Below, one piece after another: positions 1 to 62,985 of a stretch of 62,985 bases of DNA. The translations under genes and the position numbers were made by a program. The stretch lies in the NCBI GenBank assembly GCA_001303705.1, contig LJUI01000007.1, positions 1-62,985 on the forward strand, read 5' to 3'. The stretch comes from a candidate division TA06 bacterium SM23_40 (GTDB taxonomy: Bacteria; LJUI01; SM1-40). Every line of letters starts with the position of its first letter. Within the stretch, counting starts at the first letter, position 1. The notes beneath the pieces were generated by a model. The model did no database searches and was not told where the DNA came from. It worked only from the letters and a program-made list of their open reading frames with translations.

Positions 1-2043
1 TGAGCGCGTCCGTGTTGTGTCGTTCCCTGCTGAATCGGCGGCACCTACCTCGATCGTCGCAAATCCCGCCTCTGCGAACCGATAATCGCCCTGGTAGGTC
101 TGGAGCACCACCTCATCCATCTGCAACACGGTCTCGGAAGAATCGACCCTCACCGTCGTTGTCGGACCACTTGCGAGCGGCTCGTCACTCACCACCCAGA
201 CGTCCAGATACCGCGTGAGGAACGAGTTGTGCAGCAACGCAATGCCGAGTGAAGGCGGCGTGATGTCCATGAAAGTGGTTGTCAGGGAATATGGTTCCTG
301 GGCAGACCACGAGCCCTCATACCCGAATACCCTCACATAGAAGATATCACCAGATGTCCCAACATGCCAGTTGATATCCTCGTCCTCTCCCACTCCATTT
401 GCCGACGTGGCAACGAGTGCTGTACCCCTCCAGAGCTCAAGGTTATAGTCGAGGCCGGAGGGAACATCGAGATGAACGTCGATCGTATCGTCCGCTCCAA
501 CGCTGAACCAGTAGAAATCCACATCATCTTCGCTGAAGATATAAGAGATATAGGCCTCTCCCGGCGGATTTATCGGGCCGTATGCCTGTGACAGACTGTC
601 ATTCGGCTCGTACAAGTCCGTGCCGATCGCCACGGAACAGGTGATAACGTCCCCATCCTCGCTGATGTCCCACACGGATACGCCAGTATCGCTTCCATCA
701 TAGGCGTTACTATTCGGATTAGAGAACGCATCGAACGTCCGGTTCTCTGTGCTGCCGGGATAGAAATCCCCGGCATCTCCCCTGTTCCAGTTGGACCAGT
801 CATCAAGGTGGTTGAGCCCGTCGGCCTCTTCGAGATCGACCCCCTTGTGATCCTTGTCGCCGTTGACTGTGTTGCTGGGGAGACCGGCTGCGATAACGGT
901 CTCGTCAATGTGCCAGATGAGAAGACCGTGAGATCCCGGGGGGTAGCTCTGATCGAACCCGATCTGCTGTCGGTTCTCGAGCAGGAAGTACTCGATTGTG
1001 TCCGACGGACTCGACGCACCTATCATGTACACATCGCCTGCCGTCTCGACGGGAGGGAACGAGATACCCAACAGATCCGCAGTAGCGACAGTCGGATCGA
1101 TCCATCCCAGGAACTTCTTAGACCAGGCGCAGAGATGGACCGGGTAATGAGGAGTGTTGCCATTACCTCCCCACGCTCCAGTTGACATCAACCCGTAATT
1201 TCCGATCCCATCGGAATCCGGCCACGTGGCCGGCGTTGTATCGTACAGATCCGGCAGGCCCAGGGCATGGCCGAACTCATGGCAGATGACGCCGATTTCG
1301 ATCATCCCGTCGGCGACAACAGAACTTATCTCCGGACAGATGAGATATCTGTCTACGATCACACCATCGTCGGTCCCGTACGCACTCACACCTGTCCAGT
1401 TGGAGAGTTCCCAGTTGTGTGACCAGATATCGTACCCGCTCGCCGAGCCCTCAGCGCCCTCTCCCGCGTGGATCACGATGAGCGCGTCGACCTGATTGTC
1501 GTTGTCGTTATCGAATAGAGAGAAATCGACTCCCGGGTCAGCCAGCTCCAGCGCGGCGACGATGAGGCCGGCGGCATTATTCGGATAGTCGCTGATCCCC
1601 AGTCCCCAGTTCCCCCCTGATGAGTAATAGGATCGATCATACGGTGCGTGGTACCAACCATAGGCATCACCATCGACGGTATACGCTCCGTACGAGACCT
1701 CATGGTAGTACTCCTGCATCGTCCCGGTAGCGTGCGGGCCATCGAACAGCTCACGCTGGAAGTTCGTCCGGGAGTACGTAAATGCCAGATCGGTATAGTC
1801 GATCAGGAGAACCGGATAGTATTCAGTCCCCTGGACCGGGCAGGTCCGAGAGAGAACCGGTAACCCTTCGGCAGTCATCTCCACCGTGACATGGCTGAGG
1901 ACAGGCGATTCCATTCCCCTGATCGCATGGGTCGGATCGGAGATGTCCAGCCCCGGACGCGGAGGCATGCCGAACGCCATACCACAGAGGACGGCACAGA
2001 TTACGCCAGCCACCATAGGCCCTTGAGCAAAACCTCTCCTCAT
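1..2043 (-). CDS. M6-family (immune inhibitor A-like) secreted zinc metalloprotease; C-terminus runs off the left edge
   Basis: Absent from the ORF track because it has no stop inside the window. My minus-strand translation from ATG 2043-2041 is open for 681 codons down to position 1. The start shares 1 nt with the upstream TGA. N-terminus is signal-like (MRRGFAQGPMVAGVICAVLCG). Zinc motif VICHEFGHALGLPDLYD (HEFGH about 1267-1281). LLENRQ...LLIWHIDE segment is typical of M6 peptidases. Confidence 0.85.
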   Translation of the reverse strand, partial: MRRGFAQGPMVAGVICAVLCGMAFGMPPRPGLDISDPTHAIRGMESPVLSHVTVEMTAEGLPVLSRTCPVQGTEYYPVLLIDYTDLAFTYSRTNFQRELFDGPHATGTMQEYYHEVSYGAYTVDGDAYGWYHAPYDRSYYSSGGNWGLGISDYPNNAAGLIVAALELADPGVDFSLFDNDNDNQVDALIVIHAGEGAEGSASGYDIWSHNWELSNWTGVSAYGTDDGVIVDRYLICPEISSVVADGMIEIGVICHEFGHALGLPDLYDTTPATWPDSDGIGNYGLMSTGAWGGNGNTPHYPVHLCAWSKKFLGWIDPTVATADLLGISFPPVETAGDVYMIGASSPSDTIEYFLLENRQQIGFDQSYPPGSHGLLIWHIDETVIAAGLPSNTVNGDKDHKGVDLEEADGLNHLDDWSNWNRGDAGDFYPGSTENRTFDAFSNPNSNAYDGSDTGVSVWDISEDGDVITCSVAIGTDLYEPNDSLSQAYGPINPPGEAYISYIFSEDDVDFYWFSVGADDTIDVHLDVPSGLDYNLELWRGTALVATSANGVGEDEDINWHVGTSGDIFYVRVFGYEGSWSAQEPYSLTTTFMDITPPSLGIALLHNSFLTRYLDVWVVSDEPLASGPTTTVRVDSSETVLQMDEVVLQTYQGDYRFAEAGFATIEVGAADSAGNDTTRTRS

Positions 2044-2546
2044 CATTTCTCCTCTTCTGCCCCGCCCACGACAATGGCGGAAAGAACCTCCAGCGCAAAG
2101 ATGGGCTCACCCTCCTCCTTCTCTTCCACCAGTCTGCCCTTGAGGAGGAGCGTCTTGTTGAGGAAATCGCTCAGCACATGCGGCCGCTCCTTCTCCTCCT
2201 GAAGGCGATGAGGTGGCACCTCGAGCGGCACCCACGGCCTCACAGGAATCTTCGCCCCGCCCCAGTCTTCGAGCACGAGGTCAAGATCCGTGAAGTAGTT
2301 CGTCCCTGCGTTCCGCAGCATCCCGTAGACCACCACCACACCACCTGCATATTCCTGCGGCGAGGCCGCAAGCGCGGCCACACTGGCCACGCGCCCCGTC
2401 TTCCCTCACACTCCGAGCCTGCACCCGGGCGAGCCCATGAGAAGTGCTGCCGAGAGCGCAAGCACAACCAACATCCCGGCTTTGAGCCATCCGGGACATG
2501 CGTTTCGTGCGGGCGGTCTATGCTGTCCGATGTTCCAGCTCACCAT
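2043..2546 (-). pseudogene. Small secreted/lipoprotein-like hypothetical protein interrupted by one in-frame TGA (2406-2408); pseudogene or recoded (Sec/readthrough) gene
   Basis: Track ORFs 2406..2594 and 2043..2390 are in the same frame, separated only by a TGA plus 5 codons. ATG 2546 has an AGGAG 6 nt upstream and encodes a signal peptide (WLKAGMLVVLALSAALLMGSPGC). The downstream part starts at a GTG without a usable RBS. A promoter lies at 2630-2658. Confidence 0.5.
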
Positions 2547-2629
2547 TTGTCGCTCCTTGAGGTACGCGTCGATAGGCCGAAAGAGACGATCCATGACGTT
2601 GTCGCAGGCGGCGCTACAACCCCATGAAA

Positions 2630-2658
2630 AGACTAACCGACAGTATCAAGTTTGTCAA
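2630..2658 (-). promoter_or_regulatory. sigma70-type promoter candidate TTGACA-N17-TAGTCT for the 2546 gene and M6 protease
   Basis: Minus-strand TTGACA at 2658-2653, a 17-nt spacer, then TAGTCT at 2635-2630. It sits about 85 nt upstream of ATG 2546. Confidence 0.45.
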
Positions 2659-2792
2659 GGTTGGGTCTCCTGTTTACTCACAGCGCAGCAACGAGGCCTA
2701 CGGGCGAGCAAGCTCCCGCCACCCAGATCCGATCAGGAGGGTAGATGATCCGGAGTCCGCCCAGAATGCCCAGAATCCAGCTCACAACGGCC

Positions 2793-2821
2793 TTGACATC
2801 TCCACACCTGGGTAGCATTAT
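2793..2821 (+). promoter_or_regulatory. sigma70-type promoter candidate TTGACA-N17-CATTAT upstream of ridA
   Basis: TTGACA at 2793-2798, a 17-nt spacer, CATTAT at 2816-2821. It lies about 70 nt upstream of ATG 2892. Confidence 0.4.
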
Positions 2822-2891
2822 GGCGATATGCTGCCTCACCCTGAACATTCTCTATACCAGCCCAACTCGAATGACAGTATGGAGGGAAAAG

Positions 2892-3281
2892 ATGGATCGG
2901 AAGATCGTTGACACCTCACAGGCGCCCGCGGCGATAGGCCCATACAGTCAGGCGATCGTGGCCGGTCCTTTCGTATTCACCGCCGGGCAGATCCCTATCG
3001 ACCCCGCGACGGGCGAGGTTGTCGGCGGCGGCATCGCCGAGCAGACAGACCGCGTATTGCGCAATCTCGCCAGCGTGCTTATCGCCGCCGGGTCAGACCT
3101 TCCGAACGTAGTGAAGACCACTGTCTATCTATCCGATATGGACGACTTTCAGGCGATGAACAAAGTGTACAGCCGATTCTTCGAACAACTGCCTCCAGCA
3201 AGGAGTACAGTGGAGGCATCGCTTCCCAGAGATGTCAAGGTGGAGATAGATGCCGTGGCGCTGATCGCGGACCGACGATGA
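2892..3281 (+). CDS. ridA: RidA/YjgF-family reactive intermediate (enamine/imine) deaminase
   Basis: The internal ATG 2892 of track ORF 2745..3281 is preceded by GGAGGG. The sequence MDRKIVDTSQAPAAIGPYSQAIVAGPFVFTAGQIPIDP...VKTTVYL...ARSTVEASLPRDVKVEIDAVA is a classic YjgF/RidA sequence of about 129 aa. Confidence 0.9.
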   Translation: MDRKIVDTSQAPAAIGPYSQAIVAGPFVFTAGQIPIDPATGEVVGGGIAEQTDRVLRNLASVLIAAGSDLPNVVKTTVYLSDMDDFQAMNKVYSRFFEQLPPARSTVEASLPRDVKVEIDAVALIADRR

Positions 3282-3388
3282 GGATCCGGTCTCTCCCGCC
3301 GGAAAGCACTGTCTGGCGGTGGAGCGACATCCAGCGGCAGAGCGATACTGAGCGGTGGAACGACACTATACGATGGAGGTAGAGATCC

Positions 3389-4069
3389 GTGAGAGTTCTA
3401 GGTGTGGTGGGCTGGCTCGCCGCCATCGGACTGGTCATCTTCGGCTACGTCGTCTATGACCGTCAATACCGTCCAGCCCTTGCCGAAAACGATGCCCTGC
3501 TCCGCGAGAATGCGATGTTTGTCGATCTCGTGTCGGAATTGCGAGGAATGCCCCTCGTCTCGAGAGATGCGCCGGAGAGCCGACCTGACATGGATGCTGT
3601 GACCAGGGACCTGGAGGCCACACTCCGCGATGAGATCGCAGACGGCGGTGCCGAAGTCAGACGGGCGGCGGGGCGGCTCTCGGTGACGCTGCTCGACGAC
3701 CTGCTGTTCGAGTCAGGGGAGGCGGAACTTGCCGATGAAGGTAAACGGGTGCTCGATCGGCTCGGCCCCATCCTCACCGGGCTTCCCGGCCATACTGTAT
3801 CGGTCGAGGGTCACAGCGACAATGTCCGGATCGGTCCCCGGCTGAGGGAGCGCTACCCCACGAACTGGGAGCTCTCTGCAGCGAGAGCCACACACGTGGT
3901 ACGCCATTTTCAGAACGAGCTGGATATCGATCCCGAGCGACTGGAGGCAGTGGCGTACGGCGCATATCGCCCAGTCGCAAGTAACAGAACGGAGTCAGGC
4001 CGGGCAAAGAATCGCCGCATCGAAATCGTGCTCATCCCCCAGGCGGCTGTGGAAGGAGGAACTGACTGA
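3389..4069 (+). CDS. OmpA/MotB-domain membrane protein
   Basis: GTG start with GGAGG upstream. One N-terminal TM segment, then a C-terminal OmpA-like peptidoglycan-binding domain (LLFESGEAEL...VEGHSDNVRI...NWELSAARATHVVRHF...NRRIEIVL). Confidence 0.8.
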   Translation: MRVLGVVGWLAAIGLVIFGYVVYDRQYRPALAENDALLRENAMFVDLVSELRGMPLVSRDAPESRPDMDAVTRDLEATLRDEIADGGAEVRRAAGRLSVTLLDDLLFESGEAELADEGKRVLDRLGPILTGLPGHTVSVEGHSDNVRIGPRLRERYPTNWELSAARATHVVRHFQNELDIDPERLEAVAYGAYRPVASNRTESGRAKNRRIEIVLIPQAAVEGGTD

Positions 4070-4641
4070 TGGACCGGCGCAACCCGATGTCCGTCTGTGC
4101 CTCCCGCTGTGCCTGCCTGGCATTCGTCGTACTCCCTTTCTTCGTCTCTGGCGCATCGTGTACCACACCCCTCCTCCAGCAATCCCCGGATGAATCTACA
4201 CACGTCTCCCTCCGCCTCCCCGAAATCGATCTCCCGGATCGTCCCCTACCCACGAAATCGCCTCTCTGGGCGATGTTCGCATCCGCCATCATCCCGGGAG
4301 GCGGACAGCTGTATACCGAAAACACCCTCCGTGGACTCGCATTCTTTGCCGCGCAGACTGGCGTACTCACTAAGCTTCTCCTCGAGCATATCGAGACCAC
4401 GGATAGCTGGGCACGGTATCAGCATACGAACGATCATTCCGCGTACCTCGACTACGAACATCACTTCGAACGCCGGTACGACTACTTGTGGTGGTGCGGG
4501 CTGATCTGGGGACTCTCCATTGCCGATGCGTACGTCGATGCCCATCTGTACGGCTTCGAGGAGAACGGTATCCCTTCGCTGTCCCTATCGCCGACGCTAT
4601 CTCAACCCGGTCTTCGGATCTCGCTCGCCGTATCCTTCTAA
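4069..4641 (+). CDS. Membrane/lipoprotein-like hypothetical protein with DUF5683-like IPGGGQLY motif
   Basis: Start overlaps the upstream stop (TGATG), indicating translational coupling. Signal/lipoprotein-like N-terminus (LAFVVLPFFVSGASC). The motif SAIIPGGGQLYTENTLRGLAFFAAQTG resembles DUF5683. Confidence 0.6.
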   Translation: MDRRNPMSVCASRCACLAFVVLPFFVSGASCTTPLLQQSPDESTHVSLRLPEIDLPDRPLPTKSPLWAMFASAIIPGGGQLYTENTLRGLAFFAAQTGVLTKLLLEHIETTDSWARYQHTNDHSAYLDYEHHFERRYDYLWWCGLIWGLSIADAYVDAHLYGFEENGIPSLSLSPTLSQPGLRISLAVSF

Positions 4642-4815
4642 GCGCCCAGTGGCGGGGCTCTTGTGTCCGACTACCCAGTTGCGGCATGGCACGTTCTTTC
4701 CGCGCAGGCCCTGTGATGGCAAGGCCATAGGCCCGCACGCGAGTCGTTGCAGATCGAGACTTCGCTCATCGCGGTCATAGATATCGCTCACGGAGAGGAA
4801 TGATAGTAAGAACAC

Positions 4816-4844
4816 TTGACAGAAGGAGCGACTCCCATTAAGAT
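4816..4844 (+). promoter_or_regulatory. sigma70-type promoter candidate TTGACA-N17-TAAGAT
   Basis: Exact -35 hexamer at 4816-4821, a 17-nt spacer, TAAGAT at 4839-4844. It lies in a 550-bp non-coding gap. Confidence 0.5.
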
Positions 4845-4850
4845 TATGGA

Positions 4851-4945
4851 AAGCGCGGTCGGCGCGCGGTGAGAAGAAGGTCAGGGTCTGAGGTTCGGGG
4901 GGTAACGTCGGCCGCAGGAGCGAGGCCGACGTTTTGACTTTTCTG
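4851..4945 (+). ncRNA. Candidate ~95-nt small RNA or terminated leader (promoter-to-terminator unit, no ORF)
   Basis: The predicted TSS is about 7 nt after the -10 box at 4839-4844. The intrinsic terminator at 4904-4945 is the first strong structure downstream. No start codon with an RBS lies in between. Confidence 0.35.
4904..4945 (+). terminator. Rho-independent terminator (10-bp GC stem + U-rich tail)
   Basis: AACGTCGGCC (4904-4913), a 10-nt loop, GGCCGACGTT (4924-4933), then TTGACTTTTCT. The U-tract is present only on the plus strand. Confidence 0.6.
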
Positions 4946-5190
4946 CCCCAGGGGGGAGACGTCGACCACACGTGATAGTTCAGCCTGCGAAGCGCTACTC
5001 ATTGGACGACCTTCATCCGGCTAGTGCTATTACATTCGAGTGCGGGCCGGAGATGTGTAATGGGTCGCCACGGAAAGGAGGTGGGGCACTGACGAGCTAA
5101 TTACGGTTGGAGGGGTTCGGACGCTGGGCAGAAGACAGTTCGCATCGATCACACACCCAGGATGCCGAATAAAAAAGGAGGACTTCGCCC

Positions 5191-7272
5191 ATGAGACTGG
5201 CCGTGCGCCTTTCAACTGTCCTCGTAGTTGTCGGATGTCTCATTGTGTGGGCGGCACCGATCAATGCGGAGCGAGCCACTCCCCATGAATGGAGGCTCCT
5301 CCCCTCTGCGAGGGAGGACCAGGGAGTGACGCCGATGTCTCCTCTTATCACCTCGGCCGGCGGGGGCGAGGGATTCGACGGAACATGGATCCCCGATGGT
5401 TGGATCGCCCTCAACTATGGAACAGACCCTGCCGGGCTCACCTGGATCCAGACAACGGGGAATCCCTTCTGGGGCGAGGGCGCCGCGTTCGTGCCGTATG
5501 GCTTGCCGGCTGAGATGCAGAACGAGTGGCTCATCTCCCCAGCGATCGATCTGAGCTCAGGTCCTGTGGCGGTCGGGCTCATCTTCCGGAAGACCTGTTC
5601 CTGGTGTAGCTACGCGACGCACCTCAACTACGTCAAGGTGTCGACCGCAGATGACCCTACCGACACCACGGCATATGTCCAGGAGTGGTCATGGGACCCA
5701 TTCGGGACCTCGGACTTCGTCTGGTCAGCCGATACGGTGAACCTGACAAGCTACGCCGGAGACACGATTTACATCGCGTGGCAGTATCTCGGGAACTGGG
5801 CAGAGAACTGGTACCTCGACGACATCAGAGTCGTGTGGCCGACTGTCGTCGACCTCGGAGTGATATCCCTCGAAGTACCCGATCCCTGGGTGCTCGTCGA
5901 CTCCACGTACACCCCTGAGGCGATGGTCGAGAACTTCGGCATCGGGACACAGCAGTTCGATGTCATCTGCCAGATCGATACCGTCGGCGGAACTGCGTAT
6001 TGCGACACGGTCAATATCGCGGCCCTGGCGGCCGGGGATGTGACGATAGCGTCGTTCGATCCCTGGACACCTGATGCGGCGGACATGGCCTACGCAATCA
6101 CCGTATCGATCGGAGATATCTCTGACGGTGTCGCCTCCAATGACACGATCACGGCGAACGTCTGGTGCGGCGACTCCTATGAGTACGTGTACGATGACGG
6201 CACGCCGGAGGCCACTATCGCCCAGTCAATGAACTGGTACGGCAACTGGTTCGACGCGTACTACACCCCGATATACCTCCAGTACCTCGACTACTATGTC
6301 ATGGACTACACAGGCGATTTCATCGCCGTCGTCTACGACTCGGTCGGGGTCTCGGAGCTGTTCCGCGACACCGTGACGGTCAGTGTCACGGACGACTGGT
6401 ATAGAGTCGACCTTACGTCGCACCCGCTCGAGGTGACGAGAGGCTTCATGGTCTCGTACCACCCGCTCTCCGCAGGCAGTCCGCAGCTTGCAATGGACGC
6501 GGGTGCGCCGATCAGCGAGCTCGGCTACTCGTACTACAGCAGCCAGTGGAACACGCTCGACGGCGACTATCCGGGTGTGGACCTGATGATCCGCGCGACC
6601 GCCAGCATCGATTCGACATCAGCCGCCTACGTGGACGCGGCCGTTGTCTCTATCGATGCACCGACGGACACGGTCATCCCCGGCGTACCGGTCGACCCGA
6701 TGGCCACTGTGGCCAACTACGGGACCGCAAATGCCACGTTCTGGACGTTCTGCATGATCGACTCCCTGGGAACGGAGATCTACATCGACTCCCTCGAAGT
6801 CGTCGATCTGATGCCGGACAGCATGGAACAGCTCACGTTCGCCGCCTGGACACCCGGTCCAGCCGGGACGACTTACGACATCGAGGTCTGCACGTATCTG
6901 GCCGGCGACATGGATCCCGGCAACGACTGTCTCACAGCGCAGACCTCGTCCACCGGCGTCTCGGGGGGCGACGATGATCTGTTGCTGACGCCAAAGACCT
7001 ACTTCCTCGGTCAGAACAAGCCCAATCCGTTCCAGATGACGACCTCGATCAGCTACGCGCTGCCGCATGGTTCACGAGTGACGCTCGGTGTGTACAATAT
7101 CGTGGGCCAGCTCGTCCGCACCGTAGTGGACGAATGGCAGCCGGCGAACGTCTACTCCGTCGCGTGGGACGGAAGGGATGAGCATGGGCGCGAGGTCGCG
7201 AGCGGTGTGTACATCTACCGCCTCGAGACCGAGGACTTCACCGCGACCCGCAAGATGGTCACGCTGAAGTAG
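5191..7272 (+). CDS. Secreted protein: choice-of-anchor-J-like N-terminal domain, Ig-like repeats, FlgD-like/T9SS-type C-terminal sorting domain
   Basis: AAGGAGG RBS and a signal peptide. The N-terminal domain reads GFDGTWIPDGW...NEWLISPAIDL...YAGDTIYIAWQY...WYLDDIRVV. The C-terminal tail reads LGQNKPNPFQMTTSISYALPHGSRVTLGVYNIVGQLVRTVVD...VAWDGRDEHGREVASGVYIYRLE. Confidence 0.85.
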   Translation: MRLAVRLSTVLVVVGCLIVWAAPINAERATPHEWRLLPSAREDQGVTPMSPLITSAGGGEGFDGTWIPDGWIALNYGTDPAGLTWIQTTGNPFWGEGAAFVPYGLPAEMQNEWLISPAIDLSSGPVAVGLIFRKTCSWCSYATHLNYVKVSTADDPTDTTAYVQEWSWDPFGTSDFVWSADTVNLTSYAGDTIYIAWQYLGNWAENWYLDDIRVVWPTVVDLGVISLEVPDPWVLVDSTYTPEAMVENFGIGTQQFDVICQIDTVGGTAYCDTVNIAALAAGDVTIASFDPWTPDAADMAYAITVSIGDISDGVASNDTITANVWCGDSYEYVYDDGTPEATIAQSMNWYGNWFDAYYTPIYLQYLDYYVMDYTGDFIAVVYDSVGVSELFRDTVTVSVTDDWYRVDLTSHPLEVTRGFMVSYHPLSAGSPQLAMDAGAPISELGYSYYSSQWNTLDGDYPGVDLMIRATASIDSTSAAYVDAAVVSIDAPTDTVIPGVPVDPMATVANYGTANATFWTFCMIDSLGTEIYIDSLEVVDLMPDSMEQLTFAAWTPGPAGTTYDIEVCTYLAGDMDPGNDCLTAQTSSTGVSGGDDDLLLTPKTYFLGQNKPNPFQMTTSISYALPHGSRVTLGVYNIVGQLVRTVVDEWQPANVYSVAWDGRDEHGREVASGVYIYRLETEDFTATRKMVTLK

Positions 7273-7296
7273 CGCCTGGATTCGCAGCAGTACCCC

Positions 7297-7332
7297 GAGA
7301 GCCCGCCCTGTCCAGGGCGGGCTCTCTCTTTT
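7297..7332 (+). terminator. Rho-independent terminator
   Basis: GAGAGCCCGCCCTG pairs with CAGGGCGGGCTCTC to give a 12-14 bp stem, followed by TCTTTT. It lies 25 nt after the stop at 7272. Confidence 0.8.
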
Positions 7333-7509
7333 CCTGCGCCCTCTCTCCCGGAGTCGGCAGGAGCGTACATCAAGATCCCGGCCGCATTCCCGGGTGCGAT
7401 CTACCCCTCTGAATCACTCCACCCAGGTGCAGATCGAACACCGCACACGGCGGAGCCGCACACAGAATGCCCCAATCCTATGCCGTTCTCCTGGGCCAGT
7501 ACATGTGAA

Positions 7510-7538
7510 TTGACAGGCCCGAACAAGGATGGTAACAT
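7510..7538 (+). promoter_or_regulatory. sigma70-type promoter candidate TTGACA-N17-TAACAT for the giant regulator
   Basis: TTGACA at 7510-7515, a 17-nt spacer, TAACAT at 7533-7538. It overlaps the track start codon at 7529, which argues for the ATG at 7598. Confidence 0.5.
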
Positions 7539-7597
7539 GGCGAGGAGCGAGTAAATCGATTGCTGCACCCTGCATCGGTCAGCATACGGAGCGCACT

Positions 7598-10500
7598 ATG
7601 GAACGGCCGGTCATCAATAACCGGTATGAAATGCTGGAGAAAATGGGCGAAGGGGGGAGCGGAGAGGTCTATCGGGTGAGGGATCTGCTCAAGGAGCGCA
7701 CCGTGGCCCTCAAGATGCTCTCGCGCCTCGGCGGGGCGGGCGAGCGCTATCTGCGCTTCAGGCACGAGTTCAGGACCATGACCAGGCTCCGCCATCCTCA
7801 CATCGTCGAGGTGTACGACTTCGGCGTCACCCAGGATGACATTCCCTTCTTCACCATGGAGCACATAGCCGGCGGGACTATCACAGAGTACCTGGCTCGT
7901 GTCGGCCTCGAGTACCCGACCCTGGCAATGCTGCTCACCCAGATCTGCCAGACCCTCGAATACATACACGGCAAGGGGCTGGTCCACGGCGACATCAAGC
8001 CCGGCAACATCCTCGTACAGGAGGGAGAGACACCTGCTGTCAAGCTCATGGACTTTGGCCTGGCAGCACGGATAGCCGATCTCGCCCGGGCCGGGGTCAC
8101 GGAGACAGCGCAGACCGGTCTCCTCGCCGGTACGCTCGAATACATCGCACCCGAGATCGCCCGGGGCCGGTATGCCGACCGCCGCACCGACCTGTACTCG
8201 CTGGGGGTCGTGCTCTACGAGATCGCCACGGGCATCTGCCCGTTCAGGGGAGACAGCCCGGTCTCTCTCATTCGCCAGCACCTCGAGACCGCCCCCATAC
8301 CTCCCAGCGAGCAGGTGGAAGAAGTCGATACAGAACTCGAAGAGATCATTCTCCGGCTCCTGGAGAAGCGACCCTCGCACCGCTTCCAGTCTGCTGCAGA
8401 GTTGATGAATCGGCTGCTCAGCATCGGTGATGAGGAATTGGCGGTCCTTCCTCTCCCTTCTGATCACATCATGAGTGCGGAGTTCGTGGGCCGCGAGGAA
8501 GAACTGCGTGCTCTCCAGTCCGTACTCGAAGAGGCGACAGGTGGGGCGGGAAGAACAGTTCTTGTCGAAGGTGAAGTCGGCGTTGGAAAATCACGCCTCG
8601 TCGAGGAGTTCAAATTCAACGCTCAGCTCGAGCGGGCCGCAACCCTGGAAGCGACCTGCTTTCAGGGACAGAGAGAACTCCACGGTGCGGTGCGCGACAT
8701 CATACTGCAGGCAGTTGGACTTGTCGAACCGAGAAATCCAGACCTCGTATACCAGCATGCGAGAGCGCTCATCAGGTTCGTTCCCGAACTCCGCGAGAAA
8801 CCCTATCTAGCCTACATCGAGGAGCCGCCCGAGCTCGAGCCAGCGCAGGAGCGGCTCCGTTTCCTCGACGATGCCGCCCGCTTCCTCTCGGCGGCATCAC
8901 ACCACCAGCCACTCGTAGTCTTCATCGACAATCTCCACCTCGCAGACAGGATGACCGTCGAGTTCGTGCGCTACCTTGCGAGAAACGTGAAGCGGAACCG
9001 TATCTTGCTCTGCGCCACGTACAGAAAAGGAGAGCTCCCCCTCGCTGACGAAAGCGAACGAGGGACTCGTGTGGCTCAGCTCATCTCGTGGCTCGCCGAG
9101 CGCACTGACGTCCGGGAGATCACACTGGAGCGCATGCGGAAGGACGAGATCAAGGTTCTCATCAGCACCCTGCTTGGAGCTGCCGACCCTCCGGCCGAGC
9201 TCGCCGGCTTTCTCTTCGAGCGCACCGGAGGAAACCCACTCTTCTGCGTCGAGATGCTTCGATCCATGGTCGAAGAAGGCCTGCTCGTGCGTCGGAACCA
9301 TCAGTGGCAGTTCTCCAGGCCCGGCGTGCCCGCCGTTCCCCGCACGGTACGGACGATAATAGGCCGACGTCTCGAGCGTCTTGATAGGACACGAAAGGAG
9401 ATCGTTGAGGCGATAGCGATTGCCAGGAAGGACATTGAGGTAGAGACACTCCGCGAGATGGTAGGGCGCGATGAAGAAGAGCTTCTCGACTGCCTCCACG
9501 AACTCGTGCGAGTAGGCATAGTCGAGGAGAGGAGGCCCGATGCCTCGATCACCTATCAGTTCGCCCACGCCCTGCTCAAGCAGACAGTGTACGAAAGCAT
9601 CTCCGAAGACGCAAGACGCGAACTGCACGGAAGACTTGCACATCTCCTAAGGGCGGCGTGTGGCGACGATGAGGCTTTTGCCGGCGACCTCGCCTATCAC
9701 TTCCACAATGGAGGCGATATAGAGGAAGCGCTCCACTACTCCCGCGTTGCTGCAACACGCGCGGCGAACGCCTACGCAAACGAGGAGGCAATCGAGCACT
9801 ACAGCCGCATCCTCGCCCTGCTCGGCGATGACGGGGACGAGTATCGGCTCGAGATCCTCCTCACGTTGGGAGAACTTTACGATGTGACCGGGTGCTATAA
9901 CGAGGCAGTGAAGACCAACGAAGATGCGCTCGCTCTTGCCAAGCGCCTGAAGGCTCCACCAGCGACGGTGGCCGACATCCACCGCCGCCTGGGTCACATC
10001 TGGTTCCAACAGGGACAGTACGAGCAGGCCCACAGAGCCCTCCGGAAGGGGATCCAGCGGCTCGGAGCGAAGAGCGAGACACCGGAGATGGCTCGTCTGC
10101 GGAACGAGATCGGGTGGATATACGTGCGCCAGGGCGAACACGAGAAGGCAATCGAAAGTTGTCTCAAAGGACTCCGGCTCGTCGAGGCTACCGACCACTT
10201 CTATGAGCTCGCCCAGTCCCAGAATCTGCTCGGCGTGATCTATCTCAACAAAGGCGACTACGAGCGCGCGACGAGATATCATCTCGAGGCGCTCGAACTG
10301 AGGGAGAAGGTTGGAGCACGACGCGACGTGGGGGGATCATACATCAACCTCGGGGTCTGCGCCTCGAGAGCAGCAAGATGGGAGGAGGCGGCCGACTACT
10401 ATCGAAAGGGTCTGAAGATCATGCAGGAGGTGGGCGCTGTCCGCGGCATCGCGATTCTCCTCGACAATCTCGGCAATCTCGCGAGCCGGAGAGGCGAACT

Positions 10501-13021
10501 GGACCAGGCCCTCGATTACTCGCTTCAGGCGCTGGAGATCGCCGAACGAATCGGGGACCGCCAGGGGATCGCGCGTCTCTACAACAACCTCGGTTTGACA
10601 TGCGAACGGCGGGGAGAGTATGAACGGGCTCTTGAGTTCCAGATGAAAGGGCTGGAGCTGCGGCAGGCAATGGGGGATTCGAGAGGGACCGTGATCGGAC
10701 TGCACAACTTGGGGTCGATCCAGATGAGAATGGGCTCGTGGGATCAGGCACGCGAAACGCTGCTCCAGGGGCTCGCCATGAGCAAGGATGTTGGAGAACC
10801 TGGCGTGGCGGTCGCGTGTTCCCTGCTCCTCGGTCAACTCCACCACCGGATGGGCGCCTGGGACGATGCGCTCGACCACTACCTCAGTGTCATCCGCGAT
10901 TGCGTGCGAATGAAGGACCTGCTCAGAGAGGCCAACGCCTCAGGACTCCTCGGCCTGCTGCACCTCGACCGAGGCGACACTGAGGCGGCACAACCTCTGT
11001 TCACCCGTCAACTGGAGGTCGCCGAAAAGGTCGGCGCTCGCGACGAGCTCGTCGCCGCCCACATTGGTCTCGCACAGTACCACCTGGCCCGAGGCGAGGA
11101 TGACGAGGCAAACCGTCTGGCCCTGAAAGCGGTGGATGTATCCCGCCAGATCGGCATTCCTGTACTCAAGGGTGAGGCGCTCACCGTCGCAGCCACAACA
11201 TGGAGTGCGCTCGGGGAGAGGGAGCAGGCCCGTGAAGCGTTCGATGAGGCCATTGAGCTTCTGCAGTCGACCGGCGCACCGTACGAGCACTCCCGCGCAC
11301 TGGCTGCCTCGGGATGGGACAGGATAGATGCCGGGGAGACAGAACGAGGGTGGGAAGATCTCGGAGAGGCCGAGACTATTTTCCTGAAGCTCGGTGCAGC
11401 ACGAGAAGCGTCGAAAATCTGGGATGGCGTGAAGGGCGCCGACGATTCCTACGTCTCGAAGCTTCGTAAGGAGGGGAAGGAGCTCGCGACCCTCTACCGG
11501 ATCAGCCAGGTTATGAACTCAATCCTCGATCTCGATCGCTTGCTTGACAAGGTCATGGATCTCGTCGTCGAGACAATGCGTGCAGAGCGCGGCGTCCTGA
11601 TGCTCCTCGACAGTCAGACTGGCACTCTCGACGTACGGGTCGCGCGCAATATGGATCGGGCTACGATCGAGGATGCGCGTAACATCAGTCTCGGAATCAT
11701 CAGAGATGTGGCACGACGCGGACAACCCGTCGTTACTGCAGATGCCCAGACCGATGCCCAGTTCAAGGAGCGGGAGAGCGTCGTTCTGTACGGCATCAGA
11801 TCGCTACTCTGCGTTCCCCTCAAGATCCGGGGAGAGATCGTCGGCACGATCTATCTCGACAACCGACGCGCGTCCGACATGTTCGGCCCGGACGATGTCG
11901 AGTTCCTTACGGCGTTCGCCAACCAAGCTGCCATCGCGCTCGAGAATGCGCGTATCTATGTGGAGCTCAAGGAGGCCAAAGAGCGTCTGGACCAGGAGAA
12001 CATTGCTCTCCGCAAGGAGGTAGTGGGCCGCTATCGGTTCGAGAACATCGTCGGCCGAAGTGCGAGGATGGAGGAAGTATACGATCTCGTAGAGAAAGTG
12101 TGCCAGAGCCGAGCCAACGTACTCATCTTCGGGGAGAGCGGCACAGGCAAGGAACTTATCGCCAAGACGATCCACTATCACGGCCCGCGCGCCCAGGGGC
12201 CGTTCGTCCAGATCAACTGCGCTGCCCTGCCCGAGACCCTGCTGGAGAGCGAACTCTTCGGCATCGAGCGGGGAACGGCAACCGGTGTCGACCGCCGGAT
12301 CGGGAAGTTCGAACAAGCAGACGGAGGAACGCTCTTCCTCGACGAGATCGGCGATATGAGCCCTGCCGTCCAGGCCAAGGTGCTGCGCGTATTACAGGAG
12401 CGGGAATTCGAGCGCGTGGGCGGGCGAAAGACCGTCTCGGTCGATGTCAGGATCATCGCCGCAACGAATAAGGATCTGGAACGCCTGGTGAAGGATGGGA
12501 CCTTCCGTGAGGATCTGTACTACCGTCTCAACGTGGTGCCGATCATCATTCCTCCCCTGCGCCAGCGGCGGGACGACATACCGGAGCTTGCAGATCACTT
12601 TCTCATGCGATTTGCTGCGGAGAACGACCGGGAACTCACCGGCATCTCACCCGCCGCCATGCGCCTCCTTATGTCCTACGACTGGCCGGGGAACGTGCGC
12701 GAATTGGAGAATGCAATCGAGCGAGCCGTGGTGATCGAGTGCGAAACAGCCATCGCTCCTGAGAGCCTGCCCCAGGCTGTGGTCCAGGCCGTGGAGGCGC
12801 CAAGGACCGAGCCGACCGAAGAAGATCTGCACCATATGGATTACCGGAAGGCGAAAGAGGTGCTCATCGATCGATTCGATCGCGACTACCTGGAGGATCT
12901 TCTCTTCCGTAACTGCGGCAACATATCCCAGTCCGCCCGGGAGGCAGGTATGGACAGACGAAATCTCCAGACCAAGCTGAAGCGGTACGGGATCGATCCA
13001 GAGAAGTTCCGCAGGCAATAG
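7598..13021 (+). CDS. 1,807-aa chimeric regulator: Ser/Thr protein kinase + P-loop (AAA_16/STAND-like) NTPase + TPR array + GAF + sigma54-interaction AAA+ + Fis-type HTH
   Basis: ATG 7598 with GGAG upstream. Kinase motifs: [26 protein letters not shown]-loop [10 protein letters not shown] (about 8569-8598). TPR-like repeats span about 9.7-11.4 kb and GAF about 11.48-11.96 kb. The AAA+ domain (12038-12733) has [19 protein letters not shown] and [36 protein letters not shown] lies at about 12916-12990. Confidence 0.9.
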
Positions 13022-13122
13022 GATACCACTACCTGCCACCACTTCCTGTTCTCCCCGATCGACCACAGCACTTCTCCGTTCCCCCTCAGACATCGATGCC
13101 ATGTCAACCAGCGTTGATCCCG

Positions 13123-13182
13123 GAGACGGCGACGAGCCCCGAGCCGGCGATGACCCAAGAGACGGCGACGAGCCCCGAGCCG
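13123..13182. repeat. Two copies of a 24-nt direct repeat at 36-nt period
   Basis: GAGACGGCGACGAGCCCCGAGCCG occurs at 13123-13146 and again at 13159-13182, in the non-coding gap after the regulator. Confidence 0.8.
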
Positions 13183-13333
13183 CGGAGATCCGCCCTCGGC
13201 TATCAGGGCCATTGAAGCCTTATCCGGCCGTGAACATCTAGACTGCTGCGGCGTGCAGGCTACACCCGATACTACCTCTCCGGGCGCGTAACTCACCGAC
13301 TGGTATGAGGATGCCCCTGACCGACGAGCAGCA

Positions 13334-13355
13334 GGTGCGGCACCCAGACCGCACC
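13334..13355. promoter_or_regulatory. Palindromic candidate enhancer (UAS) GGTGCGG-N8-CCGCACC, copy 1
   Basis: GGTGCGGcacccagaCCGCACC. Its centre lies about 121 bp upstream of the -24 GG of the sigma54 promoter at 13465. An identical half-site pair with the same spacing occurs at 16942-16963. Confidence 0.55.
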
Positions 13356-13464
13356 CGGCCGGGCATCACATATACCTGCGCCTCGCGTCCATGGCTATCG
13401 TAACAAAAGGGCAGACAGTAAGTTATGATCGTCACGCAGAAACGGAGTGGAGGGATTCATCCCG

Positions 13465-13480
13465 TGGCACAGGTCTTGCT
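13465..13480 (+). promoter_or_regulatory. sigma54 (-24/-12) promoter TGGCAC-N5-TTGCT
   Basis: TGGCACaggtcTTGCT is an exact match to the TGGCAC-N5-TTGCW consensus. It sits in a non-coding gap about 220 nt upstream of ATG 13702, immediately downstream of a sigma54-type activator gene. Confidence 0.75.
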
Positions 13481-13701
13481 TTACCAGAATAGTGCGCGGG
13501 GAGCAGTGATGGCCCCGCAGAGGAAAGTGGAAGCGACCCGGCGGCACAGAGCCCAGGCGTTCTCTCTTGAAGGAATGGAAACGTTATGATAGACTACTCG
13601 CGGCCTCTGCCATTCCGATCAGAGGAGCCGGTCCTGCGCCGCCGGCCGCAGACCGAACCAAGGGGAGTTCGAGGGCTCCCCGGCAACAGGAGGGAAGGAG
13701 A

Positions 13702-16065
13702 ATGCGTAGACAGAGAGGAATCGGATGGTGGCATGGTGCCATTGCAGGACTTCTGCTCCTCGCGGGAGCAGCGGCCTCATACGGCATCGACATCGAGCCT
13801 GATGATGACTCCTGGGTCGATCAGGCTAACCCGCCGATGAACTACGGCACTGACTGGGACATCCACGTTGGATACTGGAACGGGATCCAGCGCGGGTACT
13901 TCAAGTTCGATGTGAGCGGCATACCTGATGCCGACACGGTATACGAGGCCAAGGTCTATCTATACCTGTACGGCTCGGGCGGCCCTGTCGTCAACTACGG
14001 GATGCATAAGGTGTACGACGACTCCTGGAGCGAGACAACGATCAACTGGATAAACCAGCCCATGACACACGGACCGACGATCTCGGTGAATGCGATCGGC
14101 GGCATCAGCCCGCCCGGCTGGTACATCTGGGATGTAACAGATGATGTGGAGATCGAGCACCTCCTCCTGGCAGATGACATCCTCAGCCTGGTGCTCAAGC
14201 TCGAGGACGAGGCCCCACCGCCTCCCAATTGGCCGTGGGCCGAGTTCTACGCCAAGGAGAACTTCACCAACGAGCCGTACCTTATGGTCGCTCACGGGCA
14301 CCGGGGGTTCGAGCCCTCGACCGAGGTGTTGACCGGCGTATGGCAGGGAGATGCCGCGTGGTCCGACACGGACGGCGACGGGGATCTTGACCTCGCGCTC
14401 CACGGCAACTCGAGTATCACCCAGCCGGGCACGAATGTGACCGAGGTGTACAAGAACTTCTACCTCGGGTTCACCTATCTCCACCAGAACCAGTCTCTTG
14501 ACGGCGTGTGGAGCGAGGGATCGAATTCGATGGCCTGGGGTGACTACGATGGAGACGGGGATCCGGACCTGGCGGTCGCAGGAGACACGGGCTCGGGATT
14601 CACAACTTCAGTCTATCAGAATGACGGCGAGGGCAACCTCACGCTCGACGCGAATCAGAATCTTCCGGGTGTGAAGAATGCCTCACTCGCCTGGGGTGAC
14701 TATGATGGCGACGGCGACCTCGACCTGGTACTCGCCGGACATGACGGTACTGCCAACATCTGCCGCATCTACGAGAATGACCACCGACACCGGCTGGTCT
14801 GGGACCCGAATCAGAACTTGACGGGTATCAACGCCGGCTCGGTAGCGTGGGGCGACTACGATAACGATGGGGATCTCGACCTCGCCATCGCCGGCGGCTC
14901 CGCCGGCGGCCGGATAACGGAGCTGTACAAGAACGGACCCACCGGAACCCTGACGCTCGATCCGAGCCAGAATCTGGTCGGAGCCAGTCTCTGTTGCCTG
15001 GCGTTTGGCGATTACGACAACGATGGCGATGTCGATCTGGCACTGACAGGATCGACTGGCGCCGGAGCCCAGAAGTCATACCTGTACGAGAACACAAATG
15101 CTGTCTACTCCCTGACCGACAGCCTGCGCCATCTGTACCGCAGCTCCCTCGCATGGGGAGATGTCGACGGCGATGGGTACCTCGACCTCGGGCTTATGGG
15201 GTATGACGGGGGCACGCTCCACAGTTACGTGTACTACCAGTCGCGGTGGCCTCTGATCGGCATCTTCACCGAGCGCGATTGGGGATTCTCGGGCGTTCGT
15301 GAAGGCTCGCTCACATTCGCCGACTACGATGGAGATATCGATCTCGATCTCCTCATCACGGGGGCGACATGGGACGAGCCGCGCGCAGACCTGTACGACA
15401 ACCGGGGGACGATCAACACCGCGCCGTCCCCGCCGACGAGCGGTTTTTCCTCGAGCCATGCGGCAGGCGTGCTCACGCTCGCCTGGGGGAACGGCAGCGA
15501 TACCGAGACTCCGTCTTCCGGCCTGTACTACAACCTGAGAGTGGGCACCAGTTCCGGTGCGGACGACGTGAGGAGCGGCGTGCTCGCCACGCCGATGCTG
15601 GGGAACTACCTCCAGACGAATTCGATCTCGCTCAACGTTCCGAGCGACATCTACTACTGGAGCGTACAGACGGTCGACCCAGGCATGCAGGTCTCCAGCT
15701 GGTCGGGCGAACAGGTGTTCACTCCTGGCGTCACCGTACAGATGGTCCCGGATACGACCCCGATCATCATCCCGCAGGGAGGCGGGTCATTCGGATTCAC
15801 CGCCATCCTCACTAACAACACGGCGTCTCCACAGACGGTCCAGGGATGGATCGAGGTGACACTCCCCAACGGCAATCCGTATGGGGGGAACCCGGTCATC
15901 GGTCCGCTCAGTGTAACGCTCAACCCCGGCCAGGTTTTCTCCAAGCACATGACGCAGAGCGTCCCGGGAAACGCACCTGCCGGTGCCTACGTGTACGACG
16001 GCGTGATTGGCCAACCCTATCCCATACAGCTCGACAGGGACGGAATCGAATTCACCAAACAGTAA
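13702..16065 (+). CDS. Secreted FG-GAP/VCBS-repeat protein with N-terminal DNRLRE-like domain and an uncharacterised ~105-aa C-terminal beta-domain
   Basis: The internal ATG 13702 has GGAAGGAG upstream and a signal peptide (MRRQRGIGWWHGAIAGLLLLAGAAASYG). N-terminal domain: DDSWVDQANPPMNYG...YFKFDVSGIP...WSETTINW. More than 7 repeats of WGDYDGDGDLDL. There is no FlgD-like tail. Confidence 0.85.
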   Translation: MRRQRGIGWWHGAIAGLLLLAGAAASYGIDIEPDDDSWVDQANPPMNYGTDWDIHVGYWNGIQRGYFKFDVSGIPDADTVYEAKVYLYLYGSGGPVVNYGMHKVYDDSWSETTINWINQPMTHGPTISVNAIGGISPPGWYIWDVTDDVEIEHLLLADDILSLVLKLEDEAPPPPNWPWAEFYAKENFTNEPYLMVAHGHRGFEPSTEVLTGVWQGDAAWSDTDGDGDLDLALHGNSSITQPGTNVTEVYKNFYLGFTYLHQNQSLDGVWSEGSNSMAWGDYDGDGDPDLAVAGDTGSGFTTSVYQNDGEGNLTLDANQNLPGVKNASLAWGDYDGDGDLDLVLAGHDGTANICRIYENDHRHRLVWDPNQNLTGINAGSVAWGDYDNDGDLDLAIAGGSAGGRITELYKNGPTGTLTLDPSQNLVGASLCCLAFGDYDNDGDVDLALTGSTGAGAQKSYLYENTNAVYSLTDSLRHLYRSSLAWGDVDGDGYLDLGLMGYDGGTLHSYVYYQSRWPLIGIFTERDWGFSGVREGSLTFADYDGDIDLDLLITGATWDEPRADLYDNRGTINTAPSPPTSGFSSSHAAGVLTLAWGNGSDTETPSSGLYYNLRVGTSSGADDVRSGVLATPMLGNYLQTNSISLNVPSDIYYWSVQTVDPGMQVSSWSGEQVFTPGVTVQMVPDTTPIIIPQGGGSFGFTAILTNNTASPQTVQGWIEVTLPNGNPYGGNPVIGPLSVTLNPGQVFSKHMTQSVPGNAPAGAYVYDGVIGQPYPIQLDRDGIEFTKQ

Positions 16066-16095
16066 GACTCCTCCCTCCACCCTCAGCTTGCAGAA

Positions 16096-16128
16096 CGAAG
16101 GACCTGGGTTCCATTCCCAGGTCCTTCG
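16096..16128 (+). terminator. Hairpin terminator candidate (13-bp stem, weak U-tract)
   Basis: CGAAGGACCTGGG (16096-16108), loop TTCCATT, CCCAGGTCCTTCG (16116-16128). It lies 30 nt after the stop at 16065. Confidence 0.5.
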
Positions 16129-16357
16129 CCTCCCCCCAATTCTCAGGATATGAGACACTTTCCCGGACGAGTGAGAATCTTAACACTGCTTCTTCTCTCG
16201 AACATATGTGTCGCGTGCCCGGAAATCCCCCGCTGCCGGGGCGCAGACGGGTTGATCCCCGATTTTTGCACTCGCCGTGTATCTGGTACGATGATTGCTC
16301 CCTCTATAAGTATGATAGGAGTCCTTCCTTCTCCTCTTCTCCGGGAACAGACTCCAT

Positions 16358-16385
16358 CGTACGTCGACCAGCGTACGTCGACCAG
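16358..16385. repeat. Tandem 14-bp direct repeat x2 (CGTACGTCGACCAG)
   Basis: Two perfect copies at 16358-16371 and 16372-16385, about 30 nt upstream of the start at 16415. Each copy contains the palindromes CGTACG and GTCGAC. Confidence 0.85.
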
Positions 16386-16414
16386 ATGCGCCACTGAGGG
16401 AGGTTATCGCATCG

Positions 16415-16789
16415 ATGTTCGGCAAGCTCACCCCAAGCCCCCCACCCATAGCAGTGGCTCTCACTCCGGACAGGGCGCTGGTCGCGCGAGGTGACCTGTT
16501 GGGATGGAGCTACACCATATCCAACATGACCGATCGGGCGTGTGACCTCTGCGCGTGGTTGTCTCTCCTGTTTCCCGATCTCAAGGAGCGACGGCTGGCC
16601 GGTCCTCTCGCCCTGAGCTGCGGCCCGCGGCAGATGTACGACGGCCATCGGACCCTGCTCGTCCCGGCGGATGCGCCCCTCGGCCAGTACAGGCTTGCTC
16701 TGCGCGTCGGCCCGGCGGGACGGTACCCACGCCTGTGGGATGAGGACGAATTCCGCTTCCGCACAATCGCATTTCCATCCTGGCCCTAA
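16415..16789 (+). CDS. Hypothetical 124-aa protein consisting of a stand-alone copy of the C-terminal beta-domain found in the 13702 and 60792 gene products
   Basis: IAVALTPDRALVARGDLLGWSYTISN...LLVPADAPLGQYRLALRVG...WDEDEFRFRT aligns by eye with the C-termini of the FG-GAP and beta-helix proteins. It has no signal peptide and a weak RBS, so it could be a gene remnant. Confidence 0.45.
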   Translation: MFGKLTPSPPPIAVALTPDRALVARGDLLGWSYTISNMTDRACDLCAWLSLLFPDLKERRLAGPLALSCGPRQMYDGHRTLLVPADAPLGQYRLALRVGPAGRYPRLWDEDEFRFRTIAFPSWP

Positions 16790-16941
16790 ATGCAGCCCGC
16801 CGGAGACAGGCCGATCCCGCCCCACTCTCCTCCTCAATTGTCCGGCGTCGATGTCCGACGTGCCAATCGACATCGCCCCCGGGGCGCCGGCTCTATTCTC
16901 TCCGCGAGCTCTGCCATGACCGGCTGATGTCGGCAAGCGTT

Positions 16942-16963
16942 GGTGCGGTGTCTGCACCGCACC
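16942..16963. promoter_or_regulatory. Palindromic candidate enhancer (UAS) GGTGCGG-N8-CCGCACC, copy 2
   Basis: GGTGCGGtgtctgcaCCGCACC. Its centre lies about 129 bp upstream of the -24 GG of the sigma54 promoter at 17080. Confidence 0.55.
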
Positions 16964-17079
16964 CAAGGCTCCCGGCGACGCCGTACCGAATGCGACCATG
17001 CCCGTCGCGTGTCCATAATCTACCACTGCGCATATAGTTCCGTCCATCGGGTCCACAGATCACCGGTCCCACGGCAGAC

Positions 17080-17095
17080 TGGCACGGTGCTTGCT
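17080..17095 (+). promoter_or_regulatory. sigma54 (-24/-12) promoter TGGCAC-N5-TTGCT
   Basis: TGGCACggtgcTTGCT is an exact consensus match, located in non-coding DNA. The next plus-strand gene starts at 17511. Confidence 0.7.
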
Positions 17096-17510
17096 ATGAT
17101 GACTCTATAGATGGCGATGCGGACCGCCATCTGGTGAGGATCCGGAATCCAGCCGGAGAAAGCGAGGTGAATTAGGATCATCCCGGGAGCGACTGAGTTC
17201 CCACAGCGGCAGTCGGCCTCACCACGGGTCTCTTCGGTTGCACATCTCCCCTTCGCTCGGAGGGCGTCCTTCGCCCTCCGAGCTCCTAACTCTATCGGGC
17301 CTGTCCTCCAGACAGAAAATTCCATTGCCAAGGGGCGAGCTTTCCGGTAAAGTAACGGTAAACGGGCCTCGACGCCCTGACGCGGTATGGGGCGGACGGA
17401 CGTTCCCCCGATCAAGGCCATCTGCCGGGGACAGGAGGGACCTCTGATCGAGCCCATGCGGGCATGGGGCGCCTATCCGGGCCCCCGCACCATGAATAGG
17501 AAATGACTTG
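17096..17510 (+). promoter_or_regulatory. ~415-nt GC-rich structured leader / unclassified RNA between the sigma54 promoter and the ATPase gene
   Basis: No credible ORF in this stretch. Helices: GATGGCG/CGCCATC (about 17110-17131); GGTGAGG (17134-17140) pairing with CCTCACC (17216-17222) around three sub-hairpins; a perfect 12-bp hairpin GCTCGGAGGGCG/CGCCCTCCGAGC (17255-17283); CCCATG/CATGGG near 17450. Confidence 0.35.
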
Positions 17511-19310
17511 ATGATCGAGGTACGCGATCTCCATTTTTCCTACCGATATGCCGGTGGATCGATCGATGCCCTTCGCGGCATCACGCTCACCGTCGACCAT
17601 GGCGAGTTCGTCGCCGTAATGGGCCCCAACGGCTCCGGGAAATCGACACTCGCCCTCTGCCTCAACGGCATCCTCACCCCGACCTCGGGCGCGGTCATGA
17701 TCGACGGAGAGGATTCAGGTGCACCTGGCATGCGCTGGAAGATCAGACGAACGATAGGCCTCGTCTTCCAGAATCCGGACAACCAGTTCATCACGTCCAC
17801 TGTAGAACGAGAGATCGCCTTCGGCTTAGAGAACCTGGGCCTCCCCTCACGCGACATCCGCGACCGTGTCGAGAGGACTATGGCCGCGTTCTCTCTCGAA
17901 CGGTATCGCCACACTGCTCCACACAACCTCTCTGGCGGCGAAAAGCAGAAGGTGGCGTGTGCTGCGGTGGTGGCGATGGAACCGAAGTGGATCATCCTCG
18001 ATGAGCCCGCCGCCTTGCTCGATCGCCGCGGAGAGGATCAGGTCTTCCAACAGATAGAGCGTCTGCGCGATCTCGGTGTGGGAGTGATCCTCATCACCCA
18101 GAATGTCCGGGAGGCACTCTCGGCAGAGAGGCTCGTCCTCCTCGACAGGGGGCACGTCAGTGCCGACCGTACTCCTCCGTCGTTTGAGCCGGGAGAGGGG
18201 CTTGAATCGCTGCCTGCGGTACGCCTGGCCACACAACTGAAGCAGAACGGTATTGGCATCAGTGACCTCCCGGTGACGCCACAGGCTCTCACAGATGAGC
18301 TCCATCGGGCCTACGGTAATCGTTCCTTTGAGATCAGGGTCTCTGAGGCAGATCATCCCGGTCCGGCGAGCCCGTCTCCAGCGCTCGCGCTCTCGATGCC
18401 CCCTCAGCCGACCGGTACGTCTTCCGACACAACCGGGGCAGGCGCGACCCCGCGTTCGCCTGAACAAGCGCTCATTGAGATGCAGGATGTCGATTTCTCC
18501 TACCGGCACGGACTTCAAACGGAACGCCCCGCACTCTGCGACGTGGACCTCAGGATCGGCGCCGGCGATTCCTTCGCCCTCGTCGGCCCGACAGGTTCAG
18601 GGAAGAGCACCCTCGCGCTCCACCTGAACGCGCTCCTCAGGCCGGATCGCGGTCGGGTATTCGTACAAGGAGAGCCGTTGACCAATGGCAAAGGGAGGCT
18701 GGCTGAGGTGAGGCAATTTGTCGGGGTCGCCCTCCAGTACCCTGAAGATCAGTTCTTTCTCGACACTGTATTCGATGAGCTCGCGTTCGGCCCCAGGAAT
18801 TTCGGTCTCTCAGAGTCAGAGCTGCCCAACCTGGTGGCCGAAGCGCTGACTATGGTCGGACTCGACCCCGATCAGTTCTCTTCGCGCTCCCCGTTTACTC
18901 TCTCCTATGGTGAGGCGAGGAGGGCGGCGCTGGCGGCGGTGCTCTCGTGGAAACCGGACGTCCTCGTTCTCGACGAACCCACGGCCGGGCTCGATGCTCA
19001 GGGGCGAGGAGCGATCGTTCAGCTCATGCGATCTCTCGGCGCCGCAGGGCGGACAGTCATCATCATCTCTCATGACGTTGACCTTGCACTCGAGGAATGT
19101 ACAAGCGCCGGCATACTGGATCAGGGCAAGCTCGTACGGGCTGGGCCGCCGGGCACACTGGTAGCTGATGATCTCCTGTTACAGGTTGGACTGGCCCTCC
19201 CCGAGGTGACCCAGGTCATGCGGCACCTCAACGCTCTCGGATGGCCTGTCTCCGGTGCTGTCGCCTCGGTCAGTCACGCCTGCGCCGAGATCCTCGGCGC
19301 CCTCTCGTGA
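17511..19310 (+). CDS. Fused tandem ABC ATPase of the energy-coupling-factor (EcfA-EcfA') type
   Basis: Two complete ABC cassettes (GPNGSGKST...LSGGEKQKV...ILDEP and GPTGSGKST...LSYGEARRA...VLDEP) joined by a Pro/Ser/Thr-rich linker. ATG 17511 is preferred over TTG 17508. No EcfT or S-component gene follows. Confidence 0.85.
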   Translation: MIEVRDLHFSYRYAGGSIDALRGITLTVDHGEFVAVMGPNGSGKSTLALCLNGILTPTSGAVMIDGEDSGAPGMRWKIRRTIGLVFQNPDNQFITSTVEREIAFGLENLGLPSRDIRDRVERTMAAFSLERYRHTAPHNLSGGEKQKVACAAVVAMEPKWIILDEPAALLDRRGEDQVFQQIERLRDLGVGVILITQNVREALSAERLVLLDRGHVSADRTPPSFEPGEGLESLPAVRLATQLKQNGIGISDLPVTPQALTDELHRAYGNRSFEIRVSEADHPGPASPSPALALSMPPQPTGTSSDTTGAGATPRSPEQALIEMQDVDFSYRHGLQTERPALCDVDLRIGAGDSFALVGPTGSGKSTLALHLNALLRPDRGRVFVQGEPLTNGKGRLAEVRQFVGVALQYPEDQFFLDTVFDELAFGPRNFGLSESELPNLVAEALTMVGLDPDQFSSRSPFTLSYGEARRAALAAVLSWKPDVLVLDEPTAGLDAQGRGAIVQLMRSLGAAGRTVIIISHDVDLALEECTSAGILDQGKLVRAGPPGTLVADDLLLQVGLALPEVTQVMRHLNALGWPVSGAVASVSHACAEILGALS

Positions 19311-19351
19311 ACGCGTTCGGCCGCACCTCTCATGTATGAACCTGGAGGCTC

Positions 19352-19380
19352 TTGTGCAGTGCCACGATAGGCACTACGAT
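19352..19380 (+). promoter_or_regulatory. sigma70-type promoter candidate TTGTGC-N17-TACGAT with embedded 6-6-6 palindrome
   Basis: The spacer contains AGTGCCacgataGGCACT (19358-19375). The element lies about 115 nt upstream of ATG 19495. Confidence 0.35.
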
Positions 19381-19494
19381 ATTCAAGACTCGAACCCGAT
19401 CGGCGCTGAGTGCCAGGGGTTGCCCCGCAGTGGGTTTTGGGGACATATTGTCGTATGGGCGCGCCGAGGCTGGTCCGGACGTAGAGGGTATACC

Positions 19495-21576
19495 ATGAGC
19501 AGGTCTCTCCTCGCGATTACGCTGCTGCTGGCGCCAACGATCGCCCTTCCCCAGACAGCACGCATCACCATCGATACCGCTACCGATCTAGGGGCGGTGA
19601 ACAAAAACGTTCTGGGCACCAACATCTCGGTCCATTTGCCTGAGTATTACATGCTGAATCTGATGCCTCAGGGGAAAATGCAAGACCTCAGGCCCACCGT
19701 TGTGAGGTGGCCTGGAGGCAACGCAGCCTGCGAGTACAACTGGAAGATCGACGGAGATTTTCGAGACACCCTCGGCGCAGAATACGGACTGAATATCGTC
19801 GACATCGCCCAGGTCTGTGAGACGATAGGTGCGGAGCTCCTGATAGTAGCCAATTTCGGGACGATGAATGCAGAGGATGCCGCCGACTTCGTAGAGTTCT
19901 GCAACGGTCCAGTGACCTCTGAGTGGGGACACGTGAGAGATTCGCTCGGGATTCCCGAACCACTCAATGTACAGTACTGGGAGATCGGCAACGCGCTCTA
20001 TGATGAAGAGATGTGGCATTACTGCTGGACCGCCCAAGATCCGAGGAAGTACTACTTCGGCGGAAGCGAAGAGAGGAGGGGAAGCCTTTCTCCGTTTCCC
20101 GCCTTTCCCGCGGCAAAGGGCGACCTGCTCGTGAGCGATGGCTCGCCGAATCAGCGGATCGTGATCCGCTTCCCCGATGTCGTGGAGGGCTCAGACACTC
20201 TCTGGGTGGGCCCTGATACTTCCAGTCTCGAGCCATGGACACGGATCGAGAATCTCGGCGAGGTTCAGGAGGGGAACTACTACCAGATGGACTACGAGAA
20301 CGATGTCGTCACACTCGGCAACGGCAGGCACGGAAACATCCCCGAGTCAGGCCACATCGTACTCTGTGAATACACCACCACCAACCATGATGGCTATGTC
20401 GATTTTGCCGATGCAATGAAATCCGTCGATCCCACGATCAGGATCGGCATCTGCCTGGACCCCGACCCGACCTGGAGCCAGGATACCATCGAAACGGTAC
20501 TGGACCGGATCGACTTCTACTCAATGCACCAATACCGCCAGGAAGATACCACATTCCCTGGCGAATATCTGCAGCGAATCCGCGCTCCGACAAGATACCT
20601 CAGGTTGGCGCATGAAAAGAGAAAGGCTATCGACGAATGGGCCGGCCCCCATGCCGAGGGGATCGGCCTCGCCATCACTGAATGGAATTGGATGCTCTGG
20701 AGGCACACCCGCGCCACTCCGCTGGCAAACGTGAGCCTGGCCAATGCACTCGTCTCCGCAGAGGTGCTGGGGAGACTGAGCACAGAGGCTGACAGCCTCC
20801 ATCTGGTCGTGGCAAACCACTTCTGTGCCGCCACCGCCTGGGACCTAGGCTACCTCGCCCTCATAAGCCACGAGTACACGCGGCGGCCCGCCTTCTATGC
20901 GTTCATGTTCTTCAACGACTACTTCGGGGAACGACTCGTGCACCGCGAGGTCGAAACGGACTGGTACGTTGCCGGGAACGACACAGTGCCCCTGGTGACG
21001 GCCTTTACGAGCACGAGCCTCTCCGGCGATACGCTCCATCTTATCGCCATCAACAAGCACGACACCCTTGACTACGAGACGGAGATCGAGATCTCCGGCT
21101 TCGAGCCTGATTCGATCGCCTTTGTGTACACCCTCAATGGAGATAGCGTGTACGCGACGAACGAGGAGGACTCAGCGAATATCACCATCCAGGACACCCT
21201 GATCACATATGCCTCGGAAAACTTCACCTACACGCTCCCAGCACATTCCCTGACTGCGATAGCCTTTCTGAATCGCCACATGGGCGAGGACAGCATCACT
21301 TCCTATCAATTGCAGCAGAACGCGCCAAATCCATTCGCGTCCTCTACGACGTTCGACTATGCGATCCCGGAGCCGGGCCCTGTCGAGCTCAGGGCGTACA
21401 ACCTCCTCGGCCAGCGGGTGAAGACGTTCCACAATGGCGGGATGCAGCCCGGCCGGTATACGATGACGTGGGACGGCAGGGGAGACGATGGCATAAAGGT
21501 GGCGTCGGGTGTCTACTTCATCGTGTTGCGGGCAGGGGATCTCGTCGTCGCAAAGAAGGTGCTGCTAGTGCGGTAA
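19495..21576 (+). CDS. Secreted clan GH-A glycoside hydrolase (alpha-L-arabinofuranosidase-like) with FlgD-like/T9SS-type C-terminal domain
   Basis: The internal ATG 19495 gives signal peptide MSRSLLAITLLLAPTIALPQ. Motifs VRWPGGNAACEYNW, YWEIGNALY (acid/base Glu) and ITEWNW (nucleophile Glu). Tail reads QNAPNPFASSTTFDYAIPEPGPVELRAYNLLGQRV...WDGRGDDGIKVASGVYF. Confidence 0.75.
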   Translation: MSRSLLAITLLLAPTIALPQTARITIDTATDLGAVNKNVLGTNISVHLPEYYMLNLMPQGKMQDLRPTVVRWPGGNAACEYNWKIDGDFRDTLGAEYGLNIVDIAQVCETIGAELLIVANFGTMNAEDAADFVEFCNGPVTSEWGHVRDSLGIPEPLNVQYWEIGNALYDEEMWHYCWTAQDPRKYYFGGSEERRGSLSPFPAFPAAKGDLLVSDGSPNQRIVIRFPDVVEGSDTLWVGPDTSSLEPWTRIENLGEVQEGNYYQMDYENDVVTLGNGRHGNIPESGHIVLCEYTTTNHDGYVDFADAMKSVDPTIRIGICLDPDPTWSQDTIETVLDRIDFYSMHQYRQEDTTFPGEYLQRIRAPTRYLRLAHEKRKAIDEWAGPHAEGIGLAITEWNWMLWRHTRATPLANVSLANALVSAEVLGRLSTEADSLHLVVANHFCAATAWDLGYLALISHEYTRRPAFYAFMFFNDYFGERLVHREVETDWYVAGNDTVPLVTAFTSTSLSGDTLHLIAINKHDTLDYETEIEISGFEPDSIAFVYTLNGDSVYATNEEDSANITIQDTLITYASENFTYTLPAHSLTAIAFLNRHMGEDSITSYQLQQNAPNPFASSTTFDYAIPEPGPVELRAYNLLGQRVKTFHNGGMQPGRYTMTWDGRGDDGIKVASGVYFIVLRAGDLVVAKKVLLVR

Positions 21577-21596
21577 CTCAAGCAGCCAACATTATG

Positions 21597-21622
21597 GGCC
21601 CTCCTGAAATGCCTGGAGGGCC
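21597..21622. terminator. Hairpin between convergent genes (candidate bidirectional terminator)
   Basis: GGCCCTCC (21597-21604), a 10-nt loop, GGAGGGCC (21615-21622), followed by TTCTGTTC. Confidence 0.45.
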
Positions 21623-21648
21623 TTCTGTTCAGTCACACCGGTTGGAGG

Positions 21649-22152
21649 CTAGCGCTCGAGGACAACGAGCGTGTCCCCTTTCTCTACTTTCTCCCCCTCG
21701 CTCACATGGATCTCTTTCACCGTCCCCGCAGAGGGGGCCCGGAGTTCATTCTGCATCTTCATCGCCTCCAGGATCAGGAGTCCCTGGCCCCGGTCGACGG
21801 TCTCCCCGGGCGCGACCTCGACGGCAACGACGAGACCGGGCATCGGCGCCTTCACCACTGCCCCGCCTCTCCCGTGAGCTTCACCACGCCCTCCCCCGAT
21901 CCGCGCCCGTCGCGCCTCCTGCACGCTGGCCAGATAGACATTCCCATCGATCGACAGCTCATAATCGCCCTGTACCGTCTCCACCTCCAGCTCGATCTGG
22001 CGCCCCTCTATGATCGCGGACAGGAGTGAGCTGCGAACAGCCTCGATATCGACAGCGACCTCACGCCCGTCCACCGACACCGCCAGCCGGCCATTGACCT
22101 CCTCGACATCGACCTGGAACTCCCGGTCTTCGACTCTCACCACGTACTTCAT
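21649..22152 (-). CDS. Biotin carboxyl carrier / biotinyl-domain subunit
   Basis: The C-terminal biotinyl domain has the motif LLILEAMKMQNELRAPSAGTV (biotinyl-Lys in the AMKM motif). Confidence 0.85.
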   Translation of the reverse strand: MKYVVRVEDREFQVDVEEVNGRLAVSVDGREVAVDIEAVRSSLLSAIIEGRQIELEVETVQGDYELSIDGNVYLASVQEARRARIGGGRGEAHGRGGAVVKAPMPGLVVAVEVAPGETVDRGQGLLILEAMKMQNELRAPSAGTVKEIHVSEGEKVEKGDTLVVLER

Positions 22153-22156
22153 CGCT

Positions 22157-23650
22157 CTATTGCAGTCCTTCCCTGCGGGCTACAGCCTTCCAGCGGCTCA
22201 TGCGCTTCTGCTCGCCCGCGAACCGACGAGGCACTGTCCTGCCGCGCTCGCGATGGGCGAGCACGGCGGCCACTATCGCTGCCGCAGCCAGGTGACGCCC
22301 GTCCCCTTCCTGCGCCTCCAACTCATCGACGATACCTGTATCATAGTTACCGGATCGAAATCGGGGATTGTCGATCACCCGGCGGTGGAACGAGACTGTC
22401 GTCTTGACCCCCGTAATGGCATACTCGGCAAGAGCCCGGCGCATGCGCTCAATGGCTTCCTCGCGGTCCTTCCCCCAGACAATGAGCTTGGCGATGAGAG
22501 GATCATAGAAGACTGGAACCTCATACCCCTCGTAGACCCCACTATCGACCCTTGCCCACGGACCGGAGGGCTCACGCAGCTTCTCGATTATCCCCCCCGA
22601 GGGCATGAACTCGTTGTCGGGGTCCTCAGTGTAGATGCGACACTCAATTGCCGCACCGCGTGGTGCGAGACTCTCTTTCGAAACGGAGAGAGGTTCACCT
22701 GAAGCGATCCGAAACTGCTCGTTCACGAGATCGACACCCGTCACCAGTTCAGTCACCGGATGTTCGACCTGAAGCCTTGTATTCATCTCCAGGAAATAGT
22801 AGTTGTGTGCCTCGTCCATGAGGAACTCGACAGTCCCCGCACTCTCGTATCCCACGGCTCTCGCCGACTTCACGGCTGCCTTCCCCATCTCCTCCCTGCG
22901 CGCCGCATCGAGGACAGGGGATGGAGACTCCTCGATCAGCTTCTGATGGCGCCTCTGGACGGAGCACTCGCGCTCTCCGAGGTGTACGGTATTGCCGTGT
23001 GAGTCGGCAACGATCTGAAACTCGATGTGGCGTGGCCTCTTCAGCAACTTCTCGAGATAGATCGTGCCATCGCCGAATGCTCCTCGTGCCTCATCGGCGG
23101 CCATGGCGAGCGCCCCCGCCAGACTCTTCTCATCCTGGACGACCCTCATCCCCTTACCACCGCCGCCGAGCGCTGCCTTGATGATGACCGGAAATCCCAG
23201 CTTCTTCGCCCACTCGGTGGCCTGACCTTCGTTCTCAATCGGCCCTTCGCTCCCCGGCACCACGGCAACACCCGCCCCTGCCACCGCCCGCCGTGCGAAG
23301 AGCTTGTCCCCCATCGCCTTCATCGCCTCAGGGGAAGGCCCGACGAAGACAACGCCGGCTTCTCTGCAGGCGCTCGCGAAACTCGCGTTCTCCGCGAGAA
23401 ACCCGTACCCGGGGTGAATCGCCTCTGCCCCCGATGCCAGCGCAACCTCGATGATCGCGTCGCCCCGCAGATAGCTCTCCCGCGAGGGGGCGGGACCGAT
23501 GCAATAAGCCTCGTCCGCTACTCGCACATGTAGCGATGTACGGTCTGCTTCGGAAAAGACCGCAACCGTCTGGATATTCATCTCCCGGGCGGCTCGCATC
23601 ACGCGGACTGCGATCTCCCCTCGATTGGCAATAAGTATCTTGCTGAACAC
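22157..23650 (-). CDS. accC: Biotin carboxylase
   Basis: MFSKILIANRGEIAVRVMRAA...IIKAALGGGGKGMRVV...EMNTRLQVEHPVTE, a full-length ATP-grasp biotin carboxylase. Confidence 0.9.
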   Translation of the reverse strand: MFSKILIANRGEIAVRVMRAAREMNIQTVAVFSEADRTSLHVRVADEAYCIGPAPSRESYLRGDAIIEVALASGAEAIHPGYGFLAENASFASACREAGVVFVGPSPEAMKAMGDKLFARRAVAGAGVAVVPGSEGPIENEGQATEWAKKLGFPVIIKAALGGGGKGMRVVQDEKSLAGALAMAADEARGAFGDGTIYLEKLLKRPRHIEFQIVADSHGNTVHLGERECSVQRRHQKLIEESPSPVLDAARREEMGKAAVKSARAVGYESAGTVEFLMDEAHNYYFLEMNTRLQVEHPVTELVTGVDLVNEQFRIASGEPLSVSKESLAPRGAAIECRIYTEDPDNEFMPSGGIIEKLREPSGPWARVDSGVYEGYEVPVFYDPLIAKLIVWGKDREEAIERMRRALAEYAITGVKTTVSFHRRVIDNPRFRSGNYDTGIVDELEAQEGDGRHLAAAAIVAAVLAHRERGRTVPRRFAGEQKRMSRWKAVARREGLQ

Positions 23651-23734
23651 CCTTCCTACCCGCCTCCTCGTTCCAGCGCGACCTGCTCCTGCCGCTGCAG
23701 GAGACGCGACATCTACATTGCAGCGGCCTCTACA

Positions 23735-25171
23735 CTACAGCGGAATGGACCCATGCTTCTTGGGCGGATTCTGCTGTCTCTTGTTCGTCAGCATCTCCAG
23801 AGAAGCGATGATCTTTGGACGCGTCTCTCGCGGCTCGATCACCTCATCGATATATCCCATCTGGGCCGCAACATAGGGACTGGCGAACCTCTTAGTAGGC
23901 CAGGCGAAGTTGATATCACCCCTGATGTGCTTTGAGGACATTACATCGTACGCTCCTCCGTACGCCTTCCTGGTGATCACTGTGATTTTCGGAACCGTCG
24001 ACTCGCAATATGCATAGAGAAGCTTGGCCCCGTGTTTGATGATCCCGCCGTGCTCCTGAGCGGTCCCCGGCATGAACCCCGGTACATCCTCGAATGTTAT
24101 GAGCGGTATATTAAACGCATCGCAAAACCGTACGAACCGAGCCCCCTTTACCGAAGAGTCGATATCGAGCACGCCGGCCAAAAAGGACGGTTGCTGAGCC
24201 ACGATCCCCACAGGCATCCCGTTCATCCGGGCGAATCCGACGATGATGTTCTGAGCATAGTGCTCGTGCACTTCCAACAGATCTCCATTGTCGACGACCA
24301 TTGTTATTGCATCTCTCATATCGTACGGCTTGATCGAACTCTCCGGGATAATAGTATCCAGATCTTCCTCCATGCGCAATGGGTCATCCGATGGCTCGAT
24401 GCTCGGTGGGTCCTCGAGGTTATTCTGGGGAATGAACGAAAGAAGCCGCCTGATCTGGGTACTGCACATGCCATCGTCGTCGGCGATGAAGTGACATACT
24501 CCGCTCTTGGTTGCATGCACCTCCGCTCCGCCGAGCTCCTCGAAACTCACTTCCTCATGAGTCACGGTCTTGACAACATCGGGCCCTGTAACGAACATGT
24601 GGCTGGTACCGCGAACCATGAAGATGAAGTCAGTCAGCGCCGGCGAGTAGACCGCTCCCCCGGCACACGGCCCCATGACTGCCGAGATCTGTGGTATGAC
24701 GCCGGAGGCCAGCGTATTCCTGAGGAATATCTCCGCGTACCCCCCCAAGCTGGTAACCCCTTCCTGAATGCGTGCCCCGCCGGAGTCGTTGAGGCCAATC
24801 ACTGGGGCTCCGACCTTCACCGCCTGATCCATCACCTTGCAGATCTTCTCGGCATGGGCGAGCGATAGGGTCCCGCCGAACACAGTGAAGTCCTGGGAGA
24901 AGACGAAGACAAGACGTCCATCGATCGTCCCGTACCCGGTCACGACGCCGTCACCGGGTATTTTCCGATCCTCCAGGCCGAAGTCATGGATCCGGTGCGT
25001 CACCATCGCATCGAATTCCTGAAAACTCCCCTCGTCGAGGAGGAGGTCGAGCCGCTCGCGGGCCGAGAGCTTGCCCCGCTCGTGCTGCTTGGCCATCCGT
25101 TCTGGCCCACCCCCCTCTTTCACCTTCTCCCTGAGCTGCCGCAGTTCCTGGATCTTCTCCTTGGCTGTCAT
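23735..25171 (-). CDS. Acyl-CoA carboxyltransferase (propionyl-CoA carboxylase beta / methylmalonyl-CoA carboxyltransferase family) with an internal in-frame deletion
   Basis: The start ATG 25171 overlaps the upstream stop (ATGA). [17 protein letters not shown]...[18 protein letters not shown]... is typical of the family. The C-terminus reads [25 protein letters not shown] and lacks the expected AEIAVMGA... segment. Confidence 0.8.
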
Positions 25172-26322
25172 TGGCTTGCGTACTCCTTGATTATTCTTGA
25201 GGCGATCACAAGCCTCTGGATCTGATTGGTCCCCTCGTAAATCTGTGTCAGTTTCGCATCCCGCATCATCTTTTCCACGGGATAGTCGCGCATGTACCCG
25301 TACCCGCCGAGAATCTGCACAGCGTTCGTCGTCACCCTCATCGCCATGTCCGACGAGAAGAGCTTCGCCATTGCACACGCCCTGCTGATGTCCTTGGCCC
25401 CGCTGTCGATCCACCGACAGACCGAATAGACGAGAGCACGGGCCGCCTCGATCTCCGTCGCCATGTCGGCAAGCAGGAAGCTTACCCCCTGGAACGAGAT
25501 GATAGGCTTGCCGAACTGAACCCGCTGGCTGGCGTACTCGGCAGCCGCCTCATACGCACCTTGTGCAATGCCGACAGCAAGCGCCCCGATCATGGGGCGT
25601 GACTTATCCAGCGTCTTCATCGCCACCTTGAATCCATCGCCCTCCTCGCCCAGCAGGTTCTCCTTCGGGATCCGACAGTCCTCGAAGATGAGCTCTCTGG
25701 TCGACGAGCACCGATGGCCCATCTTCTTTTCCTTCCTCCCGAAACTGAAGCCCGGCGTGTCTTTCTCCACGATGAACGCCGCGAGACCCCTGACCCCTCG
25801 GGAGCGATCGATGGAGGCGAATACGGTATAGATTTCGCCTTCACCAGCATTGGTGATGAACTGTTTCGTTCCATTGATAATGTACCCGTCCCCATCCAGC
25901 ACCGCGGTCGTCTGTATGTTACTCGCGTCACTCCCGGCCTCCGCCTCAGTGAGAGCGAATGCGGGAAGCCTTTCTCCCGCAGCGATCGGCGGAAGGTACT
26001 TCTGCTTCTGTTCTTCTGTCCCCGCAAGGAGAATGGGGAATGATCCCAGAGATGAGACTCCGAATGTCGTGGCCACACCGCTGCAAACGCGCGCGAGCTC
26101 CTCGCCCACGACTCCCAGCTCCATCAATCCGCCGCCGGTCCCTCCGTACTCCTCGGGAAGAAAGACGCGGAACAGATCGGCCTTGCCGAGCTCCTGCACG
26201 ATCTCCCAGGGAAACTTCTCCTGCTCATCGAGCTCTTCACGAACTGGTTTGATCCGTTCTTCAGCGATCTTCCTGGTCAACTCTTTGATCATCTGCTGCT
26301 CTTCCGTCAGGAAGTGGTCCAT
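25168..26322 (-). CDS. Acyl-CoA dehydrogenase (short/butyryl-chain-like)
   Basis: ATG 26322 with GGAGGGAGGG upstream. [22 protein letters not shown]...[13 protein letters not shown]; length 384 aa. Confidence 0.85.
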
Positions 26323-26421
26323 CCCTCCCTCCTTTCTCCAACGCCAGCCATCTCCGATGTACTGCATTCTCTCCATGCCCGCCCCACAGAATTCAGGGAC
26401 GGATGGTCTGGCGAGTCATTC

Positions 26422-26823
26422 TCAGTCAGCCCGGTCCTCGAACGTCTCTTCGAGATAGCTGATGATCTCAGTGGTCGGCGTCCCGGGAGTGAACAGCCGC
26501 CCGATGCCGAGTGCGTCAAGTTTCTCAATGTCCTCATCGGGAATGATGCCCCCGCCGAACACAAGGATGTGCTCTACTCCTTTCTCCCTGAGTAGTTCCA
26601 GGACGCGAGGGAAGATCGTCATATGGGCCCCGGAAAGGATGCTCAGGCCAATAGCGTCAACGTCCTCCTGGATCGCCGCATCGACGATCATCTCAGGTGT
26701 CTGGTGAAGGCCGGTATAGATCACCTCCATGCCGGCATCACGCAGCGCCCTTGCCACCACTTTTGCTCCTCTGTCGTGGCCATCCAACCCGGGTTTGGCC
26801 ACGAGTATTCGAAGTTTCTTCAC
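26422..26823 (-). CDS. Acyl-CoA mutase small subunit (cobalamin-binding domain)
   Basis: GTG 26823 lies 7 nt after [30 protein letters not shown] contains the DxHxxG B12-binding motif. The protein is a 133-aa stand-alone domain. Confidence 0.85.
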
Positions 26824-27018
26824 CCTGCATCCTCCTTGGATCGCACTCCTCCTCACCGATCTATCATCGAGAGAATCGCGCCGCTTGCATCTGCCCTCGT
26901 CTAGCCAGCCCGGTGCCCGATGAATATGGTTTCCGCTCCGCCGTCTCTGCCCAACGAACCAATCCGCGTCGCGTGATTGCGCTCCCGATCCCACTCAACA
27001 GAGGAAACGCGGGCCAGG

Positions 27019-27966
27019 CTACCCGCCTGCCAACAGACAGGCGACTGCGATCGCATCGATCTTGTTTCCCACTGTGTCAGACCGAGATGTGACCACAATC
27101 GGATACCGGCCGCCGACCACCAGGCCCACAGCCCGGGCCCCCGCGAACGAGACGAGCGCCTTATACATCCCGTTGCCCACTTCGATCTGACTCACAATGA
27201 GAATGTCTGCCCGCCCGGCTACGTCACCGCCAACTCCCTTCTGCTGCGCGGCATGCTCGGACACGGCGACATCGAGAGAGAGTGGGCCATCAATCCATGC
27301 CCCTTTGATCTGCCCCCGCTCGCCCATCTTGGAGATCACCGCCTCCTCCATCGTCACAGGCATGGTCGGATAGACGGTCTCCACCGCAGCGAGGAGCGCA
27401 ACTCGAGGACGTTCGTTCCCGAGGGCCCTCGCCACGGCAATCGCGTTCTCGATAATCCCGATCTTCTGTCCCAGGTCGGGCGCGGCCACCATCCCACCGT
27501 CAGAGACGAGGATCAGCCGCGGAACTCCCTCAATCTGAAAGATGCCGACGTGCGTGAGGAGCCGCCCGTGCACGCGGAGCCGACTCCCGTCTTCGAGGAC
27601 GACCTGCATCATCTGGGATACGGGTATGCGGCCTCTCATCAAGATCGCCCTGGTGTCCGCGCAGACGAGCTCCACCGCAATCCTCACTGCCGATCTCATG
27701 TCGGTCTCCTCGACCAGTTCCGTCGTGCTGAGGTCGAGCCCGAGCCCTCCTGCAGCGGCTTCCGCTTGCTCTCTATCTCCGACCAGTACCGGATCGACCA
27801 GGCCGAGGCGCCGTGCGGCATCTACAGCCTCCAGATCGTCGGCATCGTTCGGCGCAACGAGGACAAGCCGCAAAGGCCCCAGACCTCCGACAACGGTCTG
27901 CGCGCGATTACGAAGCTCCTCAAATGTCCGCACTGGATCGCCCATGGGAAGACCGCTATGCCTCAT
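27019..27966 (-). CDS. ptb: Phosphate butyryl/acetyl-transferase (PTA_PTB family), copy 2 of tandem pair
   Basis: LVSDGGMVAAPDLGQKIGIIENAIAVARALG...DGPLSLDVAVS...ILIVSQIEVGNGMYKAL. The start is uncertain (27987 TTG, 27966 ATG or 27945 ATG). Confidence 0.75.
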   Translation of the reverse strand: MRHSGLPMGDPVRTFEELRNRAQTVVGGLGPLRLVLVAPNDADDLEAVDAARRLGLVDPVLVGDREQAEAAAGGLGLDLSTTELVEETDMRSAVRIAVELVCADTRAILMRGRIPVSQMMQVVLEDGSRLRVHGRLLTHVGIFQIEGVPRLILVSDGGMVAAPDLGQKIGIIENAIAVARALGNERPRVALLAAVETVYPTMPVTMEEAVISKMGERGQIKGAWIDGPLSLDVAVSEHAAQQKGVGGDVAGRADILIVSQIEVGNGMYKALVSFAGARAVGLVVGGRYPIVVTSRSDTVGNKIDAIAVACLLAGG

Positions 27967-28903
27967 GGAGCAACTGAGATGAGACAACTGCTGCTACCGA
28001 CAGCGCCGCCATCTTGTTCATCCGTGTGTCGGAGCGCGAGACGAGGCTGACCGGCAGGCGCAATCCCCAGATCAGTCCTCCGAAGATTGCTCCGGCGAAT
28101 TCAATGATAGTCTTGGAGATGATATTCCCCTCTTCGATGCTCGACACCGCGATGATGTCAGCATCTCCGGCGACTTCACTCGTGATCCCCTGGAACTCTG
28201 CGGCATCCCGTGACACGGCAACATCGAATGAGAACGGGCCGTCGACGACCGCACCCTCCATCCGGGCACTCCGGCACATCTTCGCCAGAGTGGCACTCTC
28301 CATCAATTCCCCGCTATGCTGATTGACGACCTCAGAGGCACCGAGGAGGACCACTTTCGGCCTCTCGACTCCGAGTGCTCGCGAGACCTCGACCGCGTTC
28401 TCGATTATATCGCATTTCTGCTCGAGATCAGGCCTGATGACGACGCCGCCGTCAGTGATGATGAGGAGTTTATGGTATCCGGGGATGCCTAGCACTGCCG
28501 TGTGGCTGACTGTCCTCTTCCGCCTCAGTCCATACTCGCCGGAAAGGAGGATCCTGAGAATGAGAGAGGTACTGATGAATCCCTTCATTACTATGTCGAC
28601 CGCCCCCTCGCTCGCCAGCCCGGCGACCGTATGACAGATCTCCTCGTCCCCGGCCACGTCCTCCACAGCCGGTTCCTCACCCCCGATCCCGAGCTTCTCC
28701 CAGAGCCCCAGAATCTTGTCCCGATCCCCGACGAGATGGGCCTCGACGATACCCTGGCGCCCTGCCTCCGCCACCGCCTCCAGCAAAGACACGTCGAGGG
28801 CTCCGGCCACGGCGATCCGCCGCGGTCCATCCCTCCTCCCGCTCTCCTTCGCCCGCTCCACCACCTCATCCATTGTTCGCAACGCTTCACAAGCTTTGTT
28901 CAT
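27956..28903 (-). CDS. ptb: Phosphate butyryl/acetyl-transferase (PTA_PTB family), copy 1 of tandem pair
   Basis: LLIITDGGVVIRPDLEQKCDIIENAVEVSRALG...DGPFSFDVAVS...IIAVSSIEEGNIISKT. It is a paralogue of the adjacent gene. Confidence 0.8.
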   Translation of the reverse strand: MNKACEALRTMDEVVERAKESGRRDGPRRIAVAGALDVSLLEAVAEAGRQGIVEAHLVGDRDKILGLWEKLGIGGEEPAVEDVAGDEEICHTVAGLASEGAVDIVMKGFISTSLILRILLSGEYGLRRKRTVSHTAVLGIPGYHKLLIITDGGVVIRPDLEQKCDIIENAVEVSRALGVERPKVVLLGASEVVNQHSGELMESATLAKMCRSARMEGAVVDGPFSFDVAVSRDAAEFQGITSEVAGDADIIAVSSIEEGNIISKTIIEFAGAIFGGLIWGLRLPVSLVSRSDTRMNKMAALSVAAVVSSQLLHEA

Positions 28904-28954
28904 AGAAGCGCTCTTTGTATCCAGTAGCTCAGTTCTTTCCCCGGACCGGAGTGA

Positions 28955-30034
28955 TCAGCCGACTCCGTACTCCATCGCCTCCTCCATACGATCAATCACC
29001 CGGAATGCCCCGTCGGCGAGAGCCTCCATCTCATGCTCACCTGGTATGACATGGACCGGCGCAAGGAAGCCTATGTATTCCCGTACAGCGGCAATGACCT
29101 TCTTCGATCTGGCCATTCCCCCGGTGAGCACGATCGCCTCAAGCGTGCCGGCCAGCGCCGCCGCCATGGCGCCGATCTCCTTCGCCACCTGGTAGATCAT
29201 CGCATCGAAGATGAGCTCAGCCTCGGCATCCCCCTGTTCGATCATCTGCTCCACCTCCCGGACGTCGGCCGTGCCCAAATAGGCATACAGCCCACTCCCG
29301 CGGGACAGAAGATCGAGTAACTCCTTCTTTCCATACCTCCGTGAAAAAGAGAGCTCGACAAGCGGCCCGATGGGAAGGCTCCCCGCTCGGTTGGGTGAGA
29401 ACGGTCCCTGTCCCAGGAGCGCATCGTTCACATCCACGATCCGGCCTTGCTTAAGGGCGCAGATCGAGATGCCGCCACCGAGATGGGCAACGACCAGGTC
29501 GATGTCTCCGATGCTCCTCCCCAGGATCGCCGCGACCTTCCTCGCCGAAGCCTTGATGTTCAGCGTATGAGAGCGACAGCGTCGCGTAATCCCCGGGACC
29601 CCTGAGATCCTCGATCTCTCCCAGAATTCATCGACGGTAACCGGATCGACGATGTAGGCGCGGACTCCGTGGCGAGAGGCAAGCCGGTCTGCAATGAGCG
29701 CGCCGAGATTACTCGCATGGTCTCCGTAGCGCCCCGAGCGAAGGTCGTCGAGCATGGCCTCCCCGACGAGATATGTGCCACCCTCCATTGGCCTGAGCAG
29801 ACCTCCCCGTCAAACAATTCCGACGATCTGCCAGTCTGATTCCGTAGCACTCTCCAGCCATTCCTCGACGAGCCTGAGGCGGCCATCCAACTGATCAGTC
29901 GATCTGGCGTCCCGCACAAGGGGCGAGCCGACATGATCAATGTCCTGACTCTTGAGCTCGCGCTACCGTGTCCGTATTGCAATCCTCGTCGACGTCGATC
30001 CCGGATTGACTACGATGACCACCTCTTCGCTCAT
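28955..30034 (-). pseudogene. buk: Butyrate kinase interrupted by two in-frame stops (TAG 29963-29965, TGA 29810-29812)
   Basis: One minus-strand reading frame from ATG 30034 to stop 28955 (two in-frame stops marked *): MSEEVVIVVNPGSTSTRIAIRTR*RELK...GIV*RGGLLRPMEGGTYLVGE...GDHASNLGA...VLTGGMA. The track splits this frame into 29963..30259 and 28955..29788. Confidence 0.8.
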
Positions 30035-30047
30035 CGCTCCTCCCCGC

Positions 30048-30326
30048 CTACCCCCCGGCAAGGGGCAGCAAAATGTCAATCTCGTCCCCACCCGAGAGCG
30101 TTGCCCCCGCCCCGGCGAGAGACCGCGCCAGCACCCCACGATGGAAGATGACCAGATATGGTTTGAGCTCTCCCGTCGTCCCGCAGAGCTCGGCGCCGAG
30201 TCCCGGATACGTATCGCACAGGTGTGAGATGAGGCCGTGGATATCTCCGCCCCCGACATCCGCCTCGATCTCTTCCCTCCCCGCCGCCCGGGCCAGCGGC
30301 CCAGCCAGACGCACCGTGATCCTCAT
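30048..30326 (-). CDS. MoaD/ThiS-family ubiquitin-like sulfur-carrier protein
   Basis: MRITVRLAGPLARAAG...GDEIDILLPLAGG: 92 aa with a C-terminal Gly-Gly. Confidence 0.7.
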   Translation of the reverse strand: MRITVRLAGPLARAAGREEIEADVGGGDIHGLISHLCDTYPGLGAELCGTTGELKPYLVIFHRGVLARSLAGAGATLSGGDEIDILLPLAGG

Positions 30327-30421
30327 CGATTCTCTCCCGGTCTCATAGACGATGCCCGATCTGTTCACGTTCGAGTTCGCGGCGCGCTGCTCACCGGGGC
30401 GGCGACGACCGGATACTGCAT

Positions 30422-31207
30422 CTAGGTCCCAGTGAAAGAAGGCTTGCGCTTTTCCAGGAACGCACTCGTCCCTTCAAGTTTGTCTTTGGTCTCGAAAGTA
30501 TCACCAAACTGGTCGGCCTCGTACCGCAGCCCCTCCTCAAGAGAAATATCCAGGCCGTGATCGATTGCCCGCTTCGCTGCAGCAACGGCAAGGGGCCCCT
30601 GGCCTGCCATCGTTTTCGCGAGCTCGATCGCCTTTGCCAGGACCTCCTCGCGCGGCACGACATGTTCAACAAGCCCGATCCGAAGTGCCTCCTGTGCGTC
30701 GATCATCGATCCGCTGAAGATCAGTTCCTTTGCTTTCCCTTTGCCGACCAGCCGGGACAGCCGCTGCGTGCCCCCATACCCGGGGATGATCCCCAGTGTC
30801 ACCTCTGGTTGTCCGAGCTTCGCACTCTCGGCAGCGACTCGCACGTCGCACGCCAGAGCGAGCTCACATCCTCCCCCCAGCGCGTACCCATTGATGGCGG
30901 CGATCACGGGCTTGGGCAGACGTTCGATCTTTGACAGCACGGCCTGACCAGTCGTCGCCAGCCGAATGGCCCCCTTGCGATCGAGGTCCCGCATCTCGGC
31001 GATATCTGCTCCCGCGACGAACGCCTTCTCACCAGCCCCTGTGATGACGACACCGCGTACTTCACTGTCGGCCCCCAGCTCTTCGACACTCTGATCGAGC
31101 TCTGCCACAACCTCGTGGTTGAGCGCGTTCAGGACCTTCTGTCGGTCGATCGTCAGGATCGCGATCGCCCCATCGCGCTCGACACGGATGTGCTTGTACT
31201 CCATCAT
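30422..31207 (-). CDS. crt: Enoyl-CoA hydratase (crotonase)
   Basis: ILTIDRQKVLNALN...VITGAGEKAFVAGADI...NGYALGGGCELALACD, the crotonase fold signature. Confidence 0.85.
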   Translation of the reverse strand: MMEYKHIRVERDGAIAILTIDRQKVLNALNHEVVAELDQSVEELGADSEVRGVVITGAGEKAFVAGADIAEMRDLDRKGAIRLATTGQAVLSKIERLPKPVIAAINGYALGGGCELALACDVRVAAESAKLGQPEVTLGIIPGYGGTQRLSRLVGKGKAKELIFSGSMIDAQEALRIGLVEHVVPREEVLAKAIELAKTMAGQGPLAVAAAKRAIDHGLDISLEEGLRYEADQFGDTFETKDKLEGTSAFLEKRKPSFTGT

Positions 31208-31280
31208 GACCTCCTTACATTTCTCTCCGCCATCGATCCGGCATGACCGGCCGCATTCAATTCACAAAGAATGTAGTCGC

Positions 31281-32135
31281 TCACTTCGTGTAGTCGTAGA
31301 AACCCTTTCCCGCTTTCTTCCCGATCGTGCCCTCCCTCACCATCTTCTCGAGAAGCCGTGGGGGCGCGTACTGCGGCTGCTTGAACTCATCGTGCATAAT
31401 CCCGGCGATATACAGTATCGTATCGAGCCCGATGAAATCGAGCAACGTCAAGGGTCCCATGGGGTACCCGCACCCCAACTTCATAGCGACGTCGATGTCC
31501 TCCACCGACGCCACCTCCGCCTCAACGGCACGGATCCCATCAAGGAGATATGGAATGAGCAGCCTGTTGACGACAAACCCGGTCGTATCCTTGCATGCCA
31601 CGGGAGTCTTCCCCAATGAGCTGACAAATCCGAGGCCGGCCTCGAATGCCTCATCGCTCGTCGCCGGAGTCCGCACCACTTCGACAAGCTTCATGAGCGG
31701 CACCGGATTGAAGAAGTGGAGCCCGATGAACTGCTCGGGTCGCTTCGTCGCACCGGCTATGTCGGTTATCTTGAGGGAGGACGTATTGCTGGCAAATATG
31801 GCATGAGGAGGCGAGATGCCATCGAGCATCTTGAATAGATCCTTCTTCACATCCACGTTCTCGGTCACCGCCTCGATGATGATGTCACAATCTCCGAGGT
31901 CTTTGAGCTCAACCGTCCCCGTGATCTTGACCAGGGTATCAGCCATCTCTTCCTGCTTCAGTTTCCCCTTCTCCACACCCCTGGCCAGGACCTTCTTGAT
32001 CTTTCCCAGCCCTTTCTCCAGAAGTTCATCACTTATCTCCCGCACTACTGTCTCGTATCCGGACTGGGCAGAGACCTGGGCTATGCCCGAGCCCATCAGC
32101 CCGCATCCAACGACACCGACTCTGTTAATCGCCAT
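31281..32135 (-). CDS. hbd: 3-hydroxybutyryl-CoA dehydrogenase
   Basis: ATG 32135 with GGAGGAGG upstream. VGVVGCGLMGSGIAQV...ASNTSSL...GLHFFNPVPLMKLVEV. Confidence 0.9.
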   Translation of the reverse strand: MAINRVGVVGCGLMGSGIAQVSAQSGYETVVREISDELLEKGLGKIKKVLARGVEKGKLKQEEMADTLVKITGTVELKDLGDCDIIIEAVTENVDVKKDLFKMLDGISPPHAIFASNTSSLKITDIAGATKRPEQFIGLHFFNPVPLMKLVEVVRTPATSDEAFEAGLGFVSSLGKTPVACKDTTGFVVNRLLIPYLLDGIRAVEAEVASVEDIDVAMKLGCGYPMGPLTLLDFIGLDTILYIAGIMHDEFKQPQYAPPRLLEKMVREGTIGKKAGKGFYDYTK

Positions 32136-32192
32136 CTCGCCTCCTCCTCGCGTTCCCGATACCATTTAACCTTCATCTCCGACGGCGCGCTC

Positions 32193-34868
32193 CTATCTTG
32201 TCGCTGCTCCTCCTTGAGTCGCACCTGCTGCCTCGGCTGCCGCCCCGCGGACGACTCCTACGGAGTAGCGGTCGAGGTCCAAGTACTTCTTCGCCACACG
32301 TGCCACATCTTCCTCTGTCACACCGGCGATCCGCTCCTGATACAAATCAACAACCTCGAACCCGATCCCCATCGCCTCAGTCCTGGCATAGAGAAGAGCT
32401 TGCGACGAGTTCGTCTGGAGCCGGACATCGCGACTGCCGATGAGATGCTTCCTGCCGCGCGCGAATTCCTCCTTGGTGAGACCTTCATCGCGCACCGCCC
32501 GCAGTTCCTCGAGGATACCCGCCTTCGCCTCTTCCTCCTGTAGAGGGTCGGTGCCGATATAGATCTTGAACGCAGCACCGTCAGCGTGAGCATCGAGATA
32601 GGAGAATACAGTATACGCCAGTCCCTTGGCGTCCCGCAGGTTGACGAAAAGACGCGATCCCATCCCCGTGAGCGCATCATTGAGGACCTGGAACGCGTAA
32701 TAGTCCGGGTCGCCGATCCCCGGCCCGGGCATGCCGACGACGAGGTGAGTCTGCCGCTTCTCCTGAGCCTCGGCAATCTCTCTGGGAATCTCCGGGCGCT
32801 CCGTCGGGCGCAGACGGAGCTTCGGCAGCTTGCCCGGCCTCATCGGAGCGAACGCATCTTCGACAATGGCCTCGACAGCCTCGCGATCAATGTCGCCGAC
32901 GACAGCGACGACGAGGGTATTGGCCAGATAGAATTTCCTGTGCCATGCCCTGAGATCTGCCTGACCCAGCCGCCCGATGCTCTCCTCGCTCCCCTCGACG
33001 GCCAGTCCGTACGGGTGGCCGCCATATACGGCCTGATCGCACAACTCGAGAGAATGCGACAGGAGCTGGCTCTTCCCGATCCTGATCTCCGCCGCTATCT
33101 CCTGCTTCTCTTTCTCGATCTCTTTGGGATCAAACGCCGGATGGAGGACTATGTCGGCGAGAATCTCTACTCCATCCTCCAGATTCTCGCTCCCGATGTT
33201 GAGGAGGCACCCCACATACTCGTGGTCGACATGTGGCTCGAGCGCAGCTCCGAGCGCCGCCAACTCATCGGCCAGTTTCTCTGCCGACCGCTTCTCCGTT
33301 CCCTTGACCAACACCTCTTGCATCAGATTGCTGATCCCATTATTGCTCTCCCGCTCATACTTGACGCCGCCCGGAGCAAGGATTGCGACAGAGACGAGCG
33401 GGACCGCATGATTCTCCTTGAGAAGGAGAGTAATCCCATTGTCCAGGTTGACCTTCTCCGTAACCCATTCGTCGGGCGAGGGCTCGACCGCAACCGATGC
33501 CATGGTCCGGGATAACCGCCCCTCGAGGTCGGCGGCCGACAGATCCTGCTCGGGGACAGTCTCCCCCGTCGGCACGTACGCAACCACGGTGCAGTTGTCG
33601 ACTGTGAGGTACTTCTGCGCCACCCGCCTGACATCCTCACGTGTCACGCGCTGTATGCGCTCGTAGAACCGATCGAACAGACGGTAGTCCCCGTACTGCT
33701 CGCCGATGATGAGCCAGATGGCCTGATCCTCCACCGTCTCGTTTCCCATTCGATGCTCTGTCTCAACCTGCGCCCTTGCCTGCCGCAGCTCCCCCACAGA
33801 GACAGGAGACCGCTTCAGCTGTTCGATCTCCTCGACAACCGCATCGAGCGCCTCGCCGAGGTTCTGGGACTCGAGCTCCGCAAAGACCGTGAATACACTT
33901 TCATCGAGATCTGTCGAGTTATACGAGCCGATGGAGGTGACGAGCCCCTTCTCTTCCTTCACCACACGCTGGAGGCGCGACGCCCTCCCCTGCCCGAGGA
34001 TAGTCGCAAGAACATCGAGCGCGTATGAGTCCTCATGATTGACATCAGGGGTGTGGAATCCGATGCGGAGAAAACTGTACTCAATGTCGCCCTCGTACCA
34101 TCCGACCCGCATTCCCTCTTGCTCCGGCTCAGGAGGGGAACGGAAGAACGCGATCTCTCCCGGCTCGGCCTCCCGATAGACCTTCCGGACCTTGGCGAGC
34201 ACATCCTCGGTCTCAACGTCGCCGACCACCGCCACGATCATGTTGTTCGGCTTGTAGTAGGTCTGATACCAGCTGACAAGGTCTTCTCGAGTAAGGTTCG
34301 CCAGGACATCTTCATATTCCTCGATCGTCACGCCGTAGTGGTGTTCCGTGAATGCCAGTTCGTACAGCTTTACCCAACTGTATCCCCAGGGATTATCGAG
34401 AGCAGCCTTCTCTTCATGGAGGACCACCTCGCGTTCATGATCCACCGCCTCCTCGGGGATGGTCGCGTGCATCATCGCATCCGCCTGGATCTCGAGGCCG
34501 AGATCGAAGTGGCGTGACGGCAAGATAATGATGTAGTTCGTGCCGCCCGGGTAGGTGAACCCGTTCAGATACCCGCCGAGACCGTGCACCTCCTGGGCGA
34601 TCTGCCCGACCCCACGCGATTCAGTTCCCTTGAAGTACATGTGTTCGACGAAGTGAGATATTCCGATCAGGCTCTCCGGCTCCGTCACTGCGCTCCCGAC
34701 CTTCGCCCCGGACAGGATTGCAACGACCGGAGCGGCGTGGGCCTCCTTCACAATCACCGTGAGCCCGTTATCGAGCACGACTCTCGTCATGTCCTCGGCC
34801 GTCGACGTTCCTACAAGAACCGTCGCAGCAATGAGGCCCACAGCCAACAGCACGCGAATCACATTCAT
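32193..34868 (-). CDS. Double-length M16-family (pitrilysin/insulinase-like) zinc peptidase
   Basis: Signal peptide plus the inverted zinc motif GISHFVEHMYFKG (HxxEH). At 891 aa it equals two tandem M16 units. Confidence 0.85.
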   Translation of the reverse strand: MNVIRVLLAVGLIAATVLVGTSTAEDMTRVVLDNGLTVIVKEAHAAPVVAILSGAKVGSAVTEPESLIGISHFVEHMYFKGTESRGVGQIAQEVHGLGGYLNGFTYPGGTNYIIILPSRHFDLGLEIQADAMMHATIPEEAVDHEREVVLHEEKAALDNPWGYSWVKLYELAFTEHHYGVTIEEYEDVLANLTREDLVSWYQTYYKPNNMIVAVVGDVETEDVLAKVRKVYREAEPGEIAFFRSPPEPEQEGMRVGWYEGDIEYSFLRIGFHTPDVNHEDSYALDVLATILGQGRASRLQRVVKEEKGLVTSIGSYNSTDLDESVFTVFAELESQNLGEALDAVVEEIEQLKRSPVSVGELRQARAQVETEHRMGNETVEDQAIWLIIGEQYGDYRLFDRFYERIQRVTREDVRRVAQKYLTVDNCTVVAYVPTGETVPEQDLSAADLEGRLSRTMASVAVEPSPDEWVTEKVNLDNGITLLLKENHAVPLVSVAILAPGGVKYERESNNGISNLMQEVLVKGTEKRSAEKLADELAALGAALEPHVDHEYVGCLLNIGSENLEDGVEILADIVLHPAFDPKEIEKEKQEIAAEIRIGKSQLLSHSLELCDQAVYGGHPYGLAVEGSEESIGRLGQADLRAWHRKFYLANTLVVAVVGDIDREAVEAIVEDAFAPMRPGKLPKLRLRPTERPEIPREIAEAQEKRQTHLVVGMPGPGIGDPDYYAFQVLNDALTGMGSRLFVNLRDAKGLAYTVFSYLDAHADGAAFKIYIGTDPLQEEEAKAGILEELRAVRDEGLTKEEFARGRKHLIGSRDVRLQTNSSQALLYARTEAMGIGFEVVDLYQERIAGVTEEDVARVAKKYLDLDRYSVGVVRGAAAEAAGATQGGAATR

Positions 34869-35042
34869 TCTCGGCCTCCCATGTCATAGATCCCGGGTGC
34901 CTCTAAACTCCCTGCCCTGTGAAGCTCCAAGCTCCTCTCTCCCTTGTGCCTGCGGTCCCGCACACCGCGCGCCGCCGCGATCCATGCAGAAACGGGCGGG
35001 AACCATGGACCGGACCCGGTGGAAATGGCGTGCGAACCTATT

Positions 35043-35071
35043 ATCTTAGACCGCCTTCCAGCACCTGTCAA
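35043..35071 (-). promoter_or_regulatory. sigma70-type promoter candidate TTGACA-N17-TAAGAT upstream of the M16 peptidase gene
   Basis: Minus-strand TTGACA at 35071-35066, a 17-nt spacer, TAAGAT at 35048-35043. The hexamers match those of the promoter at 4816. Confidence 0.5.
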
Positions 35072-35112
35072 CCCTATTGGGGCGCGCCCCGAGCCACCTG
35101 TGATCTGCCCGC

Positions 35113-35799
35113 TCAACCGGTCTTCCCGCCGGGTCTCGATCCGCGACGGCACAGCTGGTCGATCAACTCATCGGTCGTCAAGACAGAGGCGAAGCCGAAG
35201 GCCAGGTTGAGAAGAGTCGCCAGGTGCATCTCCTCACTCACGGAGCCCGTGGCATCTGCGGGGAAGAAGACCCGATGGTCGCGGTAGTAGGCATCTCTCG
35301 CCGTCGACTCGCAGCAGAGGTTTGTCATGATCCCGCAGAGAACCAGGTCCTCGACCCCGAGGCAGCGGAGAACCGTCTCGAGGTCGGTATTGTAGAATGC
35401 AGAATAGCGATGCTTGATGATGACCTTCTCCCCGGGGAGGGGAGCGATCCCGACGTCTATCTCACTCTCCGGCGTCCCCTCGAGGCATCTCCCTTCCCAC
35501 CACCAGCCCATGATTCCCACGTCCAGGCCGTCCGGGTGGTGCACGTGGCGCGTATAGATGACGGGCCGCCCCTGTCTCCGGAAGGCGGCGATAAGCTTTT
35601 TCACGTTCGGCAGTACGGCGAGTCCACCACATGTGAATGTCGGTGACGCCGGATCGAGGAAGAAGTTCTGCATGTCGATCACCAACAACGCCGCGGCAGC
35701 GGGATCAAGCTCCAGTCTGTGCTGATTGTACGCCTCGATTCTGCGCAGCCACTCCTTCGTCCTCTCGGGAAGAGTCTCCGTCGTCACATAGTGCCCCAT
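35113..35799 (-). CDS. Isochorismatase-family cysteine hydrolase
   Basis: LLVIDMQNFFLDP...VIYTRH...LVLCGIMTNLCCESTARDA, containing the catalytic Cys motif. Confidence 0.8.
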   Translation of the reverse strand: MGHYVTTETLPERTKEWLRRIEAYNQHRLELDPAAAALLVIDMQNFFLDPASPTFTCGGLAVLPNVKKLIAAFRRQGRPVIYTRHVHHPDGLDVGIMGWWWEGRCLEGTPESEIDVGIAPLPGEKVIIKHRYSAFYNTDLETVLRCLGVEDLVLCGIMTNLCCESTARDAYYRDHRVFFPADATGSVSEEMHLATLLNLAFGFASVLTTDELIDQLCRRGSRPGGKTG

Positions 35800-36032
35800 A
35801 TCCCGCCTCCTTGGCGTTCTACCCGATCACCAGAACCGAAGGGCGGGAGCACCGGGCTCTGTCTCCCTTCTGGCGTTCCCCCACTCTCCCACCGTCCTGC
35901 TGTTCCTGCGAAGGTACCGCCCGATCGTGTGCTCGTCGAGCCGACAGCCCCCATGGCGCCCCCCATGCATATATCGACTGCCTTACGTGCTCCCTCTGTC
36001 CCCTGTCCTCCGCCTTGTGCTGGTCATGACCT

Positions 36033-37769
36033 CTAGAACATCGGGGGCTCCCGGTATTCGCCGAATTCCTTGCGGAGCACATCCAGCATCTCACCCAACG
36101 TGGCATACTCTCTCACAGCATTCAGTATGTGAGGCATCAGGTTCTCGCCGTTGCGTGCTGCCTGACCGAGCCGCTGCAACGACGAGGTGAGTGCCTTATT
36201 GTCTCGCGCCGCCTTCACGGACCTCAAGTTGGCCACCTGTTCCTTCTCGATCGCAGGATCGATCTTGAGAAGCAGGATCTCGATCTTCTCACCTTTTTCC
36301 ACGAATTCGTTTACCCCGACGACGACTTTGCGTTTCCTTTCGATCGCCTTCTGATAGTCGTACGCGGCCCTCGCGATCTCCCGCTGGAAGAATCCCATCT
36401 CTATCGCTTTCACCACCCCACCCAGTTCGTCGATCTTGCGGAAGTACTCCTCTGCTTCCTCCTCCATCTTGTTGGTGAGCGATTCGACAAAGTACGAGCC
36501 CCCGAGAGGATCGATGACGTTCGCAACACCGGTCTCGTAGGCGATCAACTGCTGGGTCCGCAGAGCGATGCGGACTGCTTTCTCTGTGGGGAGCGCAAGG
36601 GTCTCATCCATCGAGTTCGTATGGAGGCTCTGCGTTCCACCCAACACCGCAGCCAGCCCCTGGTATGCCGTCCGCACAATGTTGTTCTCCGGCTGCTGCG
36701 CGGTGAGCGAGCACCCCGCGGTCTGCGTATGAAACCTCACGAGCCACGAGCGTGGGTCTTTTGCTCCGTATTTCTCGCGCATCCGCCGGGCCCAGATACG
36801 CCTCGCGGCTCGGTACTTCGCGATCTCCTCGAAGAAGTCCACGTGGGAGTTGAAGAAGAAGGAGAGACGCGGAGCGAATGTGTCGACGTCGACCCCGGCG
36901 GCGATCCCTGCTTCGACGTACGCGAACCCGTCGGCTAGCGTGAACGCGAGTTCCTGAACCGCCGTCGATCCTGCCTCACGGATATGATACCCCGAGATCG
37001 AAATCGTGTTCCAGCGGGGGACCTCCTCCGCACAATACCCCATGATATCGGTGATGATCCGAATCGACGGCTCGGGCGGAAAGATCCACGACTTCTGTGC
37101 GATATACTCCTTCAGGATGTCATTCTGAATTGTCCCCGTGAGGAGTCTGGAATCGACGCCCTGCTTCTCGCCTACGGCGACGTACATGGCAAGGAGAATC
37201 GAGGCCGGGGCATTGATTGTCATCGAGGTGCTGATCTTTTCCAGGGGGATCCCATCGAAGAGGATTTCCATGTCCTTCAGGGTGTCGATGGCCACTCCGC
37301 AGCGGCCTACCTCGCCCCGCGACAGAGGATGGTCGGAGTCACGACCCATGATCGTTGGCATGTCGAAAGCAACCGACAGACCGGTCTGTCCCCGATCGAG
37401 CAGGTAGTGATAGCGCTCGTTCGTCAGTTTCGGTGTGGCAAAGCCCGAGAACTGGCGCATCGTCCACAGACGACCGCGATACATGTTGAGCCGCACTCCC
37501 CTTGTATAGGGATACTCGCCGGGCAGCCCCAGGTCACGCAGGTAGTCGATATCTTCGGTATCCGGGGGCGTGTACACGATCTCGACCGGTAGTCCGGACA
37601 CAGTCGTGAAGTCCCAATCCCTATCCTTCGCCCCGCTCGCCCGCCGCTGATCCCACGCCTCCCGCGCCTGTTCGATCTTCGCCCGTTCCTCGTTAGGTCG
37701 TGCCGCTGCCTGCCCCGCGCCGTGCGCCTCAGCGTCCACTCCTTTGTCCGCCTCTCGGGTCTTGCTCAT
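36033..37769 (-). CDS. Cobalamin-dependent acyl-CoA mutase large subunit carrying the isobutyryl-CoA-mutase-type Phe/Gln substrate signature
   Basis: [14 protein letters not shown]...[17 protein letters not shown]...[23 protein letters not shown]...[12 protein letters not shown]. It lacks a fused B12 domain; that domain is encoded at 26422-26823. Confidence 0.85.
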
Positions 37770-38728
37770 ATCTCATTTCCTCCGAATACTCCCACTAGAC
37801 CTTTTGCCTCGAGGATCCTCCTGGCCGCACTCACCGGTGTCTCCTCCCCATCCACCACCAGGTCAACATAACTGCTCAACTCCCCGTACCCTCCTGGTCC
37901 CCAGAGCTCCTGGCGGAGCCGCGTCTCCACGAGCGTGCGCACCTCCGACTCGATTCGCCTGCGTCTCCGATCCTGAAGCAGCGCATGGGTCTCGAGGAAC
38001 ACCCGATGCCGACCGATGGCCTCGAACAACTCGTCGATCCCGCCGGCCTCTGTGGCGATGGTGCACAGCACGAGCGTCTCCCAATCTGTCTCTGCCTTGA
38101 GCTGCAGTATCGATTCGATCTCGAGCACCGCGCGATCCGCACCGTCATGATCAGCCTTATTGACGACGAACAGATCGCCTATCTCCATCAGACCCGCTTT
38201 CATCGCCTGCACGGCATCGCCGAATGCCGGAACGAGCACAACAATCGTCGTATCGGATACCTCGGCGATGTCGAGCTCCACTTGCCCAACTCCCACCGTC
38301 TCTATGATGATGACATCCTTCCCGAATGCATCGAGTACATCTGCCACCTGACGTGCGGTCGTCGCCAGCCCACCGCGGCTGCCCCGGCTCGCCATGCTCC
38401 GAATGAAGACGTCCGGGTCAGTTGCCACATCGGCCATGCGGATTCTGTCGCCGAGAATCGCGCCGCCCGAGAACGGACTTGTCGGATCGACGCCAATGAT
38501 ACCGATTTTCGAGCCCGCACTTCGGAACTTCAATGCGAGCTTATCGACAAGGGTCGATTTCCCAACCCCGGGCGGCCCGGTGACTCCGATCCGATATCCT
38601 CCTCCCGTATGGGGAAAGAGTGCATGCATGAATTCAGTCGCCTCGGGTCTCCCGTTCTCGACTATAGACATCACCCGGGCGGCGGCGATGGCGTCACCGG
38701 CAAGAAGTCGATCGACAAGATCCTTCAA
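37766..38728 (-). CDS. meaB: MeaB/ArgK-type G-protein chaperone of acyl-CoA mutases
   Basis: [35 protein letters not shown]. Its stop overlaps the mutase start by 4 nt. Confidence 0.9.
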
Positions 38729-39255
38729 TACTCGACTCCTTCTCGTGCCTCGAGCCCTGAGTGATAGTGATGCTTCACCTCTCTCACTTCGCTCACCAGA
38801 TCAGCCCGCTCAATAATCTCGCTGGGGGCGTATCGGCCGGTTAGTATCATTTCTACACGCAGTGGCTTCACATCGATCAGGTCCACCACGTCCTTGACCG
38901 ACACCAATCCATAGTCGATAGCGACGTTGATCTCGTCGAGTATCACTATGTCGTACTCCCCGCCGGTGACGGCGTCACGTGCCAGCTTCATTCCTTCTCT
39001 GGCCAAGCGGAGATCCTCCTTGCCCGGATTCCCCTTGGCGACGAACGTCGGGAGCCCGGACTGGACGATGGTAAATCCCGGGATCTTCTCTGCAAGCAGG
39101 AGCTCCCCGTAGTTGGGATCCCCCTTCATGAACTGGATCATGCAGACGGTGAACCCGTGACCGAGAGCTCGCACCGCGGCGCCGAGGGCGGCAGTCGTCT
39201 TCCCCTTGCCTTTCCCGGTATAGACCTGAACCGTCCCTCTCGACAACGGCGACAT
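38725..39255 (-). CDS. cobO: ATP:cob(I)alamin adenosyltransferase (CobA/BtuR/CobO type)
   Basis: ATG 39255 with GAGGGGG upstream. VQVYTGKGKGKTTAALGAAVRALGHGF...IQFMKG...ILDEINVA. Confidence 0.85.
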   Translation of the reverse strand: MSPLSRGTVQVYTGKGKGKTTAALGAAVRALGHGFTVCMIQFMKGDPNYGELLLAEKIPGFTIVQSGLPTFVAKGNPGKEDLRLAREGMKLARDAVTGGEYDIVILDEINVAIDYGLVSVKDVVDLIDVKPLRVEMILTGRYAPSEIIERADLVSEVREVKHHYHSGLEAREGVEY

Positions 39256-39266
39256 CGCTGCCCCCT

Positions 39267-40412
39267 CTATTTCCCCTCCTCGCGCCGGACAAGGCGCGTG
39301 ACTTTGCCAACTACTGCGTCGAGTGTGTTTTCGATCTCGTCGCAAGTCGAGCGGTAAACATCGAGATCGCCACCTATCGGATCTTCAACCGACCCTTTCC
39401 CGCCGGCAAGTTGCTTGAGCAGATACACCTTCGATTCGCCGCCGGGCTCAAGCTCGAGCACCCGCTCGCGATGATATGGCTCCATACAGAGTATGATGTC
39501 AGCCTCCCGGACCAGACGCGCGTTGAGGGGCCTCGAGGAATGACTCCTTATATCGACACCCCGCTCCGAGACGACCATGATTGCATTCTCCGTCGGCGGT
39601 TCCCCTGCGATGGCCGCGGCCCCGGCAGACGCCACCACAACCTGCCGGGCGAGCACTCTATCGAGACGAGCCCTGAACAGGCCCTCGGCCATAGGGCTGC
39701 GACAGAGGTTCCCCGTGCACACGAACAGGACCGTCAGTCGGTCCTCGACGTTGCACTCGGCACCGAGCGACCGCTCCACATCCTCGAGAGGCACCGCCCC
39801 CCGCCGAACCAGATGCGCAGGGCTCCTGGACAGATCCACAACCGTCGACTCCACCGTCCGTCCCGCAGATCCGCCATCGAGGATAAGATCTACCTCGCGG
39901 CCAAGGACAGAACCCACTTCCTTCGCACTACGGCTTGCCGGTTTTCCAGAGAGATTGGCACTCGTCGTCGCAAGGGGTGAGCTGAGCCCTGAGAGGAGAG
40001 CACGTAGGGGCTGGTGGCCAGGTACGCGGATCCCGATGTTCCCGGCGGAGGAGATAATCGCCTCGGGAACCTCAGAAGATGCGCGGAGTATGAGTGTGAG
40101 AGGTCCCGGCCAGTGCTCCTCCACGAGTCTTACGACGTCGTCGGAGACACCGTCGGTCCACCGAGCCAATGACTCACTGTCCGCAAGAAAGAGAACGAGC
40201 GGCTTTGAACGATCTCTCCCCTTGATCCGGTAGATGCGCTCGATCGCCCGGGTCTCCGTGGCCAGGGCACCGAGCCCATACACAGTGTCCGTGGGGAATG
40301 CGACGACACCTCCGCTCTCGAGGATCTCGGTCGCCCGTGCAAGCGTCTTCCCAAGCGATCTGCCTTGATGCAACTTGACCGTTTTCGTCCTGCACATCAC
40401 CCTGGACACCAT
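39267..40412 (-). CDS. Fusion of L-threonylcarbamoyladenylate synthase (TsaC/Sua5/YrdC) with a low-molecular-weight phosphatase domain
   Basis: The N-terminal half (VVAFPTDTVYGLGA...IYRIKGRDRSKPL) is YrdC-like. The C-terminal half (VLFVCTGNLCRSPMAEG) carries the LMW-PTP CX5R P-loop. Confidence 0.85.
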   Translation of the reverse strand: MVSRVMCRTKTVKLHQGRSLGKTLARATEILESGGVVAFPTDTVYGLGALATETRAIERIYRIKGRDRSKPLVLFLADSESLARWTDGVSDDVVRLVEEHWPGPLTLILRASSEVPEAIISSAGNIGIRVPGHQPLRALLSGLSSPLATTSANLSGKPASRSAKEVGSVLGREVDLILDGGSAGRTVESTVVDLSRSPAHLVRRGAVPLEDVERSLGAECNVEDRLTVLFVCTGNLCRSPMAEGLFRARLDRVLARQVVVASAGAAAIAGEPPTENAIMVVSERGVDIRSHSSRPLNARLVREADIILCMEPYHRERVLELEPGGESKVYLLKQLAGGKGSVEDPIGGDLDVYRSTCDEIENTLDAVVGKVTRLVRREEGK

Positions 40413-40469
40413 TCAGATCGTCTGGGCACCATATTCGACGTATGCGCGTGCGTTACGAACGATTCCGCT

Positions 40470-40934
40470 TCATCGCGATCCCAAACGTTCACGATAGGCA
40501 TTGAGACGGAGCGCGATATCCGGATCGGCCAGCGCCAGAATACGAGCCGCAAGCAAGGCAGCGTTCTTCGCACCGCTCCGCCCTACGCCCACCGTCGCGA
40601 CGGGAACTCCGGAGGGCATCTGGACGGTAGAGAGCAGAGCATCGAATCCGGCAAGAGGCGTCGATGCAAGCGGCACTCCGACTACCGGGAGCATCGTCTC
40701 GCTGGCGATCGCGCCGGCAAGATGCGCCGCGCCGCCTGCTCCAGCGATGATGATGCGCAGCCCACGATCCGAGGCAGTCCTCGCCCATTCACGCGTGCGC
40801 ACCGGATTGCGATGGGCGGACGATACGAGAACCTCGTGGGAAATGCCGAGCTCTTGTAAGATCTCGGCCGCCCCATTCATCACCTCGGCGTCGCTCTGGC
40901 TGCCCATCACGATGCCGACGATCGGCTTCTCCAT
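40470..40934 (-). CDS. purE: N5-carboxyaminoimidazole ribonucleotide mutase
   Basis: IVGIVMGSQSDAEVM...SAHRNP...IIAGAGGAAHLAG. Confidence 0.9.
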   Translation of the reverse strand: MEKPIVGIVMGSQSDAEVMNGAAEILQELGISHEVLVSSAHRNPVRTREWARTASDRGLRIIIAGAGGAAHLAGAIASETMLPVVGVPLASTPLAGFDALLSTVQMPSGVPVATVGVGRSGAKNAALLAARILALADPDIALRLNAYRERLGSR

Positions 40935-42217
40935 TACTCACCTTCGATTGCAGAAAGCCCTCTCGCGCCGATATCCTTTCGATAGTGCATCCCCTCGAAC
41001 GAGACTTTCGCCACGCCCTGGTATGCACGGTCTATCGCATCCCTGAGATCGCTGCCCACGCCGGTCACGCCGAGCACCCTCCCCCCGGCCGACACTGATT
41101 TCCCCTCGACGTGCGACGTCGCGGCATGGAAGACGTAGACCCCCGAGATGCTTTCGGCATCCTCAATGCCAGATATCTCGAAGCCGGTGCCGCTCGGCCC
41201 CGGGTACCCGCCCGAGGCAAGCACCACACACGCGGCAGCTCCCTCAGACCACTCAAGCGTGATGTCGGCGAGACGTCCCTCGCAGGCCGCCACCATCACC
41301 TCAACGAGGTCGGTCTCGAGCAGCGGAACGATAGGCTGGGTCTCGGGATCGCCAAACCGGCAGTTGAATTCGAGCACCTTCACCTGCCCTTCCGAGACGA
41401 TTACGCCTGCGTACAGAGCTCCCTTGTATGGGGCACCGGCATCTCTGAGGGCGTTGACAACCGGCGCTGCAACATCTCTCTCGATCGTCTGCAGCAGCTC
41501 GGGAGTAATGACAGGTGCTGGAGCATATGCGCCCATCCCGCCCGTATTGGGGCCGCGGTCACCGTCGAGGATCCGCTTGTGATCCTGGGATGGCATGAGC
41601 GGGACGAGGGTCTCTCCATCGGTGAGAAAGAGAACTGAGGCCTCCTCACCCGTGAGATACTCCTCGACAACCACCTTCGCCCCTGCCTCACCGAACGCAA
41701 GATGGGTCATCATCCTGTCGACCGCGTCGCGCGCCGAGTCGTAGCTCTGGACGATAATGCTCCCTTTCCCAGCGGCAAGGCCATCTGCCTTTACGACGAC
41801 CGGATATGAGCACTCCTTGAGATAGGTCAGCGCTTCATCGCGCGATGTGAAGACGGCGTACGCGCCAGTCGGGATGTCATGGGCGACCATGAACTCCTTG
41901 GCGAAGGCCTTGCTTCCTTCGATGTGGGCGGCGGCCTCCGTAGGCCCGAACGTCATCAGCCCGTTCCTCTCGAACCGATCAACGATCCCGTCGACGAGCG
42001 GAGCCTCGGGCCCTACGACGGTGAGATCGATCGCATTGGCTACCGCGAAGTTACAGAGATCATCGATCGCGCCGGCCGGGATATCTATGCACTCGCCGAT
42101 GCGGGCCATACCGGCGTTGCCCGGAGCGCAGAAGATCTTCTCCGCCTTGGGGCTCTGCCTGATCTTCCAGGCGAGTGCGTGCTCCCGCCCCCCTCCACCG
42201 ATGACGAGGATCTTCAC
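40934..42217 (-). CDS. purD: Phosphoribosylamine-glycine ligase
   Basis: GTG 42217 gives VKILVIGGGGREHALAWKI... and a 427-aa product. The 111 residues that the track adds upstream are Gly/Arg/Pro-rich and not PurD-like. Confidence 0.85.
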   Translation of the reverse strand: MKILVIGGGGREHALAWKIRQSPKAEKIFCAPGNAGMARIGECIDIPAGAIDDLCNFAVANAIDLTVVGPEAPLVDGIVDRFERNGLMTFGPTEAAAHIEGSKAFAKEFMVAHDIPTGAYAVFTSRDEALTYLKECSYPVVVKADGLAAGKGSIIVQSYDSARDAVDRMMTHLAFGEAGAKVVVEEYLTGEEASVLFLTDGETLVPLMPSQDHKRILDGDRGPNTGGMGAYAPAPVITPELLQTIERDVAAPVVNALRDAGAPYKGALYAGVIVSEGQVKVLEFNCRFGDPETQPIVPLLETDLVEVMVAACEGRLADITLEWSEGAAACVVLASGGYPGPSGTGFEISGIEDAESISGVYVFHAATSHVEGKSVSAGGRVLGVTGVGSDLRDAIDRAYQGVAKVSFEGMHYRKDIGARGLSAIEGE

Positions 42218-42287
42218 GTGCCTTCCCTTCTTGCCTTGTGATACACGACCGTCCAACCGATCCCTTTCGGTGCTGACGTCGCTAACG

Positions 42288-42316
42288 AAGCTATCACACC
42301 CATCTTTCGAAATCAA
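42288..42316 (-). promoter_or_regulatory. sigma70-type promoter candidate TTGATT-N17-TAGCTT upstream of purD
   Basis: Minus-strand TTGATT at 42316-42311, a 17-nt spacer, TAGCTT at 42293-42288. Confidence 0.35.
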
Positions 42317-42497
42317 GCAGAATTTGAGGATAGCATCCCGTGCTCCGTTCCCCGGTCCTGGCCCATAGCCCACGGGGCGCTTCTCAACGAGCTGGCATCC
42401 CTGCGCCGGCACCTGCCCAGAGGGTCCCTGCCAGCCCCCCCTCCCCCCCCCGCCTGTGATCGGCGGTAATTCCCGAACGGAGGACGCCTTTTTGGGG

Positions 42498-42526
42498 TTG
42501 GCACGATACCGCTTTTGGGGTAGACT
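42498..42526 (+). promoter_or_regulatory. sigma70-type promoter candidate TTGGCA-N17-TAGACT upstream of the transporter gene
   Basis: TTGGCA at 42498-42503, a 17-nt spacer, TAGACT at 42521-42526. It lies about 40 nt upstream of ATG 42568. Confidence 0.45.
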
Positions 42527-42567
42527 GGCTCGACTCATCCGGGGAATCACGCCAACGAGAGGGAACC

Positions 42568-44766
42568 ATGATCAGCCTCAGAATCGGTAGACGAGATCCC
42601 CTGCCCCAGAGAGAACGGCACAAGCTGGGGGCGTTTATCGGGGTGTTCACGCCCTCGATCCTCACTATACTCGGCGTCATCATGTATCTCCGATTCGGCT
42701 GGGTCGTGGGAAATGTGGGCCTCGTTGGCGCCCTGGTCATCGTCGTAATCGCCAACCTGATCACGCTCATCACTGCCCTGTCCGTCTCGGCCGTAGCCTC
42801 CAACATGGACGTGGGCGTCGGTGGTGCATACTATCTCATCTCCCGGAGTCTGGGGCTCGAGATCGGCGCAGCCATCGGACTCCCACTCTATCTCTCTCAG
42901 GCCTTATCCGTAACACTGTATAGCTTTGGTCTCGCCGAATCGCTCCGCATCGTCTGGCCGGAGGTCCCGCTCCAGCCGACAACGCTCGTCGTCATCTTTG
43001 CGGTCACCCTCCTCTCTACCAGGGGGGCATCGATTGCCCTCAGGTCGCAGCTGCCGGTCATGGCAGCGATAGGCCTCTCCCTCGCCGTCTTCTTCGTCGG
43101 AGGGAGCTCGGGCGGCCATGTCCCGGGTTCCTTTCTCGACGTGGGCGGCCCGCTCGGCTTCTGGGCGGTGTTCGCCGTCTTCTTCCCGGCAGTCACCGGT
43201 ATCATGGCCGGAGTGAGTCTCTCTGGCGATTTGAGAGACCCGCAGAAGTCGATCGCCAGGGGGATCATCGCCGCTGTACTCGTTGGCTTCGCCGTCTACC
43301 TGCTCGTGCCCATAGTGCTCGCATTCAATGCTGACCGCGAATCACTGATTCGCGATAGCCTCGTATGGACCAAGATCGCCATCTGGCCGGCGCTCATCTT
43401 CCCCGGACTGTGGGGTGCGATCCTTTCCTCGGCAGTGGGGAGCATCCTCGGGGCGCCGAGAACTCTCCAGGCCCTGGCCATGGATCGCGTTGCCCCTCGA
43501 TTCCTCGGGAGGGCGTCCGCCAGGGGCGCCGGGCCGCTCGCCGCCATCCTCTTCTCAGGTGCCATCGCCATGGCGGCCGTCGGACTGGGAAACCTCAACG
43601 CGGTCGCCCGGGTCCTGACTATGTTCTTCCTCACCACCTACGGGATGATCAATCTCGTGGCAGGACTGGAGAAACTGGTGGGGGATCCGTCGTACCGGCC
43701 CACGTTCAACATCCCCTGGTGGGTCTCGTTCGCCGGGGCATTCGGCTGTCTCGCCGCAATGTGGCTGATGCATCCCCTGGCATGTGTGGCGGCGATCGTG
43801 ATAGAGCTCAGTCTCTGGCTGGCCCTGCGGCGGCGTGCAGTCAAGGCAACGTGGGGGGATCTGCGGCGCGGGCTATGGATGGCGGGACTGAGATATGCAT
43901 TGATCAGACTCAAGGGCACGCCTGAGGATCCCCGTAACTGGCGCCCCAACATCCTCGTTTTCGCCGGCGAGGTCGAGAGACGACCGGAACTCGTGAGATT
44001 TGCCTCCTGGTTCAGCCAGAATAGGGGAATCGTCACGGTCTGCGATCTCATAGAGGGCGACTTGGTGGAGGGCGACATTGCTATCGACGAACGCCGGGAA
44101 CAGATGAACCAGTTCCTGGATGTCAGAGGGTACCTGGCCTTTGGCGAGGTTCATGTCGTCCACGATTTCGAGGACGGAGTCGTAAGCGTCTCCCAGGCGA
44201 ATGGGATTGCCGGAGTGGCATCGAATACGCTGATGTTCGGCTGGAGCCGGGATCACGAGCGAATGGCATCATACTTCCGGATCATGCGCCAGGTGTCGAG
44301 ACTCCACAAATCGATGATCCTCCTGAGACACAATCCCAGAAACATGCTCGCGCGCACAAAGCACATCGACATCTGGTGGGGCGGCCTGCAGCAAAACGGA
44401 GATCTGATGCTCCTTCTCGCCCACCTCCTCTCCCTCAATCACGAGTGGAGCAACGCCAAGATCACCATCAAGAGCATCGCCTCGAATGAGCTAGTGCAGG
44501 CCGAGACCGAACGGCGTCTCGCCGTCATGATCCCCCAAGTCCGCATCAAGGCCGAACAGAAGGTACGACTCAGATCAGACGACCGCCCGGTCATCGACAC
44601 CATCCATGAAGAATCACGCGATGCGGAGGTAGTCTTTCTCGGTCTGGCACAGCCAGACCCCGGGGAGGAAGCCGAATACGCCGGACGGCTCGCCAAGATG
44701 ATGGAGGGCCTCCCCACTGTCGTACTCGTCAAGAACTCCAGCATGTTCGCCGGCGACCTCGTCTAA
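42568..44766 (+). CDS. APC-superfamily permease of the cation-chloride cotransporter (SLC12-like) type with a large cytosolic C-terminal domain
   Basis: About 12 predicted TM helices (FIGVFTPSILTILGVIMYLRFGWVVG...) followed by a soluble domain of about 270 aa. Confidence 0.75.
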   Translation: MISLRIGRRDPLPQRERHKLGAFIGVFTPSILTILGVIMYLRFGWVVGNVGLVGALVIVVIANLITLITALSVSAVASNMDVGVGGAYYLISRSLGLEIGAAIGLPLYLSQALSVTLYSFGLAESLRIVWPEVPLQPTTLVVIFAVTLLSTRGASIALRSQLPVMAAIGLSLAVFFVGGSSGGHVPGSFLDVGGPLGFWAVFAVFFPAVTGIMAGVSLSGDLRDPQKSIARGIIAAVLVGFAVYLLVPIVLAFNADRESLIRDSLVWTKIAIWPALIFPGLWGAILSSAVGSILGAPRTLQALAMDRVAPRFLGRASARGAGPLAAILFSGAIAMAAVGLGNLNAVARVLTMFFLTTYGMINLVAGLEKLVGDPSYRPTFNIPWWVSFAGAFGCLAAMWLMHPLACVAAIVIELSLWLALRRRAVKATWGDLRRGLWMAGLRYALIRLKGTPEDPRNWRPNILVFAGEVERRPELVRFASWFSQNRGIVTVCDLIEGDLVEGDIAIDERREQMNQFLDVRGYLAFGEVHVVHDFEDGVVSVSQANGIAGVASNTLMFGWSRDHERMASYFRIMRQVSRLHKSMILLRHNPRNMLARTKHIDIWWGGLQQNGDLMLLLAHLLSLNHEWSNAKITIKSIASNELVQAETERRLAVMIPQVRIKAEQKVRLRSDDRPVIDTIHEESRDAEVVFLGLAQPDPGEEAEYAGRLAKMMEGLPTVVLVKNSSMFAGDLV

Positions 44767-44794
44767 CGGGGACGTTGGTAGGTTCAGAAGGTTA
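44767..44794. repeat. Left arm of 28-bp perfect inverted repeat
   Basis: CGGGGACGTTGGTAGGTTCAGAAGGTTA. It begins 1 nt after the TAA stop at 44764-44766 and is the exact reverse complement of 45087-45114. Confidence 0.95.
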
Positions 44795-44993
44795 TCTGCA
44801 ACGCACCTCAACTCTTAGACATCTGAGTTTCTCTCACACACCCTCCCTCGCGCTGCATCCTACCTGCTGCCCAAGACGCCGGATACCCAATCCAAATCTC
44901 GCCTTTTCTGTGCAGCTGGCCTGCGGTCTGAGCAAGGGTATCAACGTCCTATAACGCAAGAACCTCGATAGAAGGTCGAGATAGAGATTTCTT

Positions 44994-45022
44994 TTGACAG
45001 GCTGTGCCACCATACGTATACT
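44994..45022 (+). promoter_or_regulatory. Consensus-like sigma70 promoter TTGACA-N17-TATACT inside the IR-bracketed cassette
   Basis: TTGACA at 44994-44999, a 17-nt spacer, TATACT at 45017-45022. It points towards the gene at 45128. Confidence 0.6.
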
Positions 45023-45025
45023 CGA

Positions 45026-45041
45026 TGGCACTAGTGTGGCA
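45026..45041 (+). promoter_or_regulatory. sigma54-like element TGGCAC-N5-TGGCA (GG-N10-GC preserved, one mismatch in -12 box)
   Basis: TGGCACtagtgTGGCA directly follows the -10 box. No GGTGCGG palindrome was seen upstream of it. Confidence 0.3.
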
Positions 45042-45086
45042 GATAGACGGCAATAACCTTCAAGATCTAGATACGTCCCTGGTTCG

Positions 45087-45114
45087 TAACCTTCTGAACC
45101 TACCAACGTCCCCG
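45087..45114. repeat. Right arm of 28-bp perfect inverted repeat
   Basis: TAACCTTCTGAACCTACCAACGTCCCCG. It ends 13 nt before ATG 45128, and the RBS GGAAGGAGG follows immediately. Confidence 0.95.
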
Positions 45115-45127
45115 GAAGGAGGTAGAG

Positions 45128-46159
45128 ATGCGTAGTTATGTATGGGTGGTATTGGTTGCGGTTGCTGTGGGCGCCGCCCTGGGTGGGCCGGCCACAGCGC
45201 AGGTCGATACGCTGTACGCTGAGTATTTCACCGATGGTGGGTTCGATATCACCTGGGTTGCGGCATTTGAGGGAGACAACATGGATGTTACCTTCATGGC
45301 CGGTAACCCGAGTGGCGACGGATGGGTCGGATTCATCATCAACGAGATCGCCGCGCCTGTCGGCCTCACCTACTCTGGCGAAGACACGCTCGCCGACTAC
45401 AGCATCGAGGCGCAGATCTACACCCGGGTCGACACCACAATTAGCACAGGTTCGTACAACGGGATCCTCGCCCGATTCGACACGACCGAAGCAGGAACCG
45501 AGCTATATTACAGCATGGTGAGCGATTTCGATAGCGACCGTCGGCTCCGCCTCCGGCTGTACGATGGGAGCATGTTCCCCATCGTCATCCGCGACTGGGT
45601 TGGAGGCGAGATACCGGGCGGCGCGCCGACCGAGGACGGGTGGCACAAGTTCGAGCTGGCGTTCAATGCCGACACGATCTGGGCCTACTACGACGACATC
45701 GAATTGCCGGACTCCCCGTTCATCGAAGGCACCCTGCCGGCCGGCCACTTCGGCGTCTATGTCTTCAATTTCGCGGGCACCGACACAACGTACTGCGACG
45801 ATATCATCGTCACTGCTGCAGGGCCTCCGGTATCGGTGGATACAGGTCCGGACGTTCCACTCGATCTCTCGCAGGGCCTGCGTCTTCTCCCTGCAAGCCC
45901 CAATCCGTTTGTAGGATCGACGAAGATCGGATATGTCCTGCCGCCTGACGCCGTCTCCCGGCACGTGAGCCTCCGGGTCTATAACGTCGCCGGCCAGGCA
46001 GTGGCGACCCTCGTTGACCAGGAGATGGCCCCAGGGCGTCACTACGTCATATGGGATGGAAGAGACCATTCAGGCAGATCTGTCGCCAACGGCATCTACC
46101 TGGTCCATCTCGTGACCGACCGCGGCGTCGACTCAGAGAAGGTAGTGCTCGTCCGGTAG
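45128..46159 (+). CDS. Secreted LamG/concanavalin-like (DUF1080-like) protein with FlgD-like/T9SS-type C-terminal domain
   Basis: Signal peptide, then a jelly-roll-like region (YSIEAQIY...YNGILARF...WHKFELAF...GHFGVYVFN). Tail reads ASPNPFVGSTKIGYVLPPDAVSRHVSLRVYNVAGQAVATLVD...WDGRDHSGRSVANGIYLV. Confidence 0.75.
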   Translation: MRSYVWVVLVAVAVGAALGGPATAQVDTLYAEYFTDGGFDITWVAAFEGDNMDVTFMAGNPSGDGWVGFIINEIAAPVGLTYSGEDTLADYSIEAQIYTRVDTTISTGSYNGILARFDTTEAGTELYYSMVSDFDSDRRLRLRLYDGSMFPIVIRDWVGGEIPGGAPTEDGWHKFELAFNADTIWAYYDDIELPDSPFIEGTLPAGHFGVYVFNFAGTDTTYCDDIIVTAAGPPVSVDTGPDVPLDLSQGLRLLPASPNPFVGSTKIGYVLPPDAVSRHVSLRVYNVAGQAVATLVDQEMAPGRHYVIWDGRDHSGRSVANGIYLVHLVTDRGVDSEKVVLVR

Positions 46160-46220
46160 GAGTCGGCATCGCATTATACGAGGCGGAAGTCGAGTCGACA
46201 TACGAAGGCCTCGCCACGAC

Positions 46221-49154
46221 ATGAGATCGACTTTGCGTCGGCGCGCCGTCGATCCGGATCCCGTATTCCATAATGCCGGTGTGGGACCGGCCTCGAGGGG
46301 CAAGGGAGAGTGGTGTGCCGTGAGCCATAGGTTTGTCATCCGATCGCAGTACATCCATGCGCGCGATTCCGCATCGTGCGTTCCCCTCCTGATCCTCGTC
46401 GCATCCACGCTCTTGGTGTCGCTCCTCTCTCTCCCGTTGGCCGCGGGTGCAGCGCCCTCAGCCGGGCCCGGCGATCATGTGCCGGGCCGCCTCATCGTCA
46501 AATTTGCGGGGGGCTCCATACCAAGTGAGAGCAGCGAAGCGGACGATCGACTCTCGCCGCCCTTCGCCACTGGCATCGCCCGCCTCGATCAGCTCAACCG
46601 CACCTACGGGGTGAGCACACTCTCTAGACTCTTTCCCGGCAGCCTCCCTCCGGAGGATCAGTCGCAGGTCGATCTGTCGCGCATCTACGTCCTCCAGGCT
46701 CCGATGACAGCCCCCATAGCCGAGATGGTCCGTGAGTACAGCCGCCTTCCCGAGATCGAATACGCTGAACCACTCCCTCTCCGTCAGGCCTTCTACGTCC
46801 CCAACGACCCGCGTCTGCCAGCTCAGTGGCACCTCTGGAAGATCGATGCACGCGGGGCATGGGATATCGCCCGGGGCGACACCACGGCCATCATCGCCAT
46901 CATCGACTCGGGCGTCGCCTATGATCACCTCGATCTCGCGGCGGACATCTGGATCAACCCGGGCGAGGATCTGAACCACAACGGCATCGTCGACCCCGAG
47001 GACTTCAACGGCATCGACGACGACAGCAACTTCTTTATCGACGATATCAGGGGATGGGATTTCGTCGACATCGACTCCTCTCAGGTATGGCCCGGCGAAG
47101 ATCCCGGTCCACCCGACAACGATCCATCAGACTTCTCCGGACACGGAACCCACTGTGCCGGCATCGCGAGCGCAGCCACCGACAACGAGATCGGCGTAGC
47201 AGGCATCGGCTGGCGCTGCAGGCTCATGGTCATCAGGGCAGGATACCTCTCTATAGGCGGCCTCGGCCTGATTACGCATAGCATCGCCGGCATCTATTAT
47301 GCCGCCGAGATGGGGGCGGACGTCATAAGCATGAGCTATGGCGGTACCGGATGGAGTCAGGCAGAGCAGGACGCAGTGACCTATGCGACGCAGAACGGTA
47401 TCGTCTGTGTCGCCGCAGCAGGCAACGACAACGCCGCCAATCCGCACTACCCGGCTGCCCTCGACAGCGTAGTCGCCGTCGCTGCCACGGACACACTCGA
47501 CCTCAAGACAGACTTCTCGAACTACGGCAGCTGGATCGACGTCTCATCGCCCGGCGTCAAGATCTTGAGCACCGAGGCGAACGGCAGCTATGGCATGATG
47601 CAGGGGACATCGATGGCCTGCCCTCTCGTCGCAGGCCTTGCAGGGCTCACCGGCGCCCTTTCCCCTTCGCTGAGCCCCGAACAAGTGGCCGACCGGATCA
47701 TAACTACTGCAGATGACATTGACTCGCTCAACCCGGGCTACGCCGGACTGCTCGGGGCGGGACGCATCAACGCCGGACGTGCTGTGGACAGCGTAATCAG
47801 GATCCACTCCTACGAAGTGGACGACGGAGCCGGCAATGGCGACGGGCGGATCGATTTCGACGAACCGATCTCTCTCACGATTACACTCGTCAACAACTAC
47901 CAGTTCGTTGCCGGTATAAGCGCTACACTCTCCTCGACCTCTCCCCTCGTCACCATCACAGACGGGACCTCGGACTACGGGTTCATTCCGTACCAAGGCG
48001 TAGGAGACAATGCAGGCGATCCGTTCGAGTTCGTCGTCTCGCAGAGCACTCTCCCGTTCCTCCGTATTCCGTTCGAGCTTCTGATCAGCGCCGACGGCTG
48101 GGAGTACACCCAGCAGATCGAACTCCCTGTCGGACGCGGCACCGTGCTTGTCGTCGACGACGACGATGGCGAGAGCCAACAGCACTGGTACTACTACACC
48201 ACGGCACTCGACGAGCTCGGGATCACACCAGAGGTATGGAGCACCGACGAGAACGGAAGGGTCGGCACTGAGCTTTCACACTACCAGGCCGCTATCTGGT
48301 ATACAGGGGACGCCGACTCACAGATCCTCACACCTGACGATCAGACTGACATCGCGGCCTACCTCGACGCCGGAGGCAACCTCTTCCTCACCGGCCAGAA
48401 CATCGCACACGATCTCTCCGAGCTGGGCGGCGGCCCCGAATTCCTCACCGATTACCTGTACGCCGCGTATCTTCTCGACGACGCCAACGATGGGGGACTT
48501 GTGGGAGTGGCGGACGATCCCATAGGGGATAGCGTATCGCTCGTCATCGTAGGTTCGGGAGGGGCCGGCAATCAGGATTCGCCAGATGTTATAGAAGCAA
48601 TGCCGGGCGCGTATCCCATTCTGCTGTATGACGAGGACGAGCCTGACAGCCTGGGCGGGCTTCGCTACGAGGCGACCTGCAAGCTTGTCTACTTCTCCTT
48701 CGGGTTCGAGGGAATAAATGACGACGCCCCAGGACATACCAAACGCCACGAGCTTCTCGCCCGCATCCTGGGATGGTTCGGTCTGGTGAAGATCAGTAAG
48801 GATGACCCGGGCTCTTTCGAACGCGCTCCCCGGCTAACCCTGGGGCAAAACTACCCGAATCCGTGCAGCCGATCCACGACCATCGCCTACACCGTGCCGG
48901 CCGGAGATCGCGCCGCCCCGGGATCCTCGACAGGAGAGGCCGTCTCCAGGGTGACCCTCAAGATCCATAATCTTCTGGGCCAGCTCGTGAGAACCGCAGT
49001 CGACCAGGAGCTGCCGCCCGGCAGATATGATTTCACCTGGGATGGAACCGATACGGCCGGGCGGCGCGTGGCCAGCGGCATCTATTTCTATACCCTGAGC
49101 GTTGGAGGGGAGTCGCTTACAAAGAAAATGGTAGCCCTCCACGCGCCACGCTAG
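46221..49154 (+). CDS. Secreted S8-family subtilisin-like serine protease with FlgD-like/T9SS-type C-terminal domain
   Basis: Catalytic triad motifs IIDSGVAYDHLDL (Asp), SGHGTHCAGIA (His) and GTSMACPLVAG (Ser). Tail reads GQNYPNPCSRSTTIAYTVP...LKIHNLLGQLVRT...WDGTDTAGRRVASGIYFY. The exact start is uncertain. Confidence 0.85.
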   Translation: MRSTLRRRAVDPDPVFHNAGVGPASRGKGEWCAVSHRFVIRSQYIHARDSASCVPLLILVASTLLVSLLSLPLAAGAAPSAGPGDHVPGRLIVKFAGGSIPSESSEADDRLSPPFATGIARLDQLNRTYGVSTLSRLFPGSLPPEDQSQVDLSRIYVLQAPMTAPIAEMVREYSRLPEIEYAEPLPLRQAFYVPNDPRLPAQWHLWKIDARGAWDIARGDTTAIIAIIDSGVAYDHLDLAADIWINPGEDLNHNGIVDPEDFNGIDDDSNFFIDDIRGWDFVDIDSSQVWPGEDPGPPDNDPSDFSGHGTHCAGIASAATDNEIGVAGIGWRCRLMVIRAGYLSIGGLGLITHSIAGIYYAAEMGADVISMSYGGTGWSQAEQDAVTYATQNGIVCVAAAGNDNAANPHYPAALDSVVAVAATDTLDLKTDFSNYGSWIDVSSPGVKILSTEANGSYGMMQGTSMACPLVAGLAGLTGALSPSLSPEQVADRIITTADDIDSLNPGYAGLLGAGRINAGRAVDSVIRIHSYEVDDGAGNGDGRIDFDEPISLTITLVNNYQFVAGISATLSSTSPLVTITDGTSDYGFIPYQGVGDNAGDPFEFVVSQSTLPFLRIPFELLISADGWEYTQQIELPVGRGTVLVVDDDDGESQQHWYYYTTALDELGITPEVWSTDENGRVGTELSHYQAAIWYTGDADSQILTPDDQTDIAAYLDAGGNLFLTGQNIAHDLSELGGGPEFLTDYLYAAYLLDDANDGGLVGVADDPIGDSVSLVIVGSGGAGNQDSPDVIEAMPGAYPILLYDEDEPDSLGGLRYEATCKLVYFSFGFEGINDDAPGHTKRHELLARILGWFGLVKISKDDPGSFERAPRLTLGQNYPNPCSRSTTIAYTVPAGDRAAPGSSTGEAVSRVTLKIHNLLGQLVRTAVDQELPPGRYDFTWDGTDTAGRRVASGIYFYTLSVGGESLTKKMVALHAPR

Positions 49155-49225
49155 CCACCTTCGAGCCTGCCTGTCCCACCTCACCCGCCATCGGCGATAA
49201 TCTCGCCCCCGCAGGAGAATCGAAC

Positions 49226-49249
49226 GGGGTCCGGCACCTACCGGACCCC
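49226..49249 (+). terminator. Hairpin terminator candidate
   Basis: GGGGTCCGG (49226-49234), loop CACCTA, CCGGACCCC (49241-49249). It lies about 70 nt after the stop and has only a weak U-tract. Confidence 0.45.
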
Positions 49250-49635
49250 GCAATGCTTCTTCATCCCCCGATCCTGCGGCGGGACCGGCGGAAACCTGGG
49301 TTTCAGGCCATCCCGGGGCGCAGACCGCAGATAAGTTAGGGTTACGGCCCCATTCTCTCCGAAGGTCTTGTCGTTATCTAATGAGGTGCCCTAGCAGATC
49401 CGCAGCGGCTGTCCCCGAGATGGCCCTTCCTTCAGCGAGCTCGGCTATCCCGCGTGTTAGGGCCACTGCCCCTCCCCACCACCCAATCGTGCCGAGCTCA
49501 ACCTGCACCATGCTACCCGCATATTCGGGCTTCATGGGCTCGATGATAGAATTTCACTAAGTCCCGGATTCAGGAAGGCTACTCTTGCTATACCATAACA
49601 TCGGAATTCCCCATTCTGCTCCCGGAGATTTCATT

Positions 49636-49664
49636 TTGACACTCCCTCCCACCCTCGATATACT
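49636..49664 (+). promoter_or_regulatory. sigma70-type promoter candidate TTGACA-N17-TATACT upstream of the MscS-family gene
   Basis: The hexamers are identical to those at 44994-45022. The spacer is 17 nt, and the site lies about 200 nt upstream of ATG 49868. Confidence 0.5.
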
Positions 49665-49867
49665 GAGCGTGTCCATCCGCGCAATCGACCGATCGAGCAT
49701 CGCCATCCGATTGCACTCTATCCGGAAATCTCTATACCTGACATCGGCTACAAGGAGGTCATCATGTGAGAACACCTCACCCCACATTCTAGCCCACCAC
49801 CATTCATCTGTTCAGTCAGCCCTGCGACCCAGCACAGTCAGACACGAGAGAAGGAGGTACATCGACA

Positions 49868-50698
49868 ATGGATTTCACAGCCAGCACCGTCTTCGACTTC
49901 CTCAAGCTCCGTCTTATCGACGCCGCGGGGAAGATAGTCTTTGCACTCATTATCCTGTTGGTTGGCTATGTCCTGTCGCGCGTTGCCGGGCGATTAGTAG
50001 GAAGAGCCCTCGATAGAACGAAGATCCGCGACAACAAGATCCTCATCAAGTTCCTCATGGACGCAGCGCGCGGCGTCATCATGATCTTCACTCTCATCAT
50101 CGCCCTGGGCAAACTGGGGATCGACGTAGGAGCCCTGATCGCGGGCGTCGGGGTGGCAGGATTCGTCATCGGCTTCGCGTTCAGGGACTCCCTCTCCAAT
50201 TTCGCATCCGGACTGCTCCTCGTCTTCTATCAGCCGTTCCGGATCGACAATTTCGTCGAGGCGGGCGGAACGATGGGCATAGTCAAGGAGATCAACATCC
50301 TCACTACCGTGCTCCGGACCCCGGACAACAAGGAGATTATTATCCCGAACTCGAAGGTATGGGGAGACACCATCACGAATTTCGCCGCGTACGAGACGCG
50401 GCGCATGGAGCTCAGGGTAGGAATCAGCTACGACGCCGACATACCGACTGCTCTCAAGACGATCAGAGATGTGATGAAGCGGGATGAACGCATACTCGAA
50501 GATCCCGCGCCGTTCGTCGGCGTCTCTGAATATGGTGATTCGAGCATCAACCTCGTCGTGCGGCCCTGGGTCCCGCTTGCTCAGTACTGGGACATTTACT
50601 TCGACCTCCACGTGGCGATCAAGAAGGCCCTCGACGAGGCCGGCATCGAGATACCCTTCCCCCAGCGTGTGGTGCATATGAAGCAGGCGGGAGGCTAA
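49868..50698 (+). CDS. Small-conductance mechanosensitive channel (MscS family)
   Basis: AAGGAGG RBS. Three N-terminal TM helices followed by the conserved pore/beta-domain region (GFAFRDSLSNFASGLLLVFYQPFRIDNFVE...). Confidence 0.85.
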   Translation: MDFTASTVFDFLKLRLIDAAGKIVFALIILLVGYVLSRVAGRLVGRALDRTKIRDNKILIKFLMDAARGVIMIFTLIIALGKLGIDVGALIAGVGVAGFVIGFAFRDSLSNFASGLLLVFYQPFRIDNFVEAGGTMGIVKEINILTTVLRTPDNKEIIIPNSKVWGDTITNFAAYETRRMELRVGISYDADIPTALKTIRDVMKRDERILEDPAPFVGVSEYGDSSINLVVRPWVPLAQYWDIYFDLHVAIKKALDEAGIEIPFPQRVVHMKQAGG

Positions 50699-50732
50699 CA
50701 GCAGCATCCCGGCATATCCGGCAGGGTGTGGA

Positions 50733-51518
50733 CTACTCCTCTTCGGGGCGGACGTTCAGAGCCCAGTCGTAGAGCATATAGCTGACCGTCACATCGTGCT
50801 CGCTGACGAAGGCCTGATCCTCGACCGAGAGGTAGGGGGAGACAAAGGAGTCGACCGATCCGGCGACCTGGGAGAACTCCTCGCCAAACCAGCTGAAGAT
50901 CGCCGACAGGTCGAGCCTGGCCTCTTCCCTATCAAGGATGGCCATTCCATCGTCGATTATGCTCCTTCTCGCGGCCTCCTCCAGGCGTGCGTCGAGACCG
51001 TCTGCTAAGAAGGCATCCCGGGCAAGAGTGGGGCCGCCGACTGCTGCCAGAGAGAGCACGAAGTGGACGCGCGGATCACGGAATCGTACCCACATCTCGT
51101 TGCCCATATCATTGAGTGTCATCGCCCGGCCCGCCACCTGATGCTCGACGCCGTCGAAGAATCCTGCAGACATGGCGATACTCCTCACGGGGTACCGGAC
51201 CGCCACGGCATGTAGCACAGTCGCATTGTAGGCATTGATCCAGAAGGCCATGCTCTCCTCACGGGTGGTATAGAACGAGAGATCAGCGTTGGCGACGTCA
51301 TCGAGATATTCAGTCAGCGTTTCGTCGTCCGCGAGCGCCTTGTAGTCGACGAGCCCATCCTCAACATGTCGCTTGAGCACTTGATCGTACAACTCGTGCG
51401 ACACCCGGACCCCCCCCTTCCCACATCCCACCAGTGTCACTAGTGCCGCCGCCAGCACGATCGCGAAGGAGACGAGGCTCGCCCTCCGCTCCACAACACA
51501 CAGTCCTCGAAGCATCAT
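50733..51518 (-). CDS. DUF547-domain lipoprotein
   Basis: Lipoprotein signal sequence LVTLVGCGKGG and the motif MAFWINAYNATVLHAV, characteristic of DUF547. Confidence 0.7.
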   Translation of the reverse strand: MMLRGLCVVERRASLVSFAIVLAAALVTLVGCGKGGVRVSHELYDQVLKRHVEDGLVDYKALADDETLTEYLDDVANADLSFYTTREESMAFWINAYNATVLHAVAVRYPVRSIAMSAGFFDGVEHQVAGRAMTLNDMGNEMWVRFRDPRVHFVLSLAAVGGPTLARDAFLADGLDARLEEAARRSIIDDGMAILDREEARLDLSAIFSWFGEEFSQVAGSVDSFVSPYLSVEDQAFVSEHDVTVSYMLYDWALNVRPEEE

Positions 51519-51609
51519 TCGATTCCTCCCCTAGAGCATTCGAACGGCAGATCTCAAAAGACCGTCCGGTTACCGGAAACGACTCACATCAGACGCGGCT
51601 GCCCCCGGT

Positions 51610-53556
51610 TCATGAGCCACGCCTCTGATACGCCAGACGCCCCGAGATGATACGGCGATTCGCGCGGGCAAACTCCTCCAGCCAGGTGCGCAGCCGCGCA
51701 TGATCCTCCCGCGATATCCGTTCGCTCAGAAACGCGATCCTCCTCGTGAACACTGCTTCAACATCCCGTATCGTTACCCCGCACGTGAATTCGCCGAACG
51801 GTTCATGATAGGTCACAACCTCGGGACTCGTCTCAATCTCAAACCCGGGCGGCAGCTTGAGGACCACGCGATCGCTCAACGTCTCGGGGTATCTGAGACG
51901 AACCGGATAGCGCCGCTCTTCGGTAGCCACGGGATAGGTCACCACGGGCTGACTGAGGACATCGGGGAGAAAGAAGACCGACCCTTCGCTCTTCTGCGCA
52001 TAGGACGGAATGCTGAACCGGAACGATAGTGTGAGGGGCTCGGCGCTGCTCTCCAGCGATCCTATCTCCGCCTCCTCGACTATGACCCCGGGACAGCGGT
52101 ACGCGAGATAGCGTTCCAGCCATCGGTATCTCTCACCGGGCGACAGCCGACCGAGATCGAACCGCGCCTCGATCGCCGGCTGCCCCGACATCCGGACCGT
52201 TCCCTCGCAGACGAGCCTCCCGCTGGGATCCAGGAGAGCCTCGAGCTCTGTCCTCGTCTGGTTGGCCCGGCACACCGCCCCTCCTATCTGGCGCACCGCG
52301 CCGCGCTCCCCCTGTACGACGAGGGCTCCCGCTCCAAGGTCGACATAGGGAAGCTCGCCATACGGACAGGCCGTGCATGTAGGATCAAGCCAGACCTCGC
52401 CTGACGGCAGGGAGGCGAGGACGATGGCATGGTTGAACTGGAGCGAAGGCAGCGTCTCGTCGAACCTCCCGATGTCGGTTGTCCTCACCAGGACGAGCGA
52501 TCCCTCGATCCCGGTAGCTCTCAGCATCGCGATCAGCAGAACCGCCATGTCCTTGCAATCGCCGTACCGCTGCTGGAGCACGGATGGTGCGGGATGGGGC
52601 TGCACCCCGCCGATGCCGATCTCCACGGCGACATATTCGATATTGTCGCGCACCCATTCGTACAAGAGGCGGACCCTTTCCTCCTCTTCCTCTGCGTCAG
52701 CTACGAGATCGAGGGCAAGGGCCTCTACGGCCGCATCGGGTCCCATACGGTCCTCTGCCAGATCGTTGACCCACCTGGCAAGATTGTCCCAGGACTTAGT
52801 GATCTCGTACCCCAGCATGTCCGCGATAGAGAAGGAGATGTGAGCAGCCACCTCGCTCATCGGAGGCATGAGCGGTTCTGGCTCGATGGCCGGGACCTGT
52901 TCGATCTCCCAACGAAAGCTCTCGACGTTACGTCCCTCTCCTACCTCTCTGACGGGGGAGATATCGAGATTGTACAGGCGATAGTCATATAGCCACCCGA
53001 GCGGAACAGTGAGCTGGAAGGTCGATCTCGCAACCGGAGCCCATCCCTGAATCCACCAGTCGAAGGGGAAAGGACTTCGGCGCTCGATCGCATACTCGTA
53101 CTCTATGACCGACCCCACCTCTACACCGGGGATCATGAATCTCCTGGCGCGTGCATCGGAGAAGAAGATGTAATCGGGAAAGAGCGTAATATCATAGATA
53201 TCTACTGGATCGAGAAGGGAGATCGAACCATCCGGTGAGATGGACCGCCCTCTGATATCTGTCACGCGCGAGCTCCCTCCGTAGGGAATCGTCACCTCTG
53301 CGTACCCACGCCCCCGAGCATCGTTCACCTCGATGATTCGATGGTGCTCAAAGCGTGACTCCCCTCCACGCTCCAGGACCCGTAGCTTCCCCTCATCCAG
53401 AATGACCACCGCCCCCGCATCTGGATAGCGGGGCGAGTCGGAGGCCATCGCAGAGATCTCGGCGACGGGGAGCCAGCCCCGCGTGCCGCACCCGGCAAGC
53501 GCCATCAGCACGGCAAGCAGCGAAAGAGCTATGATGACCCCGTGCACCCGATCCAT
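51610..53556 (-). CDS. DUF3857 + transglutaminase-like cysteine-protease-fold lipoprotein
   Basis: ATG 53556 has GGAGGAG upstream and a lipoprotein signal (LLAVLMALAGCG). Transglutaminase core YGDCKDMAVLLIAMLRATGI...FNHAIV. Confidence 0.8.
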   Translation of the reverse strand: MDRVHGVIIALSLLAVLMALAGCGTRGWLPVAEISAMASDSPRYPDAGAVVILDEGKLRVLERGGESRFEHHRIIEVNDARGRGYAEVTIPYGGSSRVTDIRGRSISPDGSISLLDPVDIYDITLFPDYIFFSDARARRFMIPGVEVGSVIEYEYAIERRSPFPFDWWIQGWAPVARSTFQLTVPLGWLYDYRLYNLDISPVREVGEGRNVESFRWEIEQVPAIEPEPLMPPMSEVAAHISFSIADMLGYEITKSWDNLARWVNDLAEDRMGPDAAVEALALDLVADAEEEEERVRLLYEWVRDNIEYVAVEIGIGGVQPHPAPSVLQQRYGDCKDMAVLLIAMLRATGIEGSLVLVRTTDIGRFDETLPSLQFNHAIVLASLPSGEVWLDPTCTACPYGELPYVDLGAGALVVQGERGAVRQIGGAVCRANQTRTELEALLDPSGRLVCEGTVRMSGQPAIEARFDLGRLSPGERYRWLERYLAYRCPGVIVEEAEIGSLESSAEPLTLSFRFSIPSYAQKSEGSVFFLPDVLSQPVVTYPVATEERRYPVRLRYPETLSDRVVLKLPPGFEIETSPEVVTYHEPFGEFTCGVTIRDVEAVFTRRIAFLSERISREDHARLRTWLEEFARANRRIISGRLAYQRRGS

Positions 53557-53695
53557 GCCTCTCTCTCCTCCTGATTCCCTCCAGCGCTCCACGCCCCTCG
53601 TCTTCCCGGCATCGTGCCTCCCTGTCGAGACCCCTCCCCCTGTGCCCTCAGATCGCCACTCCATTATCCTCGGAACCTTCTCCGCTCGTGCATAG

Positions 53696-53725
53696 TTGTA
53701 CCATGCCGCACTGCGATTGTAGAAT
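53696..53725 (+). promoter_or_regulatory. sigma70-type promoter candidate TTGTAC-N18-TAGAAT
   Basis: TTGTAC at 53696-53701, an 18-nt spacer, TAGAAT at 53720-53725, with TG at the extended -10 position. It lies upstream of the nitroreductase gene. Confidence 0.35.
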
Positions 53726-53851
53726 CGATACCATAGCACGTCAAGGCGAAACAGGTTCCCGCACGACCCCCTTGATTTCCTGGCCGTTTCGGAGTATGCT
53801 CCTTTCGTTGGCGAAAAAACACCCACGGAACAAAGGAGAAGGAAAACGCCT

Positions 53852-54367
53852 ATGGAGTTCTACGATGTCGTCAAGGATCGCCATTCGGTGCGCGTCTTCA
53901 CGGCCAGGCCCATCGAGGAGCAGCGAATAGAGCGGATCCTCGAGGCGGCCAATGCTGCGCCCTCGGCCGGCGACCTGCAAGCGTACGAGATATTCGTCCT
54001 GAGGGACAAGACTATGCTCGCCAGCCTGGCCAAGGCTGCATACGGACAGGCATTCATAGCCCGGGCCCAGCTGGCGCTCGTCTTCTGCACGAACGCCCGC
54101 CGTTCCACGGTGAAGTATGGCGCCCGCGGAGAACGGCTGTACGCCATCCAGGATGCGAGCATCGCCGCCACCTTCGCCATGCTCGCGATAGCGGCCGAGG
54201 GTCTGGCTACAACGTGGATCGGTGCATTCGACGATGACCGGGTAGCGGAGGTGATCGGGAATCCGCCGGGGCTCGTCCCGGTGGCTATTATCCCCATCGG
54301 GTACCCGGGCGAGGATCCGCTCCCCACGCCACGGCGGCCGCTCTCCGACATCGTACATGAACTCTAG
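53852..54367 (+). CDS. Nitroreductase-family flavoprotein
   Basis: MEFYDVVKDRHSVRVF...APSAGDLQAYE...WIGAFDDD; 171 aa. Confidence 0.85.
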   Translation: MEFYDVVKDRHSVRVFTARPIEEQRIERILEAANAAPSAGDLQAYEIFVLRDKTMLASLAKAAYGQAFIARAQLALVFCTNARRSTVKYGARGERLYAIQDASIAATFAMLAIAAEGLATTWIGAFDDDRVAEVIGNPPGLVPVAIIPIGYPGEDPLPTPRRPLSDIVHEL

Positions 54368-54458
54368 TCGACTCAGTCACACCCCGACACCTAACCTATA
54401 GAGCAGCTCGATATCGGGTGCCAGGTCATGGGCGAGGGAGACAAGGAGGAAGTGGACA

Positions 54459-56903
54459 ATGTCTGTCGATCTCACACGGTTCGAGGTACCGGTCGAGAAC
54501 CTCTGCTGGATCTGTCCGGATGAGCACTTCCCGTTCGAAACCACGGATGATCTCAGTGCCAGCTATGAGATTATCGGGCAGGACCGGGCAGTAAGGGCGA
54601 TCGAGCTGGGACTCAACATCGAGAGCGTGGGGTACAACATCTTCATTACCGGTCTAGTGGGGACAGGGAGGAATACGACAATCAAGTTGCTCCTCGATGG
54701 CATCGAGAAGGACCGGCCCACCCCTGACGACAAGTGCTATGTACACAATTTCCGATACCCAGACATGCCTAAGGTCATTAGCCTCCCTGCGGGGAAAGGC
54801 ACCGTACTGGTCAAGGCGATGGACGATCTGCTGGACCGGATCCCCGAGCATCTGCGTGCCCTGCTCGAGAGCGAGGAGTTCCAGGAGCGGCGAAAGGCGG
54901 TCGCCGAACGATTCCAGAAGAAGCAGCGCGAGCTGATCGAGGAGTTCGATAAGAAAGTGAAAGCAGATGGGTTCACGCTCGTCCAGGTCCAGGTCGGCAC
55001 ATTCACGCGTCCTGACCTGGTCCCAGTTGTAGATGGAGAGCCAGTCGACCCGGCTCAGCTCGAAGCGCTCGTCGAGCAGGGCAAGTTCCCCAGAGACCGG
55101 TTCGATGCGCTCAAGGAGCGCTACCGTGAGCTCGCAGAGGAACTCGCCCAGACCTATAAACAGACGACCGCGCTTGAGCGAGAGGCGCGATCCGCCCTCG
55201 AATCCCTCACTCATGAAACGGTGGCCCCGCTCATCGACCATCTCCTGGAAGAGATCAAAGAGAAGGTGCCGAGCAAAGAGGTCTTCGCCCATCTGGACGA
55301 AGTGAAACAGAGTGTCCTCGACAACCTGGAGCGTTTCAGCACCGGTGCAGAGCCCACCGCCGAAGCTGAACCTCTTCCTCCGGAGGCCGATCCTTTTCTC
55401 GAGTATCGGGTCAATCTCATCATAGACAACTCGCGGACATCCGGCCCCCCGATCGTTTTCGAGAATTCACCCTCGTACAAGAATCTCTTCGGGACGATCG
55501 AACGGGTCACGGATCGCTCCGGCCAGTGGCGAACGGACTTCACGCGGATCAGAGCCGGCTCCTTTGTCCGGGCAAACGGAGGGTTTCTGATCGTCAATGC
55601 GCTCGACGCCCTCACAGAGCCAGGCGTTTGGGTAGCTCTGAAGCGAGCGCTGCGCAATCGCACCGTCGAGATCCAGAGCTATGATCCATTCTACATGTTC
55701 ACGACATCGGCCCTCAAGCCGGAAGCAATCGAGTGCGATACGAAGGTGATCATGATCGGGGATCCCGGACTGTACCAGCTGCTGTACGAGAACGACCATG
55801 ATTTCAGAAAGATATTCAAAATCAAAGCGGACTTCGACTCCGTCATGCCGCAGACGATGGATTCCATCATGCAGTACGCCCGGTTCATCAAGAAGATCTG
55901 TGACGACGAGGGCTTACTCCCATTCGACAAAACCGGCGTCGGAGCAGTCGTCGAATATGGCAGCCGCCTCGCGGGCAAGCAATCGAAGCTCTCGACGTGG
56001 TTCACCTACATCGCGGACGTGCTGCGTGAGGCCACATACTGGGCAAGACAGCAGAAGAGCACGGTGGTGCGGTTCGAGCATGTCGATCATGCGATCCAGG
56101 AACGGATCAAGCGGCTCAATCTCGTGGAAGAGAAGATCCAGGAGATGATCGACGAGGGATCGATCATGATCGACACAGAAGGACGCATCGTGGGGCAGGT
56201 GAATGGTCTATCAGTCTACCTCATGGGCGACCATGCATTCGGCAAACCGTCGCGGATCACGGCGCAGATAGCCATGGGGCGCTCGGGGATCATCGACATC
56301 GAGCGGGAGGCAGAACTCGGGGGCAGAACGCACAATAAGGGCGTGCTCATCCTGAGCGGCTACTTACGCGGCAAGTACGCTCAGGACAAGCCGCTGGCGA
56401 TCAGCGCGAGCCTCTGTTTCGAACAGTCATATAGCGACATCGATGGTGACAGCGCGTCGTCGAGCGAGCTGTATGCACTACTCTCCAGCATCTCCGGCAT
56501 ACCTCTCCGCCAGGACATTGCCGTCACAGGCTCGGTCAACCAGAAGGGCGAGATCCAGCCCATCGGGAGCGTCAACCACAAAATCGAAGGTTTCTTCGAC
56601 GTCTGTAAAACCAGAGGCCTGACAAGCACACAGGGAGTGATGATCCCGCATCAGAACATGAAGGATCTGATGCTCCGCAGAGATGTCATCGAGGCGGTGA
56701 GAGAGAAGAAGTTCCACATCTATGCGGTGAAGACGATCGACGAGGGGATTGAGCTCTTGACCGGCATGCCGGCGGGGGAACGGGGCGAGGATGGGACCTA
56801 CCCTGAGAAGACGATCAACCGGCTCGTCGACGACAGACTCACCAAGCTCGTCACCGGGCTGAAGCAGTTCGGGGGCGAGGCAGAAGAGACGCACTCCGAG
56901 TGA
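54459..56903 (+). CDS. Lon-like protease with AAA-like module lacking the Walker-A lysine (LonC-like) and a long helical insertion
   Basis: AAGGAGG RBS. The P-loop-like motif ITGLVGTGRNTT has no Lys. A charged helical insertion of about 200 aa follows. The C-terminal S16 domain has SDIDGDSASSSELYALLS (Ser) and IGSVNHKIEGF (Lys). Confidence 0.75.
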   Translation: MSVDLTRFEVPVENLCWICPDEHFPFETTDDLSASYEIIGQDRAVRAIELGLNIESVGYNIFITGLVGTGRNTTIKLLLDGIEKDRPTPDDKCYVHNFRYPDMPKVISLPAGKGTVLVKAMDDLLDRIPEHLRALLESEEFQERRKAVAERFQKKQRELIEEFDKKVKADGFTLVQVQVGTFTRPDLVPVVDGEPVDPAQLEALVEQGKFPRDRFDALKERYRELAEELAQTYKQTTALEREARSALESLTHETVAPLIDHLLEEIKEKVPSKEVFAHLDEVKQSVLDNLERFSTGAEPTAEAEPLPPEADPFLEYRVNLIIDNSRTSGPPIVFENSPSYKNLFGTIERVTDRSGQWRTDFTRIRAGSFVRANGGFLIVNALDALTEPGVWVALKRALRNRTVEIQSYDPFYMFTTSALKPEAIECDTKVIMIGDPGLYQLLYENDHDFRKIFKIKADFDSVMPQTMDSIMQYARFIKKICDDEGLLPFDKTGVGAVVEYGSRLAGKQSKLSTWFTYIADVLREATYWARQQKSTVVRFEHVDHAIQERIKRLNLVEEKIQEMIDEGSIMIDTEGRIVGQVNGLSVYLMGDHAFGKPSRITAQIAMGRSGIIDIEREAELGGRTHNKGVLILSGYLRGKYAQDKPLAISASLCFEQSYSDIDGDSASSSELYALLSSISGIPLRQDIAVTGSVNQKGEIQPIGSVNHKIEGFFDVCKTRGLTSTQGVMIPHQNMKDLMLRRDVIEAVREKKFHIYAVKTIDEGIELLTGMPAGERGEDGTYPEKTINRLVDDRLTKLVTGLKQFGGEAEETHSE

Positions 56904-56906
56904 ATC

Positions 56907-58625
56907 CTACTCCGCACCGCCATACATATCTGTCAATCGGTATTCTCTGAGCCGGCGGTTTTCCAGCCGAAAGATGAATGTCCGCTCAGGATCGAGCAAC
57001 AGGCGACCGGAACCCCCAATTCCCTGATATGCCTCGGCTTGCGTCCCGGGGGATCCCTCGATAACCGCACCCTCCCGGCCGAATCTCAGGTACTTCTCCT
57101 CGTACACACCCAGACTCGTATCCCCATACCAGAGCCGGGGGCCGGAGTCCTTATCGAATGCCCAGACGTCGACTCCCCCGAAGATGAGAACGGCGCCGCG
57201 AGGCAGGGTAGGGTGAGCCTCGCGGAGACCGGCGCGCACTATCTCCACTGTCGCTCCCTTTCTCACCAGATCATTCGTCCCGCTGAGCCACATACCGCCC
57301 ACCCCCTTCCTATCCATTGTCTGGAAGAGCCGCGCCGATGAGAGGAGATGTGCTCCCACGAAGACCGTCAGGATGACCGGAACGAGACGCTTGCTGTGCC
57401 TCCACCCCCGCAGCGCTCCCGCCACAAACCCGACGACCAGAACGAGAAAGGGAGTAAACGCATAGAGGAGATAGTAGCGATATGAATGGTTGGGAAGAAA
57501 GAGGAACGGCCCGATACCGAAGGCCAGCCATACTCCCCAGAACAGTGGCAGGGCCGCGCCCCTAAAGACTTCACCCCTCGTCTTCCCCCTCGCGCGAGCG
57601 GCCCAGAGGAGCGCAAACAGACCCAGGACGACGACCACGAGAATAGCCGCGAGTGCGGCGATGGTCGGGTTGGTCCTCAGCCATACCAAACCTTCTCTGG
57701 TTCCCATACGGACTCCCTTAACCGGGGATATCGCATCTAGCCCCCACACGAAATACCGACAGACGTTCCTCAGCACGTGCACTCCCACCAGCCGAACCTT
57801 GTACGGATGCGCCTCCGGCAGCGCCAAGGGCGATGGAGCTTGGGTCTTCACTATGATGTAGGCGGCGAGGACAAGACCCTGTGGCCAGAGCTTCGCGAGC
57901 GAACTCCGCATGCGCCCAAAGAGTGTCTTTTCTCCGTCGCCAACCAGCAGCGCGTATGCAACGTACACGGGGAGAAGAGCGACGATCGACTCCTTCATTG
58001 ATATGGCAACCAGGAACGCCACGGCTGATATCCTGAACCGCCCTCTTATGACCAAGAGCAGAGAGAGTGAGAAGAAGAATGTTCCTCCGACATCGTTGAT
58101 ACCCACGCACCAGAGGAGTGGATCGAGATGGACCGGCACGGAGGCGGCGTACAGAAATCCGACCATCCAGGCAAGGAACCAGTCGAAGATGACCGCCCGC
58201 ATGATGAAGACGATGAGGAGTGACGTAATGAAGTGGAGGACGAGCGCAGTCAGATGGTAGGGGATCGGATTGAGCCCGAAGAGCTGGTGGGCAGCCAGAA
58301 AGTAGAGCGTGCTCCCGGGGCGATAGAGAAGCTTACCTGCGGGCGAGAGCCCCTCCCTGAGGAACGCAGCCGGCCCGCCGTCCGCTATCGAGTTGAGAAC
58401 TCCCCAGTCATCCTGGATAAAGGGATAGCCGATGACTCGCCAGAAGACCACGCCGATCGCTAGCGCGAGGAGGATGGGAAGACCTATCGTCACCAGGGGG
58501 GAGCTTCTGGGCTCTCCGCTCAAGACTCGCCTACCCTCCGTCGTTGACGAAGTGGGGAGGTCACGGCGTGATCCGCAACGTTCCGAGATACGGGGTTCGG
58601 AATGCCGGTCAGGCTCGCCACACAT
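56907..58625 (-). CDS. Polytopic GT-C-fold membrane glycosyltransferase (PMT/ArnT-like)
   Basis: More than 10 predicted TM helices. The first-loop acidic motif is YPFIQDDWGVLN. The C-terminal region is soluble. The exact start is uncertain. Confidence 0.6.
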   Translation of the reverse strand: MCGEPDRHSEPRISERCGSRRDLPTSSTTEGRRVLSGEPRSSPLVTIGLPILLALAIGVVFWRVIGYPFIQDDWGVLNSIADGGPAAFLREGLSPAGKLLYRPGSTLYFLAAHQLFGLNPIPYHLTALVLHFITSLLIVFIMRAVIFDWFLAWMVGFLYAASVPVHLDPLLWCVGINDVGGTFFFSLSLLLVIRGRFRISAVAFLVAISMKESIVALLPVYVAYALLVGDGEKTLFGRMRSSLAKLWPQGLVLAAYIIVKTQAPSPLALPEAHPYKVRLVGVHVLRNVCRYFVWGLDAISPVKGVRMGTREGLVWLRTNPTIAALAAILVVVVLGLFALLWAARARGKTRGEVFRGAALPLFWGVWLAFGIGPFLFLPNHSYRYYLLYAFTPFLVLVVGFVAGALRGWRHSKRLVPVILTVFVGAHLLSSARLFQTMDRKGVGGMWLSGTNDLVRKGATVEIVRAGLREAHPTLPRGAVLIFGGVDVWAFDKDSGPRLWYGDTSLGVYEEKYLRFGREGAVIEGSPGTQAEAYQGIGGSGRLLLDPERTFIFRLENRRLREYRLTDMYGGAE

Positions 58626-58728
58626 CGATCATCGGCTGGCCATTATACCCGCTGGCACCCGAAAAAGCAACATCACCTTGGATCACGCTATCCCTGCACA
58701 AGATCACACTACCCTAGATCAGCCCACA

Positions 58729-60640
58729 ATCGAGTAGGAGGGGGCCTCACGGCCCCCGTCCTCTCACACCACCGGACATACTTATCGTATCCGGCGGTTT
58801 CTTCCAGTGGGTTAACTCGACATACCTCTCGGTGAGGCTCACGAGTCCCTGCTCCCGGAACCAATCGAGCGACATCGCTTGCGCTGCCTGCGGGCTCCCT
58901 GCCAGGCGCCACCAGCCTTTGCCGGACAGGGCGAGCAACCAGGCGCGCCATTCGGGCACGCCCTGCTGTCGCAAGAAGTCCGCAATCGGCTTGGCACGCT
59001 TCCGCTGCTTGAGACGCACACAGCGCAGCCTCCGGCGAGTCCATTCATCCAACCGGGATAGGTGCTTCCGACACTCCGCATACCGGAAGTAGGTCACCCA
59101 CCCCCGCAAGAACTCGTTGAGCTCGCCGATCATCTTCCTGAGGCTTACACCTCGGTTGCGCCGTGTAATGCGCCGTATCCGATCCTTCACGCGTCTGAGA
59201 CTCTCGGGCGCTATCACCAATCGCCCACCAGGGAGAACCCGGTGGCCGAGGAACTTCCTCCTCCCTACCACGTCCACCCCGCTCTTGTCCCCGTTCACGC
59301 GCAACCGCAGCCTCTTCTCCAGAAACTGCGTTATCGAAGCCATCACTCGCTCACCTGCCGCCTGCGACCGAACGTATATGTTGCAATCGTCCGCGTAACG
59401 GCAAAACGAGTGGCCTCGCCGCTCCAGCTCCTTGTCCAGATCATCCAGCAGGAGATTCGCAAGCAGCGGAGAGAGCGGCCCGCCCTGCGGCGTCCCCTCG
59501 TGTCGCCTCACACACACCCCATCTCGCATAATCCCCGCTTCCAGGAAGCGCCGGACTATGCGCAGCAGACGCTTGTCAGCAACACGGCGGGCCAGACGGG
59601 ACATCAGCACGTCGTGGTTCACCCGATCAAAGAACTTGTCCAGATCGATGTCCACCACGATCAGACGCCCGTCAGCTACATACTCCTGCGCCTTGCGGAG
59701 CGCCTGATGGGCACTCCGCCCCGGGCGGAACCCGTAGCTCGACTCCGAAAAGGTCGGATCCAACAGCGGTTCGAGCACCTGGAGTAGCGCCTGCTGCACC
59801 AACCGGTCAACCACGGTCGGAATGCTCAATGCTCGCATCCCTCCGCCAGGCTTCGGTATCTCCACCCTGCGCACCGGCTGTGGTCGATACGTCCCGTCGA
59901 GCAACGAAGCTACGAGCTCCTCCTTGTGCTCGCTCAACCAGTCGCCCAGACCCTCGACGGTCATCCCGTCTGCGCCTGGCGCACCCTGGTTGCGCTTCAC
60001 CCTCTTATAGGCCCGGTTCAGGTTACCTCGCTTACATACCTCCTCCATCAAGGCACTCGTCAAGGCTCGTTGCTGGCCAGACGCCGTGGACACTTGCCGC
60101 TCCTCGAACGCGCTAGCTCCGGTTCCGCCTTCGCTCCCCGCGCCGTGGCGCACAGAACCCTCTACATCCCCAAACAGGTGCAGCTGGTATCCCATGCCTT
60201 GCTGCTGCTCCGTGTCCATCGAGCCTCCCAGACTGACTCCTTGCACCGGAAGATTCGGCCCTTCGTCCCGCTCAGTACACCGGGACTACTATGGCCTCTG
60301 CTGACTCCTCTCCGTCCATCCCGCTCCGTCACCAGAGCGGTAGTCCATTCCAACCGGACAGACCGAGAGGCCTCCCAGGGTAACTCACGCATCCTTCCTT
60401 CGGTGCCCGCCGGATTTACCTGCGCGCGTGCCCGGATGACTATCGGGCATCCCCGTCCCATGCCGGGTTACCCCACCGCGCCGGCCTAATATCCGGTTCC
60501 TGTTCGTCGGGCCCGAAGTGTGCCGTCCGCTTCCTTCAGATTCCGCCTCGCGACGGACACCCTTGCCTGGGCTCACGGTTCCGGTCATCACGGCCCGTAG
60601 AGGACTCTCACCTCCTCGATACATGACATGCCTGGCACAC
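58729..60640 (-). mobile_element. Bacterial class C (IIC) group II intron with intron-encoded RT/maturase
   Basis: The minus-strand 5' end reads GUGUGCCAGGCAUG...GGUGAGAGUCC...CAAGGGUGUCCGUCGCGAGGCGGAAUCUGAAGGAAGCGGACGGCA. Domain V ACCGCCGGAUACGAUAAGUAUGUCCGGUGGU carries a CGC triad. Domain VI has a bulged A 6 nt before a terminal AU at about 58729. The intron starts right after a terminator hairpin plus T5. Confidence 0.9.
58747..60246 (-). CDS. Group II intron reverse transcriptase/maturase
   Basis: RT blocks: RVEIPKPGGGMRALSIPTVVDR, FRPGRSAHQA, DIDLDKFFDRVNH, GTPQGGPLSPLLANLLL, FCRYADDCNIY. Maturase X domain: FLGH...LNEFLRGWVTYFRYA. The likely true start is ATG 60219 (GGGAGG upstream). 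Confidence 0.95.
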   Translation of the reverse strand: MQGVSLGGSMDTEQQQGMGYQLHLFGDVEGSVRHGAGSEGGTGASAFEERQVSTASGQQRALTSALMEEVCKRGNLNRAYKRVKRNQGAPGADGMTVEGLGDWLSEHKEELVASLLDGTYRPQPVRRVEIPKPGGGMRALSIPTVVDRLVQQALLQVLEPLLDPTFSESSYGFRPGRSAHQALRKAQEYVADGRLIVVDIDLDKFFDRVNHDVLMSRLARRVADKRLLRIVRRFLEAGIMRDGVCVRRHEGTPQGGPLSPLLANLLLDDLDKELERRGHSFCRYADDCNIYVRSQAAGERVMASITQFLEKRLRLRVNGDKSGVDVVGRRKFLGHRVLPGGRLVIAPESLRRVKDRIRRITRRNRGVSLRKMIGELNEFLRGWVTYFRYAECRKHLSRLDEWTRRRLRCVRLKQRKRAKPIADFLRQQGVPEWRAWLLALSGKGWWRLAGSPQAAQAMSLDWFREQGLVSLTERYVELTHWKKPPDTISMSGGVRGRGP

Positions 60641-60641
60641 C

Positions 60642-60680
60642 AAAAAGGAGATCCGCTCAGCGCATCCACCTGAGCGGATC
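60642..60680 (-). terminator. Rho-independent terminator of the beta-helix gene; insertion landmark of the IIC intron
   Basis: Minus strand: GATCCGCTCAG, a 9-nt loop, CTGAGCGGATC, then TCC and TTTTT. The next bases are G and GUGUG, the intron 5' end. Confidence 0.8.
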
Positions 60681-60791
60681 CCAGTAGGGCTCTCAGCACG
60701 TTTGGGTGGCCTATCCCATGGCCACCTGTATCCCGTATGGACAGGAATGGCCGCGTTCCTAGACCCCTAGCCTTGGGAGTCCCTCTTATCC

Positions 60792-62363
60792 TCACTGTGG
60801 CTGCACGACCGAGAACTCGAAGCTGTCCTCGTCGTACAGCGTCGCTGGTGGTATCCCGATCTTCGACTGATATGTGTACAGACCGAGCGGTGCCACCAAG
60901 GGCACCTCGTGGCTCAGGTAACGCTGCACCGTGAAATCAGCTGGCAGGGTATGCGGGTCCGGCCCCATCACACTTAGCGTATCACCACTCGGCAGAATAA
61001 CCTGCGTCAGCAACCAAAACGGCTCAGGCTGCCCCCAGCGGTTGATGGCAGTATAGGTCACCCCAAGGACGCCTCCAGGTGCGATCTCAATAGTATCGGG
61101 CGTCAGATACAGTGTAACGTAGTCATCCTGGTCGAAATAATGCGCGCCCATATCGGCTCGGGTGCCGTCGGGGTCGAGCGATCCTGGATCCCCGGCGTCT
61201 ATACAAGGGGAGTCCCAAAGGAGACGATAATCTGTTCTCTCGCCGAGCACAAACATGGGATCGGCATTGATATTGCCCGTACCCGGCCACCCGCCCGCTA
61301 TATCAGAGTAGTTGACGGAGATTGCGCTGGAGCTCAGATGAATCTCCGGATCCGTGTCGGCTTCGTTAGCCCAGAGGATCGAGTTGATAATCGCCGAGGA
61401 AAGATCCCAGTGGATGAATATGCCACCGCCCGCGGAGTCGGCCAGGTTGGCTGTGATCGTGTTCTCCCCCATAGCCAGAGAGGATTCGTCACTGAATATG
61501 CCACCACCATAGTCGGCTCTGTTGTGGGCCATGGTGTTGCCATGGATGGTCGCGTGAGACGACCAGCCACATGAGATCCCGCCTCCGCGTTCCCCCGCAA
61601 CATTCCCAGCCATAGCGTTGTTGGCGATGGCGGCAGCACAGAGATCATAGCAGAATATGCCACCCCCCTCAAGACTGGCGGTGTTGCCTGTGATAGTATT
61701 CCCCTCAATGATCGGGCAACTGACCCAAGAGCAACCGATCCCACCACCCCAACCGTCATGGGCATCGTTCCCGCAGATCCTGTTCCCGATGATAGCCGGA
61801 GAAGACCAATCAAAGCATTCGATGCCGCCGCCGGAGGACGCGGCATTGCCTAGGATGGTGTTACGCTCTATGGCTGGAGAAGAGCTGAACACGCAGGCGA
61901 TTCCACCACCTGACCAAGCTGCTACATTCGCTATGATCTTGTTGTCCGCGATGGTCGGAGAGGAATCGTCGCAGAGAATCCCGCCACCGTAGTTGTCTTT
62001 CCAGTCTCCACGTGCATGCCCGTTGGTAACCGTGAATCCCTGGACCACTGACGACGACTGCTCACCGCTATGAAAGTGGAATCCGCGATGAGGATCTTGC
62101 GCGCTTCCTTCGCAGTCGATAATTGTGACTTCCGCGCCGTTCGAAGACATGACCACGATCGGTTTGCCACCGAAATCGATATCTCGGTTGCCGTCGCCCC
62201 TGTAAATACCATTGGCTACTAGCACCGTGTCGCCGTACCACGCGGCACTAACTCCTGCCTGGATGGTGGCATACTGGCTCGGCACGTGCAAAACCGTCGC
62301 CGAGACATTCGCGCCCAGCCCGACAGCCAGTGCTGCCACTACTTGAGTTGTCCGCTTCTGCAT
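60792..62363 (-). CDS. Secreted right-handed parallel beta-helix (PbH1/pectate-lyase-fold) repeat protein with the same C-terminal beta-domain as the 13702 gene product
   Basis: Signal peptide MQKRTTQVVAALAVGLGANVSA. About 10 repeats of the type GGGI.C..SSP.I..N.I..N.A. C-terminal domain: VTLYLTPDTIEIAPGGVLGVTYTAIN...VPLVAPLGLYTYQSKIG...YDEDSFEFSV. Confidence 0.8.
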   Translation of the reverse strand: MQKRTTQVVAALAVGLGANVSATVLHVPSQYATIQAGVSAAWYGDTVLVANGIYRGDGNRDIDFGGKPIVVMSSNGAEVTIIDCEGSAQDPHRGFHFHSGEQSSSVVQGFTVTNGHARGDWKDNYGGGILCDDSSPTIADNKIIANVAAWSGGGIACVFSSSPAIERNTILGNAASSGGGIECFDWSSPAIIGNRICGNDAHDGWGGGIGCSWVSCPIIEGNTITGNTASLEGGGIFCYDLCAAAIANNAMAGNVAGERGGGISCGWSSHATIHGNTMAHNRADYGGGIFSDESSLAMGENTITANLADSAGGGIFIHWDLSSAIINSILWANEADTDPEIHLSSSAISVNYSDIAGGWPGTGNINADPMFVLGERTDYRLLWDSPCIDAGDPGSLDPDGTRADMGAHYFDQDDYVTLYLTPDTIEIAPGGVLGVTYTAINRWGQPEPFWLLTQVILPSGDTLSVMGPDPHTLPADFTVQRYLSHEVPLVAPLGLYTYQSKIGIPPATLYDEDSFEFSVVQPQ

Positions 62364-62810
62364 GGGGTCACCCTCCTCGCTACAGCCCCCTGTGACGACG
62401 TGCGTCTACACGCCTCCTCAATCCCACATCCTCACCTCGGTCCCGGTGCTCATGCACCGCCCCCAAGAATTCACGGCTACTTCCTCTGAACTCTCACTAG
62501 CGAGTCTGAAGTGCGTAGCCGCTTACTTCCACGTTATTCTGTTGATTTGAGTCGACCGCGCAGCCTACCCTCGCCGAGCCAGTGCCTCGATACTCAACCC
62601 TAAGCACCTTCCCAGACCCACCTTTCTGGTCGCTGTATCGATGCGCACCTGTCTGCCCCAACGCCAGAGGCCGGGGCGGATCATGCTTTATTCATTCTGG
62701 TCTGACTATCGACCCAGACCCTATAAGCCGAAATTAGCTCTGTCAAGAGAAAAAAGAGCGGTCCCTTAGGAAGTCTTCTAGACATAGCACCCCTTCAGAG
62801 CTCTATTGTT

Positions 62811-62985
62811 ATGGGCCTGGCCGCCCTCGACATCTGCAGATGGCGAACGCTTCCCCAAGAGGAGTTCTACCTTCTGGTCACCAGGCTCCCCGGGTTGGTG
62901 TCCCAGAGCGTACTTTTGTGGGATCTGTCAAGAATTGAGATGAGGCGGGTCGCGAGGGGACGTACCAGGATGAGCCTTCTACCTC
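62811..62985 (+). CDS. Possible 5' end of a gene running off the right edge (hypothetical)
   Basis: Not in the track because it has no stop. ATG 62811 opens a frame that stays open for 58 codons to the window end (MGLAALDICRWRTLPQEEFYLLVTRLPGLVSQS...). There is no clear RBS, and it lies next to a lower-GC patch at 62.68-62.83 kb. Confidence 0.2.
   Translation, partial: MGLAALDICRWRTLPQEEFYLLVTRLPGLVSQSVLLWDLSRIEMRRVARGRTRMSLLP

Follow-up and report, generated by a model that had tools for sequence, protein, structure and literature searches.

A predicted enhancer dyad shared by sigma-54 promoters beside a kinase/STAND-fused giant regulator with a Phe-less loop in a candidate division TA06 bacterium

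The window analyzed here, a stretch of 62,985 nucleotides from a candidate-division sediment bacterium for which we know of no cultured relatives, is contig C4 of the genome searched (2,883,088 bp in 189 contigs, about 90% complete). It encodes a very large putative regulator, followed on the same strand by genes mostly for secreted proteins, and two of its intergenic regions carry the same palindrome, each time at a distance of somewhat over 100 bp from a sigma-54 promoter. The features on which the text relies are the following (UAS, upstream activator sequence).

7426..7447, no strand assigned: copy of the dyad with two mismatches, GGTGCAGatcgaacaCCGCACA, about 75 bp 5' of the sigma-70-like promoter of the regulator gene
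7598..13021, + strand: candidate activator of 1,807 aa, with Ser/Thr kinase, AAA_16 (STAND), TPR, GAF, sigma-54 AAA+ and HTH_8 domains
12272..12289, + strand: codons of the L1 loop GTATGV, in place of the usual GAFTGA, within the regulator gene
13245..13266, no strand assigned: predicted distal UAS of P1, weaker, GCTGCGGcgtgcaggCTACACC, with three mismatches, 89 bp 5' of the proximal dyad
13334..13355, no strand assigned: predicted proximal UAS of P1, an exact dyad, its center 121.5 bp 5' of the -24 GG
13465..13480, + strand: sigma-54 promoter P1, TGGCACaggtcTTGCT, an exact consensus match
13702..16065, + strand: P1 target, a secreted CBM96/DNRLRE and FG-GAP repeat protein of 787 aa
16415..16789, + strand: open reading frame of 124 aa, consisting of the approximately 100-aa C-terminal domain of the P1 target alone
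16942..16963, no strand assigned: predicted UAS of P2, an exact GGTGCGG-N8-CCGCACC dyad, which reads GGTGCGGtgtctgcaCCGCACC and is followed by C
17080..17095, + strand: sigma-54 promoter P2, TGGCACggtgcTTGCT, an exact match to TGGCAC-N5-TTGCW
17096..17510, + strand: untranslated leader of P2, about 405-415 nt, up to the first gene
17511..19310, + strand: first P2 target, 599 aa, an ECF-transporter double ATPase in which EcfA1 and EcfA2 are fused
19495..21576, + strand: second P2 target, a secreted arabinofuranosidase/GH39-like glycosidase (693 aa) ending in a T9SS type A sorting tail

The letters at positions 16942-16964 are GGTGCGGtgtctgcaCCGCACCc, and the symmetry of this copy runs on to arms of 9 bp, GGTGCGGTG-tctg-CACCGCACC, the center of the dyad being 128.5 bp 5' of the -24 GG of P2. 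No supported gene contains the dyad: the interval 16790-17510 is left uncalled by the gene calls on four sister contigs, and the shadow open reading frames that overlap the P2 region have no Pfam match. P2, in which the GG and GC doublets stand 10 bp apart as they do in P1, is itself non-coding and points at the downstream gene, and, judged from the usual spacing to the -12 box, its transcription would start near position 17106. The resulting leader is unusually long. It has no match in Rfam (nor does the whole segment 12500-18500), it is not repeated elsewhere in the genome, and its predicted folding is no more stable than that of shuffled sequence (z = -0.9).

The half-sites upstream of P1 and P2 are identical at all 14 positions, and the spacer is 8 nt in both. 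The initial annotation had described an identical palindrome with an equal spacer and a trailing C, paired with an exact consensus promoter, and a reading of the sequence together with a search of the window agrees on every point, the exact palindrome occurring in the window only at 13334 and 16942, and the exact promoter consensus only at 13465 and 17080. It had also placed the two palindromes at the same distance from their promoters, and this is true only roughly: the spacings to the -24 GG are 121.5 bp at P1, which begins 440 bp past the regulator stop codon, and 128.5 bp at P2, a 7-bp gap of about two thirds of a helical turn.

As to the probability of such an arrangement by chance, the exact palindrome has two copies in the genome, those of P1 and P2, versus 0.064 expected from base composition, and palindromes with one mismatch number three. 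Exact sigma-54 consensus sites number 19, versus 2.7 expected, indicating that sigma-54 promoters are in real use in this organism, whose genome encodes one sigma-54 (rpoN; PF04552, 195.8 bits, contig C101) and 18 proteins with a full activator domain. Both exact dyads lie 110-117 bp before exact consensus sites, and the probability that two of two palindromes would lie 100-130 bp upstream of any of the 19 promoters is about 4e-8, in support of the earlier claim that the pairing is very unlikely to be accidental.

The dyads of the window belong to a larger set. A third promoter, P3 (TGGCATgtctcTTGCT; C169, positions 230-215), with a single mismatch to the consensus (TGGCAT), is preceded at exactly 121.5 bp by the dyad GGTGTGGtttggaaaCCGCACC, also with one mismatch (C169, 340-361), and points at a signal-peptide gene truncated by the end of the contig. 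The region is covered further by a sister-strain contig from a JGI sediment metagenome (L016), and is present in an NCBI assembly as well. On L016, P3 is followed by four tandem genes for beta-helix (NosD/Pel9A-like) proteins of about 520 aa each, with secreted products, and the second of these is preceded by a fourth promoter, P4, with the exact consensus TGGCACgccgcTTGCT (L016, 5352-5367), seen only on the sister-strain contig. A dyad copy with two mismatches lies at exactly 121.5 bp from P4, and another dyad lies at 207.5 bp. The tandem beta-helix genes (L016, 3440-10449) are missing from the present assembly, in which C169 ends inside the first of them, and so the regulon is incomplete in the deposited genome; P4 is absent from it, probably owing to a break in the assembly caused by the paralogous genes. 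Scans for tandem dyad pairs and for one-mismatch dyads accompanied by promoters produced no further dyad-promoter pairs beyond P1-P4. Thus, of the two-promoter mini-regulon proposed initially, the notion of a shared regulatory set stands, while its size needs to be revised to at least four promoters.

The geometry of the four upstream regions is nearly fixed. The proximal dyads are centered at 121.5, 128.5, 121.5, and 121.5 bp from P1-P4, respectively, and weaker second dyads occur 86-89 bp further 5' at P1 (210.5 bp from the promoter), P3 (209.5 bp), and P4, i.e., at 207.5-210.5 bp, the probability that three of four promoters would have a distal site no more than 3 bp away from that position being about 3e-9. 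P2 departs from the other three by its 7-bp offset, by its leader of approximately 405 nt and by the lack of a distal dyad; a different palindrome, CGATGTC-N13-GACATCG, is found at 16849-16875, where the distal dyad of P2 would be expected. The short dyads common to at least three of the four upstream regions are all pieces of the GGTGCGG-N8-CCGCACC motif, and the 8-mer ACCGCACC is present in all four. In addition, GC content reaches its minimum (0.40-0.45) at -60 to -41 from the promoter in all four cases. Such an AT-rich patch would fit a bend or an HU/IHF site, and two HU/IHF genes are present in the genome; among the four promoters checked, an IHF consensus was found at P4 only, with one mismatch.

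Strain-level variation can be followed in the 90% cluster of the regulator, which yielded four contigs matching the window at more than 99.9% identity. None of these strains has a change in the dyads or in the -24/-12 boxes; the neighboring intergenic DNA does vary. In one of them (L012), all nine substitutions in the 545-bp spacer between the regulator gene and P1 fall in its first 223 bp, 5' of the distal dyad (P ~ 3e-4). At P3, the substitutions cluster just beside the dyad and in spacers, and none affects a half-site or a -24/-12 box, a pattern that is suggestive of constraint, with few changes to judge from. The comparative check put forward in the initial annotation, conservation of both elements at orthologous loci, covers near-identical strains, and within that narrow range both are unchanged. 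The sole strain-variable part of the P1 upstream region, at 13120-13240, where the nine L012 substitutions are located, also contains two copies of a direct repeat, agacggcgacgagccccgagccg, in the spacer after the regulator gene.

The genes downstream of these promoters encode, for the most part, exported proteins that probably act on polysaccharides. At its C-terminus the P1 target has a lineage-specific domain of about 100 aa, shared with the P3 target and with the 124-aa reading frame, which may be co-transcribed from P1; some 25 proteins of the genome contain this domain. The EcfA fusion downstream of P2 scores above the cut-off for both ECF ATPase equivalogs, TIGR04520 and TIGR04521, with no gene for a membrane subunit (EcfT or S-component) beside it; the secreted glycosidase comes next.

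The regulator encoded immediately upstream of P1 possesses a Sigma54_activat domain (PF00158, 241.9 bits) and a HTH_8 domain (28.1 bits versus a cut-off of 22), with intact Walker A and B motifs and the sequence GESGTGKE, and its best NCBIfam match, below the cut-off, is NifA. Its L1 loop deviates from the canonical GAFTGA, with Phe replaced by Ala, Thr retained and the length kept; in one strain a synonymous change falls within the GTATGV codons. This loop is found in a single one of the 18 activators of the genome, the giant regulator, the other 17 having canonical or near-canonical loops. The deviation, the chief argument against naming this protein as the activator, matters because in PspF the Phe and the adjacent Thr of GAFTGA contact region I of sigma-54 (PMC3467059), and because activator-like proteins without GAFTGA work at sigma-70 promoters (bioRxiv 10.1101/2023.06.06.543975). 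On the other hand, a protein with a GVATGV loop, DVUA0100 of Desulfovibrio vulgaris Hildenborough, has been predicted to be an activator of sigma-54 promoters (Kazakov et al., 2015, PMC4641369). The string "GTATGV" is not mentioned in the context of the sigma-54 loop in the searchable literature.

Two observations connect this protein to the dyads. First, an activator gene is found no more than 6 kb away from 11 of the 19 exact sigma-54 promoters of the genome, versus about 8% expected, and so adjacency is a reasonable guide to the activator; P1 and P2 are located 0.4 and 4 kb past the regulator gene with no other activator gene between, and other sigma-54 promoters of the genome have different dyads. 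Second, the same gene order is found in relatives. Loops of the G(T/V)ATGV type occur in about 24 of the best 146 representative clusters for the AAA+-HTH part, GTATGV being conserved within a subfamily. Three giants from a different lineage also carry GTATGV; they share 52-58% identity among themselves and approximately 30% with the regulator of the window. Each has a dyad, TTGGAATAATTCCAA, that spans its own stop codon at -138, another copy 32 bp further on (-106), and a sigma-54 promoter 136 bp past the stop (L089, 15125-15284; L090, 15128-15287; L091, 5760-5919). The promoters past these giants lead into three to four small secreted-looking reading frames (56-96 aa) with no family match. 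Two shorter GTATGV regulators (at L088 and L092) have no well-spaced sigma-54 promoter adjoining. A beta-helix gene beside the former (P0009) was considered as a case of conserved synteny and was rejected, as its relative at L092 is without such a gene and neither locus has a well-spaced promoter.

Dyad-like sites are also present next to promoters of another type. The two-mismatch copy at 7426-7447 precedes the near-perfect sigma-70-like promoter of the regulator gene (TTGACA-17-TAACAT, 7511-7539) and may possibly be an autoregulatory site; an extra CCGCACAC is found near it, and its first base varies in L012. On C126 (5080-5165), a one-mismatch dyad (5142-5163) follows tandem half-site repeats, GGTGCGGCGA, in the 5' UTR of a secreted-protein gene driven by a sigma-70 promoter (TTGACA-17-TATGCT), with no sigma-54 promoter, this contig being full of proteins with the shared C-terminal domain of about 100 aa.

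Taken together, the genome-wide rarity of the palindrome, its fixed position and its invariance among strains make it very probable that the dyad is the activator site of promoters P1-P4. That the adjoining 1,807-aa regulator is the activator we regard as probable, the case being built from adjacency and from the same gene order in relatives, and weighed against the unusual loop. According to this model, an external or envelope signal would be sensed via the kinase/STAND/TPR/GAF part of the regulator, freeing its AAA+ domain for ring assembly on the paired dyads. At P2, a dimer of this enhancer-binding protein would occupy the dyad at 16942-16963 through its Fis-type helix-turn-helix and give rise to an ATP-hydrolyzing ring, which would reach the sigma-54 RNA polymerase at 17080-17095 by DNA looping, probably aided by the AT-rich patch between dyad and promoter, and open the promoter. 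One type of dyad would in this way serve at least four promoters, controlling the exoprotein from P1, the ATPase and the glycosidase from P2, and the beta-helix proteins from P3 and P4, with the Phe-less GTATGV as a working variant of GAFTGA. A wider proposal, that G(T/V)ATGV is a widespread, working, Phe-free alternative to GAFTGA whose carriers, including the giants fused to kinase and STAND domains, still drive sigma-54 promoters, appears to us about evenly balanced.

In kind, this is a textbook arrangement of enhancer and sigma-54 promoter, and what is unusual is the giant regulator and its Phe-less loop. The NtrC/glnAp2 and the NifA/nif promoters are alike in the exact -24 GG/-12 GC promoter and in the paired dyad sites some 100-210 bp upstream with an AT-rich stretch between, and their activators share the GAF-AAA+-HTH_8 core. 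They differ in the sequence and geometry of the site: the UAS of NifA at nif promoters is TGT-N10-ACA, and the NtrC half-site, GGTGCA, is similar to that of the GGTGCGG-N8-CCGCACC dyad, but is arranged the other way round. The regulator considered here is also four times larger, has the GTATGV loop and would act on exoprotein rather than nitrogen genes. DVUA0100 is alike in being a one-component activator with a Phe-less loop that was assigned computationally to neighboring sigma-54 promoters via a shared upstream motif, but its N-terminal region and its targets (type III secretion) are different, and its role is likewise a prediction only. The same kinase/STAND/TPR/GAF/AAA+/HTH_8 domain order is found in single polypeptides of Acidobacteriota, Thermoanaerobaculia, Coatesbacteria, and others; homologs of the giant regulator number in the thousands, with identities of 42-50% over the C-terminal 580 aa. 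To our knowledge, no member of these kinase/STAND/sigma-54 giant regulators has been characterized. Most of them have GAFTGA where the regulator of the window has GTATGV, and it is for the latter that we can propose a specific DNA site together with a set of targets. Finally, NtrC of Caulobacter and Rhodobacter, NtrX, and VspR resemble it in having an activator-type AAA+ fold without the canonical sigma-54-contacting motif. In these sigma-70-type proteins, however, the loop is deleted, whereas here its length is kept, G(T/V)ATGV is conserved, and the genes lie beside sigma-54 promoters.

The alternative that survives best retains the dyad as a true sigma-54 enhancer and assigns it to one of the 17 activators with canonical loops, the giant regulator being unrelated or a modulator only. 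The Phe through which PspF contacts sigma-54 is missing from the giant (PMC3467059), no activator gene is found near P3 and P4, which are on a different contig, and the two shorter GTATGV regulators lack a clear adjoining sigma-54 promoter. The half-site GGTGCG is, moreover, found in dyads of other geometries at two further sigma-54 promoters, C136 ~19328 (CGGTGCGCACCG) and C182 ~17365 (CGCACC-T-GGTGCG), which suggests the existence of related HTH domains differing in spacing preference. We nevertheless consider this alternative unlikely, in view of the published GVATGV precedent (PMC4641369) and of the loop itself, which is full-length and conserved, as opposed to the deleted loops of the sigma-70-type relatives. 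The strong clustering of sigma-54 promoters with activator genes in this genome, the position of P1 and P2 just past the giant with no competing activator gene between, and the maintenance of dyads and sigma-54 promoters right after the genes of diverged GTATGV giants all speak for the giant regulator as the activator.

It could also be argued that the giant does bind the dyads without activating sigma-54, as a repressor or anti-activator, as a regulator of the sigma-70 type, or as a protein in need of a canonical partner in a mixed ring, of which the activator pair HrpR/HrpS is an example. The Phe-less loop, the occurrence of GAFTGA-less proteins at sigma-70 promoters, and the dyad-like sites beside sigma-70-like promoters at 7426-7447 and on C126 would all agree with such a role. 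However, the strong dyads do not overlap the perfect -24/-12 boxes but stand off from them by the distance classic for enhancers, the fixed spacing of 121.5 bp and the tandem sites fit activation by looping, and the ATPase motifs are intact, making this explanation improbable. Least probable, and practically excluded by the searches, is the absence of any regulatory role, by which the palindrome would be a product of chance, a dispersed repeat, or a hairpin or terminator of the upstream gene: the dyad is indeed able to form a GC hairpin of 7-9 bp, but two exact copies are present where 0.06 are expected, no similarity to the flanks is seen elsewhere in the genome, no T-run follows the dyad, and at three of the four sigma-54 promoters the spacing is the same to the base pair. 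A REP- or MITE-like element, whose frequent occurrence in the genome the initial annotation had named as the observation that would speak against its proposal, was rejected on the two exact and three one-mismatch copies and on the two intergenic regions, which in BLAST match only themselves in the genome. An intrinsic terminator was rejected as well, as the T-run is absent and the site is not in the output of the terminator scan.

With the giant regulator as the favored activator, the system is of interest in several respects. It provides a concrete and testable DNA site and target list for a protein from a very large family, that of the giant kinase/STAND/sigma-54 regulators. The occurrence of perfect sigma-54 promoters together with the Phe-less loop makes the engagement of this loop with sigma-54 directly testable, and a four-promoter regulon with a defined site and a lone GTATGV activator among 18 offers a clean system for the question of the loop. 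If G(T/V)ATGV does prove to be a working motif, the view based on PspF, of the loop Phe as indispensable, would have to be revised. The combination in one regulon of exported CBM96/FG-GAP, beta-helix, and glycosidase proteins with an orphan ECF ATPase suggests that the cell responds to an external polymer in a coordinated manner.

The 40 genomes available as nearest relatives have only the domain in common with the present genome, the next homologs of the regulator show identities of 46-50% in the C-terminal part and of about 30% overall, and no orthologous locus at an intermediate evolutionary distance was recovered among relatives or in public pattern scans. Scans for the exact dyad plus promoter pattern returned 25 hits in genome contigs and 43 in metagenome contigs, among which only the contigs of this same population were recovered as related loci. 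The remaining hits are scattered over unrelated organisms, Streptomyces and Kribbella among them, and resemble chance occurrences or other systems. A separate observation concerns a Candidatus Poribacteria metagenome-assembled genome (L028, 2807-2959), in which GGTGCGGTTAGGAAACCGCACC nearly matches the P3 dyad, including its spacer; this site lies in AT-rich intergenic DNA and precedes TTGGCACagataTTGC by 118 bp.

Follow-up and report, generated by a model that had tools for sequence, protein, structure and literature searches.

The described systems closest to the locus examined here are short repeats of intergenic DNA and promoter segments bounded by inverted repeats. In Neisseria, the Correia elements and the Neisseria intergenic mosaic elements (NIMEs, dRS3/RS) are intergenic, measure 100-350 bp and have a terminal inverted repeat of ~26-28 bp. 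Correia elements may sit in 5' UTRs or carry promoters, their hairpins in read-through transcripts are substrates of RNase III, and they have a conserved interior and a TA target-site duplication. Mosaic arrays of short repeats also lie downstream of genes in Neisseria. The MIRUs of mycobacteria, units of 40-100 bp, lie within operons, where they overlap stop and start codons, and do not form inverted composites. In Bacteroides fragilis, one distant invertase, Mpi, serves a family of similar inverted repeats. Two further systems for comparison are the REP and BIME sequences of Enterobacteria and the REPIN-RAYT system of Pseudomonas (PMC3116915, PMC3337134), and a third is the inverton, as in fimS of E. 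coli and the capsule and fimbrial promoters of Bacteroides (PMC11602134, PMC11892184). The inverton literature sets a class of 'inverted repeat promoters' apart from the invertible ones (PMC11602134).

We analyzed a 348-bp element in the window, the whole 62,985-nucleotide stretch of DNA from candidate division TA06 bacterium SM23_40. A sequence-only reading had proposed that the element is either an invertible, phase-variable promoter switch or a promoter-carrying MITE in front of two secreted-protein genes. The 348-bp element is a standard inward-facing composite (A> ... <B <A) of a dispersed repeat family. With a probability of roughly 70%, we favor the reading that this is a lineage-restricted family of the REP/BIME/REPIN kind, some copies of which are MITE-like, and that its units at this locus flank an ordinary fixed promoter. 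The features of the element and its neighboring genes are collected in Table 1.

Table 1. Features of the 348-bp element and of the genes on either side, with positions in the window.
Feature	Position	Strand	Remarks
Upstream gene, 732-aa AA_permease/SLC12-type cation-chloride cotransporter homologue	42568..44766	+	
Left arm, A-type unit	44767..44794	+	Exact master 28-mer of the dispersed repeat family
AT-richer intergenic DNA	44795..45053	.	Unique; between left A unit and B unit
Sigma70-type promoter TTGACA-17-TATACT	44994..45022	+	11/12 match; aimed at the two downstream genes; probably real
Sigma54-like -24/-12 element TGGCAC-N5-TGGCA	45026..45041	+	One mismatch in the -12 box; weak call
B-type unit GGGACGTATCTAGATCTTGAAGGTTA	45054..45079	-	Degenerate third copy, 7 nt inside the right arm; completes A> ... 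<B <A
Right arm, A-type unit	45087..45114	-	Exact master 28-mer; in the predicted 5' UTR
Shine-Dalgarno-like GAAGGAGG	45115..45122	+	Abuts the right arm; 5 nt before the ATG; read directly
Downstream gene 1, 343-aa secreted protein, T9SS type A sorting tail (FlgD_ig/TIGR04183)	45128..46159	+	
Downstream gene 2, 977-aa subtilase (Peptidase_S8), T9SS tail	46221..49154	+	

The geometry that had first drawn attention to the locus was verified. Sequence comparison and a GC profile confirmed perfect inverted repeats around 292 non-coding, AT-richer bases: the plus-strand left arm (CGGGGACGTTGGTAGGTTCAGAAGGTTA) and the minus-strand right arm are reverse complements at 28 of 28 positions, and GC is 0.46-0.54 within the element versus 0.58-0.65 in the flanks. 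The left arm does begin directly after the transporter gene, on the base that follows its TAA stop (44764-44766), and the right arm does end 13 nt before the ATG at 45128, as had been described. The element thereby fills nearly all of the 361-bp spacer between the transporter gene and the T9SS-tail gene pair. The flanking sequence likewise verified that no target-site duplication is present at the element, with ...GTCTAA on the left and GAAGGAGG on the right sharing no direct repeat. No dyad symmetry was found inside a single 28-nt arm, and the only ORF inside the element is a 90-aa minus-strand ORF with a TTG start, which is without support.

Two features had been missed in the sequence-only reading, the B unit just inside the right arm and the many copies of the 28-mer elsewhere in the same population. 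The B unit matches at 74% as an inverted-repeat pair and was recovered by nhmmer with 19.7 bits (E 4e-4). A decayed B unit beside the left arm (44797-44825), suggested by eye, was not significant and was dropped. Within the 63-kb window, no further arm copies were found at up to 3 mismatches, and 100 shuffles likewise gave 0 matches.

The neighboring genes were examined by domain and homology searches. The T9SS tails assigned earlier to both downstream proteins, and the subtilisin in second place, were borne out, as both proteins pass TIGR04183 (T9SS type A sorting domain) and the second matches Peptidase_S8. The label 'LamG-like' given to the first downstream protein was not confirmed, the Pfam search having matched no family in the N-terminal part of the 343-aa protein. 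The best non-self homologues of this protein are 45% identical, are named in WOR-3 MAGs and lie in a different gene context. Homologues of the transporter are at most 59% identical and come without synteny and without repeat units. The nearest homologues of the flanking proteins thus lie at 45-59% identity, in WOR-3, CSSED10-310 and other MAGs, and no orthologous repeat-free spacer was found in relatives by way of the transporter or downstream-protein homologues. Among public contigs, the downstream protein is present on 14 and the transporter on 11.

Whether the 28-mer is unique or dispersed had been raised in the sequence-only reading, and a search for copies settled the point: the exact 28-mer is dispersed, occurring in 25 further JGI metagenome stretches that represent 16 distinct loci. 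These loci come from the same sample series as the window's own locus and have the same GC (0.58-0.62). From the shared samples, the GC and the exact 28-mer, we infer that the repeat-bearing contigs probably belong to the same genome as the window. A profile scan recovered at least 86 units (57 A and 29 B, with 28 exact master copies) in 24 clusters at ~17 loci, and three of the 86 units are those in the window. Unit A is the arm sequence itself; the unit B consensus is CGGGGACGTACCYAGGTTTTGAAGGTTA. Both unit types have the ends GGGGACGT and GAAGGTTA; the main difference between them lies in a 5-nt centre, TGGTA or TACCY. Conservation of the A unit reaches at least 90% at 25 of its 28 positions.

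Beyond this population, the exact 28-mer had 0 matches in 185,579 GTDB species representatives, and the 28-mer and the degenerate unit pattern had 0 matches in IMG/VR. A literature search for the repeat sequence string returned no match, and neither the element nor the arrays matched an Rfam family when the window locus and five repeat-rich loci were searched. Several candidate identities were also considered and rejected. A phage or attachment-site origin of the units was set aside because the degenerate pattern had no match in IMG/VR. The arrays are not CRISPRs, as their spacers are mostly 0-16 nt and are alike within an array. A link to tRNA genes or integration sites was discarded, since only one array (locus L011) adjoins a tRNA gene.

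The placement of the units follows a consistent pattern. Across the 86 units and 24 clusters, the units are almost exclusively intergenic, and a few overlap the last bases of an ORF. The CGGGG end of a unit points to the neighboring gene and is usually 0-21 nt past the stop of that gene. Of 34 cluster edges that face outward, 21 are located -30 to +60 nt from the stop of a co-oriented ORF, again mostly 0-21 nt after it. A Pfam search on the genes adjoining the clusters returned housekeeping genes only, and the one gene located between inverted units encodes a cyclophilin-like protein. Within clusters the units are arrayed head to tail, mostly 0-16 nt apart. The spacers are alike within an array, and the arrays therefore grow by duplication of a unit plus its spacer. 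Unit-plus-spacer indels of 34 and 60 nt separate samples at one locus, L015/L033/L034.

Orientation follows a strict rule. Thirteen of the 24 clusters are one-directional arrays, and the 11 mixed-strand clusters are all convergent, with the GGTTA ends inward; none is divergent. Intergenic regions with units at both edges are built inward, as A(n)B(n)> ... <B(n)A(n), and the strand patterns of the composites are Aba, Abbba, AABBaa, AAbbaa, ABaa and AABa. The window pattern, Aba, recurs at L012, and Abbba occurs at L019. The L012 and L019 composites share ~75% identity through their interiors, and some composites are therefore MITE-like copies. A 77-nt B..a doublet also occurs twice in L021, at 89% identity. 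An A2 arm (..CTGTAGGTTA) is paired with an A1 arm (..CAGAAGGTTA) in 6 of 10 composites, at 24-26 matches of 28. The composite in the window is the sole one with a 28/28 arm pair, the others having 20-27 of 28, and it has the longest interior in the family, in which the spacing of inverted partners ranges over 20-259 nt.

We compared the promoter between the arms with promoter-like sites in the window and at the other composites. The near-consensus sigma70 promoter described earlier was borne out: 11/12 sites number 2 in the whole window versus 0.1 in shuffles, and the second, at 49636, likewise closely precedes a gene. With the threshold lowered to 10/12, the window has 8 matches versus 2.2 expected, and at least 3 of these are just upstream of gene starts. 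From this enrichment and this placement we conclude that the host uses sigma70-consensus promoters and that the site inside the element is therefore probably real. The predicted transcription start is at ~45029-45031, which gives a predicted 5' UTR of ~98 nt. The overlapping sigma54-like element stood in part, being present with a single mismatch, but near-matches of this kind number 6 in the window versus 2.7 expected, which is no significant enrichment. A sigma54 activator gene is present in the window at 7529-13021. At the family level, the typical order is stop, composite, promoter, and promoters of this type also adjoin genes at other loci. Five of the nine other composites have a promoter-like site 14-48 nt beyond an outer end (for example TTGACA-16-TATAAT, 12/12, at L032). 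In all nine, promoter-like sites are outside the arms or absent, and only in the window is one inside. Promoter enclosure is therefore not a trait that the family shares.

Collectively, these results support the notion of a dispersed repeat whose units happen to bracket a promoter. The arms are two copies of the master 28-nt A unit, one at each edge of the spacer. In the explanation we prefer, the promoter would be enclosed because the element spans nearly the whole spacer, and would be the two-gene operon's own resident sigma70-type promoter, not flipped by a dedicated recombinase. Since the arms are copies of a repeat common to many intergenic regions, the enclosed promoter is most likely fixed and not a flip-flop switch, a conclusion drawn at the level of assemblies. 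The repeats would be non-autonomous, and we infer by analogy that an enzyme whose gene lies elsewhere in the genome may seed new sites in trans. Local copy number would then shift by slippage or unequal recombination. The 28-bp stem would form only in read-through transcripts from the transporter gene, where it could speculatively be a double-stranded RNA processing or stabilizing site, by analogy with REP and Correia hairpins.

Folding predictions bear on what the units might do. The whole element folds with z = -6.8 and the 292-nt interior alone with z = -0.19; the strong value of the whole element thus comes from the arms alone. A structured non-coding RNA was rejected, as no Rfam family was found and the interior has no significant fold. 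A single A unit folds at -3.3 kcal/mol (z = 0.1) and direct arrays have z of -0.3 to +1.2; for inverted composites, long hairpins are predicted (z of -3.7 to -10). In the predicted 5' UTR of the downstream operon, the B and A units are present as their C-rich antisense strands, and this UTR has less structure than its shuffled controls (z = +1.9). In its minimum-free-energy fold, the B unit's CCUUC can pair with GAAGG in the ribosome-binding site.

A tentative reading of the family's function, which we consider possible and rather doubtful, is that the composites are functional gene-boundary elements and not just selfish DNA, acting as hairpin-forming insulators or terminators, as RNA processing or stabilizing sites located from the end of the upstream gene to the following promoter, or as arrays for binding a host protein. 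This reading concerns function and is compatible with the explanation that we prefer. It would fit the strict placement just after stops in the order stop, composite, promoter, the convergent rule (11 to 0), the high conservation of A units and the long hairpins of the composites. No intrinsic terminator was predicted after the transporter gene, which also speaks for it. In the window, the B and A units of the 5' UTR would modulate expression of the exoprotein operon, and the potential pairing of CCUUC with GAAGG is consistent with such a role. However, the 13 one-directional clusters form no hairpin (z ~0), near-identical strains differ in copy number, suggestive of weak constraint, and the predicted UTR is less structured, not more, than its shuffled counterparts.

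It is unlikely, and somewhat less so than the readings that follow, that the family represents an undescribed kind of interspersed repeat, defined by non-palindromic units, two alternative centres and the convergent rule. Such repeats would be spread by an enzyme other than a RAYT or kept as insulators, and the copy in the window would be a rare co-option that inverts at low frequency. The recurrent A2/A1 arm pairs would, under the same reading, look like distinct left and right ends.

The invertible ON/OFF switch proposed in the sequence-only reading did not hold up, and we now regard it as very unlikely. It would require a distant recombinase, or occasional RecA-dependent exchange between the arms, to flip the 292 bp and toggle the two exoprotein genes. 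The perfect arms do flank a probably real promoter aimed at secreted-protein genes, and a sole perfect pair that is also the sole promoter-enclosing composite might be expected if the copy had been co-opted as a switch. We weighed orientation across assemblies. The element is covered by 11 distinct assemblies (five JGI, three ENA and three Logan) from at least nine samples, and is fully spanned in 8 of them, the three Logan contigs stopping 1 nt short of the right end. A few SNPs set the 11 assemblies apart (99.86-99.99% identity), which shows that they are not copies of a single assembly. Over the part covered by each, all 11 carry an identical element in a single orientation, although assemblies report the majority orientation only and a minority flipped population would be compatible with them. 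Flipped-junction 44-mers that span a whole arm were found in 0 of the fetched contigs, versus 15-18 contigs for the ON versions.

The Logan contigs point the same way. The three Logan k=31 contigs pass through the left arm with no branch, and the left-junction k-mers are unique. Two Logan contigs begin 1 nt inside the right arm. Contig breaks here were rejected as a sign of inversion, because the 31-mers at the break (arm+CGA, C+arm+CG, CC+arm+C and TCC+arm) occur at other repeat loci. The earlier statement that the window lacks a recombinase was verified across its ~45 ORFs, among which no recombinase or transposase domain was found; a global invertase acting in trans, as Mpi does, need not sit in the window. 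The same 28-mer occurs mostly in direct arrays after stops, for which inversion sites have no reason, and the other inverted composites enclose no promoter. The dispersal of the arms and the missing dyad within them also tell against a dedicated inversion site. Moreover, many promoters flanked by inverted repeats, the 'inverted repeat promoters', are not invertons (PMC11602134).

The promoter-carrying MITE, in which the whole 348-bp unit would be one mobile cassette transposed into the spacer, is nearer the truth than the switch in that the 28-mer is dispersed and the related L012 and L019 composites are true multi-copy MITE-like elements, yet it is wrong as stated and is the least probable of the readings: the 28-bp terminal inverted repeats, the length and the non-coding interior suit it, but the interior matches the 16 other repeat loci and the rest of the window through its B unit only, the other 259 bp, promoter included, being unique; target-site duplications were seen neither here nor at the other composites; no empty site was seen, the element being present in all 11 covering assemblies; and, with the spacer taken up almost entirely by the element, the simpler view is that the promoter is a resident of the spacer.

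The locus carries a caution for the annotation of phase variation. A perfect inverted repeat around a promoter is insufficient to call a phase-variable switch, and before such a call is made the arms must be shown not to be members of a genome-wide repeat family. A well-defined family of interspersed repeats is also added, from an estuary-sediment bacterium that is uncultured and phylogenetically isolated. The family has a master sequence and two unit types, obeys a strict orientation rule, is polymorphic in copy number and includes MITE-like composites. Families of this sort are useful strain markers, a cause of assembly breaks (here in the Logan contigs) and raw material for occasional co-option as regulatory elements. 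If the non-palindromic units have a mobilizing enzyme or binding protein of their own, the family would be a modest new entry among the non-autonomous elements of bacteria.

Placed beside the described systems, the element resembles invertons in bare geometry only. Like them, it has inverted repeats of 10-30 bp around a promoter segment of a few hundred bp, located before genes for surface or secreted proteins. Unlike them, it is in one orientation in all assemblies, has no recombinase nearby and uses a repeat that is dispersed genome-wide, mostly in direct arrays that are not invertible. With the MIRUs the family shares short intergenic head-to-tail units that are oriented with the flanking genes and polymorphic in copy number between strains, whereas MIRU units are longer, overlap stops and starts within operons and are not arranged as inverted composites. 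With Correia elements and NIMEs it shares the length of the terminal inverted repeat, the size, the intergenic site and the arrays downstream of genes. In contrast to Correia elements, the element in the window has a unique interior and no target-site duplication, and a promoter is not a feature of its family. The family thus resembles Correia elements, NIMEs and MIRUs in some respects and belongs to none of them.

The comparison with REP, BIME and REPIN sequences is the closest, and it too has differences. The unit of the family is not a palindrome, and the family therefore fails one defining feature of REPs. Its units mostly stand in direct tandem and do not alternate in orientation, inverted partners are spaced at variable distances (20-259 nt), the sequence is unrelated, and the host is an uncultured lineage. 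A search of ~250 kb of the population's DNA found no RAYT-like ORF (HUH plus YxxNP motifs). The likenesses, however, extend to most of the architecture. Both consist of short units (~20-40 nt) in many copies that are extragenic and located mostly by the 3' ends of genes. Both have a dominant 'master' sequence with close variants and build mosaic clusters from more than one unit type. In both, inverted doublets form hairpins, and units are amplified in tandem together with their flanks.

Two composites of the repeat family, in which A and B units face inward on both strands, lie at different loci (907-1127 of L012 and 3167-3507 of L019, both metagenome contigs) and share ~75% identity across their interiors, and each carries A2/A1 arms, two variants of the A unit. 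These composites are MITE-like copies inside the repeat family. Unit copy number also varies between samples, which shows that the repeat arrays are polymorphic within the population: L015 (3580-3610), L033 (5700-6130) and L034 represent one locus, at which samples differ by 34-nt and 60-nt indels, each of a unit plus spacer. The array on L011 is the only repeat cluster that adjoins a tRNA gene. In the Logan contigs L007 and L010, the k=31 assemblies break, at position 1 of each contig, exactly at the right arm of the element, the inverted-repeat promoter cassette, because the 31-mers spanning this arm are common to other repeat loci. These breaks illustrate how the family fragments assemblies of the SM23_40 organism.

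Within the element, the -10 hexamer of the promoter is flanked by a short dyad, GTGCCA (45004-45009) and TGGCAC (45026-45031), that could serve as an operator and that overlaps the -24 box of the sigma54-like near-match. Use of sigma70-consensus promoters by this organism is supported by the second such site in the window, which lies ahead of a channel gene. The window also encodes a sigma54 activator of unusually large size, the 1830-aa fusion protein. The first of the two perfect sigma54 matches lies ~90 nt upstream of an FG-GAP/CBM96 protein gene.

Features of the window and of contig L011
Feature	Location	Strand	Basis or context
1830-aa fusion protein gene	window 7529-13021	+	Ser/Thr protein kinase, AAA_16, TPR, GAF, sigma54-interaction domain
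Perfect sigma54 -24/-12 match, TGGCAC-N5-TTGC	window 13465-13479	+	sequence match
Perfect sigma54 -24/-12 match, TGGCAC-N5-TTGC	window 17080-17094	+	sequence match
Second TTGACA-17-TATACT promoter-like site, 11/12	window 49636-49664	+	upstream of MscS-type channel gene at 49868
Group II intron	window 58747-60557	minus	RT/maturase ORF and Rfam domain matches
Intron reverse transcriptase/maturase ORF	window 58747-60246	minus	RVT_1 and GIIM
Intron domains D1-D4	window 60258-60557	minus	Rfam, 135 and 75 bits
Seven-unit array ABAAAAB together with the tRNA gene it adjoins	L011 7159-7500		array spans gap from a gene's stop codon to tRNA-Leu(CAG) gene
tRNA-Leu(CAG) gene	L011 7414-7500		adjoins seven-unit array

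C-terminal FlgD_ig / T9SS-type sorting tails were found on four window proteins (5191-7272, 19255-21576, 45128-46159 and 46221-49154), among them a GH39/arabinofuranosidase-like enzyme, suggesting the kind of secretome that is characteristic of FCB-group bacteria.
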